Shown one piece after another: positions 1 through 64,000 of a DNA stretch of 64,000 nt. The number at the start of each line of letters is the position of its first letter. Position 1 is the first letter of the stretch. The stretch is from Eledone cirrhosa (taxonomy: Eukaryota): positions 92,566,001-92,630,000 of the forward strand of contig OZ024746.1 of NCBI GenBank assembly GCA_964016885.1, given 5' to 3'. Made by a program: the position numbers and the translations under genes. The notes beneath the pieces are model-generated. The model saw nothing but the letters and a program-made list of their open reading frames with translations. It did not search any database and was not told the origin of the DNA.

Positions 1-847
1 GTCCAGCTGTAAAAAAACCTGCTAAACAAACAATTGGATGGACTCTTCAGTTGTGTTAAAGACACAATAACCCATCCCAACCCTTAGTGTTTGTGATCTA
101 CATACACCCAGCACACTCTGTAAATTGGTTGGTGAAAAGAAGAGAATCTAGCTGTAGAAAATCTGCCAAACAAAAGTATAGAACGAATCTTCAGCTGTGT
201 CCAAAACATGACAATCTCCCTAGGTGCCATCTGTTGAGTACAGGAATATAAGTGAGATGCAGGCCATCAGCCTATCTGATAGGTCAGTAACTTTACTTGA
301 CTGACTCAGTCTAACCCTTACTCTTTCTTCATCAGACCTATGTTATAGATGTTTCCTGGCAGATATTTAGGAAATGTCAGCATTCTAGACATGAACGTAT
401 AAAATGTCTGGCATGATAGTTTGTTGTCGTTTAGCCTCAGGTCAGCACTGACTCATCAGACCTATCCTCAAATGCATTCCAGCTATGACCATGCCTTCTT
501 TTTAAAATGGTAGGTTGTGAGAGATTTGGTCGCTATTTCCAGCACATTGAACAACCATATGAAAGCTCTCTTCATTGCCTTTTTTGGTTTTTGTAGAAAT
601 ACTGTGTAACTATCTTTATTGAGACACGAGGTCCTGAATTGAATAATGAAAATAAACCATTAGATCCTCATCAAACAATTGTTGTGGCATTGTCAACCAT
701 TACAAAGATGACAACCTTTCTAATATTAGTGCCATGTCAAATACACCAAGAACACTCTGTAAAGGGATTGGCTAATGAGCAGAGACAACATACGATAGAG
801 AAAACTGTTTATTTTAGTGAGGACATGACAACTACTATAGTGCTGCT

Positions 848-1051
848 GCCACATACACTCAATGGTGCCACATACACTCAGTGGTGTCACATACACTCAA
901 TGGTGCTACATACAGTCAGTGGCCCCACATACACTCAATAGTGCCACATACACTCAGTGGTGCCACATACACTCAATGGTGCCACATACACTCAATGGCG
1001 CCACATACACTCAATGGTGCCACATATAATACTCAGTGGTGCCACATACAC
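848..1051 (+). repeat. 19-bp minisatellite (GCCACATACACTCAATGGT), ~11 copies
   Basis: Direct tandem repetition; explains the repetitive ORFs 639..941 and 881..1087. Confidence 0.9.
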
Positions 1052-1481
1052 CCTGTTAAGTTGTTGGTGAAGGGCATCCAGTTATAGAAACGATGCCAAA
1101 AACTAAAGTAAGATGTCCTCTGTTAGAGCAACAACACTTCAGACCAAGATGACCCAACTTGTGACAAGTCACCTGAAAGCAGATATTGATGGTAATCATC
1201 ATCATGATGAAGGGGACAGCATTAGGAAGGTTGAGCGAGTTTATTATAAGCTTCATTACTGACTTATGGTAAAGGATTCTTTGAATATTAAATACATCAA
1301 GCTTAATTAAGATTCAATTGAAATTATTTAGGTTTTGACGACTTTGAATAAAATGACTTCAACTGAAAAATGTGTTGTTTGAACATATTATTGATTCTTT
1401 TATCACATAATTTTACTAGAATCACGAAAGCAATATATTATGTGTGAAATATTTAAAATATTTTATTGTATGTTACGACAG

Positions 1482-1543
1482 GTAGATTTATTGAGCTGTT
1501 CCATTGATAAAGTGTTCACATTTTTGGATTACATTCGAGGAGG
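1482..1543 (+). CDS. Copine exon (end of C2B / linker): VDLLSCSIDKVFTFLDYIRG(G)
   Basis: CAG acceptor ending 1481, GTAAGT donor at 1544; copine motif FLDYIxGG; ends phase 2 and joins the 10948 exon in frame. Earlier exons lie upstream of the window. Confidence 0.9.
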
Positions 1544-1743
1544 GTAAGTAGAGTTAATTCTAACTTTTAAGCATATTTCTGTCAATGGTTTTTGTTGGTG
1601 GTGGTCGTGGTGGTGGTGGTGGGGGACGTTGTTGGTGGTGGTGTGGGGGTGGGGGGAACGTTGGTGGTAGTGGTGGGCGACGTTGGTGGTGGTGCGGCGT
1701 AGTGGTGGTGGTGTTAGCTCAAAGACGACCATGATTGAACATA

Positions 1744-2900
1744 TCATCATCATTATCATCACTATTTAACGTTCATTTTTCCACACTAGCATGGGTTAGA
1801 CAAGTTATCCTGTTGTGAGCAATGCCAGGTGAGGTGACCATGTCTTGCTCATACAGAACCAATTTTGGTTTGGTTTCTACATCTGGATGCCCTTCCTAGC
1901 ACCAACCTCATTTACAGTGTGGGCTGGTTGCTTTTTGTCGTGTCACCAACATGACCATTTTAAAGAGTGGGTCGGAGGCTTCACTGGATGAATACTTTGT
2001 CCTTATGGGAGATGTATGGGAGTGGGTGGGGGTTGTGCATATTGTCTATATACTTCAGCTTCAGCGTGTGCCTATGGGATGTTGGGTCTTCTGTAACACC
2101 AGAGATCTCAGTCTTGTGTCATCACCTTTGAAAGGTGCAATTGGGTATGTTCAGCTTTAATCACCTCATCCTTAGTCTTCTTGGGTCTCCCCACTTCACG
2201 TCTTCCATCGACCTTGAGCGCGCTGCATCTTTTTACGCAGCTACCATCCTTCATACGCATCACATGTCCATGCCAATACAGTTTCCTCTCCTGCTCACTT
2301 TATCTGATTCCTTTTATGCCTAGTTTCTCTCTCAATTCATTTATGCTTGCCGTTCGCATATATTACTATTACACATCCATCGGAGCATGCAAGTTTCGTT
2401 TCTTTCCAATCTATGTAAGTCTTCTGCACACAACGCCCAGGTCTCACTACCATGTAACATTGCTGTTTGTCTGCCTTTCATTTTGAGGGAAAAGCCTTTT
2501 GTAGCTAGCAGTGGTAGTAGCTCCCTGAACTTCTTCCATCCCATTCTTACCCTGGTTACTGTACTTTCAGAACACCCACCTCCACTGTTAATTTGGTCAC
2601 CTAGGTAGCAGAAGCTATCTACTGTTTCTACAGAGCCCTACTAGAATTTGGTAGCACTTGTTCCCTGTGGTCATTTGCTGCTTACTGTCCCAGTACAACT
2701 GCTACATGTAAAACCTACACTCTTAACTAAGCTTCCTGAGATCCCACTACATCTTTTGTGTACCTATAGTTTGCATTTGAGGCAGCAGATGGAATTTCTA
2801 CCAACACTTTTCCTACATACTGAGCAAGGCCATTTCTCTGAGGGGATCTGGGTTCTGTTTTCTCTTCTATTTACTAGGATCTATGATGAAAACTATTCCA
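1744..2900 (-). mobile_element. RTE-type LINE 3' fragment (decayed RT C-terminus, 3' UTR, (ATG)n tail)
   Basis: Minus-strand peptides GWKKFRELLPLL, MLHGSETW and WHGHVMRM..GRPKKT typical of the RTE ORF C-terminus; ends in a CATCAT tract on +. Confidence 0.8.
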
Positions 2901-3056
2901 GTTATGAAAAATATTGTCTACCCCACCCCTCTGTTGAAGCATAGTGTACCTTAAATCACATAATTCAATGTGTCTTTTTTTTTTTAAAATCCCTCCTGCT
3001 ACCAAACAAACGTTACTCACCTCTGGTTCTACAATACAAGCTGTTTTAAAGTGTTT

Positions 3057-3460
3057 ATCATCATCAGGTCTTTTTCATCAGGTCCTTTTCATCACAGCAT
3101 CTCTCTACCCATCACATTCATTCATCATCAGCTCTAAGTTTCAGTGATTTGAGATCATCTCTCACCACTGCAGCTTCCTTCCTCCACTTCTTCACCCAGT
3201 GATCATTATCTATGTGCATCACATGCCCATACCATTGCAGTCTTCTATCTTGCACACCACTTCTGATTCCTCTTAAACCCAGTTTCTCCCTCAGTTCATT
3301 CAAGCTCTGCCATTCTCTCACATTAGCATTGCACATCCATGGCTACTTCATTTCTCTCCAGTCTCGCATATCCTCTGCAGTTACTACCCATGTCTCGCTA
3401 CCATGCAGCATTGCATTTCATACACAGACATCATACAGCCATCCTTTCGTTCATAAAGAG
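3057..3460 (-). mobile_element. RTE-type LINE fragment
   Basis: ORF 3118..3336: LNELREKLGLRGIR..RRLQWYGHVMH. Confidence 0.75.
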
Positions 3461-3959
3461 AAACTTTATTCTATCTGCAATGCTCTTGAAAAACCGTCCA
3501 TCATAATTTATGTAAGGACCTTTGTTATGTTCCATAGGCAGTGTCTTTCAATAGAAATATGGTATCAAAAGGGTTAAGATAGTAGGATGTGATTTGAGGA
3601 AGATTTGGCTGCCAACTCTAGCCAGTTGAGCTACCACTTATAGGCTACCTAGGTAGCTTTGAAAAAAGGTAGTGTTTTGTTATTTGTGTATGTCATGTCT
3701 GTTGTGAAAGACAAGCTTAGCTGATAGGAAATCCTGCAGTGTAGTTGACACAGAGATTGAACTAGATCTTTATTGTTTGATGCCAACAGAGAGAAAGAAT
3801 TCTATTTGGTATTGTGGTTAGAGTGTTGGACTCATGATCATGGTCGTGGGTTCAATTCCTCACCAGACAGCACATTGTGTTTTTGAGCAAGATCTTTCAT
3901 TTCACATTGGACAGCAAAGTATTTTGTATGCGACTCTAATGAGTCTGCCAATACACTAT

Positions 3960-4500
3960 AATAATGGTTTCTACTTTTTGGCACAAAGCCAGTAATTATG
4001 GCTGGTACTTTATTTTATCATTCCCATAGGCAAAGTTAACCTCGACGGGATTTGAACTCAGGTCGCAAAGGGACGTAACTCCATGATGTAAAGCATGGCA
4101 TCCAACACTCTACCGGTATTGCCAATCCACCACCAATACACTATAATAATTGTTTCTGCTTTTGGCACAAGGTACTTTATTTTATCGATCCCGTAAGGAT
4201 GAAAGGCAAAGTTAACCTCGGCGGGATTTGAACTCAGTTCGTAAAGGGACGTAACTGTGCTACAAAGCATGGCATCCGACCCTCTACCGATATTTGCCAA
4301 TCTACCTGAAAAATAATTGTTTCTAATTTTGGCACAAGGCCAGCAATTATCTCAGTGCATTACTGGTACTTTATTTTATCGACCTCGTAAGGATGAAAGG
4401 CAAAGTTAACCTTGTCGGGATTTGAACTCAGAATGGAAAGGGCCGTAACTCTATGCGTCAAAGCATGGCGTCCGATCCTCTACCGATACTACCAATCTAC
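3960..4500 (-). mobile_element. Three tandem tRNA-derived SINE copies (family A)
   Basis: Repeated body GGATTGGCAGTATCGGTAGAG...GAGTTCAAATCCC (A/B-box-like)...GCCTTTCATCCTTACGGGGTCGATAAAATAAAGTACC...GGCCTTGTGCCAAAAGTAGAAACAATT. Other copies at ~9778-10180, 11805-12020, 25180-25380, 34975-35090, 46838-47022, 58142-58311 and 62025-62212. Confidence 0.85.
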
Positions 4501-5259
4501 TGAAGTATATTAAGGTCTTGTTGATAATCATTAGCTTCTGAAATTAAAAGTAATTCTTGTTTATTTTTCAAGAGAAAAGTTATTTCTTTTTTTTTTTGTG
4601 TGAGTAATGTTAAAAATAGAAAATTTCTATGAGAAATTGCTGGAAATTTTAATGAAACAAACTGATTTTTCTTCCACTTCAAGAAATTCAATTTCTTTTC
4701 TATTACACTGCCCAACAACAAAAAAATGTTTAGTTGTCAAGAATATTTGAATGAATTTTTTGTATTTTGAAGTGCTGATTCTGAAAATGACTATTGTAAA
4801 CTTAACTCTAGTTTTTGTGGTGTTGGAAACCTTCCAAATAATCATCTTTGCCTCAATACAACCTACAGCTATTGACAGATAAAAGAGGATTAGATTTATC
4901 TTTTAATTTGTCAGCATTGTTTTTATCCAATCTAGTGTTAAATATAATTTGATCTTTAATTTGTAGCAAATACACTTTAAAAAAAAAAAAAATAAACAAC
5001 TTTGTTTAAAAAACATATGTTACTCATTTTGGAGTGAAACCTGTGGACCAAGATAAGTCTTAAGCTTTTCATAAGGTTTACAATATGTGCATAGAAAAGT
5101 GGAGAAGGTTTCAACTTCAGTGTACCTTTGGTGTATAAAAAGCCCCCAAACCAACACAATTATGGTTACATTTATGTTGTAAATGTGAAATGATTCAATC
5201 ACTACAAGAAAGGACGCTTTTTTTGTTTGAGCTCATTGTAATCATAAACACAGACAGCT

Positions 5260-5292
<33 letters not shown>

Positions 5293-5480
5293 GATTTCCA
5301 CATAGTTTCCACATTTCCATGTACTGTATTCCACTCAAAAAGCATTGGTTAGTCCAAGACTACAGAAGACAGTTTCTCAAGCTGCTAACCAGTGAATTCA
5401 AAGCCATAACCACATGGCTGTGAAGCAAATATCTTACAGCTATGCTTGAGTCTATACACATCATCATCATCATGTGTATG

Positions 5481-6593
5481 TGTAGCGAAATCTGTCTGCA
5501 CCTTGAACTTTGGGTGATACCTAAATGTTAAATTCTTGGTGTGGACAGGTTGGTGTTTTGACTGTCCCCTCAAGGTGGGGGACAGAGAGCGATAGTTATA
5601 TAAAGCCTGTGCTATTATCCCACTCAAGGAGATACATCGGAGCATTTACACCTATAACAAGCTATGTAAGGATTTACTGCTATCAATAGACCCAAAGGGT
5701 CTACAGACACAGAGATATCGAAGCGCTAAGATACACAACTAACTATGTGAAGATTCACCACTATTCAACAGACCCCATGAGGTCTACAGATACACCCAGA
5801 GCAATTGGAACCCTACTACAGAACACAAATGTGGAAGATTCACCACTGTCTGCAGGCCACGGTGGTTCACAGTTACTACAGAGCATTCAGAGATATACAA
5901 ACCATCTCTCTCTCTTACTAACACGGTCTAACAACTACTACCATGGACCCAAATTCCAACAACAATAACAATTATCTGTCGCTTGCTGTTTTCACACCAA
6001 CAACAACAACAGACTACAACAGCCTCACATCAGAAATAATAACAACCTTAACAACTCTTGGTAACTGTTTTATATGTACTTTTTAATTGATTCTCGTGAA
6101 GTAAACTATATATAACCAAATCATTTATTCTTTATATTCTTTATATAATTGTTATAACATTTATACTTATATACTTTGTTATTATCGTATCAACTAATAA
6201 CCACATCAAGAGCCCCTTCGGTCACGAATGACCATGGGATTTGCACCTAGAAAGTTTTCCTCCGAGGGACAAGTCCAGGCAAGGTTGTTTGTGGAAGACT
6301 GATAGTTGCCCATGCATACCAGCCTCCCCTCTCCATGCCACCGATGAGGTCCAAGGGAAAGGCAATGGCCGATACAGCTTGGCACCAGTGACGTCGCAAC
6401 TCATTTCTACAGCTGAGTAAACTGGAGCAACGTGAAATAAAGTGTCTTGCTCAAGGACACAACACATCACCCGGTCCGAGAATTGAACTCACAACCTTTC
6501 GATTGCAAGGCCAATGCTCTAACCACTAAACCATGCGCCTTCACAATAACCACATATAACCATTTTAACTCCTCATTTATACCTTTCGTTAAA
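5481..6593 (+). mobile_element. Solo-LTR-like insertion (TGTAGCG...CGTTAAA) with 4-bp TSD TATG, interrupted by a SINE
   Basis: TATG at 5477-5480 and 6594-6597; imperfect terminal inverted ends; TATATAAA near 5597; AT-rich 3' part. Confidence 0.55.
6207..6544 (-). mobile_element. tRNA-derived SINE (family B) with 11-bp TSD
   Basis: TSD AATAACCACAT at 6196-6206 and 6545-6555; tRNA-like head GGTTTAGTGGTTAGAGC..GAGTTCAATTC. Related copies at ~3810-3910, 13535-13830, 20100-20180, 50375-50660 and 57872-58019. Confidence 0.85.
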
Positions 6594-6868
6594 TATGTAT
6601 GTCCCACCGTGTATGGTGATAGGGCTGGTACCATAACAACAAAAACACCCTATTCACCTTGTAAGGGGTCAAACTGATGATACTATGAAAAAGAAACATT
6701 CCTCCCTGTAAGATGGTAGTGCTGGTGACATGTTCCCAGTCCATGCTGTAATATGGTTGGTGTTAGGAAAGACATCCAGTCTGAGAAACCAAGTTGAACT
6801 GATTTGTCTCATAACATGACAACCCATCAAACAAATGCAGGCATGGAAAATAGATGTTAAATGATGAT

Positions 6869-6925
<57 letters not shown>

Positions 6926-7839
6926 ATGCGTGTGTGTATGTGTGTGTGCATTTGTGTGTGTGTGTGAGTCTTTGATCATTTTCGGCCACATAATGTTCTT
7001 TGTAATGGCTAAGTGATGAGTCTTATTACTCTGGTGTTTCACGTGTGCTCACAGGATTATCAGACAATAGGATGCCACTTGCTCTTACACACCATCCTTT
7101 AAATGGTTGGTGTTTAGGAAGGGCTTTCAGCCATGGAGGTCCAGTAAGGGGTCTATGAGTACTACAGCTGCCTAGTCTCAGAACATAACAACATGTATAA
7201 CCCATGCCATAAATAAAGAACTCAGTCCACCCTGTCTAGTGGAAGTGCCATTAGAAATCAAACCCAGTACATGCTGTGAAGTGGTTGGCATTAGGAAAGG
7301 TTTGTAGCCATAGAAACCTTACCAAAGTAGAACATGTGAACAAGATAGAGTCATCTGACCTGGCCAGCATCATAATGTGACAGCTCATCCAACCCATGCA
7401 AACGTGGAAAATAAATGTAAAACCGTGATGATGGTACTGTATGTATGTATATGTATGTGTGTGAGTGTGTGTGTGTTGTTTTGTATTCAAAATAGATTTT
7501 TACTAGATGATAAAAATGCAAATGAAAAATTCTATTTTGTAAGTCCAAGTAATAGTTTACCATACCCAAAAAATCAAATTATTGACAGGTGTTGATCTGA
7601 TACTTTGGATTATAATCCTGTTTTTAGTTGTTAGAAACCAGATGGAGCTGAGTGATAAAAATTCCATCTACATTGACAGCTTGGCATTGCAAACTGGAAT
7701 AAATCAGTGGCTTTTAACATCAAATCACTGACCTAAAATTGACATCTAATATATCATTTTTATATGTGTTGGCTGAGGGGGGCCTCCTTTCATTATTTTT
7801 CCTATTATGCATCTGTCTATATACATACATATATATGTT

Positions 7840-7872
<33 letters not shown>

Positions 7873-8321
7873 GTATGTATATGTATGTATAAGTATGTGT
7901 GTATATATATAAGTATGTGTGTGTGTTTATCTATGATTTTCAGATCATTTTCTTCACGAATTGTTATTTATAAAATTATAAATAAAACAAAGTATTATGA
8001 ATAAGGTTTAAAATGGCAGGTCATGAGATAAGATTAACTTTATGTATTGTTTTTGAATACTTATATATGTATATATATATATATATATATCAAAAGTATG
8101 AGTGCAAACCAATCAAGAAGAAAAGATAGGAGATTAGTTGTGAGAATTATAAGCCAGTAGTGAAGAAGACAGTGTGCTCAATACATATTAAGTGCAAGAC
8201 AAGTGAACAATGAAAGTAAGAGAGAAAAATAAATGTCAAGCAAAAAGTGTAGAGGCAGAGCATTAATATAAAAATTAATTGTTAAAGAATACAGTACCAA
8301 ATTCTTGAACAAATATATTTA

Positions 8322-8450
8322 TTGGTTTACAATTGTTTCAGAAATCAGATCAAAATTCAGTTCATAAAAATAAAATTTATCAATTATATAATCGATAAAA
8401 ACAGATGATAATAAAACTGAACTAAGAACTGACCTCATCCTCAGAACCAA
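8322..8450 (-). ncRNA. Minimal type I hammerhead ribozyme motif
   Basis: Minus strand: TTGGTT-CTGAGGA-long stem II-GAAAC AATT GTA-AACCAA; stem I is a perfect 6 bp and loop III is palindromic. Confidence 0.75.
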
Positions 8451-9254
8451 AAAGAAAATAACTATAAGATTCAAATATACATGTCACTGATGATGGGGAC
8501 TGCATAAAACAGACAAACCATACCACTTATCAATGGAAGGACTGAAACAGAAGTAAAATACATTCCAAAATCAAAGAAGGCAGTTAAACGTTTAAATAAT
8601 GGAGGAATGATAAAACAGGAAATAAGCAGGTGTAAATAGCAAGGGGCATACATATGCAAATGAGATTAATCACCTCATTTACACAGATGAGAAAACTATA
8701 TATTCTCGCCTGTTTTCAAAGTCCAGCAGTTGCAAGAAAGGGAGGGATCTTCCTGATGGCACCAGTTCAGTTCAAAATGCATCAACAATTGTCCCCCTTG
8801 CTTCTGCAGGACACCACCAGGTGGCGATAGCTGCCGGTATTTTTGCATAGTTATAGCTCTCTCTCAATATATATATATTTATATTTATATATAATACAAA
8901 CGGAAAGAAAGAGAGAATAACGATTCATGACATTTTAGTTTTGTTGTATCTTGCTTCGTATTTTCAATTATATTGTAATAACTGTTCTACTTTTAAAAGA
9001 AGCCTATAAAATAAACCATTTTTGCCTAATGTCGGCTGTTCTGTGTTTCACAGTTATTCTATTATATAAAATAACTGAATCATTGCAGTTGAAGATGAAT
9101 CAACTGGATCCTGAATGTTACAAGACACAGGAGTTTGAACATGTCTTAATGGATTTCTACTTCATCTCTCTAACATCGCAAATGTGAATATAGAAAGCTT
9201 TTAATATGAAAACAACTGAAACTGCCTGTCATAAACCAGTGCTTAATTGTATTG

Positions 9255-9435
9255 TATGAGGGTCGACTGTAAAGGTCATAAGCTGACTATGAAGGAGCGA
9301 TGCTAAAGCTGTGAGATCTTGCATGCATTAATTTCAACTGCATTGTTTCTTTTCAGGGACTATGTTGAAAAATAAACCTCATTTGGTCATTCCATGAGAG
9401 TATCTTGGTCAACCAATGAACTTTTCAGCCGACCC
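9255..9435. mobile_element. Mariner-type MITE
   Basis: Imperfect TIRs TA-TGAGGGTCGACTGTAAAGGTCAT / ATGAACTTTTCAGCCGACCC; the right end is eroded. Confidence 0.6.
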
Positions 9436-10947
9436 CCACCCCAGCCCCAACCTTCTAATGAAATACACTGCCAACCCCCCACCCCAACCTTCTAATGAAA
9501 TACACTACCAACCCCCACCCCAACCCTGACTCCTATGTTCTTTTTTATTAATTTTGAAAATAACCAAACATTTGGAAGAATATAATTAAACTATATTTTT
9601 CCTTTGTCAGCTGATTTTTGGAACAATATTTTGTTCTAAAATCAAACTATGATGTAAGGTTTTTAATATGGGGATAAACATATAAAATGATGTTTTATAG
9701 CATAAATTTCTGGTCAGTTTCAGGTAGGTTCCTATCAAATGGCTTAGATAGCAGTTCTGGTGCCTATTATTTACCATGTGGATTGGCAGTAATCGGTAGA
9801 GTGTTGGACGCCATGCTTTCCAGCATAGTTACGTCCCTTTATGATCTGAGTTCAAATCCCGCCTAGGTTGACTTTGCCTTTCATCCTTACGGGGTCAATA
9901 AAATAAAGTATCAGTATTACACTGGGTAATTGCTGGCCTTGTGCCTAAAGTAGAAACAATTATTTAGCCTAAAGGCGATGGATTGGCAGAATCGGTAGAG
10001 TGTTGGACAGCATGTTAAGCAGCATAGAGTTACAGTCCTTTATATTCTCAGTTCAAATTTCGATAAAGTTAGCTTTACCTTTCATCCTTTCGGGGTCAAT
10101 AAAATAAAGTACAGTAACACACTGGAATTGATATAATCGACTTTCCTCTCTCCCAAGTTGTTGACCTTGTACCTAAATCAGGGGCCTAAGGCCCCTACTG
10201 ATCTAACATGTATGTAATCAAAGGCATTACAAATATAAGTAGTTTAGTTTGTCTTTTTCTTTTTGTAAGACATTGCATCTAGGACTGTATTGTCTGATGT
10301 ATCCAGTTTTTTTAAGATGTTAAGGTATAATATGAGGTAAATTTGGTTTCTATTTTTACCAAGTCATTTCTATAGACATTAGGGTGGCAGATAATATGCT
10401 GTGCTTGTTGTGATCTCAAATCAGGTTTACTGAGGTCAACTTTATCTTTCATCCTTTTGAAGTAAATAAAATAAAGTACCATTCCAGGCCAGTGGTAAGA
10501 TTATTAGAGCATCAGACAAGATGCCTTGTGGTATTTCTTCTGAATATTTTCATTGTGAATCTCATTGCTCAGTCCAGCACCAATACCAGATTTGGGAGAG
10601 GAGGGAGCACCTTTAATGGAGTCTACTCTGTTGTAAGAATTCACACCAGGTTTCTGGTTTATGGGATGACTTCTTTTACTTCTTTCCTCTCCCCAGTCTT
10701 GGAGGCCCTGAAAAATAAAGGGTCATGGGCACTGCCTTTTTTATCCCTGACTCAACAATAAAAATATTGTCAATCAACTATGTAGAGGCTCCGACAATGG
10801 CTTGGGGCAAAAGAAATAATTTAGATGCGATGAGATAATGAAACATGTGGTACATAGAATATCACTGAAGAGTCATGTGGTGAGATAATGAAACATGTGG
10901 TACATAGAATATCACTGAAGAATCATGTATTTTTTTATATTTTCCAG

Positions 10948-11100
10948 GACACAGATTCACTGTACATTTGCTGTAGACTTCACAGCATCAAATGGTAATC
11001 CAACAAGCCCCAGTTCACTACATTATATCAGCCCTTATAACCTTAATCCCTATGCTACATCTCTACACGCAGTCGGCAACATCATCCAAGATTATGATTC
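10948..11100 (+). CDS. Copine exon, vWA start: [50 protein letters not shown](S)
   Basis: TTTTCCAG acceptor, GTAAGT donor; 153 nt, phase 2-2; copine motifs DFTASNG, SLHY and QDYDS. Confidence 0.95.
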
Positions 11101-11408
11101 GTAAGTTTGTCTTCCTTTGTATTAATCTGATCAACAGTAAAATTTGTAATCTGAGAAAACTCAGCCTCAACAATTATAGGAGAGTTGAAAGACAATGAGA
11201 GAATGAGTAGAGAGACAATTGAGACACTTAACATAGTTATGGTTGCTCCAAACACCACCAACTTAAATAAAACATCTCTTCTAATAAATTGCTCTGTAAA
11301 ATATTTTAACTATATTTATATTTATTTGAGTAACTATGTTTTTTGGTGTGTTGTTTTTTTACACCTTTATTTCATGTTTAGAATTATCATATTCTCTTCT
11401 GTTTTCAG

Positions 11409-11484
11409 AGATAAGTTGTTTCCAGCACTAGGATTTGGTGCACGACTCCCACCAAATGGAGTTGTATCCCATGAATTTCCCCTG
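11409..11484 (+). CDS. Copine exon: DKLFPALGFGARLPPNGVVSHEFPL
   Basis: TTTTCAG / GTTTGT; phase 2-0; motif FPALGFGA..VSHEF. Confidence 0.95.
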
Positions 11485-12349
11485 GTTTGTCTACATTTCC
11501 TTTTCATTTTTATCATCATATCTCAGAATTGTTTCATTTTTTTACTGACTTTTTTTTTAGAAATGTCTTATTTATTAACTGACAAAACACTATCAATTGG
11601 GTTAATATGTTAAGCTGGCTCTAGTAGTTTATGTTTCTAAACAAGTCGATTTGGAACAGTAGGAATCAAAGTAACCTGTTTGATGCCAATCTACCTGAAA
11701 CTGCTTGTCATTCTTTGATACTTCACTGCTTAAAATGTTTATATTTATCAAAAAATCTTCCCGTCATAATGTTCAGCTTTGTTGTGTTCCAAACATTAGC
11801 TTAATAATGGTTTCTGATTTAGGCACAAGGCCAACAATTTTGGGGGAGGGGAAAGTCAATTAAATTGACCTCAGTGCGTTACTGGTACTTTATTTTATTG
11901 ACCCCATAAGAATGAAAGGCAAAGTGAACCTTGGCAGGATTTGAACTCAGAATGTAAAGAACTGGAACTTTATACTGCAAAGCATGTTGTCTGACGCCGA
12001 TACTGCCAATCTATCGCCCTAAACATTAGCTTAATGAGAATGTATTACTACTAAATTCCTCCAAATTCTCGATTGTTTTCAAAATTTTATTTGAAAACCA
12101 TAAGCTGTGTTTTTCATTAAAAATATGATAATGCAAATGGTAATCACTGAAAATTTTTAGAAAAGATAAAATGTGACTGGGTTAGGGTTGATTTTTCCTA
12201 AACCAATATCAATGTAAATGAAGTAAAATAACTGTCTTAGCTTGTTTGGAGAAAAACAATACAAGAAAGAAAGATTTCTTATTCAGAGTCTGGTACTCTG
12301 GTATTTATTTAATTTTGGAAATTTGGTAGTCTCAGGTCATAGATATGAG

Positions 12350-12580
12350 GATCAGTTGACAGTTCAGCCCCTTTCTCAACACAAATATCCAGATGTGATG
12401 ATCAGATGACAGCTCAACTCCTCTCTTAACACAAACATCCAGCACTGGATCAGATGACAACTGAACTCCTCTCTTAACACAAACATCCAGCACTCGATCA
12501 GATGACAGCTCAACTCTCTTAACACATACAGCACTGGATCAGATGACAGCTCTTAACTGTCAACTGATTCAGTGCTGGAA
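12350..12580 (+). repeat. Short ~48-bp tandem repeat (GATCAGATGACAGCTCAACTCCTCTCTTAACACAAACATCCAGCACTG)
   Basis: 4-5 degenerate copies followed by an inverted partial copy. Confidence 0.7.
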
Positions 12581-13042
12581 GTCTTGTACTCTCAGTCACG
12601 TAATGCCAAGGAAACCTGGATAAATACTGGTCTAATGAGCCTCTGGACTTGAAACAGACTTTAGATGTTAGACATTTAGTTGTGTGTTCTACACCAAATC
12701 TGGGGCTCTGGCTTTATTATATTTACTCTAAAAAAAATGATGTAATACGGTGGATGTAGCCTGATGAAATCCATCATTCCCATAGCAGTAATTAGTGCAG
12801 GTCAGTGGTTGTTTTGTTGGGATTGTTGGGACATGGTTTAGAAGGATGTGTGTAAATCAACTCTTCCTTGATCAGTTTGGGTCAAGTGAGTGAGATCAAA
12901 TGTTGGTTTATAGATTATAGTTTCTTGAATTTGTAGATGGCATTTGTTTGTTATCATCATCATCAACATCATCATTTAACATCTATTTTCTACGCTAGTA
13001 TATATATTTATGTATATATATATACTTTTTCTTTCTTTCAAG

Positions 13043-13170
13043 AATGGAACAATTGAAAACCCTTTTTGTGAAGGAATTCAAGGTGTGATAGATGCTTACC
13101 ATCGGACCCTTAATTCCGTACAACTTTATGGTCCAACTAATTTCGCTCCATGCATCAATTATGTTGCCAG
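13043..13170 (+). CDS. Copine exon: [42 protein letters not shown](R)
   Basis: AG acceptor 13041-42, GTAAGT donor; phase 0-2; motif VQLYGPTNF. Confidence 0.95.
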
Positions 13171-14323
13171 GTAAGTTAGAAATACAGTTTTTAGTTGAAA
13201 TAATTAGAAATATATTTTATGTACAATAAATAGTTGTTTGTGCACAGACCATAGTTGTTGATATTTAGCGTGAGGTTAGCTCTGATCCAGCCAGTCCTTC
13301 CATAAAAGACATTCCACTAATGACCATCACATCTTTTTCAGGCTTAGATTACATTATCCAATGCATGTTTTTTTTTGTTTTGTTTTTTTGCTTCATTTAT
13401 TTCTCTAATATAGTAGAATGTGATTTAGCTATTATTTCTAGCATGTTAAGTTATCAAATAAAGGTGGGGCCTCCTTGTTATCTCAGCTTCCTCATTGGGG
13501 GTGTCACTCATTCTAGTTTTTAAATTAGTTATCCATGTGTAGTGGTTAGAGTTTTCAGCTCATGACTGTAAGGTCATGGGTTTAATTCTTGGACCATATA
13601 GTACCTTGTGTCCTTGAGCAAGATACTTTATTACACATTGCTCCAGTCAATTCAATAGACCAGCCTTGTCACACATTGTGTGACAGGCTGAATCTCCCTG
13701 AGAACTATGTTAACAGTACATGTGTCTGCAGAATGCTCAGCCACTTACACATTTATTTCATGAGCAGGTAGTTCCATTGATTGGATCAACTGGAGCACTC
13801 GTCATTGAAAATGACAGAGCTCTAACAAGGTGTATGTCTACATGGATATATTAATCCAGTGTAAAATGTGATGAAACTAAGTTGAACTATATCTTATCAT
13901 TGTATGTATGGTTATGGTTTGATAAGATCTTTTACACCCTGAAAAAGGGTTGTGTTAGTGACACAATGAAAAACTATACAGTCCAACCTGTCAGTTAGTC
14001 ATTTTAATGCCATGATAAAAAGAACCCAGTCCAGGCTGTTAATGTGGTTAGGAAAGACATTCAGCTGTAGAAACCAAGCCAGAAACAGTTCTGTATGAGA
14101 AAGACATGGTAACCTGATCTGACTTGTCTCTCAATGGAACAACTTGTTTAACCCATGTTAACGTGGAAAATGGACATTAAATGGTGATATATAATTTTGT
14201 AAATACTTATAGATATTTTAATATCTGGAATCTCTGCTAGAGATTTAGCCATACTTTTCACCTGCTTATCACTGAAAATGGTGATACTCTCTTGGCATGA
14301 TAAGTCTCTCTCTCTCTCTTTCT

Positions 14324-14386
<63 letters not shown>

Positions 14387-14532
14387 GTGGAACGTGATGT
14401 ATGTCAGAAGGCTACAATACAATACAAAATGGATGGTAAGAGGAAAGTAATCTTTGATTTTTGTTGTTTTCTTTTTCATCCTAATATTGGGAAAAAAACG
14501 TTCTGGTCTATTCAATTTGAAATTAGATTTAA

Positions 14533-14760
14533 CCCTTTAATGTTCAAACCGGCCCAAACCGGCCAGAATTCTTTACCTCTGTCTTTTGAAACTAGCTGTA
14601 ACTGGTCGCTCAAACTGATATTAAGGTATTGTTCTCAAAATAAATACTTTCAAAATCTCATAAATTCGATATTATGTGAGATAATTATGCGAGGTAAAGC
14701 CTTTACTATGAAAATATAATAGTATATATATATATATAGAGTAATGTGAATGCTAAAGGG
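14533..14760. mobile_element. piggyBac-type MITE with TTAA TSDs
   Basis: TTAA|CCCTTTAATGTTCA ... TGAATGCTAAAGGG|TTAA. Confidence 0.85.
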
Positions 14761-14799
14761 TTAAACTTAAAATTTATAAATCACTTTCAAGCGTAGTTT

Positions 14800-15560
14800 G
14801 ATGTTTGCTGTAGTATTCACGAGAAGCTGGAGGATGATGTCAATTGTGTCATATCTCATGGAATCAAATTTCTTGTGTAAATTGTTGTGTGTTGGTGTTT
14901 TTTTATGTCAAGTATTGTGTGCTGAGTTCCAATCTGTTATTTATTTGTGGGTTAAGTCTACGTATGAGCAAGGCATCCTTTATCTTTAAATTACCTACAT
15001 TTCTATCTCTAGCTTCAATAGTAACAGTAATATGTTGGTTGATGTTTATACATTTGTCAATGTGTTTTTTTAATGAGGATGCATGTGTGTTCATGTGTTC
15101 TTTAATGCGACTGTGGAGTGCTCAAATCATGCTACCAATGTAGAACCCCTTACATTTGTTGTATTCAATCCGGTATACCAACAGTATATATCATGGATAG
15201 GGCAGTTAGTCAGTGAGAATTGGTTGTTGTTGTTTTTAGACAGGTATCCACACAGTGAAGGACCGGAGTGTGTTAATTGTATGTCCAGTCCTTCCTTGCT
15301 GTGGTTATACTTTCACTGAAGTGTAGTACTTTCATGAAGCAGGTGTTAGAGGAGGTCTATGCCTGTGGCTCCTTCAATTCGATTCTCTGTGGATGCTGGG
15401 TATCTGTTCGACTTCAGTACATCTATGAAGTGTGCAGTGTGATTGATCTGGTCCTCTGCCTTGCTGCATTTATTCCAGATATGCATGAGTTCATTTCTTA
15501 TGTATCTAGTTTTAGAACCAAGGGGAAGAGCTGACCTATAAAGCACAAACAGGTCTCTTC
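14800..15560 (-). mobile_element. Penelope-like element remnant (RT thumb + GIY-YIG endonuclease)
   Basis: Minus-strand peptides SALP..K..YIRNEL..I..KCS..LKSNRYP, VYRIEYNKCKGFYIGS..LHSRIKEH and KIKDALLIRRLNPQIN; contains stops. Confidence 0.75.
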
Positions 15561-15886
15561 TGGCTGCGTTGTTTTGTGTGAGTGTATGTGTGTTTGTGCG
15601 TTTATATTTATATAATCATACACATAAATGTATACATATGCATATACACATACACACACACAATTGTAATTAATTGTGTGTGTGTATGTGTACAGAGACA
15701 TGAGGAAATCAATGAAGAACAGAGACATACTGTTTTATAGCAAGGTAGACTAAGACAACAGGAGGGAAGAAATAATATACCGCTCGATGAAGGTCTAAAT
15801 AGCTCTTCTTATTCTGTCTGTGGAATTTCCACAGGTCCTGCTAGTATGTTATATTTTCATTGTAATAATATATTTTTCTTCTTCAG

Positions 15887-15989
15887 ATGTGCAACTTCAC
15901 ATCAGGATGGCAATGATTATTTTATCCTCCTAATTTTGACTGATGGAATTATCACCGACATGCCCCAGACAATGGAAGCAATCGTTAAT
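15887..15989 (+). CDS. Copine exon: CATSHQDGNDYFILLILTDGIITDMPQTMEAIVN
   Basis: CTTCAG / GTAAGT; phase 2-0; motif YFILLILTDG.ITDM. Confidence 0.95.
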
Positions 15990-16914
15990 GTAAGTGTCTT
16001 TCATCATTCTTTACATTCTATTATTGCAACAAAACTAAGTTTATTGCAAACTTCCCACTCTCATATATTGATTTAGTAATTTCTAACTTTGGTTTTAAGG
16101 AATGCTAGCTATGATCAATCAAGTTGATTCCAATACCAACATATGTTATATCCCCCATTCCACCCTGATTTTTATGGCGAAATCATCCCCAGCTTTATTT
16201 GAAGTCAGGGAAATGTGTTTTTAATGTAATTACATAGAGCAAGACTTTATCAGATAAACATTCTTTTTATGTGCTGAAATAGTTGATGAAAATATTACTA
16301 AGTAAATATACAAGATTGTAGTTTAGTTGATATTATTAATAGTAACTATTAGTAAGTAAATATACAAGATTGTAGATTAGTTGATATTACTAAAAGTAAA
16401 TATTACTAAGTAAATATACAAGATTGTAGTTAGTGTTGTAGGATTGTTTAGAAAATATGATTCAGAGATGTTTTTGTTAGAGACACCTACCTAGGTTTAG
16501 ATAACCTGCTATGTATGATATTGTACTTCATAGGAGGTGTCTTGTCACCACAAGTGGCAGGAAACAAACTTAGAATTGATGCTATAAGGTGGTCATGTTG
16601 GTAACACAACAAAAACTACCCAATCCACCCTGTAAGGTGGTTGGCATTAAGAAAAGGCATACAGCCATAGAAAACCAATCAAAAACTGATTGTATAAACA
16701 AGATGTGGTCACCTGACCTATCTAGCCTCATAACGTGACAGCTCTTATAAGCCATGCAACATGGAAGATACTCTACAGCTTCACATAAAGATATGTTTAC
16801 ATGTAATGTGTTATATGATTTGTGCAACTTTAGTATCACACATCCTCACATAAGAAGATTCTAAATTTCATCATTCCCATCATTGTTTGATTTTATTCCT
16901 GATCCAATCCTGGG

Positions 16915-17690
16915 CCTTCTCACTCTTGTTGGAGGAACTCCCTCCCAAGTTAACCTCCAAGACCTCACCCCTGTTGGAGGAACTCCCTCCCCAGTTAACC
17001 TCCAAGACCTCACTCCTGTTGGAAGAACCTCTCCCTTCCCAGTTAACCTCCAAGACCTCACTCCTGTTGGAGGAACTCCCTCCCCAGTTAACCTCCAAGA
17101 CCTCACTCCTGTTGGAGGAACTCCCTCCCCAGTTAACCTCCAAGACCTCACTCCTGCTGGAAGAACCTCTCCCTTCCCAGTTAACCTCCAAGACCTCACT
17201 CCTGTTGGAGGAACTCCCTCCCCAGTTAACCTCCAAGACCTCACCCCTGTTGGAGGAACTCCCTCCCCAGTTAACCTCCAAGACCTCACTCCTGTTGGAG
17301 GAACTCCCTCCCCAGTTAACCTCCAAGACCTCACTCCTGTTGGAAGAACCTCTCCCTTCCCAGTTAACCTCCAAGACCTCACTCCTGTTGGAGGAACTCC
17401 CTCCCCAGTTAACCTCCAAGACCTCACTCCTGTTGGAGGAACTCCCTCCCCAGTTAACCTCCAAGACCTCACTCCTGTTGGAAGAACCTCTCCCTTCCCA
17501 GTTAACCTCCAAGACCTCACTCCTGTTGGAGGAACTCCCTCCCCAGTTAACCTCCAAGACCTCACTCCTGTTGGAGGAACTCCCTCCCCAGTTAACCCCC
17601 AAGACCTCATTCCTGCTGGAGGAACCTCTCCCTTCCCTGGTTGACCTCCAGGACCTTCTCACTCCTGTTGGAGGAACCCCTCCTTGGTTG
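16915..17690 (+). repeat. 45/48-bp minisatellite with A-A-B higher-order pattern
   Basis: Unit GACCTCACTCCTGTTGGAGGAACTCCCTCCCCAGTTAACCTCCAA, ~16 copies; source of four overlapping repetitive ORFs. Confidence 0.95.
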
Positions 17691-17987
17691 ACCACTATTT
17701 TCTGTTTAGTTTTCGTCATGTCAGGAGTGTAGCCGTACTCATCACAATTGGCTAATTGTGGGTTGGTGAGGCTATTTAGCCTATAGTCAGGGTGGATGGC
17801 CCAGGATTTGGTGAGGGAGTCAGTTTAGTCACTGACCACTAAACCATGAAGCAGGTTGTACTGGGTTACATGGTATCAGTAACAGGCAGAAACCTGTATA
17901 TCCTCATCTCCACTATGAAATGATACTAGTAGACCCATGCCATTAATAACAATAGCAATTCCCTTGAATATATTTAATTGTTTTAGT

Positions 17988-19895
17988 CGAGGATTGGTAC
18001 GACATATAAACGAGTGTTGGTATGATATATATACCAGGGTTGGTACGACATATAAACGAGTGTTGGTATGATATATATACCAGGATTGGTACGACATATA
18101 AACGAGTGTTGGTATGATATATATCCCAGGGTTGGTACGACATATAAATGACTGTTGGTATGTCATATATACCTAGATTGGTGTGACATATATACCAGGG
18201 TTGGTACGACATATAAACGAGTGTTGGTATGATATATATCCCAGGGTTGGTACGACATATAAATGACTGTTGGTATGTCATATATACCTAGATTGGTGTG
18301 ACATATATACCAGGGTTGGTATGTCATATATACCAGGGTTGGTATGTCATATATACCAGGGTTGGTATGTCATATATACCAGGGTTGGTATGACATATAT
18401 ACCAGGGTTGGTATGACATATATACCAGGGTTGGTATGTCATATATACCTAGATTGGTGTGACATATATACCAGGGTTGGTATGACATATATACCAGGGT
18501 TGGTATGTCATATATACCAGGGTTGGTATGTCATATATACCAGGGTTGGTATGACATATATACCAGGATTGGTATGTCATATATACCTAGATAGGTGTGA
18601 CATATATACCAGGATTGGTGTGACATATATACCAGGGTTGGTATGTCATATATACCAGGATTGGTGTCACATATATACCAGGATTGGTATGTCATATATA
18701 CCAGGATTGGTGTGTCATATATACCAGGGTTGGTATGACATATATACCAGGGTTGGTATGTCATATATACCAGGGTTGGTATACCATATATACCAGGATT
18801 GGTATGTCATATATACCAGGGTTAGTATGTCATATATACCTAGATTGGTGTGACATATATACCAGGGTTGGTATGACATATATACCAGGTGGTATGTCAT
18901 ATATACCAGGGTTGGTATGTCATATATACCAGGGTTAGTATGTCATATATACCTAGATTGGTGTGACATATATACCAGGGTGGTATGACATATATACCAG
19001 GGTTGGTATGTCATATATACCAGGGTTAGTATGTCATATATACCAGGATTGGTATGTCATATATACCAGGGTTAGTATGTCATATATACCTAGATTGGTG
19101 TGACATATATACCAGGGTTGGTATGACATATATACCAGGGTTGGTATGTCATATATACCAGGGTTGGTATGTCATATATACCAGGGTTAGTATGTCATAT
19201 ATACCTAGATTGGTGTGACATATATACCAGGGTGGTATGACATATATACCAGGGTTGGTATGTCATATATACCAGGGTTGGTATGTCATATATACCTAGA
19301 TTGGTGTGACATATATACCAGGGTGGTATGACATATATACCAGGGTTGGTATGTCATATATACCAGGGTTGGTATGACATATATACCTAGATTGGTGTGA
19401 CATATATACCAGGATTGGTATGTCATATATACCAGGGTTGGTATGACATATATACCAGGGTTGGTATGTCATATATACCTAGATTGGTGTGACATATATA
19501 CCAGGGTGGTATGACATATATACCAGGGTTGGTATGTCATATATACCAGGGTTGGTATGTCATATATACCAGGGTTGGTATGACATATATACCTAGATTG
19601 GTGTGACATATATACCAGGATTGGTATGTCATATATACCAGGGTTGGTATGTCATATATACCAGGGTTGGTATGACATATATACCAGGGTTGGTATGTCA
19701 TATATACCAGGGTTGGTATGTCATATATACCAGGATTGGTATGTCATATATACCAGGGTTGGTATGTCATATATACCAGGATTGGTATGACATATATACC
19801 AGGGTTGGTGTGTCATATATACCAGGGTTGGTATGACATATATACCAGGGTTGGTATGACATATATACCAGGGTGGTATGACATATATACCAGGT
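17988..19895 (+). repeat. 23-bp minisatellite (ATATATACCAGGGTTGGTATGTC), ~1.9 kb
   Basis: Direct tandem repetition; the 23-aa periodicity of the overlapping ORFs equals three units. Confidence 0.95.
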
Positions 19896-20479
19896 TTGCC
19901 ACATTCATGAATACAAACTGGGAAATTAACATTTTGATAAATTACTGATTTATATAAGAGAAACCTATAGTTTTTCTTGATTACTGACACATGAAAAGGA
20001 TTGAAGAAAAGAATAACATTTTAATCATTTATTTCTAGGATATAATTACATAGATATTCACTTACCGAGTGGGGTGGAACCATTAGTCTTTCCATCGCTG
20101 ATACTATCTACTGGTTACAACTCCTGACAGAAAGAGCAACGTGAAATAAAGTGTCTTTCTCAAGGACTTAACACATCGCCTACAAGCACTCAGCCAGACA
20201 TCTTCAGTATAATCTTCTGAAGTATAATGATGTTATGTCAAACTCTGATACATAAAACGTTAACACATCCATGAAGCACTTTTGTATAAAGATGTTGCCA
20301 CATAAAATATTAAACCTCTGGTAAAATGTCAATGTATTCACTGATGTATCAATATTCTTACTATGTCTATCATTCTGATATAAAACCCCCTCAGCTAGTT
20401 TACCTGACTTAACAGAAAGAGAAACTCTATGACTATTTTATAGTTAAGTATTGGGTAATGACCTAAAAAATAGAATTGT

Positions 20480-20872
20480 GAATACAAATGGCTAAAATGG
20501 GATTCCTCCGAAGGGTCTTTTGAGAAACATTACTCGATAAAGTGCATAGTTCAGAGATTAGAGAGTCACTCCAGGTAGAGCTGTTACTTCTCTGAATTGA
20601 GAGATCACTTCTCCAATACTATAGGCATGTGGTTAGAACATCTCAGGAAAGAATCGCTGGAGAGATTTTACAGGCAAAAACCAACCGGCAGGAGACACAG
20701 GGGTGAGACACCAAGCAAGATGGTTGGATAACATCCATGAGCTTGGCTGGTCTCATTGGGGATCCAGCCGGATCAGTTGGAGATAGTTGCTTCTGACAGG
20801 ACCTACTGGAGGGAGTGTTTGAGGGTTTTGCCTCCCACGACCCTCTCAGGAATAAGTGGGTGAAGAAGAAGT
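20480..20872 (+). mobile_element. RTE-type LINE 3' fragment
   Basis: Decayed KMGFLRR..GHVVR..GR....W.D motifs ending in a GAAGAAGAAG tail. Confidence 0.6.
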
Positions 20873-21015
20873 ATTTTGTAGTATGAAGGACAACCCTCCA
20901 GCTGTAATAGCAACCAAAAGGACAAATAAATATAAAACAGAAGAGATTGAAGAGATGTAAAAGCAGCCATTTTGTTTGTTACTTGAAACTAATTTCTGTT
21001 TTATTGTATTTTTAG

Positions 21016-21073
21016 GCCTCACAACTTCCTATGTCTATTATCATCATTGGCATTGGAGATGCTGACTTTGAAG
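21016..21073 (+). CDS. Copine exon: ASQLPMSIIIIGIGDADFE
   Basis: TTTTTAG / GTTTGT; phase 0-1; motif LPMSIII.G.G.ADF. Confidence 0.95.
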
Positions 21074-21214
21074 GTTTGTTACCATTTTTATTAAACTAAT
21101 TATTTCTTTCAGTATTAATTCAAATACTTTTGGATGAGATATAAGGGATTAAATATTCATCAATTTTTCAATGGGTTAAAATCTAACTCCATCAATCATA
21201 TATATATGTATGTA

Positions 21215-21274
<60 letters not shown>

Positions 21275-21276
<2 letters not shown>

Positions 21277-21382
21277 AAAAGTGTCAGGACCCCAACAGCT
21301 ATTTCGACAGCTAGATCCGAACAGTTCAGATCTAGCTGTCGAAACAGCAGGAGCTCAGCTGTCGGGGTCCTGAATCTTTTCC
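21275..21382. mobile_element. Small, almost fully palindromic TA-flanked MITE
   Basis: GGAAAAGTGTCAGGACCCCAACAGCT / AGCTGTCGGGGTCCTGAATCTTTTCC, with inner stem TTTCGACAGCTAGATC / GATCTAGCTGTCGAAA. Confidence 0.7.
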
Positions 21383-21446
21383 TATTACCCACTCTACTAC
21401 CCTAAGTAAGTACTATAGTCCACCTGGTATCTTACCACACCTTCTT

Positions 21447-21518
<72 letters not shown>

Positions 21519-21756
21519 TCATCATCATCATCGTTTCATATCTATCTTCCACGCTAGCATGGGTTAGACGGGAGTTGTCCCACTTGAGGCAAGCTTGGTT
21601 GGGTGACCGTGTCTTGCTCGTATAGGACTAGCTAGCAGGTTTTCTACAGCTGGATGCCCTTCCTAACACCAAATACATTTACAGTGTGGACTGGGAACTT
21701 TTTTACCGTGTTACCTACAATATATATGTATATATATATATATATATATATAAATA

Positions 21757-22272
21757 TATCATCATCATTATCATCATCACCGTTTTACGTCCATTCTTCC
21801 ACGCTAGCATGGGTTAGACAGGTTGTGCTGTTGTGGGCAGTGTCCGGTCGGCTGACCATGCCTTGCTCATATGGGAACTGATTTTGGCTTGATTTCTACA
21901 GCTGGATGCCCTTCCTAACACGAACCTCATTTACAGTGAGTGCTGGGTGCTTTTTTTCCGAGGCGCCTACACGTCCACTTTACAGTGTGGGCTGGGTGCT
22001 TTTTTGCCGTGGCACCTCCATGACCACTTTGCAGTGGAAGCGTGTGGGGGCATATTGTCTATATGCTTCAGCTTCGGCTTGTACCCGTGGGGGGTCGAGT
22101 CTTCTGTATTACTGCATGACGCCAGAGGTCACGGTCGTGTGTCATCGCCTTTGAGCGGTGTAATTGGGTAAGGTCAGCTTTTATCACCTCATCCCAGGTC
22201 TTCTTGGGTCTCCCCACTTCGCGGTTTCCATCGACTTCTAGTGCTCTGCACCTTTTTATGCAGCTGTCATCC
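21757..22272 (-). mobile_element. RTE-type LINE 3' end
   Basis: MDDSCIKRCRALEVDGNREVGRPKKTW..DRDLWR; same 3' UTR as 1744-2075 and 32352-32860. Confidence 0.8.
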
Positions 22273-22496
22273 ATATATATATATATATATATATATATAT
22301 GGTAGGTATGTGTGTAACTATAGTTACAGGTAGTTTGCTGGTTAAAGCACTCAATACTGTTATGGGTGTGTACCACGTGGAGTTTATACTCCAGGGTTAA
22401 GGGGCTGTAACATACAGAGTGTAGATATACAAGAAAGCAAGAATGAAGTCAAGGTTGCATCATAAACTGCATATAACAGTTTCATAAAGTTCGAGG

Positions 22497-22925
22497 CCTG
22501 ACACTGGGTGAACATCTCATTAGATATCCCCGTTTGGGGCCTGACACTGGATCAACTTCTCATTAGATATGCCTGTTCAGGGCCTGACACTGGGTCATCA
22601 TCTCATTAGATATGCCCGTTCATGAACCTGACACTGGGTCAACATCTCATTAGATATGCCCGTTCAGGGCCTGACACTGGATCAACATCTCATTAGATAT
22701 GCCCGTTCATGGACTTGACACTGGGTCAACATCTCATTAGATATGCCCGTTCAGGGCCTGACACTGGATCAACTTCTCATTAGATATGCCTGTTCAGGGC
22801 CTGACACTGGGTCAACATCTCATTAGATATGCCCGTTCATGGACCTGACACTGGGTCAACATCTTATTAGTATGCCTGTTCGGGGCCTGACACTGGGTCA
22901 ACATCTCATTAGATATGCCTGTTCA
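22497..22925 (+). repeat. 43/44-bp minisatellite, ~10 copies
   Basis: Unit CCTGACACTGGGTCAACATCTCATTAGATATGCCCGTTCAGGG. Confidence 0.9.
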
Positions 22926-23454
22926 TAAGCACAGAACACATCGTATAAGAAGTGTTATATTTCTGTAATATAACTGTTGGTTTGGTTAATGTCAATGTTT
23001 TCAATATAAAAAACAACCACAACAGAGTTAAAACGAAAATTAGGGGGGGGGGGGGTATTAGAAGTTAGCTAAGAATACAAGGGAGACAACTTGAAATATT
23101 TTTAGATTCTTCTCCACATCAGTAGAAATATAGTATTTGTGTCTAAATTAAGCTGGAATTTTAAATATGTATCTCTCAAGATTTGATCATGGTTTTGTCA
23201 ATCTAGTTTTTCTTTACATTTATATATTTGGCGTCTTTCATATTTTATTTTCCTTACAAGAGAGATTAAACAAAATAAAATCTGTTTTACAAAAAACTTT
23301 AATATTTTGGACAAAACATGGAATGTTTTTATCCGGATTAAATAATTTGTTGGCTTTTAATAAATAGGAAAATGTTTCTTTTACAGCTAAAACGATTTAA
23401 AACTTTTTGCTTTTAAACACTATTCATGAAAAAAGTTTTTATTCAATAAATAAA

Positions 23455-23830
23455 TTCATTCATTCACTCAGCCCCATCACTCTCTGTGGAGCTTAGGCCA
23501 TTAACGACCCTCCACTTTCATACTTGACTGCTCTTGCCACTCCAGTTGTCTTAATTCAGCCTCAGTGTCACGCCTACAGTTGCCATAGGGCAGCCCTCTC
23601 TTCCTCTTACCCTGCTGTTTCCAGGGCAGGGCTTGGCATGTGGTGTTGGATGCTCGTTTCCTGAGGGTATGTCTAATCCAGCTCCACTTCCTCCACTGGT
23701 TCCTGTCCTGCTCCCACAGTTCTTTGTTTCTGATCTTTTCCAGCCATTTGATATTGTACCTAAGACAGATGTTGAAGAATGTCTAGATCTTCTGCTGCAT
23801 CTTCTCTGTTGTCCTCCAAGTTTTACATGC
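23455..23830 (-). mobile_element. RTE-clade LINE 3' fragment
   Basis: Minus strand RKWSWIRHTLRK..ALPWKQQGKRKRG.P motif; (TGAA)n-like tail. Confidence 0.65.
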
Positions 23831-24611
23831 AATAAATAAATGCTGTGTATTAAATTATATAATGTTTAGGATTTACAAAAGAAACAAATCAATAAAAAAA
23901 AAGAGGGTGGAAAGAGGAAAAAAGAAAAAAATATGAGAAGCCATGCAGCAACAAGGAGTGTTGATGTTACCTTCTAAAACTTTTTTAGGCTAGCCAAGAT
24001 GCATTAGCCTGTGTGATAGTGAGACTAAGTTGCTGTAATAGCCAAGTATCACCTGATAATTTAACAAGGTGAACCAGTAATGATGAAATTTGATTATTGA
24101 ATAAATATTACAAAACAGGATCTAAATTAATGACTAGAATTACATTGATGAGCTAAAAATACTACACTTACTAAAATGTGTTTACAGCTTACCTTTCTCC
24201 ATACTAAATTTATTACATTTATATCAGATAGAAGTACAAACATATAATAAATTAATCATTACTAAGAACCTTATAAATAAAATACACAAAAATATACGTT
24301 CAAAGCGTAAAAAAAAAACATTAATTCAACCTTGTGTCAGTTGGTGACACACCACAAGAGGTCATCAGACGTTTGAGGCAAGCCAACACAATCACAGCAT
24401 TGCTGTAGGTGATGGCGAGGCTAAGGTGCTGAAACAACCAAGCACGCTCATGGTCATCATCTGACACCTTAGTAAAATTCAGTTTAATGTTTGCTCAGGA
24501 CCAACAAAATTATGTTAATTATATTCAAGATAATTATATTTAAACAGAAAGGTGTTTAGGTGTTTAATCCTTTTAATACCAAACCACTTAAGACTGCCCT
24601 TAGTTTTATGA

Positions 24612-24784
24612 TACAGTGAAATTCCATGAATTTCACTGGGTATAAAAAAATTCCTTGTATCAAAAAATTCTTTATAACGAGATCGAAATAAATCATTCGT
24701 TTGTTATTACCTCGGGGATTGAAAAAAATTTTGTTATACTGAAAAATTCGTTATAATGGTTTTCAGTATAATGGAATTTTACTG
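24612..24784. mobile_element. pogo/Tigger-like MITE
   Basis: TA-CAGTGAAATTCC ... GGAATTTTACTG termini. Confidence 0.5.
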
Positions 24785-26477
24785 CTCATTTTATATTCAT
24801 TTTTAAATTACTACCTTCTATTAAGAACCTTTGTTAAGTTATGTTCCAAACTTCAGCTTAATAATGAAAAAGTTATTTCACTAAAGTCTTCCAAATTCCT
24901 CATTATTTTCAAAATATAATGAAACATTGGTAGTATATTTAATTAGAAATATGGTAAAAAAAGGTGTTAATATTAGAATATATCATTTTATGTTTAGGCA
25001 TTGTTAAAGAACATATCTTGATATGTTAGGCCAAGTAGTTCTATTGGGGATTTGTATTTCTAAATAACAGCTTTTGATTGCTTCAATGAAAACTAAATGA
25101 TAACAATAAAAATTTGATATTTTATAGGGAAGAAGATGATTATTAAGCAGGGAATACTTAATATTATCATGGCTCTCGCATGGATTGGCAGAATGGGTAG
25201 AGCAGCAGATAAAATACCAGTGCTGTATTTGTTCTGCTTCTTTACATCCTAAGTTTAAATCTCAACAAGTTCGACATTGCTTTTCATCCTGATAAAATAG
25301 AATACCAGTTAAATACTAGGGTTGGTTTAATCAACTGTCCCCTTTCCCCAGCATCTGCTGGCTTTGTGTCTAAATTAGAACTCAATGTTATCATTACTCT
25401 CCCTTTATCAAAAGGTTTGTCATGGTTTTACCAAAATGCATCTGACTCACGTGAAAAGAACTGCCTCGGTTCATTGAAGCATAACAAAAAGACAGATGGT
25501 GGTAATAATATTGGTCAATGATATTGTTTCTATTCACTTTAATTTCACCCTCACTTCTTCCCACAATGTTCATATGATGCATGTGGAATAAATATATTTA
25601 AAAAAACATCAGCAAATGTAAAAGACAAAATATGAATAGTTCATAATTATTTTGACTAATATTTATTTTGAATGTAAAATAGATTTTTCCAGAGATTTTC
25701 ACCATTCTTCGTTACCTTCACAGTTCATTAACAGCAGTCATCACTCTGTCTCAATCTAAATCACTTTTCTGTAATTTTCACAGAAACAAATCACATTTGT
25801 ATGATTCACTGATAGTAACTGCAACAACTTGAGTTTCACAAATAATCACATAAAATCATTCATTAAATTCCTTTTTAGTATGTTCACCATTGATTGTAAA
25901 TTATATTTATTTAATAACTATTGTTTAGTTCTATATTGTTTTATAATAGTATGTTGGCAAGTTAGGCTTATGCCTGCTACTGGTACCCAGTAACCCAGTA
26001 CAACCTGATTCATGATTGAGTGGTTGACAACTAAACAGGCTCCCCCACCAGACTTGGTCTGGTCTCGTGAGGAGGGTAAGTGGAATCCCAGCAGCACTAA
26101 AAACAAGAGCTGTAAAAAGGGCAGAAGAACTCTTCAGAGTCAACAGCCATCCACCCCAACTATGGCTTAAATAGCCTCACTAACCCACAATTGGCCAACT
26201 GTGGTCAGTACAGCTATACCCCTGACATGACCATCCACCCCAACAGAAAGTGGTGGAGGTCAACCAGGGAGGAGGGGTTCCTCCAACAGGAGTGAAAAGG
26301 CTCTCCATTGGAAAAGTATATTTATTGTTACATGAGATGAAGCTAAAAAATCTTAAAAGATACCTTGGATGACTCTTTTGTTTGTTTTTGTTGTAGTTTT
26401 TCTGGGGCTTTTTATTTTTTTTATTTTCCATGAAAAAAAAAATATATATAGGATCCATAGTTGACCACATAACTGAC

Positions 26478-27412
26478 ACATACTATGTTGATAACATAGG
26501 TGTCATAACATATACTATGTTGATAACATAGGTGTCATAACACATACTATGTTGATAACATAGGTGTCATAACACATACTATGTTGATAACATAGGTGTC
26601 ATAACATATACTATGTTGATAACATAGGTGTCATAACACATACTATGTTGATAACATAGGTGTCATAACATATACTATGTTGATAACATAGGTGTCATAA
26701 CACATACTATGTTGATAACATAGGTGTCATAACACATACTATGTTGATAACATAGGTGTCATAACATATACTATGTTGATAACATAGGTGTCATAACACA
26801 TACTATGTTGATAACATAGGTGTCATAACACATACTATGTTGATAACATAGGTGTCATAACATATACTATGTTGATAACATAGGTGTCATAACATATACT
26901 ATGTTGATAACATAGGTGTCATAACATATACTATGTTGATAACATAGGTGTCATAACACATACTATGTTGATAACATAGGTGTCATAACATATACTATGT
27001 TGATAACATAGGTGTCATAACACATACTATGTTGATAACATAGGTGTCATAACATATACTATGTTGATAACATAGGTGTCATAACACATACTATGTTGAT
27101 AACATAGGTGTCATAACACATACTATGTTGATAATGTCTTAGAAATAGATAGGTGTCATAACATATACTATGTTGATAACATAGGTGTCATAACATATAC
27201 TATGTTGATAATGTCTTAGAAATAGATAGGTGTCATAACATATACTATGTTGATAATGTCTTAGAAATAGATAGGTGTCATAACATATACTATATTGATA
27301 ATGTCTTAAAAATAGATAGGTGTCATAACATATACTATATTGATAATGTCTTAGAAATAGATAGGTGTCATAACATATACTATGTTGATAATGTCTTAGA
27401 AATAGATAGGTC
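26478..27412 (+). repeat. 32-bp minisatellite switching to a 45-bp variant
   Basis: Unit TAACATATACTATGTTGATAACATAGGTGTCA with internal palindrome CTATGTT-gat-AACATAG; the last units carry a 13-bp insertion. Confidence 0.95.
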
Positions 27413-27532
27413 TGTTCTTTAACTTTTAACATCCTATACCACTTAACAGAATAGCAAAACGTTCTTGAAAAGTACAAAACAGCACAATGACTGCATCACC
27501 TAAAAAGTACTGCAGCTAAAACAAACTTTCGA

Positions 27533-28430
27533 GTTGTTGTCTTCCTGTTTCTTCTACAACAACTACAACGGTACGCGATCGGGCCAACCCACAGCCCCGG
27601 CAGACAGAATGGAGAATGCGTTTCCCCGGAGGACGGCAAGGGAGATGCGCTGGAAAAGCCACTCCAACTCGCGGGGCTCACACCTGCGGCTGGCCAGCTC
27701 AGCGCCTATGGTGGTGAGTAAGGAGGTAGCCCTGGGGCCGAGGACACCAGAAGTCTCCACTGCCAGTGGTACAACTGCAAACCTGTCAGAGAGTGACCGG
27801 TATTTGAGGAGTTTGGCCCCCTCAGCCCGACATGCAGCAGAACCTGCGTCAGTCGCAGACTGCACCAGGTTGTGGCTACAGAAAGTGTCGGTGCAAGTAG
27901 CATCTCAGATGAGGGGTTTGCCACCGCGGAACGGGAAGATGGTCATGCCATCTGGCCTTTTGCCGTCCCCTCGATCCAGCCCCACCGGCTCGAGCTGGGA
28001 AGGGAAGCCTGCAGCGTCCAAGCCATGCTTAATAACCTTGTTGAGGGCAGCATGGCGTGGAATGCGGCCGGCACTGTGGCGACAGGAAGGCAGCTAGAGG
28101 CTGAAAGAGTCCACGGCGTGGCTGGCAGATCCGGAGGCCGAGCCTCAGGGAAACGCCAATGCACAGGCTATGGTTGTCTAGCTGCATGCCAGTGGAGAAA
28201 GAGGGCAGGGCATGGAGCCAGGCACGACTGTGGGGTTTGGAGGCCGCACGAAAACAAGCATGGCGGTGCTGGTCGAACTGGCACGTGGGCCTGTCTGAGG
28301 CCAGGCTGCACTGGATGGCATCCCAAGTGTGTTGGGGGGGACTTGACGTCAACAGGGGGAGAAGGAGGAGGGACATCTACTGGGCTAAGTCCCAGCTGGT
28401 CCCACGTCTCACAGGCAGCCTCACATTCTC
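27533..28430 (-). mobile_element. 5'-truncated CRE-like non-LTR retrotransposon (restriction-like endonuclease C-terminus)
   Basis: AWLHALP..LRLG, RHAALN, KRPDG..WDATC, E.AK..KY, VPLAVETSG.LG and LFQRISLAVLRGNA; GC-rich island. Confidence 0.85.
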
Positions 28431-29061
28431 TGTAGTGTTAAGTTAAGTCTTAACTCTAATACTGTAAATTTTCAACCGATAATATGAACATTTATAAACA
28501 AAGATACTATAAACATTTGCAGTAACAAACTAGTTTTTAGACATTTTCTGCTAAATAATTTCAAAATTGTTAAGTGTTAAGAAACTCTCCTTTTTCTCTC
28601 ACTTCTTCCTGGTTGGATTGTGGGGTCAGAGTCCTCAAACTCTCTTTCTAACAACTGTCTTCAATTGATTACTCACCCAGTAATACTTGAACAGTATTAA
28701 GAAGATTTTTTTGTTTAAAGAAGACAATATGTCTCTGAGTATTACATTAAATCTGACATATTTCAGTTAATCCAGATGTAGAGAAAATAGATTTGATAAT
28801 ATATGCTGTACTAGAGTTGTAAACTATTCCAGGAAAATGTTTAATCTTCTCTGCTATTGACTCTCACCAACCACTTTACAGAGTGTACTGAGTGTGTTTA
28901 TCATGTGGATCACCAATTCAAGGGAGGTTGTACCTTTAACACAACTGAAGGTTCCTTCTGACTCTTTCTTTGCAAAGCTTTTTACAGCTGGATGCCATTT
29001 CTATTACCAACCATTTTACAGAGTATAATGTGTACGATAAATCTATTCTTTAATTTTTCAG

Positions 29062-29135
29062 CTATGGAAATCCTAGATGGAGATGAAGTGAGAGTTTCAT
29101 CGCGAGGTAGATATGCTGAAAGAGATATTGTTCAG
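29062..29135 (+). CDS. Copine exon: (A)[24 protein letters not shown]
   Basis: TTTTTCAG / GTAAAT; phase 1-0; motif LDGD..RDIVQ. Confidence 0.95.
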
Positions 29136-29331
29136 GTAAATCTTATTTCTGATGTCAATATTTATGTTATTTTCATGGTGTTGTATATGTCTGTGATTCT
29201 GGAATTTTACACCTGGGATATCAATTACATAGTCAAAAAATTGAAGCATAAAAACATAGTATAGAGACATAATGGTCCATTGAGATACTGTGGTTCTAAT
29301 TGTTGAAATGTAAAAACTGCGAAGATTATCA

Positions 29332-29560
29332 AACATCTACCAATACATGGAGGGTATAAAAAGATAAATAACATCTACCAATACATGGAGGGTATAAAAA
29401 GATAAATAACATCTGCCAATACATGGAGGGTATAAAAAGATTCAACAACATCTACCAATAATTGGCGACTACAAAATGAGAAACAACATCTACCATTGCA
29501 TGGTGAGTGTAAAAAGATAACATCCACCAATACATGGAGAGTATAAAAAGATTCAACAAC
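29332..29560 (+). repeat. Degenerate ~38-bp tandem repeat
   Basis: AACATCTACCAATACATGGAGGGTATAAAAAGAT.. repeated ~6 times. Confidence 0.7.
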
Positions 29561-29699
29561 AGAAACTTTTGGTTGCTTTATAGTTGTCCTTGTTTCTCCC
29601 CAAAAAGAAAACATAAATAACGAAAATTAATTTTCATTATTTATGTTTCTTTTGACTTCTGTTGTCCTCTTTCGTTCCTCTCTCTGCCTCACTCTTATA

Positions 29700-30676
29700 A
29701 TAATGAAAATTGTGTACAGTGCTCAGGTGCACTACAACTCATCAAAGGTGCATGTATGGTACATAGAATAATGTACAAATGTCAGGAAAGTGAACATTGT
29801 ATGAGTCATGAAATACATGTGTGCATGTGTATGGAGGAGGGGGATATCAGGTGTAGTGTCAGCGAATTTCAGGAAGCATGGAAGTTTTAAAGGATGCAGT
29901 GTCTCGGCAGCTAACAACGGATGCAGGTAGTTTGTTCCATACTTCAGCAATTCTGAGCATGAAAAAATGTTTCCGAAAGTCATGGGAGCTGTGCTGTTTT
30001 CTGACTTTGTAGGCATGTCCACGGGTGTTAGATACATGGAAATCAAAAAGGTGTTCACGGTTGTTGTTGGCAAGATGGTTAATAATTTTTGGGGTGTTTA
30101 CCAAGTCAGTTGCCAGACATCGGAGCTTCAATGTATCCATTCCCAGGGAAGCAAGGCGTTCAGAGTATGGTAGATGCCTGATGGAGGGTATTCACTTGGT
30201 TGCTCGTCTCTAAACAGTTTCCAGGAGATAAATATTCTGAGCAAGATAAGGGTTCCAGACTGGTGATGCAAATTCTAAGTGTGGCCACACCATAGCTATA
30301 TTCAGCTTTAAATAGATAGATGGAGAGCGACTGATAAAGGTCTTACTGAGTAATGCTAAGACACCCTTGGCCTTCTTGACAATTGATGTGCTTTGTCCAA
30401 CGCAAATCGCTGCTGACAATAATTGCCCAGGTCACGTTCACAAAACGATTTCTTGAGATTGGTGTTGTGAAGGAAGTATGTGAACGCTGGGTTTTTCCAC
30501 CCAAAATACATGGTGGTACACTTGTCCACAGCCAGCTTGAGTTGCCAGTCTATAATTCATTGCTGCATTGTGTCCAGGTCTGATTGCAAGAAAGATCTGT
30601 AGCATACAGGATCTGTCCTCTTCATCTCAAGGAACAACTTGATGTCATCTGCATATTTCAGCACTGTGGCATTTTG
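29700..30676 (-). mobile_element. CR1-group LINE 3' fragment
   Basis: KYADDIKLF, PHLEFASPVWNP, TRGHAYK and WNKLPASVV motifs with stops. Confidence 0.85.
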
Positions 30677-31596
30677 CTTTTGTTTCTTAATTGTAAGGAG
30701 TATTAGATACCTCTCCTAGTCTGTCCTGACATACTAGCTCTATATACGGTTACTAGGTGATAGTCGATACATCGATCTTCCACGATCAATCAACCCTCTG
30801 AAAATAATTAACTACTTACCTATGACTTCTGTTTTCTTTTTCTTTTTCTTTTTCTTTTTTTTTTATTGTTCTATGCACAAACACACACATATATATATAT
30901 ATATATAAATTCGGAGTAATCTAAAAGATGCACAGCCGAGAAAGGAGAGATAAGTAATGCAGAGTAATCTCCCTTTAATCATGCCATGAAAGCTAAAAGT
31001 TTTTTTATTAAACTTTATATTCAGAGATACTAGATGTTTACAAAGATGAATTGAAGTAGCAGAAAATATATGTATGAAAGTGTGCTTTTGTGTGTGTGTA
31101 TATGTACGTATGAAAGTATGTTTTGTGTGTGTATGTTTAAGCAGAAAGGTTACGAGTCAGAGGAAAAAAAATAAGTTAACAACTTTTTCTAGTTTTATTT
31201 TATTTTATTACTTTTTTAAAACTTTTAATATGGATAAGAAAATTGAAGTACTTTCACATAAATTTTATCTATGTTGGAAAAATGCATTTTACAGATCTGA
31301 ATATATATATATATATGTGTGTGAAAAGTAAACAAGATAAAATAAAAATTTCCCAATTTACTCCAATGTCATGACTGCAGTTTCACTGTGTAATCAACAA
31401 CTTGGATATTCCATTAATATAAGATATCTGTCACTGAGATATCACAAATCCTCTGGGATCTTCTTAATCAAAGAAAAACTTATTTCAACTGATCCGTTAC
31501 CAGTGATAATGGGAAAACATGGTAGACGGTCAACAGAAGGGTAACAGTAGGTGAACTATTGGTGAGTAACTAGAAAGAGCAGTCCATTTCAACCCA

Positions 31597-31713
31597 ATTT
31601 TTTACTTGACCATAAAAGAGTATCACTTATAAGAGATACTCTTTTATGGTCAAGTAAAAAATGTATCTTCAATAATTGTGTTCTATACTATAACACAATT
31701 ATTGAAGATACAT
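31597..31713. repeat. Two abutting palindromes (28-bp and 22-bp perfect stems)
   Basis: 31597-31624 pairs with 31635-31662; 31661-31682 pairs with 31692-31713. Confidence 0.9.
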
Positions 31714-31763
<50 letters not shown>

Positions 31764-31905
31764 AGTTTATGTTGGTTGTATACCAACACCTCAGTATGCA
31801 GGCTGGAGCACTCGACGAAGTGCGCAGGTTGGTTTGGTTACTCCGGAGTAGTGTAAAATAAAGTTAAATAAAAAGTCAAATGATTAAAATTTAGCTTCGT
31901 TTATT

Positions 31906-31960
31906 ACTGCTATATATATTTCAGTGACAGCCATCTTTGGCTATGACCTCTTCAGGCAGT
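31906..31960 (-). ncRNA. Minimal type I hammerhead ribozyme motif
   Basis: Minus strand: ACTGC-CTGAAGA-GGTCATAGCC aaagat GGCTGTCACT-GAAAT ATAT ATA-GCAGT. Confidence 0.75.
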
Positions 31961-32126
31961 TTGAATTAGTATGGTATAGACAAGTACATATATTGTTGAG
32001 GTGTATAATATTGTCAATACTCTGATATGCCCAGTTCCTGGTTGGGTTGTTATTTCACTGAGGAACTGGAATCATAGGTCGACTTTGCTTGGCCACAGTC
32101 AAAGCTTCGATTTTACTAAGCTTCCA

Positions 32127-32164
<38 letters not shown>

Positions 32165-32861
32165 TCGAAGCTTTGGCTGTGGCCAAGCAAAGTCGACCTA
32201 CAATAGGAATGAGTTAACAAAGCACTCAATAAGGGTAGGTCCGTTTAAATAGCTTGACAAATTGAAAATTGTGGTAGGCAAAACCCAACCAAACAATACC
32301 AAAGTAACGAAAGAACTAATCAGGTTAAAAAACATATATATATATATATATATCATCATCATAATCGTTTAAAGTCTATCTTCCATGCTAGCATGGGTTT
32401 AGACAGGAATTGTCCCACTTGAGGCAAGATTGGTCGTCTCGCTCGTATAGGACTGTCTATCAGGTTTTCTACGGCTGGATGCCCTTCCTAACACCAACCA
32501 CGTTTATAGTGTGGACTGTGTGTTTTTTGTCGTGACACCTACACGACTTCATTTATTTAGGACTGGATGTTGTGGTACCAACATAACTTTACAGAGAAAG
32601 GGGTGGTGTTGATGGCGGTGGAGTAGAGGTAGTGGGATGGGGGTGTATATTTGGTTAAGAAGTGCCTACTGACTGTAGGTTTCGCTTTGTACATAGGCAA
32701 GGCGAGTCTTCTGTATTACTGCGTAGCGCCAGAGATCTCGGTCCAGTGTCATTGTTTTAGAGAGGTGTAAGTGTGTAAGGTCAGAATTTATGAAATCATT
32801 CCAGGTTTTTCTGGGTTTGCCTACTCTGTAACTTCCATCAATTTTGATCGCCCTGCACTTT

Positions 32862-32895
<34 letters not shown>

Positions 32896-32960
32896 TAAGT
32901 ATAGGCATACATATATATATATATTTTTTTATCTTACTCTTTTCTTATTCTATTTTCTAG

Positions 32961-33164
32961 TTTGTTCCAATGAGGAATTTTACATTTGGCAACCGAGGGG
33001 ATAATTCCCAGACCATACAAGCTCGTTTGGCTAAAGAAGTACTGGAAGAGATACCTGATCAATTCTTGTCTTTCATGAAAAAACACAAAATAACACCAAA
33101 ACCACCGTTAATGAGGCAACAAACCATTTCTTCCATCACATCATTGCCTGCATCTGAACAGTGA
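32961..33164 (+). CDS. Copine terminal coding exon: FVPMRNFTFGNRGDNSQTIQARLAKEVLEEIPDQFLSFMKKHKITPKPPLMRQQTISSITSLPASEQ*
   Basis: TTTTCTAG acceptor; FVP and LAKEVL.EIP.Q motifs; TGA ends at 33164. The spliced product is CPNE5/8/9-like; exact orthology is not assignable by eye. Confidence 0.95.
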   Translation, partial: FVPMRNFTFGNRGDNSQTIQARLAKEVLEEIPDQFLSFMKKHKITPKPPLMRQQTISSITSLPASEQ

Positions 33165-33662
33165 AGTAATTCACAGTTTCGATCTATTTCAAAACCATGT
33201 AACAGCCTTCCCATTTTCCGTCCACCTTGCATCGTCTACTTGCAATGGTGACACACTGAATCTATTCAGTTGACTTCTATGCTAAACTTTATCCAGAATT
33301 GATAAAAAATTCATAATAATCAAAAGCCTTTGGTATATAACATACACGTTTTCTTCTGCTGAGTTTCAGTGCAACTTTATTCCACTGAAAGTTAGCAATA
33401 CCAAGTATCTGGAAATTATATTCACCTAAAGTGAAAAGGAAAAAATATTAAACATTATTTGTTTTTTATATATATATATATTTTTTCTCATGATGTAAAG
33501 CTTTCCATTAATGAATATTTCTTCTGTATCATCTAATATGCAAACACTCTCTCTCTCTTTCTCTCTCTCTCAACATTTTCAACTCCATTCTCCCCATTTA
33601 CTAGCAACATTCCTTCTAATTTTTCCCAACCGACATTTCCTGCTCTGAGCATAAATATTTTG

Positions 33663-34570
33663 AATTCAAACCTACACCATACCAAACCTACAGTACACCA
33701 CCATTTCAAACCTATACCACACCACCATTTCAAATCTACACCACACCACCATTTCAAACCTACACCACACCACCATTTCAAACCTACTGTACACCACCAT
33801 TTCAAACCTACAGTACACCACCATTTTAAAATTAACAGTATACTAATATTTCAAACCTACACCACTTGAGCATTTCAAACCTACGCTGCACTACATTACA
33901 CCACCATTTCAAACCTACACCACACCACCATTTCAAACCTACTGTACACCATTTCAAACCTACAATACACCACCATTTCAAACTTACACTACACCACCAT
34001 TTCAAACCTACAGTACACCACCATTTTAAAATTACAGTACACTAACATTTCAAACCTACACCACGCCACCATTTCAAACCTACACTGCTCTACATTACAC
34101 CACCATTTCAAACCTACAGTACACCACCATTTCAAACATACAGTACACTACCATTTCAAACCTACTGTACACCAAACGTACACCACACCACCATTTCAAA
34201 CCTACAGTTCACCACCATTTCAAACCTACAGTACACTACAATTTCAAACCTACAGTACACCACCATTTCAAAGCTACACCACACCACCATTTCAAAGCTA
34301 CACCACACCACCATTTCAAACCTACACCACACCACCATTTCAAACCTACACCACACCACCATTTCAAACCTACAACACACCACCATTTCAAAGCTACACC
34401 ACACCACCATTTCAAACCTACACCACACCACCATTTCAAACCTACAGTACACCAAACTTACACTACACCACCATTTCAAACCTACAGTACACCAAACCTA
34501 CACCACACCACCATTTCAAACCTTCAGTACACCAAACTTACACCACACCACCATTTCAAACCTACAGTAA
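33663..34570 (+). repeat. 24-bp minisatellite (CACCACCATTTCAAACCTACAGTA), array 1
   Basis: Direct repetition; source of the KWWC/FEMVV ORFs. Confidence 0.95.
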
Positions 34571-34728
34571 AGCTACTGAGTAGCAACATATATTAAGCCT
34601 CATTACAACTACAGACACTGCACACATCACACACTCACATACAGACCCACACATCTCAGAGGGAATGTTGCTAACCAACCATGTATCATAAAAATAATTT
34701 TGACAGTTAAGAAAATTTAATTCACTTC

Positions 34729-34742
34729 AATAAAACAATAAA
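34729..34742 (+). terminator. Candidate copine polyadenylation signals (2 x AATAAA)
   Basis: Tandem AATAAA ~1.6 kb after the stop; not verifiable without transcripts. Confidence 0.35.
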
Positions 34743-36694
34743 AGTTAACGAATGGAAAAAGGCATTTCACTTCCTTGACTTCTTTTAAAACTGACATATA
34801 CACATAACACACACATATAATACACACACATATGACACTCATATAACACATATAGCACACACATATCATACATTCTTTCTCTGGTTCCAACTGAAATCTG
34901 TGGCTGCAAGAGATGTAATCTTCCTTCTAAGTTATAACCATTATATAAACTTGAATGGGATTTTACAGCGTGAGTCGAAATCCCGCCGAGGTTAACTTTG
35001 CCTTTCATCCTTATGGGGTCGATAAAATAAAGTACCAGTAATACACTGGGATAATTGCTGGCCTTGTGCCAAAAGTAGAAACAATTATATAAACTTTATC
35101 GTTATATAAGCTTGACCATTATACAATCTTAAGAGTTATTCAAAATTGACCGTTATATAAGCTTGACCATCATACCAACTTGACCAAGTTTAACTGTTAT
35201 ATAAGCGTGACTATTATACAAGTGTGACCGTTTATTTATTATACAAACTTGACCGTTATATGAACTTGACCTTTATCTAAGCTTAAGCTAATGCTCACGA
35301 TTTATAGGTTTGCCCGTTATATAAGTTTGACCGTTATAAAGAGTGTAAGTGAGCCAGAAAAAGACATTTCTATCATTTTGTGATCTATCAGATCAAAGGA
35401 TAAAGCTACACAAGGTTGGTTTGAATGTCGGATATCTACATGGGTTGATAGAGAGAAATCATATCACATTAACAAGACATCCTTTCTTGTACAGTGACAT
35501 AACCATGGTAACAGCTATTTAATTATCGTGCGGTTTAAATTTTGCCGTTATGGTCCAATCCAAAAGTGGACCATTGTATATTGTCGAAAACAGAAGAGCC
35601 CCTCATTTTTCACTTCCACCCACAGAAATGTTGCTACTACAGTGCTAATATAAATTTGTTGGTTGACTAAGTTCCACCTTCATCCAGGAACTCTCAACTC
35701 CTCCGCACATCACACATCTTATGTCCATCTCTCATACCAATCACCATTCTCATTCATTCCTCCAGACCTTTTCAATTCCCTCTCAATATCACTTCTTCCT
35801 ACAACATACAATTTTTCAAGAGGAACATTTGTATATCCCAACAATCTTAGGAGAAAAAACATAATTCTTCCACCAGACCCATTCTTTTGTTTGTGATTTG
35901 TTTTAAAATATGATCTTGCAATCCAAATATTTCTATTCAAAATATTTCAATATTAACTGTTGTTTGTAATTCAAGTTCATTCAGTTAACAATGTACTCTT
36001 GGTTGCTGTTAACCATTAACATCTAAACTTAGAGTGAATCCTTCATAATGAGACATGAAGCATGCAAATAGTTCCTCAAAGTCTTTAAAATCTAATTTAA
36101 ATATTATTCAAACTGTTTATATGATAAAATTGGTGCTTAAGTTGGTTCTTTTCAAGATATCTAAAATATTTACATTTTATTAAAGTAGATTTCTGCCTGA
36201 ACACTAAAAGACACAACTAAAGATTCTGAGGTCAAATTTTACCAGAGTTAATTTAGCCTTCATCTCTTTGAAATCAGTTGAATCAGAAAGATCATCTACT
36301 AATCAGAAAAATCATCTACAAATATTGGTTTTGTGCCTTTGCAAAAGACAGTTTTACACAATATGAAAAATTGTTCTGTGTTTAATTTGAGTTTATAAAA
36401 TTCCTTAAATATAAACATTAGAAATTTGTGTTTGCATATCATCATCATCATCATCATCACTGTTTTCCATGCTAAGGCCAGACTGGCTTGGTTTTACTTT
36501 ACAGAGTGTACTGTGTGTACGGTTTCTACAGCTCGATGCCCTTCATAACACAAACCATGACTTTTCCCACCAGAACTACAACCTTACAAAGTGGACTGAA
36601 TGCTTTCATCATGGCATTAATAGTTTTCCATGCCAGCATGGGTTAGACCGGGTTGTTTTATCTCTCTGTTTCTACAGGTAGAAAAGGAGATCGA

Positions 36695-37735
36695 GGCATG
36701 ACTTTAGACAGTTGGAATCACTTTCCGACTGCACAGCTGCAATCACCTTTAGACAGCTGGTGTCACTTTTGGACAGATGAAGTCACTTTTAGACCACTGG
36801 AGTGACTTTTAGGATCCTAGAGTTACTTGTAAACCGCTGTGGTGATTTTTAGACAGCTAGCGTCACTTTTAGAGAGCTAATATGACTTTTAGACAGCTAG
36901 AGTTACTTTATGCAGCAGGAATTACTTTTAGTTAATTTTAAAAAGCTGGAGTCACGTTTAGACAGCTAGAAATGCTTTTAGACAGCTGGAGTTACTTTCA
37001 GAAAGCTGAAATAACTTTTAGACAGCTGCAGTGCTGTTTAGACTGCTGGTATCACTTATGGACAGATAGAGTCACTTTTAGACAGCTAGGGTGACTTTCA
37101 GAAAGCTGAAATCACTTTTTGACAGTTGGAGTGACGTTTAGACACCTGGGGTGACTTTTAGACAGCTTCAGTGATTTTATACAGCTGGGGTCACTTTTTG
37201 ACAGCTGGAGGCAATTTTAGACAGCTAGAGTTACTTTTAGACAGTTGGGGTCAGTTTTAGACAATTGGAGATGCTTTTAAACAGCTGCGGTGACTTTTAG
37301 ACAGCTAGAGTGACGTTTAGACATCTGGGGTCAGTTTTAGACAGCAAGAGTTACTTTTAGACTGCTAAGGGCAATTTGAAACAGCTGGAATCAGTTTCTG
37401 ACTGCAGGGGTGACTTTTAGATAGCTAGAATCAGATTTAGACCGCTGGTGTCACTTATGGACAGCTAGAGTCACTTTTAGACAGCTGGGATGACCTTTAG
37501 ACAGCTAGAGTTACTTTTAGACAGCTGGGGTGACCTTTAGACAACTAGAGTTACTTTTAGACAGCTGGGTGACTTTTAGACAGTTAGAGTTACTTTTAGA
37601 CAGCTGGAGTCAACTTTAGACAGCTAGAGTCAATTTTAGACAGCTAGATTTACTATCAGGCAGCTGGAGTGAATTTTAGACAGCTAGAGTCACATTCAGA
37701 TAGCTGGGGTTTTAGTTAGCTAGAGTCAGATTTAG
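36695..37735 (+). repeat. Degenerate 20-bp satellite (GAGTCACTTTTAGACAGCTG)
   Basis: About 50 diverged units. Confidence 0.9.
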
Positions 37736-37739
37736 TCCA

Positions 37740-38647
37740 ATACACCACCATTTCAAACCTACAGTACACCACCATTTTAAACCTACTGTACACCACCATT
37801 TCAAACCTACAACACTCCACCATTTCAAACCAACAATACACTACCATTTCAAACCTACACTACACCACCATTTCAAACCTACGATACACCACCCTTTTCA
37901 ATCCTACACTGCACCAACATTTCAAACCTACAGTACACTACAATTTCAAACCTACAGTACACCACCATTTTAAACCTACAGTACTCCAAAGTTACACCAC
38001 ACCACCATTTCCAACTTACACCACATAACCATTTCAAAGCTACTGTACACCACCATTTCAAACCTACACCACACCACCATTTCAAACCTACAACACACCA
38101 CCATTTCAAACCTACAGTACACCACCATTTCAAACCTTCACCACACCACCTTTTCAAACCTACAGTACACCACCATTTCAAACCTACATCACACCACCAT
38201 TTCAAACTTACAACACACCACCATTTCAAACCTACAACACACCACCATTTCAAACCTACAATAAACCACTACTCTACACCACCATTTCAAAGCTACAGTA
38301 TACCACCATTTCAAACCTACAGTACACCACCATTTCAAACCTACATCACACCACCATTTCAAACTTACAACACACCACCATTTCAAACCTACAACACACC
38401 ACCATTTCAAACCTACAACACACCACCATTTCAAACCTACAGTAAACCACTACTCTACACCACCATTTCAAAGCTACAGTACACCACCATTTCAAACTTA
38501 CACCACACCACCATTTCAAAGCTACAGTACACCACCATTTGAAACCTACTGTACACCAAAGCTACTCTAGACCGAACCTACACTGTTTGAAATAGTGGTG
38601 TGGTGTAGGTTTGAAATGGTGGTGTACTGTAGGTTTGAAATGGTGGT
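37740..38647 (+). repeat. 24-bp minisatellite array 2, with the last ~2.5 units inverted
   Basis: Same unit as array 1; 38587-38647 reads TTTGAAATGGTGGTG.. (reverse complement). Confidence 0.9.
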
Positions 38648-38663
38648 TTAGAAGATAGAATCC

Positions 38664-41600
38664 TTAGAAGAAGTTAATAGATGGATGATATATATGTGTG
38701 TATTGTATCACAGAAGTCACTATTGAAGCAGTTAAAAGCAATGTTGTGGTAAATAGCATCATACGACTTTATAGTGTTTTTAATATATAATTTATTTACA
38801 AACAGATTACAAAGGTTTAGCTGGCATGCCATAAGAAATGAATAGACAAATTAAGATGCTGTAAATTTAGACGCGGTCCGGTGGCTGAAGTAAGAAGCCA
38901 TGGCCGCGGTAAGTCGGGTAGCTACATTTTGGAATATTTGTTAAACAAAAACAAATAGGCATTACTTTCACGGGATCTAGATGCAAAGAGAAAGTTTATC
39001 GAAAAGAAGTGGGAATTTTTCCCTTTGGACGGAAGTCGAGATACATTTCCCTATGCTGGTAGCGATTGGCTGAACTGAGCCAAACAATGCACGGGAAAAA
39101 GTTATCCATGCGCCCAGGAAGGTAGGTCACTACAATACCCCCTATTTAGTCTGGAAGACGTTACATGAGATTGAATTAGTATTGATTACTAGCAGGAAAA
39201 CGCTGAAAGAGAGCACACCAATGAAAACATTGAACAAAAGAATGCATGCAAGAAAAAAAAGTGAGGCGGTAAGGGCCTTGTCAAGCCACTGTGTGAAATG
39301 ACTAGCTGTTTTACTATTTAAACGTGACCACCCGGGGTCTAACAGAAAACGGATAAAGTCTGACATGTGCAAAGTTGCTGTTCTTGCATTAAATGTTAGT
39401 TATGGTAATTGTTTTACCAGAGCTTTTATGGTAAATATTGTACCAGAACTGTGTAGCTGTTATGGTACGTGTTGTACCAGAGCTGTGTAGCTGTTATGGT
39501 AAATTTTGTACCAGAGCTGTGTAGCTGTTATGGTAAGTGTTGTACCAGAGCTGTGTAGCTGTTATGGTAAATGTTGTACCAGACCTGTGTGGATGAAGCT
39601 GTTATGGTAGTTTACCAGTAGCTGTTGTCAATGATGATGCTGTTTATGCTTTACCAGAGCTGTATAGTTGTTATGGCAAATGTAGTACCAGAGCTGTGTA
39701 GATGAAGCTGTTATGGTAAATGTTGTACCAGAGCTGTGTCGAAGCTGTTATGGTAGTTTACCAGTAGCTGTGTACGAGCAGGTATCTGCATTTGCGGATT
39801 GCCAATTCCGGTGAAGAGAGATCCAACGACTCTAGGATGGCTGTTATGCGGCCATAAGATGTGAGTCAATATTTGCAGGTGCTGGCAAGGAGTTGATGGG
39901 AAGGCGAGAAATTGTCAGTCTCCCAGTGAATTGCCAAAAGTGCTTGGCAGCCAGAAAAAGGGCTAAAGTTGCTTTGAAAAGAAAGTAAGTTGAATCTGTA
40001 GGTGGGTAGTAGTTGAAACTGTAATCCCATAATTCTGGTGAGTCAGTCGGAGAAACTGTGGGAACTAGTTACAGATCCAGTTCCATGAATGCTTTCCCAG
40101 TGAATCGGGTAAAGTGACAAGATGGAGGTGTTTATGCTATAGGACGATGAGTGTGCAACGAGATGCGAAGCTGAGTGAATCCAGCTGCCATTGGCAATTC
40201 TCGTGTTGCGGGGCCTGTGTGAGTCCAGGTGAATTAAGCTGCATGTAACGATAGCATGTTTCGGGACCTCAACCGGGTGAAAAGGGATCTCGCAGAATAT
40301 TACAACGTTTGAAGAACGTATATTATAGACAACAACATGTTGGTGTGTGACAAAGAAATGTGTGTGCGTATGCAGGCATGTCACATAGCAAAAGAAAATG
40401 TGTGCATGCAGTCATATATACAAGGATAGAAAAAAAATGAATGTTCATATAATACAGTTTAAAAGAAAGAAATGTTCAAACATTGCCTGTAAAAAAAGAG
40501 AAGAAATAATTGTTTTTTAACAAAAAGTTCAATTTTTCTTTTTTTTTTTCTTTTTTGGGGATAAGAATGTTATCGTTCTTACTAGGAAGCTAGTAGAGTT
40601 GTTGTTTTTGTTGCTGCTATCAAGTCACAGTAAATCTTCAGTAGAATCGAAGTCGAGTGTTGAAGAGAAATTTATGCCCAGCCTGGGGTCACCAATATGT
40701 GAACGCCACGTCTGACGCCATAGTGTGGCGAGAAGGCTGTAAGCTACATCATGTCGGACGTTAGAAAAATCGAGGAATCGTGAAGTTTTGTAAAGCAGTG
40801 AAAATTTCCAAGCGTCGAATTCACCATTATGCGGTGAGAAAGCTGTTGTTGTTTTAACTCTCGAGTCACCGTTGTAGCGAGAACGCTGTTGTTGTTTTAA
40901 CTCGGATCACCGTTTGTAGTGAGAAGGTTGTTGTTGTTTCGATTCTCGAATCACCTTTGTAGTAGATAATTGATGGTCACCAGTTGTAGCAGATAGAATG
41001 TAACACCAATTGTAGTGGATAGGTGTGTTGGGTTGCGTCGGTAAGGCTATAAAGCTGTCACATCGCTCTCCCCGTGTTTATAGTTAGTGGTTAACTGCTG
41101 CTGCTGTCGCTGCTGAAAGTTTTGTTGATGGTAGCCATGTTGAAAGGAAAAAGATTTTCCTCTCGCTGTAATTTTTTAAAATACGGCTAATTTTCTCTTT
41201 TCAAAGAATTGTTGTCATGTTATCAACAAGAAAGTTTTTACATGGTGTTGATACAATACAATACAAGAAAGCTTGCGTGTTCTCTTTTGTAAAAAATACT
41301 ACTTATTTTTTTTTAGGGGAACATTTAATTCGAAAATGTTCCCGCGACGGGGTTTCCAATTTGGAAGATGGTATTTTTAGAAGAAGTTAATAGATGGATG
41401 ATATATATGTGTGTATTGTATCACAGAAGTCACTATTGAAGCAGTTAAAAGCAATGTTGTGGTAAATAGCATCATACGACTTTATAGTGTTTTTAATATA
41501 TAATTTATTTACAAACAGATTACAAAGGTTTAGCTGGCATGCCATAAGAAATGAATAGACAAATTAAGATGCTGTAAATTTAGACGCGGTCCGGTGGCTG

Positions 41601-41690
41601 AAGTAAGAAGCCAAGGCCGCAAAAACAAATAGGTGTTACCTTCACGGGATCTAAATACAAGGCGAAAGTTTATCGAAAAGAAGCGGTGAG
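38664..41690 (-). mobile_element. Unclassified element bounded by ~245-bp near-identical direct repeats
   Basis: 38664-38907 matches 41377-41620 (1 mismatch seen), with looser similarity for ~65 bp more; internal 34-bp tandem repeat at 39410-39770. Confidence 0.5.
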
Positions 41691-42949
41691 GTGTGTGTGT
41701 GTGTGTGTGTGTGCGTGGATGTAACTGTGAGAGTCTGGGGGGAGAGCGGAGTTTCCAGCTTGGGTTTTGGAAAACATTGGGATGGAGTGTAACTCTGTGT
41801 GTGGATGAGGAGGGGTCGGATGAGGTGGGGGAGAGCGTGCGGAATCCGGAGGCGGAGTGGGTGTATGTGAGGATACACAAATCTGTGTTTGTGTGTTTGT
41901 GTAGTGTGGATACGTGGGAATGTATGGCTGCGTGTGTGCGAAAATGGTATGTTTGTGTGTGTTTATGTTCTTGAATGGTTTTCCGGTGTGTGTGTAGAAT
42001 GATGGCACAAATCCGGGTAGTAATCTCGTAGATATCCGAGCGTATAAACTTTGTGGTAGGATCCGTGGGAATGTGAGGAGGAAGTAGAAAGTAGTGGTGG
42101 TGGTACGGTTGTGTAGTAAGGTGTGTATGGGTGTGTACTTAGGTGTGAGTGAGTGTATATATGGTGGTGTGTGTGCGTGTGTGTGTTGTAAAGGGAAAGG
42201 AGTGTTGGGGGGTTAATATTATTAGTGGTGGGGTGGTGAAATGTGGATGTGTGGGTGGGGGTTAGTGGTGGTAGTAGGGTGTGTACATATGTGTGAGTGT
42301 ATATATATACTGGTGTGTGTGCGTCTTGAGGGTATGGGTGGGGGGGGGTATTATTAATGGTGGGGTGGACCAATGTGTGTGTGGGGTGGCTGGAAGTTGA
42401 GGGGACTGTTAATGTTGGGAGTGTTTTAGTGGTGTTAGTATGGGGTAGGGGATGGGGAGGAGGGAAGGGTCGAAGGCTAAATGAAGAGGGGTGGGGAGTT
42501 CAAACCGGGGGGTGCAGTTCTATAATGTGAAGATGGTGCTTTGTTCGGCCCTAAATTGGGCGACGGGGGTCCCATGGCACTCAATCAGCTCTCAGATGGT
42601 TAGGAGGGAAGGGAACCGGGAAGGAAACGGGGTAGGGGTAGGAAGCTATGGACGAGGAAGTTGCGGAGGTTTTGCGCGTGTTTGAATGAGCGGAGGGGTG
42701 GGAGTGGGAAGATGAGGGGCGTGGAGGCGTCGGAAGAGAATATACTCTAATATTCATATTACTACATATTCTCATATATTCTGTTGTTATGTGGTCCCAC
42801 ACCGGGGTGTGATTTTACAGATAGACACAGCCTGAGGTTCGTGAGGTGAAATAAATGAGGGACGCAAGAATACGTCGCTCTATACCGGTCGATCCTCCAC
42901 GGGGCTCACTCTATAATTATCCAGGAATTCCAGTGCAGATAATGTGCAG

Positions 42950-43335
42950 TTCCGTTAATGCCTGCATGTCATGATGACCTAGGATTTCAGGTTGACCGCG
43001 TTATCCTTTAATCTGATTATCTCCATGGCTTAGTCGGACATAGTCTGCATCGTCTCTCACCGGCGGAGTATGCATCTGCACGCTTAATAACACTCCAGTT
43101 GAGTTTTATGCTGTGCCACTATCTTTCAAGCCCCAGATTAAGTCCTCCAGTCTAATGGAGTGCCTCCTCGCCCGATCCTTGAAAGAATTCTTATGGTTGT
43201 ACATCCTCTACTTAAAAGTCGTGGATGTTGGACCGATGTAGATGTGCTTTGTGTTGTGTGTGTCAACCACACATTTATACAGGATGCTTTTCATTAGACA
43301 GTTCCCTTGTAGTGGGCATTGTGTACTATTGCGCG
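42950..43335 (-). mobile_element. Penelope-like GIY-YIG remnant (Naiad-like)
   Basis: Minus strand QCPLQGNCLMKSILYKCVV..HIYIGPTSTTFK*RMYNHKNSF..WSVIKRA.AY..CRLC..CRH. Confidence 0.8.
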
Positions 43336-43392
43336 TGTGTGTAGTTTCCGTGCGTTAAACCAACTTAGCAATCAATAAACATCTTTCTTTTA

Positions 43393-44755
43393 TCTCTCTA
43401 TATGAAATTATTTGTCTCTGTCTGTCTGTCTATATGTCTGTCTGTTCCTATGCATTCTCAAACGGCTCCCACAAATCAAATCAAATGTTACAAGGTAATA
43501 GTGTTAGACCTCAGGAGTGTCAACATGTAATTTTTATTTTCATTTCGATTAAAACAATATAACATTTTATCTACAATAATCTTTCTATAGTAATCAACTA
43601 TAGTAAAGGACATTTTATACCACCACCACGACAACGATGACGTCACATTTTGTATATGTGTCTGTAAGTGAGTGTGTGTTTGTGAGTTCTTTACGTACGT
43701 TAAGCCTCAGAGAATTAAACACCCACACACATACATATAGCCTTAGTAAGTTACATACACATTAACTTCACACACAGAGAATTACACACACACATCTAAT
43801 CATATATATGTGTTAACTGACAATTAATAGGTGTGCTTGAATGTATGTCTATGTGTGTCTGTCTTAATATATGTATGTGAGAGTGTATGTGTGTGTGATA
43901 TGCAAGTGTATGTGTGTGTGAGTGTATGTGCTTGTGAGTTATATGTGTGTGTGAGTGTATGTGATATAATTTTTATTTTAACGTTAGGCCTAAGAATTAA
44001 ACACACACACACATCTACACACACACATATATATATATAGCCTTAGTAAGTTTCATACACATTATCTTCACGCACAGACAATTAAACACACACACGTCTA
44101 CACATACAGATACATGTGTTGACAGACAAGTAATAGGTGTGCGTGAATGTAAGTCTGTGTGTGTCTGTCTTAGTACATGTGAGAGTGTGTGTGAGAGTGT
44201 ATGTGTGTGTGAGTGTATGTGTGTGTCAGTGTATGTGTGATAATTTTCATTTTCATTTGGATTAAAACAATAGAAAACAATAGAAAACAACATAATGATG
44301 TCACATTTTGTATATGAATATGTATGTGCCTGTGAGTGTTTGTGCGCGCGTTCATTAGGTACCTTATTACACACACATCTGCACGTGCACATACATATGT
44401 AGTGACTGACAAAAAAAATGAGGTGAAAAGTTGTGCGTGTGTCTGCATAAATGTACGTCTGTGTGTGTCTGTCTTAGTATATGTATGTGAGTGTATGTGA
44501 GAGTGTGTATCTGTGAGTGTGTAGCAACAGTTTATTTGGACACCAACAAAAAATGACAGTGAATATTGTTTACCTTAAGGTCCTTCAAGCTTGACAGATT
44601 TTCATTTCTAAATTCTATTATCATTACAATTTTTTTTAATAAAGTATACGTAAATATTTTGAAATAAATGAGAAAAAAAAACATCTTCATATTTATTTTT
44701 TACAAATCTGAATAAGAAAATCAGTAACCCGGGCAACGCCGTGTAATTCAGCTAG
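43393..44755 (+). mobile_element. Non-autonomous Helitron-like element
   Basis: A|TC 5' end with a (CTGT)n tract; 3' hairpin CCCGGGCAACGCCGTG followed by CTAG|T at 44752-56. Confidence 0.7.
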
Positions 44756-44810
44756 TATTATATATATAGATATATAGGCTGTTTATAAATTCTATCAGCA
44801 ATATATCATG

Positions 44811-44942
<132 letters not shown>

Positions 44943-45117
44943 TACCAACATATACGGTAGTGTCCAATCCGTATGAAGAACTCAATGTAATCCAAATATC
45001 ATGAAAAGAGAAGATGCATTCAAAAATTTTCGATGAAAATCATAGGAAAACAGTCAAGATAAATTAATAAAAACAATGAAATAAAAACAAAGAACAAGTT
45101 CCTTATATTAAAAAAAT

Positions 45118-45253
45118 TCATCATTTTACGATCGTTTCTAGGATGTATATGTATGTTGGTATGTATATCATATAGATCTATGTAAAAATATTACAAATTA
45201 TCAGAGGAAATATACATACCTTCACATATACATGCTGTCTTCAGAAATGATGA
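45118..45253 (-). ncRNA. Hammerhead ribozyme motif in the left pseudo-LTR
   Basis: Reverse-complement copy of 46291-46414 with an intact core. Confidence 0.8.
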
Positions 45254-46290
45254 GATTTGTTTATTGAAAAAAAACAACAAAGATTTAATATAAAAGGTCT
45301 GTTTGGGAACAGGTTTTTAATTGACCAATAGAAAAGTAGTTAGAGGTCAAGTTTATAGAATAGTGATAGTAGAAATTTAATTTAGGGGTAGATGAGTGCT
45401 GACTTATGTTTTGAATGAAAAGAATACTTTGAATGAAAAGAATACTTTTAGGTCAGGTTGTAATCGATATTCTTCTTTCTATAATTATTAATTGTTTCAG
45501 CCAAGGATGTTGTATTAGCTAATGCGGCATTTTTAAAACTATGTTTGTGGGTATTAAATCTTACTTTAAATTGGTTAGACGTAGCTCCTATATATGAATA
45601 AGTGGAGTCCTTAGTGCTAATTTTACATTCATAGACTATGTTATTAATAAGACAATTTGCCTTTAATGGGCAATTTCTTTTGATTCTACAGTTACAACCA
45701 TTCGTGAATATTATATCAGGGGAGTTATCCAAATTTGGTGTGGAATTTACTCGACTTGTTATAGGTGAAGGAGATGGTGGTTTGTTGCGGTTTATTTTAG
45801 TATTATGATGGGTTTGATGTGTTGGTGGTATATTTGTGGGGTTTTTACATTTATATTTTGTTGTATATTTTTGGTAGTGGAGTAGTAAAATTTAACAGTT
45901 GATCTATTTAAAATTTGATGGTATTTATGGTTTGGCGGGAAATTTTTCTCTAGGATAGTAAACAATTTTTTAGGGATATTATCTTTAATTTGTAGATTAA
46001 ATGGAGCATTATACCAAGTGACCCGTCTATTACGGTTTCGATATTGTTTTTTATATTTATACGATGTATCAGGATGTTTACTAAGAGAGTTACTATTGGT
46101 GAATTTATTATATATAGGTTTAGTTAGATGAACTGATTTAGGTATTTTAGTCTGATTACTAGGAATTTTGTTAGTAATGTTGTTAACATATATTTGACCT
46201 CTAACTACTTTTCTATTGGTCAATTAAAACCTGTTCCCAAACAGACCTTTTATATTAAATCTTTGTTGGTTTTTTTTCAATAAACAAATC

Positions 46291-46414
46291 TCATCATTTC
46301 TGAAGACAGCATGTATATGTGAAGGTATGTATATTTCCTCTGATAATTTATAATATTTTTACAAATTATCATACAACACACATATACATCCTAGAAACGA
46401 TCGTAAAATGATGA
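46291..46414 (+). ncRNA. Hammerhead ribozyme motif in the right pseudo-LTR
   Basis: TCATCATTT-CTGAAGA-stem II (ATGTATATGTG/CACATATACAT)-GAAAC GATC GTA-AAATGATGA; 9-bp perfect stem I; predicted cut after 46405. Confidence 0.85.
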
Positions 46415-46504
46415 ATTTTTTAATATAAGGAACTTATTCTATGTTTTTATTTCATTGTTTTTATTAATTTATATATTTATATATATAAATATATATATAT
46501 ATAT

Positions 46505-46590
46505 AGGGTGTCCCCCAGAAATGAATACACACGTTAACCACATTCTAATCGAGGTATGTATACATTATTTAGTTCATTAGAGACACCCTG
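46505..46590. mobile_element. Tiny Tc1/mariner-type MITE
   Basis: AGGGTGTCCC ... GAGACACCCTG-TA termini. Confidence 0.55.
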
Positions 46591-47536
46591 TATATGTAAA
46601 GTGATTGTAAGTGGAATCTTTTTTTCCAAAGATATAACGTTCATTTTTAATGATAGACATAATACATCAAGTGACAGAAGGTAATTATTTAATGCATACA
46701 ACATCCAATGTAATTAATAAAAATGATTATTTATGTCTTCCGCCATCAATCATTGCTATATATATATATGTGGTTAGAGACAAGACATATGTTTAATTTT
46801 GTACCATTCATGACATCCTTTACTTAGAATGTAATATAATAATTGTTTCTACTTTTGGCACAAGGCCAGTAATTACCCAGTGCATTACTGGTACTTTATT
46901 TTATCGACCCGTAAGGATGAAAGGCAAAGTAAACCTCGGCGGGATTTGAACTCAGAATGGCAAGGACCGTAACTCTATGCGTCAAAGCATGGCGTCAGAC
47001 CCTCTACCGATACTGCCAATCCAATACATTCATTAGCTGTCAACAATTGGTGTCATATAAATTGTAGAAGAAAAATTGTAAAATATTATCTACATCTGTT
47101 CATCAATATTGGTGACACTTCATTATGTAAATACCTCTTTACAGGTAATTAATACCTCAAACTTACTTCGCTGCTTTCTCCTTTTAACAGTAAGTGAAGT
47201 TTTCCAAACCTTTCCTTTTTGAGTTTTTAATCATTATATAATTCTGCCATAATAATTGGTATAATAGGATTTGCCTCGCCTATCATAAAAAACGTGGTGG
47301 AAACAACTAACGACAAACATCCTTAAAAGAGGGTCCCTAATTATTCTAGATATGTAATATCCACACACACACAGACTCTCACACACACACACACTTGTAC
47401 ACATATAGATATACTGTAGTTTAAGTTTAGTAGAAATATTCAAGTATCTGTTTATGTCACTGTTGTAGATAATAATATTTAACTCGTGCTATGTACTGGG
47501 TAGTACATAGCACGAGTTAAATATTATTATCTACAA

Positions 47537-47684
47537 CAGTGACATAAACAGATACTTAAGTTTTGTTGGGTTATACACTTGAACACATTCATACTGTTAT
47601 ATAAAATAATGTGTTATGTATAATAGACTGAACAGGTTGGGGGTGTATAACCCCACGAATCTTAAGTACCCGTATATGTCACTG
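47537..47684. mobile_element. MITE with ~42-bp TIRs (present in both arms; mate ~60719-60866)
   Basis: CAGTGACATAAACAGATACTTAAG..GGGTTATACAC / GTGTATAACCCC..CTTAAGTACCCGTATATGTCACTG. Confidence 0.7.
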
Positions 47685-48005
47685 AAACCAAGCATCAAAA
47701 TGTAAAGAAAGCATGTAAAGAATATTGAGACGTTGGTTTTACTTTTTTAATATTTTTGTTTTATTTTTATTCTTCTGTATGTGTTAAGTAACTCAACGTA
47801 TCTATCAATTTTTCCAGATAAAATAGAGATTTATTGTTTGAGAACCATTTAAATTATTAATTGTTTGGTTCTTCGTACTGGGGCACTATATTTGTCTCCA
47901 TAGAAACAATTGTTGAAACTGGGGCCACTAGTTGGGACTCCCTATCCTGTCTAGAATTCAGTAATTTCTTTACCGTTAAGATTTCTCGTACTTCCATGGC
48001 ACAAG

Positions 48006-48071
48006 TATATATACCGTTTATGTTGGATGGTTTAACTAATAGATAGATCTACTAATTCCGATTTGCAGAAC
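48006..48071 (+). promoter_or_regulatory. Candidate TATA box and short non-coding first exon of the left Cys-rich gene (mate ~60332-60397, minus strand)
   Basis: TATATATA at ~48006 and a possible GTAATG donor at 48072. The signal exon begins directly after an AG acceptor, so an upstream exon is expected. The region is nearly identical in both arms. Confidence 0.4.
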
Positions 48072-48098
48072 GTAATGCAATAAGTAAAAGCACTCTTG

Positions 48099-48164
<66 letters not shown>

Positions 48165-48165
48165 C

Positions 48166-48202
<37 letters not shown>

Positions 48203-50108
48203 TGTTTCTTTTATTTGCCACCAGGGCATCAAAAGTGGGACAAGTACAATGGGGGGAGTTTACAAAACAAGGCGTCCTCAATAAGGAGGAGGCAATAACA
48301 ATATATAAAAATAAAATAAAATATAACAAAAAATAAAATTTATAACAAAGTCCTCAATAGAGAGGAGGCGCCTTGGGGGGTCGCACACACCCCCGAAAAA
48401 AGTGTGCAACCCTTCTCCTCAGGAGCACAGAGAAGGGGTGCTCCCTCGGTCTTTCATCTTCCTCACCTATAGTCTGATGTAGAGTGAAGGCCCATTCACA
48501 CGGGCCATTCTCGCCACTTTCACCCATCTTTCATAGAAACGGCTGGGGTGCAGCACCTCTCTCTCAATCCTGATCCTTCTTCCGAAATGATATCGGAAGA
48601 AACGGACCAGTTGTTGGCCAGAGAGAAAGGTGTCTGACCTCAGTCCTTTCAGACGCGTCCACCATACAACCCCTTTCGCCATGGCTATTACGCACAGAAA
48701 CACCGCCTCTCCTTCGTTTTTGAAGAGGGGAGGCGGCTTGATCGTTACAATAGACTCGGTGGTCAACCGGATCGGTCCCACCCTTGACAGCAGTTGTTCG
48801 ACATAGCCCCACAGATCGGCAATGCCCGAGCAGTGTACCAATGCGTGTGCAACGGTTTCCTCGTCGCACACGCATCTGGGACAGACCTTTTTCGATGGGT
48901 CCCTACCCGGGCGCCCGTGTCTGTAGAGCCTTTCTCGAACGGGCAGAGCCCTTCTGTAGCATTGCCAGGCCAGGGACCTCTGGAAGTTATCCATGGGTCC
49001 CGGGCTGAATGTCCTACCGAACAGGTTGGCCAGTTCGTCTTCCTCCATGCCTAGGGTTTCTCCGAGGGCGTCGTCGCACCTGCTAACCACCAGCCCTCTA
49101 TAGAATGACGAGGTGGATTCTCCACTGACAGCCGGGTCCGCCTGCCAGAGAGCCGTGAGCGCCTGGGCACACTCGGTGTGCCAGGCGCCCAATTTTCTCG
49201 GTCTTTGCTTGACCCAGGATTGCAGCTCGGTGAGTGAGACGAGTCTGGGAAAGGCTCGCCTCACAAACGGGGCCCACACCGGTTGACCGGAGAGGAATAC
49301 CTGAAGGTGCCGTAGCCTTAATGCGTGTTTACGTATCATTAGCCACGGCATCCCCAGCCCTCCTTTCGAAGGGTGTTGACAGCAGATGGATCTCCTCACC
49401 ATAGGAGCCCGCTTCTTCCAAAGGAATTGGAAGAGTGCGCGCTCCATTTTGGCGAGCGTTTCCCTTGGGCAAGGCACCACGGTCAGGCGGTAGTAGATGA
49501 CGGACGCTATATAAGTGTTCGCCACCTCCGCCCGTCCTTTCAGGGACAGTTTGCACTCGGCCCACTTCTGGGTCAGTGAAAACACCCTGTTCGTCACCTC
49601 ACCCCAGTTCTTCTCCACCTGGAGGTCTGGTCCGAACCAGACCCCGAGAAACTTCACCGGGCCCTCCGTCCAGCGCCCGACGACGCCATCGGAGGGCATC
49701 GATCTGCCCCTCCACGTGCCGAGTTGCAGACCGATCGACTTGTCCCGGTTCAGCTTAGCCCCTGTAAACCTTTCATACTCCTCCAGTAAGGTGCCGATCG
49801 CCCCGATTTCCGAGGCCGTCGACACCATTACTGTTACGTCATCGGCGTAGGCTGACACCGCTTTCCGCAATCCCGGTTCCAACGGGATGCCCTGCAACAA
49901 CTCCAACTTCTGCAGCAGTGGTTCTAGAGTCACTACATACAGAAGGGAGGAGAGAGGGCACCCCTGTCGGATGGACCGCGCGATTTCGAACGGCTCCGAG
50001 AGGTAGCCGTTCACCTTGACCCTAGAGCAGATGCGGCTGCTGTGCATGGCATTGATCCAGCCCCTGAAAACGGGTCCGAAGCCTGCCGCCGCTAGCACCG
50101 CATCCAGG

Positions 50109-50109
<1 letters not shown>
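48203..50109 (-). mobile_element. 5'-truncated Tx1/L1-group LINE (RT + CCHC zinc finger) inserted in (GATA)n
   Basis: Uninterrupted 543-aa ORF 48467..50098 with RQGCPLS, YADDV and CPRC..ET..HALVHC; AATAAA at the 3' end; absent from the right arm. Confidence 0.95.
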
Positions 50110-50171
<62 letters not shown>

Positions 50172-50216
50172 AGTGAAATTACCAGTGACTAATTCGAATG
50201 ACATATGTACTTTCAG

Positions 50217-50292
50217 GTGAATACTTTGATGATATTTTCGCTCTCATTGATGTCTTTGTATGCAGTAAATGCTGCAAATGACGTTGAACAGG
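50217..50292 (+). CDS. Secreted Cys-rich protein, left paralog, signal-peptide exon: (V)NTLMIFSLSLMSLYAVNA-ANDVEQ
   Basis: TTTCAG acceptor, GTAAGA donor, ends phase 1; first codon is GTG where the right paralog has ATG, with an in-frame ATG at codon 5. Confidence 0.75.
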
Positions 50293-50998
50293 GTAAGATA
50301 AAAATATTTGCATAACTAACCATTTAAAATATATCTTAAAGAGAACCCTGCACATTCTTTCCTCTACAGTTATCTCGTGGCTTAATAGTTAGGGGTGTTC
50401 GGCTCTTGAGTGTAAGGTCATGAGTTCAATTCCCGAAAGTGTTGTGTCATTAAGAGATACACTTTGTTTCACATTGTTCCTGTCCAGTCGGCTGGTAAAA
50501 ATGCTTTGTTCCCATAATTCAAAAACCCATTCTTGTCACATACTGTGCAATATTTCACGTGTTTGTGGAATTCTAAGCCATTTACACGTTAATCTCACGA
50601 GCAAGTCGTTCAGTTGTACGAATAACTGGAACACTTATCGCCGTAACCGATGGAGTGTCCAGCATCAACAACAGTGTTCTCATATTTTAAAGTCTACCTT
50701 TATGGATATATATATATTCATCATGCTATTATATTCTGTGTCTATGAGAGACATCAAATTTTGGGTTATATAAAATACGGTGTGTCATGAGCATTTCAAA
50801 CCTGAGGAACCTCTCCAGGTCGGTACAGAGCAGATTTCTTCCAGGGAAGGAGAGAGTGATAGAGAGAAATAGTTATAGATGAAGACTTTACCTCAGAAAT
50901 GGACTGGTACTGTTTTTATCTACATCAAAGAGATGAAAGGCAAAATTGATCTTCACGTGATTTGAATTCAGAGTGCAAAGAGCTTCAACGAATACTGT

Positions 50999-51621
50999 TG
51001 TAGTGACCTACATTCCGCGGGCTCACATACATTCTCTGTGCGTGATTTGGCTCAGCTCAGCCTATCAGCGCCAGTAGAAGAGAATGTATCCCTACGCGCC
51101 CTGAGGGAAAAATTCCCGTGTGGATTTGAGAAATCTCTCTCTTGCACGCTGACTTCGAAAAGGTAAACGCCTAACTTTCTTTCGTCGTGAAATCACTAGC
51201 CAACATGTAACACAATAACTTAACCATGGCCTGGCAACACTTCAGCCAGTAGACCGTGTCTCCTGAACTCTTAATTCGTTTGTTTTATCTCTCATGGCAT
51301 GCCAGCTACTCAGCTCCACTCAGCTCAACCTTATTAATAAATAATGTAAAACAAGCAAAGTCGTTGTCGATATTCCTAACATCTTACTACCAAACTGTTA
51401 CCACAGCAATGCCTTTAAATGTGATATGGAAGGATTCCTTCCAGAGGTATTATCACAGCAGCAACAGAACCTGAGACTTACAGCCTAACCTCGAATCTTC
51501 GTATTGATACATCTTCTCCTAAAACCATCCTATTAAAACTGGTGACTTTCAACGCAGGAGTATTTAAGTACGAAATGCTCCTTTAAAATATATATATACA
51601 TCAACCCAACATCCTGTTAAA
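50999..51621 (+). mobile_element. Solo-LTR-like insertion (TGTAG...GTTAAA) with CTGT TSD
   Basis: Empty site AATA-CTGT-AAAG is preserved in the right arm (~58863-58874); CTGT at 50995-98 and 51622-25. Confidence 0.75.
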
Positions 51622-51723
51622 CTGTAAAGTATTCTATTCGACGTTCTAACGACTCTGCCAAATTGCTGCCTACAACTATATAATATTGCTTCGTTAATAA
51701 TATTGTACTATATTTATATTTAG

Positions 51724-51861
51724 AATGCCGTGGATGTTTCTACCAAGGAAAATGCCACGAATTCGAAGAAGAATGGATGGTAGAGGACGGACTGGTGTGT
51801 TATCTGCAAACATGCGTTTATTTAGGTTGGGGGAAATGGAAAGTACATCCGGAACATGTTT
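51724..51861 (+). CDS. Secreted Cys-rich protein, left paralog, module exon: (E)CRGCFYQGKCHEFEEEWMVEDGLVCYLQTCVYLGWGKWKVHPEHV
   Basis: TTTAG / GTAAGT, 138 nt, symmetric phase 1-1, open frame, Cys spacing conserved with the right paralog. Confidence 0.85.
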
Positions 51862-54827
51862 GTAAGTTCACAAAAAATTATTACATTTTTTAATAAATTT
51901 TTGTAACTAATGCCTACGTACATTTATTTTGTGCATTCTTTTGAATGCAATAGGCTTTGGTAAGTTTAATTCTTTCGGCAGTTACCCATTATAGAATAAC
52001 CAGCTGGAACACAAACGAAGGTGGCCACCTCAGACCACAGCTAATTATGTCAATCTCAATATTAGACATTAATTATTACTTCAACACCAGAAAGGTGAAA
52101 GGCAAAATCAAGCTCCGACAGAATTTGAATTCTGAACTGCAGATATGTAAATAAATATCATCGGAAAGTACTTTGCTTACTTAACTTGTAGTAAAAGTTG
52201 CAAGACTGGTAAATGGGAAACAATATATTTATCTGATCTTCCTTGAGTATCTTTGAATTATATTTAGATTTGTATGTAACTTCAATCATATCCAATTTTC
52301 AAAATGTCTGTTGTTATGTGAAGCTGATGGGATAATGTAACACAGAAAGATAATTGTTATTAATGAATTTGAGAATCATCACTTCAATATATTTTACCTT
52401 TTTTCTATGTTTCAGATCAGTGATTTATCATATATTATTGAGGTTGCCTGTTCAACTGAACGTTAAACTAGGTTTTAATCAGTGTAAAATCAATATCTTA
52501 ATAGACTCTCCAAATTAATCACAATCTCAACAAACATTCCCCAGTAATGATACACCTATAATATTATAATACGCATACAAGGTTGAACTTATAAACTGTG
52601 ATTATAAATATAAATATAAATATGTACATAAATTTAGGCATATGCTCAAACGAAAGCCATTACTTAGAGAAACCAAACATATACAAAAAAAAATAACCAT
52701 ATTATTTCATTCGATATGTTTCAGTCAACTAACCACATGAATTCCATTCTACGTTTCCACATTCCACATCAACCAAAGCAACGTTCATTCCTACAATTTT
52801 TTTTGTACTTAATCAGATTGTTTCTAGATAATTGTGTTCTTTTTTATATCCCTTCAAAATGCGGGAGATCTTTATGCCCCACCCTGTATATATATATATG
52901 TGTGTATGTGTGTGTATGTGTGTGTGTGTGTGTGTGATTTCAGTTTGAAGTCCACTATTCCGTTGTTTTCTTTTCTTTGTCTTCTTTCCTCCTTCTATCT
53001 GTTCTGTTTGTTTTATCACACACACACATCAAAGCAGAATCATGCGGAACCATTTTGCTGGTTTGATAGCTGATGAGTGTGAAGATTTGTGGGAACTTGT
53101 TTTGTATATCGTGGATTGGCTCTCTCCCGACCACTGTTCATAAGACAGAGAAAGTAATGCATTTCAGTAATAAGTATCAATAGACTTAAGTTATAAGTTA
53201 TCATCTAAATGTTAAGTGTTGTAGATTTTTAGGATATTGGTTATAATGAATTTTAAAGTTGCTTTTAGTGTATAATGACTTAATTATAATTTCCTTTGTA
53301 GGATGTCCACGAATCGTCGGCGACTAAACAGGCAACCCCACCAAGTTTACTTGGTGAGGAGGGTGATTTTGGACACCCTGCAGGACAAAAAACAAAACGT
53401 GACAAAGGGCGGAAGAGCTCATAAGAGTCAACGGCCATCCGAAAGTGTGTAAGTATGTATATACACATGTACCGCGCGGTTAAACCACTGGGAATGAAGG
53501 ACCCCTAGCCTTTGTCAGGGCATTCTTCCAGGAGAAGGCAACTCAGGAAACTGGGATAACTCTGATATAAAACCTGCGGCTCAGTAGTTACCGATGATGT
53601 TGATCTTTTCTTCTTTTCGGGTTATAGCTACTGTCGCTCAGAGAGTGGGATTGGCTTTCCTCACTTTAAAAAATATCTTCACGCACAGGCATTGCACGAT
53701 AGAATTAATTAATAATTATTAATAATGGTATATCGTGCAATGGCCATACTCGATAACGAGGCGGCACCCATTATATATATATATATATATATATATATAA
53801 TGTTATGGAATACTGTTAGCTTCTCGCTACAACAATTTCTATACCTTTCATTTATATATATATATATATATATAGCGGCGATGAATTAGTTTTGCGAGGT
53901 TTTTTATTCCAACCCTTTCCTCTATTATTTGGGGCCCAAGAGTAGCGATTGCTAACTTTGAAAACAACTTCCCTATTAGCAATTGCATATTTTCAAGGGA
54001 CTCTACTCTACATGCACTCTATATATAAATAGAAAAGTAATTTCCCTTCGAATTTTATCAGCGAGTCGGGTGAATATAATGTATAATATTTTCAAATAAT
54101 TCATACATTAGAATATATATTTTGTGAAGGTACGGTGTTCTGAGAGAACCGATAACTCATCGAACAATTTAGTTACGTCTCTTTAAGTTGCACGTTCAAA
54201 TCCCATCGTAGCAAATTGTATCTTTCATCTCTTGGGGTCATTACCGAAATGTTCCAGTTAAGTGTTGTCGATATAATCTAACATTGCAGAGGTGATTATA
54301 AAGGAATATAAGATGTGTTTATTATACGTAAAGATATTGTATATGCTTCCGTATACACCTCTATTATGAAACACGCTATGTTAGTGCTACTGCTATTAAT
54401 TGTATATTAGTCTATGTGTTTATATTCGAAATCTACATAAAATTCATAGTGCTATTTTCTTCACTCTTTCCCTCTCTTCCTTTAAAGTTGGTTTCGGTAC
54501 ACGAAGTTGGGTACTGTAGGGGGCTTATATAATGTCAGGTCGAAGGTTAGGGTCTTAAGTAATCCCTTTTGATTCACAAGGGAGAAATAACAGTTGATTG
54601 GAAGTGATGGCATGCTGTGTCTAACCATTCTATTAGTATCTTTACACATGTCACACGATAAATGGACGTAACTCTTGTTCTGAATCCCTATGTTACATCT
54701 GAAATATTCTTTGCTAATTGTGTGAAGTTACCTTTCTAGGAGATCCTCGTTAGATCACCACATACATAGATAGCAGAAGGAATTAGAATGGTTGAGACGA
54801 TACTGTAGCGTGTCAAATCATCTACAT

Positions 54828-55140
54828 CAGTGCTTCGCAAAGTATCTGATGTGGCGGACCGGCATTTTTTTTTTTTCAATGTGCCACGTACCGCTAATAT
54901 TTCGTAGTAATATTAATTTATACCGGAAACGATATATATAATGAATATAATAATAGTTGACCATTTTTTTATCTTCTATTTATTTTGTAAACAAATAATA
55001 CAATATCAAAACATATAAAAAAGTAATAAAAAAAATTCCTCAAATGATTCCTTAGCATGGCCTGGACACTGGCCGCGTACCGGTAGCTGATGGCTCGCGT
55101 ACTGGCACCGGTCCGCTGACCACCACTTTGAGTAGCACTG
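54828..55140. mobile_element. hAT-type MITE with 8-bp TSD
   Basis: ATCTACAT|CAGTGCTTCGCAAAGT ... ACTTTGAGTAGCACTG|ATCTACAT. Confidence 0.9.
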
Positions 55141-55471
55141 ATCTACATGAATATAACACTGGCTTTCATCTGTCTGCCTCACCATTTACGCCATCTCGGG
55201 AGAGACTTAAACGTGACTGCATGGCTTATGTTTTCATCTCATGAGCGGTGGAGTTCTTGACCAAACCAAGCGTGGTGCCTTCTGAGTAAAACTCACAACT
55301 TAATGATAATGCACTGAACACCCTAACCACAAAGTCGCACACTTCTATTTAAATTGCATTACTACACCCCTTCATATTAGAATATGGTAACAAAAGAGCT
55401 AATAAACTATCACCCTTGTTAAGAAATTCTGCACCATAGTTATCATACACACACACACACACACACACAAG

Positions 55472-55577
<106 letters not shown>

Positions 55578-55829
55578 ATATTTGGGGATCGTCATGTTGC
55601 CAATATTACCAATAGAAAGAAACACACGCACCATATAATATTCTCTTTATTTGTAACTTGATTTTTCGTTATTTATATGTTTGTCAAAGTTCATTCGTCC
55701 CACATTCTGTGACCTCCTCAATGATTACCTGCTTTGTCTCATCTTTTTCTTGGGCTTAAATTTCTAATCTTGTATTCATGTTGTGAGACTCCTTCCAACT
55801 GCAATCACATATATATATACACACATATA

Positions 55830-56678
55830 GAGGGTGGGGCATAAAGATCTCTCACATTTTGAAGGGATATAAAACATGAATACAATTATCTAGAAACAAA
55901 CTAATTATATTTCTAAAAAGTACAAAAGAATAGTTTTTTGTTTTGATGTTTTTTTTAAAATGACATTAGACAAATGGCGGTCGTCGTTGGCAATACATTG
56001 ATAAATTTGTTCCCGGAAGTTCTACATGACGCTCTGTGTCATCTAAGGTAGAATTGCGTCGATTTCCTATCTGATCCTTTCCTTCAAATAATAAAGAGTT
56101 CAAGGACAATATTGGAAACCCCTTTTCCTTTCGGTATCTCCAAAGTAAAATGTCACAATGGCTTATATCTGGTGACCTTGCCAGCCACACGACATGTCAC
56201 CTTGCAGAAATCAAACACCCAAGAAACATTTCACACAAAACTCCGAGCGAAAGTCGTGCTATGTTAGCTGCGGCCTCGTCATGTTGAAACCGGATATGCC
56301 CTGTATCCAAATCGTCCACAGTGCACAGAAGGGTCTCCAATATTTCGATGTACCGGTCAGAGGTTACAGCAGCCAAATCACGCCAATGTCGGCAACTGCA
56401 CACCAAACAGTTACGAGAGGAAAGTGAAGCGGTCAATCGTGGAGTTCATGGGAATTATGTTCAGCCCAGTATCAGACATTCTACTTATTTTCGGTCCCAT
56501 TGCTTTATAGGTGAGACTCATCGATACTCAGAAGACAGCTGTAGTGGGAACTTGTTCAAGAATGATTATTGTTAAAGAAATTGATAGAGTGTAGCTTATC
56601 GAAAGAGAGCTGCCGCGCCCCTCTACCACCATACAGCGCACTCTAAATCTAGGAGAACTTTATTCCTTCCCCATCCTG
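55830..56678 (-). mobile_element. Internally deleted Tc1/mariner element
   Basis: TA-flanked TIRs (C/G)AGGGTGGGGCATAAAGATCTC; decayed transposase FQHD.A..WLARSPDISHCD.LLW; its 3' end is also at 52797-52886. Confidence 0.85.
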
Positions 56679-56691
56679 TATATATATGTAG

Positions 56692-56761
<70 letters not shown>

Positions 56762-57046
56762 TACATTCACCATATCCGACCTGGACGAGTTGACCTCGAG
56801 GTCGATTCTTGCCAGAGCGGGAACCATCGATTACATGTCGTAGCTGATAGTCCCCACAGGCCCACCTAACGTGGTTATTTAACCACTTCAATTTTAATGC
56901 TGCACTAGAAAGGAAATAAAATCAAGTTACGTGAAAAATAGAATAAAATGACTTTAAATGACCTTAAATATTTTCCGTCACAATGGAAATTTGGGAAATT
57001 CGGAAAAATTTATCCGAATACAATTCGTTAGCTATTTTTATTATAC

Positions 57047-57186
57047 TCACAAATCCGAACAATTATTATAAGTGAGGTAGATCTCCTTTGTATTGTCGTT
57101 AGTGTGGCAAGCATATTTTACACAACCCATTACATCGTACCACGTTGCACCATTTCCAACACAAGTACCATAACGATCCCGACAAT
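57047..57186 (-). CDS. Secreted Cys-rich protein, right paralog, second module exon: (Y)CRDRYGTCVGNGATWYDVMGCVKYACHTNDNTKEIYLTYNNCSDL*
   Basis: TTTTCAATTTACAG acceptor, phase-1 start fits the preceding exon, and it repeats the C..C..W..C....C spacing. The TGA overlaps a possible GTGAGT donor at 57050, so the true C-terminus is uncertain. Confidence 0.8.
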
Positions 57187-58630
57187 CTGTAAATTGAAAA
57201 CATAACAGACAGCATATTTGATAGGCTTCTGAAACATTTACCTACGATATCATTATATTAATAAAAATACATTTTAGGGGGTGCTTATATTTGTATGTAT
57301 TTATGTGTTTATAAACCTGCTATTACGAAACCGTTTAAGCATTTTTTATATTGGTTTCACAATATTTTCTGAAATCTAAAAGGGTTAAGATGAAAGTGTA
57401 TATGTTTACGTTCTGTAACTAGGGATTGTAAAGTGACAGCTTACATTTCTCTGTTTATAGTATCCACAATCACCCTTAAAGGGATATAATATTGGGGTAT
57501 ATTTTATTGTGTAAATATTGAATGAGATTAGGATTTGGTATAAATGTGGATGTGGTGGCTTTATGTGTTTCTTTTATGACAGTGTTAGGAATAAACGTTG
57601 CTTTGGTTGATGTGGAATGTGGAAGCGTAGAATGGAATTCATGTGGTTAGTTGACTAAAACAAATCGGATGAAATGATCTGGTTATGTGTTTTTTAAAAA
57701 TCTGTTTGGTATCGCTAAGTAATTGGCTTTCGTTTGAGCATATGCCTAAATTCATGTACATAGTTTATGTGTATTACAGCTCACACCTATGCAGGTTTAG
57801 CTGGCCTACTCCAAGGTATATCTCGTTGGAGGTGTCTTGGATAATGTAATGATAGTGAACCTAGTCCTATCATCTCATTTCTACAGCTGAGTCAACTGGA
57901 GCAACGTGAAATAAAGTGTCTTTCTCAAGAAAACAACACATCACCCGGTCCGAGAATTGAGCTCACAACCTTTCGATTGCAAGTCCAATGCTCTAACCAC
58001 TAAGCCATGCGCCTTCACACTAATATATGATAAATCACTGATCTGAAAATATTTGTAGGATACTACTTTGCAACACAGAAAAAAGGTAAAATATATTGAA
58101 GTCAAGATTCTCAAATTCATTAATAACAATTATTTTTTATATAATTGTTTCTACTTTTGGCACAAGGCCATCAATCACCAGTACATTACTGGTACTTTAT
58201 TTTATCGACCCCGTAAGGATGAAAGGCAAAGTTAACCTTGGCGGGATTTGAACTCAGACCGTAAAGGGACGTAAGCTGGAAAGCATGGCGTCCGACTCTC
58301 TACCGATACTGAAAATTGAGCATGATTGAAGTAACATACAACTCTAAATATAATTCAAAGATACTCAAGGAAGATCAGATTTACTGCAACTTTTACTACA
58401 AGTTAAGTAAGCAAAGTACTTTCCGTTGGTATTTATTTACATAACTGCAGTTTAGAATTCAAATTCTGTAGAGCTTGATTTTGCCTTCCACCTTTCTGGT
58501 GTTGAAGTAATAATTACATGTCTAATATTGAGATTGACATAATTAGCTGTGAACTGTGGTTGCCACCTTCGTTTTTATTATGTTGTTACAAAAATGTATT
58601 AAAAAATGTAATAATTTTTTATGAACTTAC

Positions 58631-58768
58631 AAACTTTTTTCGTATATACACTCCACCCTCCCTCAATCGGAGCCATGCATTTTTCCTGGGAACACATCTG
58701 ACTGGACAGTATTATCCATTCTTCTTCGAATTTGTGGCAACTTCCGAGGAAGTAACATCCATTGCATT
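58631..58768 (-). CDS. Secreted Cys-rich protein, right paralog, module exon: (E)CNGCYFLGSCHKFEEEWIILSSQMCSQEKCMAPIEGGWSVYTKKV
   Basis: TTTAG / GTAAGT, 138 nt, phase 1-1, open frame. Confidence 0.85.
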
Positions 58769-60008
58769 CTAAATATTAATATAGTACAATATTATTAACG
58801 AAGCAATATTATATAGTTGTAGGCAGCAATTTGGCAGAGTCGTTAGAACGTCGAATAGAATACTTTACAGTATTCGTTGAAGCTCTTTGCACTCTGAATT
58901 TAAATCCCGTGAAGATCAACTTTGCCTTTCATCCTTTCGATGTAGATAAAAACAGTACCAGTCCATTTCTGAGGTAAGGTCTCCATCTATAACTGTTTCT
59001 CTCTATCACTCTCTCCTTCCCTGGAAGAAATCTGCTGTGTACCCACCTGGAGACGAATGGGCTTCATCATGTTTCAGATGCTCATGAAACACCGTATATC
59101 AATACACTGTCCCTATGACACCATGAGGAGTGACGGATACATACAATATTATATAGTTAGTATTTAATAAAGTAATTTTATTATTAATTATGAGAAAGTA
59201 GACTTGACATCGCTAATATACCGCATATATGCTATCGAATCTGCTTCAGTGAATTTCAGTGTTGAAATCCAGTAAGATCAATTGACTCAGCCCCTCCCTG
59301 TTTCGTTAAAACACTTGTGATTAAAAAACGACATCAATATTTATCAATAGAAACCTATAATCTACAAATTGGCTCAGTTATTGCTGAAAGAAACTATTAT
59401 TTTGGAGCGGAAGGTTAACACGAAGAAGAGGTAATGCCGGTATATAATTGTGGTCCAACAGTTGTTCTGTTGTTTGTATTTATAAACAGTCGTAGAGTAA
59501 GAATAAATTATGTGAATATATCTAAATATTTAAAAACGTTTAATTGATCATTATGTATCAACAATCAATTTTAGAATGTAATTTAGGAACATATTACAGG
59601 TTATATCTGCTTAAAATAATTTTCATTTACATAACCAAAAATTTGATGTCTCTCATAGACACAGAATATAATAGCATGATGAATATATATATATCCATAA
59701 AGGTAGACTTTAAAATATGAGAACACTGTTGTTGGGCACTCCACCAACTGAACGACCTCGTGAGATTAACGTGTAAATGGTTTAGAACTCCAGACACGTG
59801 AAATATTGCAGAGTTTGTGACAAGAATGGGTCTTTGAATTATGAGAACTAAGCATTTTACCAGCCGAGTAGACAGGAACAATGTGAAACACTTTCGGGAA
59901 TTGACCTCTTAACTGAACACCCCTAACTATTAAGCCACGAAATGACTGTATAGGAAAGAAGATGAAGATATATTTAAATGGTTGGTTATACGAATATTTT
60001 TATCTTAC

Positions 60009-60093
60009 CATTTCTTAAATCACTTAAATTTTTTGTTGCATTTACTGCATACAAAGACAACAATGAGAGCGAAAATATCATCAACGTATTCAT
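60009..60093 (-). CDS. Secreted Cys-rich protein, right paralog, signal-peptide exon: MNTLMIFSLSLLSLYAVNA-TKNLSDLRN
   Basis: TTTCAG|ATG start, hydrophobic core, V-N-A small-residue cleavage site, GTAAGA donor in phase 1. Confidence 0.85.
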
Positions 60094-61431
60094 CTGAAAG
60101 TACAAATATCATTTGAATTAGTCACTGGTAAATTCACCTTATCTATCTATCTATCAATCTATCTATATATGTATCTACCTATCTACCTTTCTATTTATCT
60201 ATTTATCTCTCTATCCATTTGTCTATCTATCCATATATATACATATATCTTGGAACCTAGTTGTAATAAACTTATTCATATATAGATATATATATATGAA
60301 AATACAAGAGTGCTTTTACTTATTGCATTACGTTCTGCAAATCGGAATTAGTAGATCTATCTATTAGTTAAACCATCCAACATAAACGGTATATATACTT
60401 GTGCCATGGAAGTACGAGAAATCTTAACGGTAAAGAAATTACTGAATTCTAGACAGGATAGGGAGTCCCAACTAGTGGCCCCAGTTTCAACAATTGTTTC
60501 TATGGAGACAAATATAGTGCCCCAGTACGAAGAACCAAACAATTAATAATTTAAATGGTTCTCAAACAATAAATCTCTATTTTATCTAGAAAAATTGATA
60601 GATACGTTGAGTTACTTAACACATACAGAAGAATAAAAATAAAACAAAAATATTAAAAAAGTAAAACCAACGTCTCAATATTCTTTACATGCTTTCTTCA
60701 CATTTCGATGCTTGGTTTCAGTGACATATACGGGTACTTAAGATTCGTGGGGTTATACACCCCCCAACCTGTTCAGTCTATTATACATAACACATTATTT
60801 TATATAACAGTATGAATGTGTTCAAGTGTATAACCCAACAAAACTTAAGTATCTGTTTATGTCACTGTTGTAGCTAATAATATTTAACTCGTGCTATGTA
60901 CTGGGTGTCCTTGAATATTTCTACTAAACTTAAACTACAGTATATCTATATGTGTACAAGTGTGTGTGTGAGAGAGAGTGTGTGTGTGTGGATGTTACAT
61001 ATGTAGAATAATTAGGGACCCTCTTCTAAGGATATTTGTCGTTAGTTGTTTCCACCACGTTTTTTATGATAGGCGAGGCAAAGCTTACCATACCAATTAT
61101 TATGGCAGAATTATATAATGATTAAAAACACAAAAAAGGAAAGGTTTCGAAAAGTTCACTTACTGTTAAAAGGAGAAAGCAGCGAAGTAAGTTTGAGGTA
61201 TGAATTACCTGTAAAGAGGTATTTACATAATGAAGTGTCACCAATATTGATGAACAGATGTAGATAATATATTGATGAACAGATATAGCAATGATTGGTG
61301 GAGGAAGCAGAAAACAACTGCAGATAACATAAATAACCATAAATGTCACCAATATTGATGAACAGATGTAGATACTATTTTACAATTTTTCTTCTACAAT
61401 TTATATGACACCAATTGTTGACAGCTAACGA

Positions 61432-61470
<39 letters not shown>

Positions 61471-61635
61471 ATATTGAGAAACACACAGATACATGCGGAC
61501 ACACACAAAGGCTCTATATCTCTATGATATATTGTTTTTGTTTATGCCACGAAACTACGTAGTCGAGGAATCTAGAAGCAGTTTAGGTATGATACATTTT
61601 ATTACTAATTATATCTAAATGTTTCTTCTCTCTTC

Positions 61636-61708
<73 letters not shown>

Positions 61709-61754
61709 ATGATATAAATTAATGGAAACTATATTTATAAAACCATATTTATTC

Positions 61755-61810
61755 TATTATATATATATTTCAAGGGTACCAAAACTTTGGTATGCTCTCA
61801 TCAGATAAAA
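61755..61810 (-). ncRNA. Slightly degenerate hammerhead ribozyme motif
   Basis: TTTTAT-CTGATGA-GAGCATACCAAA gt TTTGGTACCCTT-GAAATATATAT-ATAA; register at the cleavage site is off by one. Confidence 0.5.
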
Positions 61811-61930
61811 TACAAAATTTGTTTTATAAATAGTGACATACCCAGTGATAAGACCTTAACAGTTGAGGTCCCGTTTGGATAGGGATATAAATATATTTGT
61901 GGAATTACCAACAACTTAAATATCTCTTTG

Positions 61931-61973
<43 letters not shown>

Positions 61974-62694
61974 AAGGAAAAGAATTACTTCACTTGCAGT
62001 GTTAAAAAATTTATGATTTAATATAAATGTTTCTACTTTTGGCACAAGGCCAGCAATTACCTAGTGCATTACTGGTACTTTACTTTATCGACCCAGTAAG
62101 GATGAAAGGCAAAGTTAACCAGGGCGGGATTTGAACTCAGAATGGCAAGGACCGTAACTCTATGCCTCAAAGCATGGCGTCCGACCCTCTACCGATACTG
62201 CCAATCCACCTCCTTATTTAAGGTCATAATATAATATTAAAGTATACATACATACACTCACACACACATACACACGTACACACACACACACATACACACA
62301 TACACACACACATATATATACACTCAGAAAATGGTGAGGTTGTAAGATAAGGGTATTTGAGAAGGTGGTCGTAAACCTACTCTGCTGCTGGTTTTATTTC
62401 ATTAGCTGATCTTTGATGAGTATATAAAGGCATAGCTGAATCAACTCTTCCAAATCAATAAAGAATATCTTCTACAAATTTCTATATCAAAGATGAATTT
62501 AGGAGCTTGTCTGGGTCTTAATGAGGTGTAAGATACATGTCTTTTGATAAGAATGGGAAGACAGGAAAAAGAGAAAAGAAGGATAGTTGAGGAATATTTG
62601 TCAAAGATGTGTTGTTGATAATGGTCTGGGAGAGGAAATGTGGGGGTACATGCTGACTCGCATATTCACTTCCCTATATGTAAATGTATCTACA

Positions 62695-62733
62695 GTCCAT
62701 ATATATTACATACCAACACATATCAACGCATAT

Positions 62734-62793
<60 letters not shown>

Positions 62794-62838
62794 ATACGCA
62801 CACACACACATATATATATATATACACACACACACATC

Positions 62839-62911
<73 letters not shown>

Positions 62912-63117
62912 GTACACATATATACACATATATACACACACACATACATATACACACACATTTTATATATATTTTATACACATATATACACATACCATAT
63001 ATATATATATATATATACTACATATATGCACACATACACACACACATATATATACACATACCACATATACATACATACACCAAACACATACATATTATAC
63101 AAACACACATATATATA

Positions 63118-63167
<50 letters not shown>

Positions 63168-63415
63168 TATACACACATATATATGTATATATATACATAT
63201 ACACATATATATAAATATCTTATACACACATACACAGTAAACATACATATACATTATACATATCTTGTACATACACGTATATACATATATATCTCACATA
63301 CACACAAATATATATTATCTACATACATACATATACATATATACATACACACACACATACACATATATACACATACATATATATACACCACATATACACA
63401 CACACATATTTTTTC

Positions 63416-63483
<68 letters not shown>

Positions 63484-63669
63484 TATATCCTATACACACC
63501 CATATACCATACATAGATGTTATATACACACTATATATATCCTATACATATACCGTATAATATCATATACATCCTATATATATTATACATATATATATAT
63601 ATATATATATATCGCACATATATACATATATATATACATATTATATATATCTCCCACATATATACACAC

Positions 63670-63738
<69 letters not shown>

Positions 63739-64000
63739 ATACACACACATATATATTTTATACATACATACACACATATATACATACACACACACGCACA
63801 TACATATACATACATATACACATATATATATTCCACACATTTTATACATACATACACATATATATTCTATATAAACACATTTTATACCTCCTACATATAT
63901 ATATATATTTTACATATACATATATATATACTACATATATATACATATAAATATATTATACACATATCCACACATACATATATACACACATATATACACA
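62695..64000. repeat. Long compound (TA)n/(CA)n low-complexity tract
   Basis: Direct reading; the YI/HT-rich ORFs here are artefacts. Confidence 0.95.

What the first reader, a model, noticed from the sequence alone, without database searches (positions are those of the whole stretch)
50217..60093. Hidden pair of secreted Cys-rich protein genes with conserved signal peptide and flanking DNA but hypervariable mature region
Seen: two convergent paralogs not shown by the ORF track. The right copy splices 60093-60009 + 58768-58631 + 57186-57047 into a 120-aa protein: a 19-aa signal-like leader plus 10 Cys in two C..C..W..C....C modules. The shared 138-nt exon differs at 46/138 nt and 28/45 aa by hand count, with no stop or indel. 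All 5 Cys and both scaffold Trp are kept, and only one synonymous change occurs among the 17 identical codons. The ~98 intron nt just upstream differ at 1 position. The signal peptides differ at 2 of 19 residues and the sequences diverge immediately after the cleavage site. Known: exon-faster-than-intron evolution on a fixed Cys scaffold is typical of conotoxins, snake toxins and gamete-recognition proteins. Inference: a rapidly diversifying cephalopod secreted ligand family (pheromone, reproductive, venom or immune).
Basis: partly seen in the sequence, partly recalled or inferred. Interest (0 to 1): 0.92.

Follow-up and report, generated by a model that had tools for sequence, protein, structure and literature searches.

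The report
Fast-evolving octopus secreted two-finger protein family
A cluster of four related octopus genes, one of them damaged, encodes small cysteine-rich proteins that are predicted to be secreted and to fold like a pair of fibronectin 'finger' modules; their protein-coding exons have changed several times faster than the surrounding DNA, which likely marks an undescribed binding-protein family racing against a changing partner, perhaps in reproduction.

Summary
There are four copies, not two; C and D lie just past the window. Five uncharacterised Octopus sinensis and O. bimaculoides proteins share the 10-Cys spacing across the predicted splice junction, which supports the gene model. A homologue's AlphaFold model (pLDDT 82) matches tandem fibronectin type I module pairs best, with a different Cys pattern; no Pfam family passes its cut-off. 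Codon models support positive selection (omega about 2.4; M8 vs M7 p=7e-5 for both exons); C vs D show 13 nonsynonymous and 0 synonymous changes. Two corrections: intron identity is partly gene conversion (mosaic p=5e-5; exon dS about 0.25 vs non-coding 0.05), and the left copy is damaged (GTG at the start, last exon deleted, LINE in intron 1). No RNA run was available, so expression, tissue and function are untested. Verdict: a real, undescribed secreted family under diversifying selection, evolving like MSMB/snake SSP arrays; a reproductive role is the narrow favourite.

The parts
61220..61229 (-). Copy B: TATA-like box (TATGTAAATA; TATATAAATA in copies C and D), 66 nt before the first donor in all four copies
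   Evidence: promoter role inferred
61164..61200 (-). Copy B: predicted non-coding first exon (5' end approximate), ending at a GTAAGT donor; splicing would put AACA directly before the ATG
   Evidence: inferred, no RNA
60009..60093 (-). Copy B: leader exon (19-aa hydrophobic signal-like peptide + 9 variable residues), phase-1 donor
   Evidence: max KD9 2.53; SignalP not run
58769..59770 (-). Copy B: intron tract almost identical to copies C/D (6 of 972 nt differ from D), likely conversion tract ending at the exon acceptor
58631..58768 (-). Copy B: module-1 exon, 138 nt, 5 Cys, phase 1-1
   Evidence: DNA contig with 0-2 differences
57047..57186 (-). Copy B: module-2 exon, 5 Cys, stop codon
   Evidence: DNA contig with 0-2 differences
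57037..57042 (-). Copy B: AATAAA just after the stop (also in C, D); a GTGAGT overlapping the stop and an ATTAAA at 56898 leave a further small 3' exon possible
47124..47189 (+). Copy A: TATA-like box and predicted non-coding first exon ending at 47189
48203..50108 (-). LINE fragment (RVT_1, zf-RVT) inserted in intron 1 of copy A only
50217..50292 (+). Copy A: leader exon; first codon reads GTG, in-frame ATG at codon 5 (50229)
50999..51620 (.). About 620-nt insertion in intron 2 of copy A, absent from B
   Evidence: alignment gap
51724..51861 (+). Copy A: module-1 exon, open, 5 Cys and both Trp kept
51862..51897 (+). Copy A: frame runs on past the donor to a sixth Cys and a stop at 51893, overlapped by AATAAA at 51892 (at this spot only A has the exact hexamer)
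   Evidence: use of this end is untested
52793..52810 (+). Copy A: junction of a roughly 1.7-kb deletion that removed the module-2 exon and 3' end (present in B, C, D)

Best explanation
This is a four-gene cluster of an undescribed octopus family whose mature exons carry an excess of amino-acid-changing substitutions; the genes are predicted to encode secreted, disulfide-locked pairs of fibronectin-type-I-like modules that likely work as non-enzymatic binding proteins for a fast-changing extracellular partner, most likely in a reproductive secretion. Shown: four copies, gene structure, 10-Cys framework shared with five Octopus proteins, omega>1, mosaic non-coding DNA, damage to copy A. Predicted: signal peptide and the two-module all-beta fold. 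Inferred: each phase 1-1 exon is one module; the variable positions cluster at the C-D and D-E hairpins and would set partner specificity; gene conversion homogenises introns while selection keeps converted exons from spreading, giving sharp divergence peaks on exons; copies are born (C/D, 19-kb tandem unit) and die (A) quickly. Odds: family real and secreted about 0.9; positive selection about 0.85; binding protein about 0.75; role reproductive/pheromonal 0.35, venom/saliva 0.25, antimicrobial/immune 0.2, toxin-binding or other 0.2.
For: Homologues: 3 of 4 hits in 1.84 billion representatives and 5 of 207 candidates in the 90% database are Octopus sinensis/O. bimaculoides 'uncharacterized' proteins; all five full-length ones have Cys spacing 2,5,14,4,16(18),6,14(15),4,17 vs 2,5,14,4,16,6,12,4,15 in B, the 16 spanning the splice junction. 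Fold: AF2 of the O. bimaculoides homologue, pLDDT 82, 75 of 123 residues >=90, all beta; all 5 Foldseek hits with E<=0.001 are fibronectin FnI entries; VIA-align ranks 1-6 are FnI modules (Z 6.7-4.5), then vWC and MSMB3; Atlas structure row 1 is Fn1_2. Selection: M0 omega 2.4-2.5 (p=0.011 both exons), M2a vs M1a p=7e-5, M8 vs M7 p=7e-5, M8 vs M8a p=7e-6, similar with F1x4; C vs D 13 nonsynonymous, 0 synonymous, 13/294 coding vs 31/2543 intron p=3e-4. Conversion. Reproductive lean: MSMB-family parallels and the statement that octopod-ancestor genes are highest in male reproductive tissue (PMC3268785 passages; PMC7656900 section 9); tested coleoid venom families are mostly under negative selection (PMC4619613 section 7).
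Against: No expression evidence for any copy in this genome. Only 4 sequences (3 independent lineages) and 45+38 codons, and conversion violates the single-tree assumption of the codon models. For the shared exon alone omega>1 is borderline (p=0.049-0.050), and with a double-nucleotide-mutation term significance drops to p=0.14 (one exon) and 0.018 (both exons); that null needs about 39% doublet events whereas the flanking non-coding DNA shows 1-5%. 13:0 on its own gives p about 0.03-0.055. Fold similarity is moderate (TM 0.35-0.46 by query; top Z 6.7 is under the tool's caution line of 8) and was obtained on a homologue, not on copy B. A shared fold shows no function; the tissue assignment rests on analogy only.
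Confidence: 0.58

Rival explanations
1. The family is a venom or saliva component of the posterior salivary gland, diversifying against prey targets as conotoxins do.
For: Conserved leader, fixed Cys frame, hypervariable mature region and tandem duplication are the classic toxin signature (established knowledge); no sequences are reported for the active components of octopus crude extracts (bioRxiv 10.64898/2026.04.09.716377, parts 1-2 of 6).
Against: No similarity to a known toxin in Pfam or PDB; the homologue accessions searched were not found in the readable, cut supplement of an O. vulgaris salivary-gland proteome (weak); tested coleoid toxins are mostly under negative selection.
Confidence: 0.25
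2. The family is an antimicrobial or pathogen-binding protein of mucus, egg coat or haemolymph, driven by microbes.
For: C and D are cationic (18 K/R vs 7 D/E), as are four of five homologues; vWC-clan single-domain proteins act in invertebrate immunity (recalled).
Against: B is acidic (8 vs 11) and so is module 1 of A; homologue accessions absent from an O. vulgaris skin-mucus proteome supplement (weak).
Confidence: 0.2
3. The family is a toxin- or protease-binding protective protein, like snake small serum proteins.
For: The habu SSP array is tandem, partly inverted, LINE-damaged, has a dead copy and accelerated evolution, and SSPs bind venom proteins (abstracts of PMC6609765, PMC7150969); MSMB3 appears among the fold matches (Z 4.2).
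Against: No PSP94 profile match; no partner known.
Confidence: 0.1
4. The exons diverged under relaxed constraint and are simply older than the introns, which gene conversion has reset; no positive selection.
For: Conversion is evident; dS about 0.25 exceeds non-coding 0.054 (6/27 vs 131/2423, p=0.003); a neutral model with double mutations fits nearly as well (lnL -698.4 vs -697.2).
Against: dN (0.57-0.98) is 2.4-3.9 times dS; doublets are rare in the flanks; neutral decay would keep an open frame with all Cys/Trp in only 1-4% of simulations; divergence peaks stop exactly at exon edges; C vs D 13:0.
Confidence: 0.12

Closest known systems
Uncharacterised Octopus proteins XP_036359380.1, XP_036359366.1 (O. 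sinensis); XP_052825015.1, XP_052824407.1, A0A0L8IDT5 (O. bimaculoides)
   Same: Same size (117-154 aa), hydrophobic leader, same 10-Cys two-module framework; 27-46% identical over module 1. These are the same family.
   Different: Different leader sequence; the four copies here group together against them (91/98, not starred), suggesting separate expansions. No function is attached; one carries an automatic 'Pleiotrophin/Midkine' label that Pfam did not reproduce.
Fibronectin type I module pairs (e.g. PDB 3ejh 8-9FnI, 2cg6 2-3FnI); MIG-18-like Fn1_2 (PF23003)
   Same: Two tandem ~45-aa all-beta modules; best structural matches; Cys-x12-Trp core; one phase 1-1 exon per module.
   Different: C-x4-C rather than the C-x-C of FnI (recalled), extra Cys, no Pfam Fn1 match, stand-alone secreted protein rather than part of a mosaic protein.
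beta-microseminoprotein family (MSMB, Loligo beta-MSP, snake SSPs; PF05825)
   Same: Small secreted 10-Cys proteins; in New World monkeys multi-copy with an intron more conserved than exons and rapid change outside leader and Cys (PMC3268785 passages); SSP array anatomy; partial fold overlap (37 residues, Z 4.2).
   Different: No PSP94 profile match; two similar modules rather than a six-strand Greek-key domain plus four-strand domain. Works-like analogue, not membership.
Conotoxin-type hypervariable precursors
   Same: Conserved signal peptide, fixed Cys frame, omega>1 in mature region.
   Different: No propeptide room (6-9 residues between leader and first Cys), about 100-aa two-module mature protein, only four copies, venom-gland expression unknown.

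Membership tests
Fibronectin type I module (FnI / Fn1_2) | ~45-aa module of a two-stranded plus three-stranded beta sheet | tested here: met
   Predicted on homologue P0009; Foldseek E 5e-4, VIA Z 6.7, single module rmsd 1.6-2.3 over 41-44 residues
Fibronectin type I module (FnI / Fn1_2) | Pfam Fn1 or Fn1_2 profile match | tested here: not met
   0 of 12 alignment members match at E<=10;
Fibronectin type I module (FnI / Fn1_2) | C-x-C on strand D and a Cys within strand E (1-3, 2-4 disulfides; recalled) | tested here: not met
   Spacing is C-x4-C then 16-18 residues to the next Cys
Fibronectin type I module (FnI / Fn1_2) | One module per phase 1-1 exon (recalled) | tested here: met
VWC / single-domain VWC | Pfam VWC score above cut-off and C-terminal CC-x-x-C subdomain (motif recalled) | tested here: not met
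   1 of 12 members, 14.5 bits vs cut-off 27.6; no CC in any member
beta-microseminoprotein (PSP94) | Ten Cys in a ~100-aa secreted protein | tested here: met
   B and 5 of 5 homologues have 10; D has 9, C has 8
beta-microseminoprotein (PSP94) | PSP94 profile match | tested here: not met
beta-microseminoprotein (PSP94) | Whole two-domain MSMB fold | tested here: inconclusive
   Only 37 residues of module 1 align to chicken MSMB3, Z 4.2
Venom toxin family | Conserved leader with hypervariable, positively selected mature region on a fixed Cys frame | tested here: met
Venom toxin family | Expression in venom gland and toxic activity | not testable with these tools
   No RNA holder listed
Secreted protein | Cleavable signal peptide | tested here: inconclusive
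   Hydrophobic core KD9 2.5 ending in V-N-A, homologues 2.3-3.2; divergence starts right after residue 19; SignalP not available

The most novel reading that the evidence does not exclude
An octopus-specific family of stand-alone 'double-finger' ligands with its own disulfide framework, expanded separately in each lineage and driven by sexual or species-recognition conflict: an octopus counterpart of squid beta-MSP and gamete-recognition proteins (or else a first conotoxin-like hypervariable octopus venom family), with copy A surviving as a one-module, six-Cys form ended by an intronic polyadenylation signal.
Probability: 0.35. Interest if true: 0.82.

Novelty: new variant of a known kind. Interest (0 to 1): 0.6.

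Why it matters
Few cephalopod secreted proteins are known to be under strong diversifying selection; the coleoid venom families tested so far are mostly conserved (PMC4619613). This gives a concrete, small, testable candidate family for octopus mating chemistry, venom or immunity, with existing accessions in two model species whose tissue RNA-seq can settle the question at once. It also adds a new disulfide variant of the FnI-pair scaffold and a clean case of exon divergence maintained against gene conversion.

Tried and rejected
No RNA holder listed. The three coded runs are DNA contigs of one sample; they hold B's two module exons with 0-2 differences and a C/D-type exon, but no listed contig carried A's module-1 letters or bridged A's deletion junction; the tool filters records, so this hole proves nothing, and depth is no copy number. 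Single-exon homology searches found nothing; exon-only Pfam and PDB-sequence searches gave nothing significant (vaccinia A33 and chordin hits at E 0.2-1). The exon-only model (pLDDT 63) gave no fold match. P0006, 1 of the 4 hits, was dropped as a low-complexity repeat. A weak profile hit at 13585-13668 (E 0.04) looks like repeat DNA without the exon frame; a C5 hit at E 0.8 was not followed. No fifth copy in 464 kb or in 7 whole-genome protein/DNA searches; these are lower bounds. The first mosaic test had an inflated intron-3 count from forced alignment and was redone on shared BLAST columns. A PSP94 genome search rang nowhere, controls included, and is uninformative. One search was circular. 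My first guess of a mitochondrial insertion at 45300-46200 was wrong. Literature: no paper held any of six accessions; searches showed no description of this family; supplement searches of PMC7693380 (file cut), PMC12607849 (393 characters only), PMC10138644, PMC9712504 (one file unreadable), PMC8976471 found none of the family's accessions; PMC12691039 supplements could not be read and may bear on the reproductive reading. No earlier scan findings. No complex prediction was sent, as no partner is claimed.
Full report
Observation. The right copy (B, minus strand) splices 60093-60009, 58768-58631 and 57186-57047 at AG/GT sites into an open 120-aa product with 10 Cys. Against the left copy (A, plus strand) the shared 138-nt exon differs at 46 nt and 28 of 45 residues, with one synonymous change among 17 identical-residue codons and one difference in the 100 nt upstream; leaders differ at 2 of 19 residues.

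The cluster is larger. Whole-genome searches with the module-1 exon, the module-2 exon, the leader DNA and four homologues found the same four places and no convincing fifth; a profile scan of 464 kb around the window agreed. Copies C and D lie past the window on the minus strand, tandem to B and 18.9 kb apart (C: C6:92646371-92643446; D: C6:92665308-92662377); their exon lengths (76+138+137 nt) give open 116-aa products, with 8 and 9 Cys. Every copy has a TATA-like box 66 nt before a GTAAGT donor, implying a short non-coding first exon whose splicing would place AACA before the ATG, and B, C, D have AATAAA just after the stop. These are inferences from sequence; no RNA run was listed.

Copy A is damaged. 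Its first codon reads GTG (an in-frame ATG remains at codon 5), a LINE fragment sits in intron 1, and a roughly 1.7-kb deletion removed the module-2 exon that B, C and D share. Its module-1 exon is nonetheless open with all Cys and Trp; random substitution of a comparable exon keeps that in only 0.7-3.8% of 20,000 trials for 25-15 changes, so most of A's divergence predates the damage. A's frame also runs past the donor to a sixth Cys, a stop and an AATAAA, so a one-module product is possible but untested.

Relatives. A seven-sequence module profile against 1.84 billion representatives gave 4 hits, 3 of them Octopus proteins (the fourth, a low-complexity repeat, was dropped). A second profile gave 5 hits among 207 candidates, all Octopus. 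The five full-length proteins (O. sinensis XP_036359380.1, XP_036359366.1; O. bimaculoides XP_052825015.1, XP_052824407.1, A0A0L8IDT5) have a hydrophobic leader and 10 Cys spaced 2,5,14,4,16,6,14,4,17 (one with 18 and 15), against 2,5,14,4,16,6,12,4,15 in B; the 16 crosses the splice junction, which independently supports the gene model. In each species the database hits with a contig lie on a contig of the same length, consistent with clusters. The four local copies group against the five (91/98, unstarred; B is a long branch), suggesting separate expansions. The host is inferred to be an octopod from these relatives and the 3.0-Gb genome; it was not identified further.

Fold. No Pfam family passes its cut-off; the best is VWC at 14.5 bits in 1 of 12 members. 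AlphaFold2 of the O. bimaculoides homologue gave pLDDT 82, two all-beta modules. All 5 Foldseek matches with E<=0.001 are fibronectin FnI entries; VIA-align ranks FnI modules first (Z 6.7, 5.6, 5.2; single modules rmsd about 2), then vWC and MSMB3; the Atlas points to Fn1_2/VWC. TM-scores are moderate (0.35-0.46 by query) and Z is under the tool's caution line, so this is a supported clan-level fold assignment, not family membership; the Cys pattern differs from canonical FnI (recalled). Loss of the last Cys in C and D and then of Cys8 in C hints that these two pair (inference).

Selection. GY94 models written here: shared exon M0 omega 2.37 (p=0.049), M2a vs M1a p=0.003; both exons omega 2.46 (p=0.011), M2a vs M1a p=7e-5, M8 vs M7 p=7e-5, M8 vs M8a p=7e-6, about 36% of sites at omega near 9; F1x4 gives the same picture. 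Eleven of 83 codons have posterior >0.9 (naive empirical Bayes), mostly on or near the C-D and D-E hairpins when mapped by alignment onto the model's strands (mapping is my inference). C and D differ by 13 nonsynonymous and 0 synonymous changes in 294 mature-coding nt, against 31 of 2543 intron nt (p=3e-4). Against: allowing double-nucleotide mutations lowers support to p=0.14 (one exon) and 0.018 (both), but that null needs about 39% doublet events while the flanks show 1-5%. The sample is small and recombining.

Gene conversion. Non-coding divergence is patchy, 1-13% by segment. On columns shared by all four copies, upstream DNA groups A with B (44 vs 6 and 10), intron 2 sets A apart (22 vs 9 and 1) and intron 3 is mixed with B most distinct (chi-square p=2e-11; 49 runs among 133 sites, permutation p=5e-5). 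B and D differ at 6 of 972 nt right up to an exon that differs at 45 of 138. ML dS is about 0.25, above the A-B non-coding 0.054 but not significantly above the oldest segment (p=0.16). So the introns are younger than the exons, and the exons are additionally accelerated: conversion and selection together.

Mechanism. Most likely a secreted, non-catalytic FnI-pair-like ligand whose hairpin surfaces bind a changing extracellular partner. FnI pairs bind peptides along a sheet edge (the top PDB matches are collagen- and FnBP-peptide complexes), which offers a model but no proof. The closest evolutionary analogues are the MSMB family, where New World monkey copies show an intron more conserved than exons and a squid member is an egg-capsule pheromone (PMC3268785, passages), and the habu SSP array with inversion, LINE damage, a dead copy and accelerated evolution (PMC6609765 and PMC7150969, abstracts). 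Conversion between inverted duplicates has precedent (PMC3375281, abstract). Genes dating to the octopod ancestor are most expressed in male reproductive tissue (PMC7656900 section 9), and tested coleoid toxins are mostly under negative selection (PMC4619613 section 7). These tilt, only slightly, towards reproduction (0.35) over venom (0.25), immunity (0.2) and others.

Novelty. The pattern is a known kind and homologous gene models exist in RefSeq, but none of my paper searches or five supplement searches found a description; subscription literature was not searchable. I rate it a new variant of a known kind, interest 0.6.

Noticed in passing
window 45040-46480: AT-rich segment flanked by inverted arms (45160-45275 / 46269-46384, 91%); minus-strand frames resemble the GIY-YIG end of a Penelope-like retroelement (motif recalled; no Pfam hit). 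Not a mitochondrial insertion.
   Followed up: partly
L006:2022-3232 and window-extended 95043-96163: A shared insertion with long open frames, LINE-like by eye, begins about 250 nt after the stop of both C and D and is absent from B; only a weak DUF3915 hit.
   Followed up: partly
window 47442-47684 and 60719-60867: A palindromic MITE-like element in intron 1; A carries an extra short inverted duplication of its end.
   Followed up: no
window 16781-19850, 26316-27456, 33528-38430: Long minisatellite arrays with 45-, 23-, 32-, 24- and 20-nt units; the 23-nt array gives spurious tblastn hits to module 2.
   Followed up: no
window 27504-28432 (+): Two overlapping GC-richer open frames (197 and 212 aa), probably transposon-derived; not identified.
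   Followed up: no
G000:C6:92366001-92830000: By eye, the long open frames in the 464 kb around the cluster are almost all transposon-like; no neighbouring host gene was identified.
   Followed up: partly
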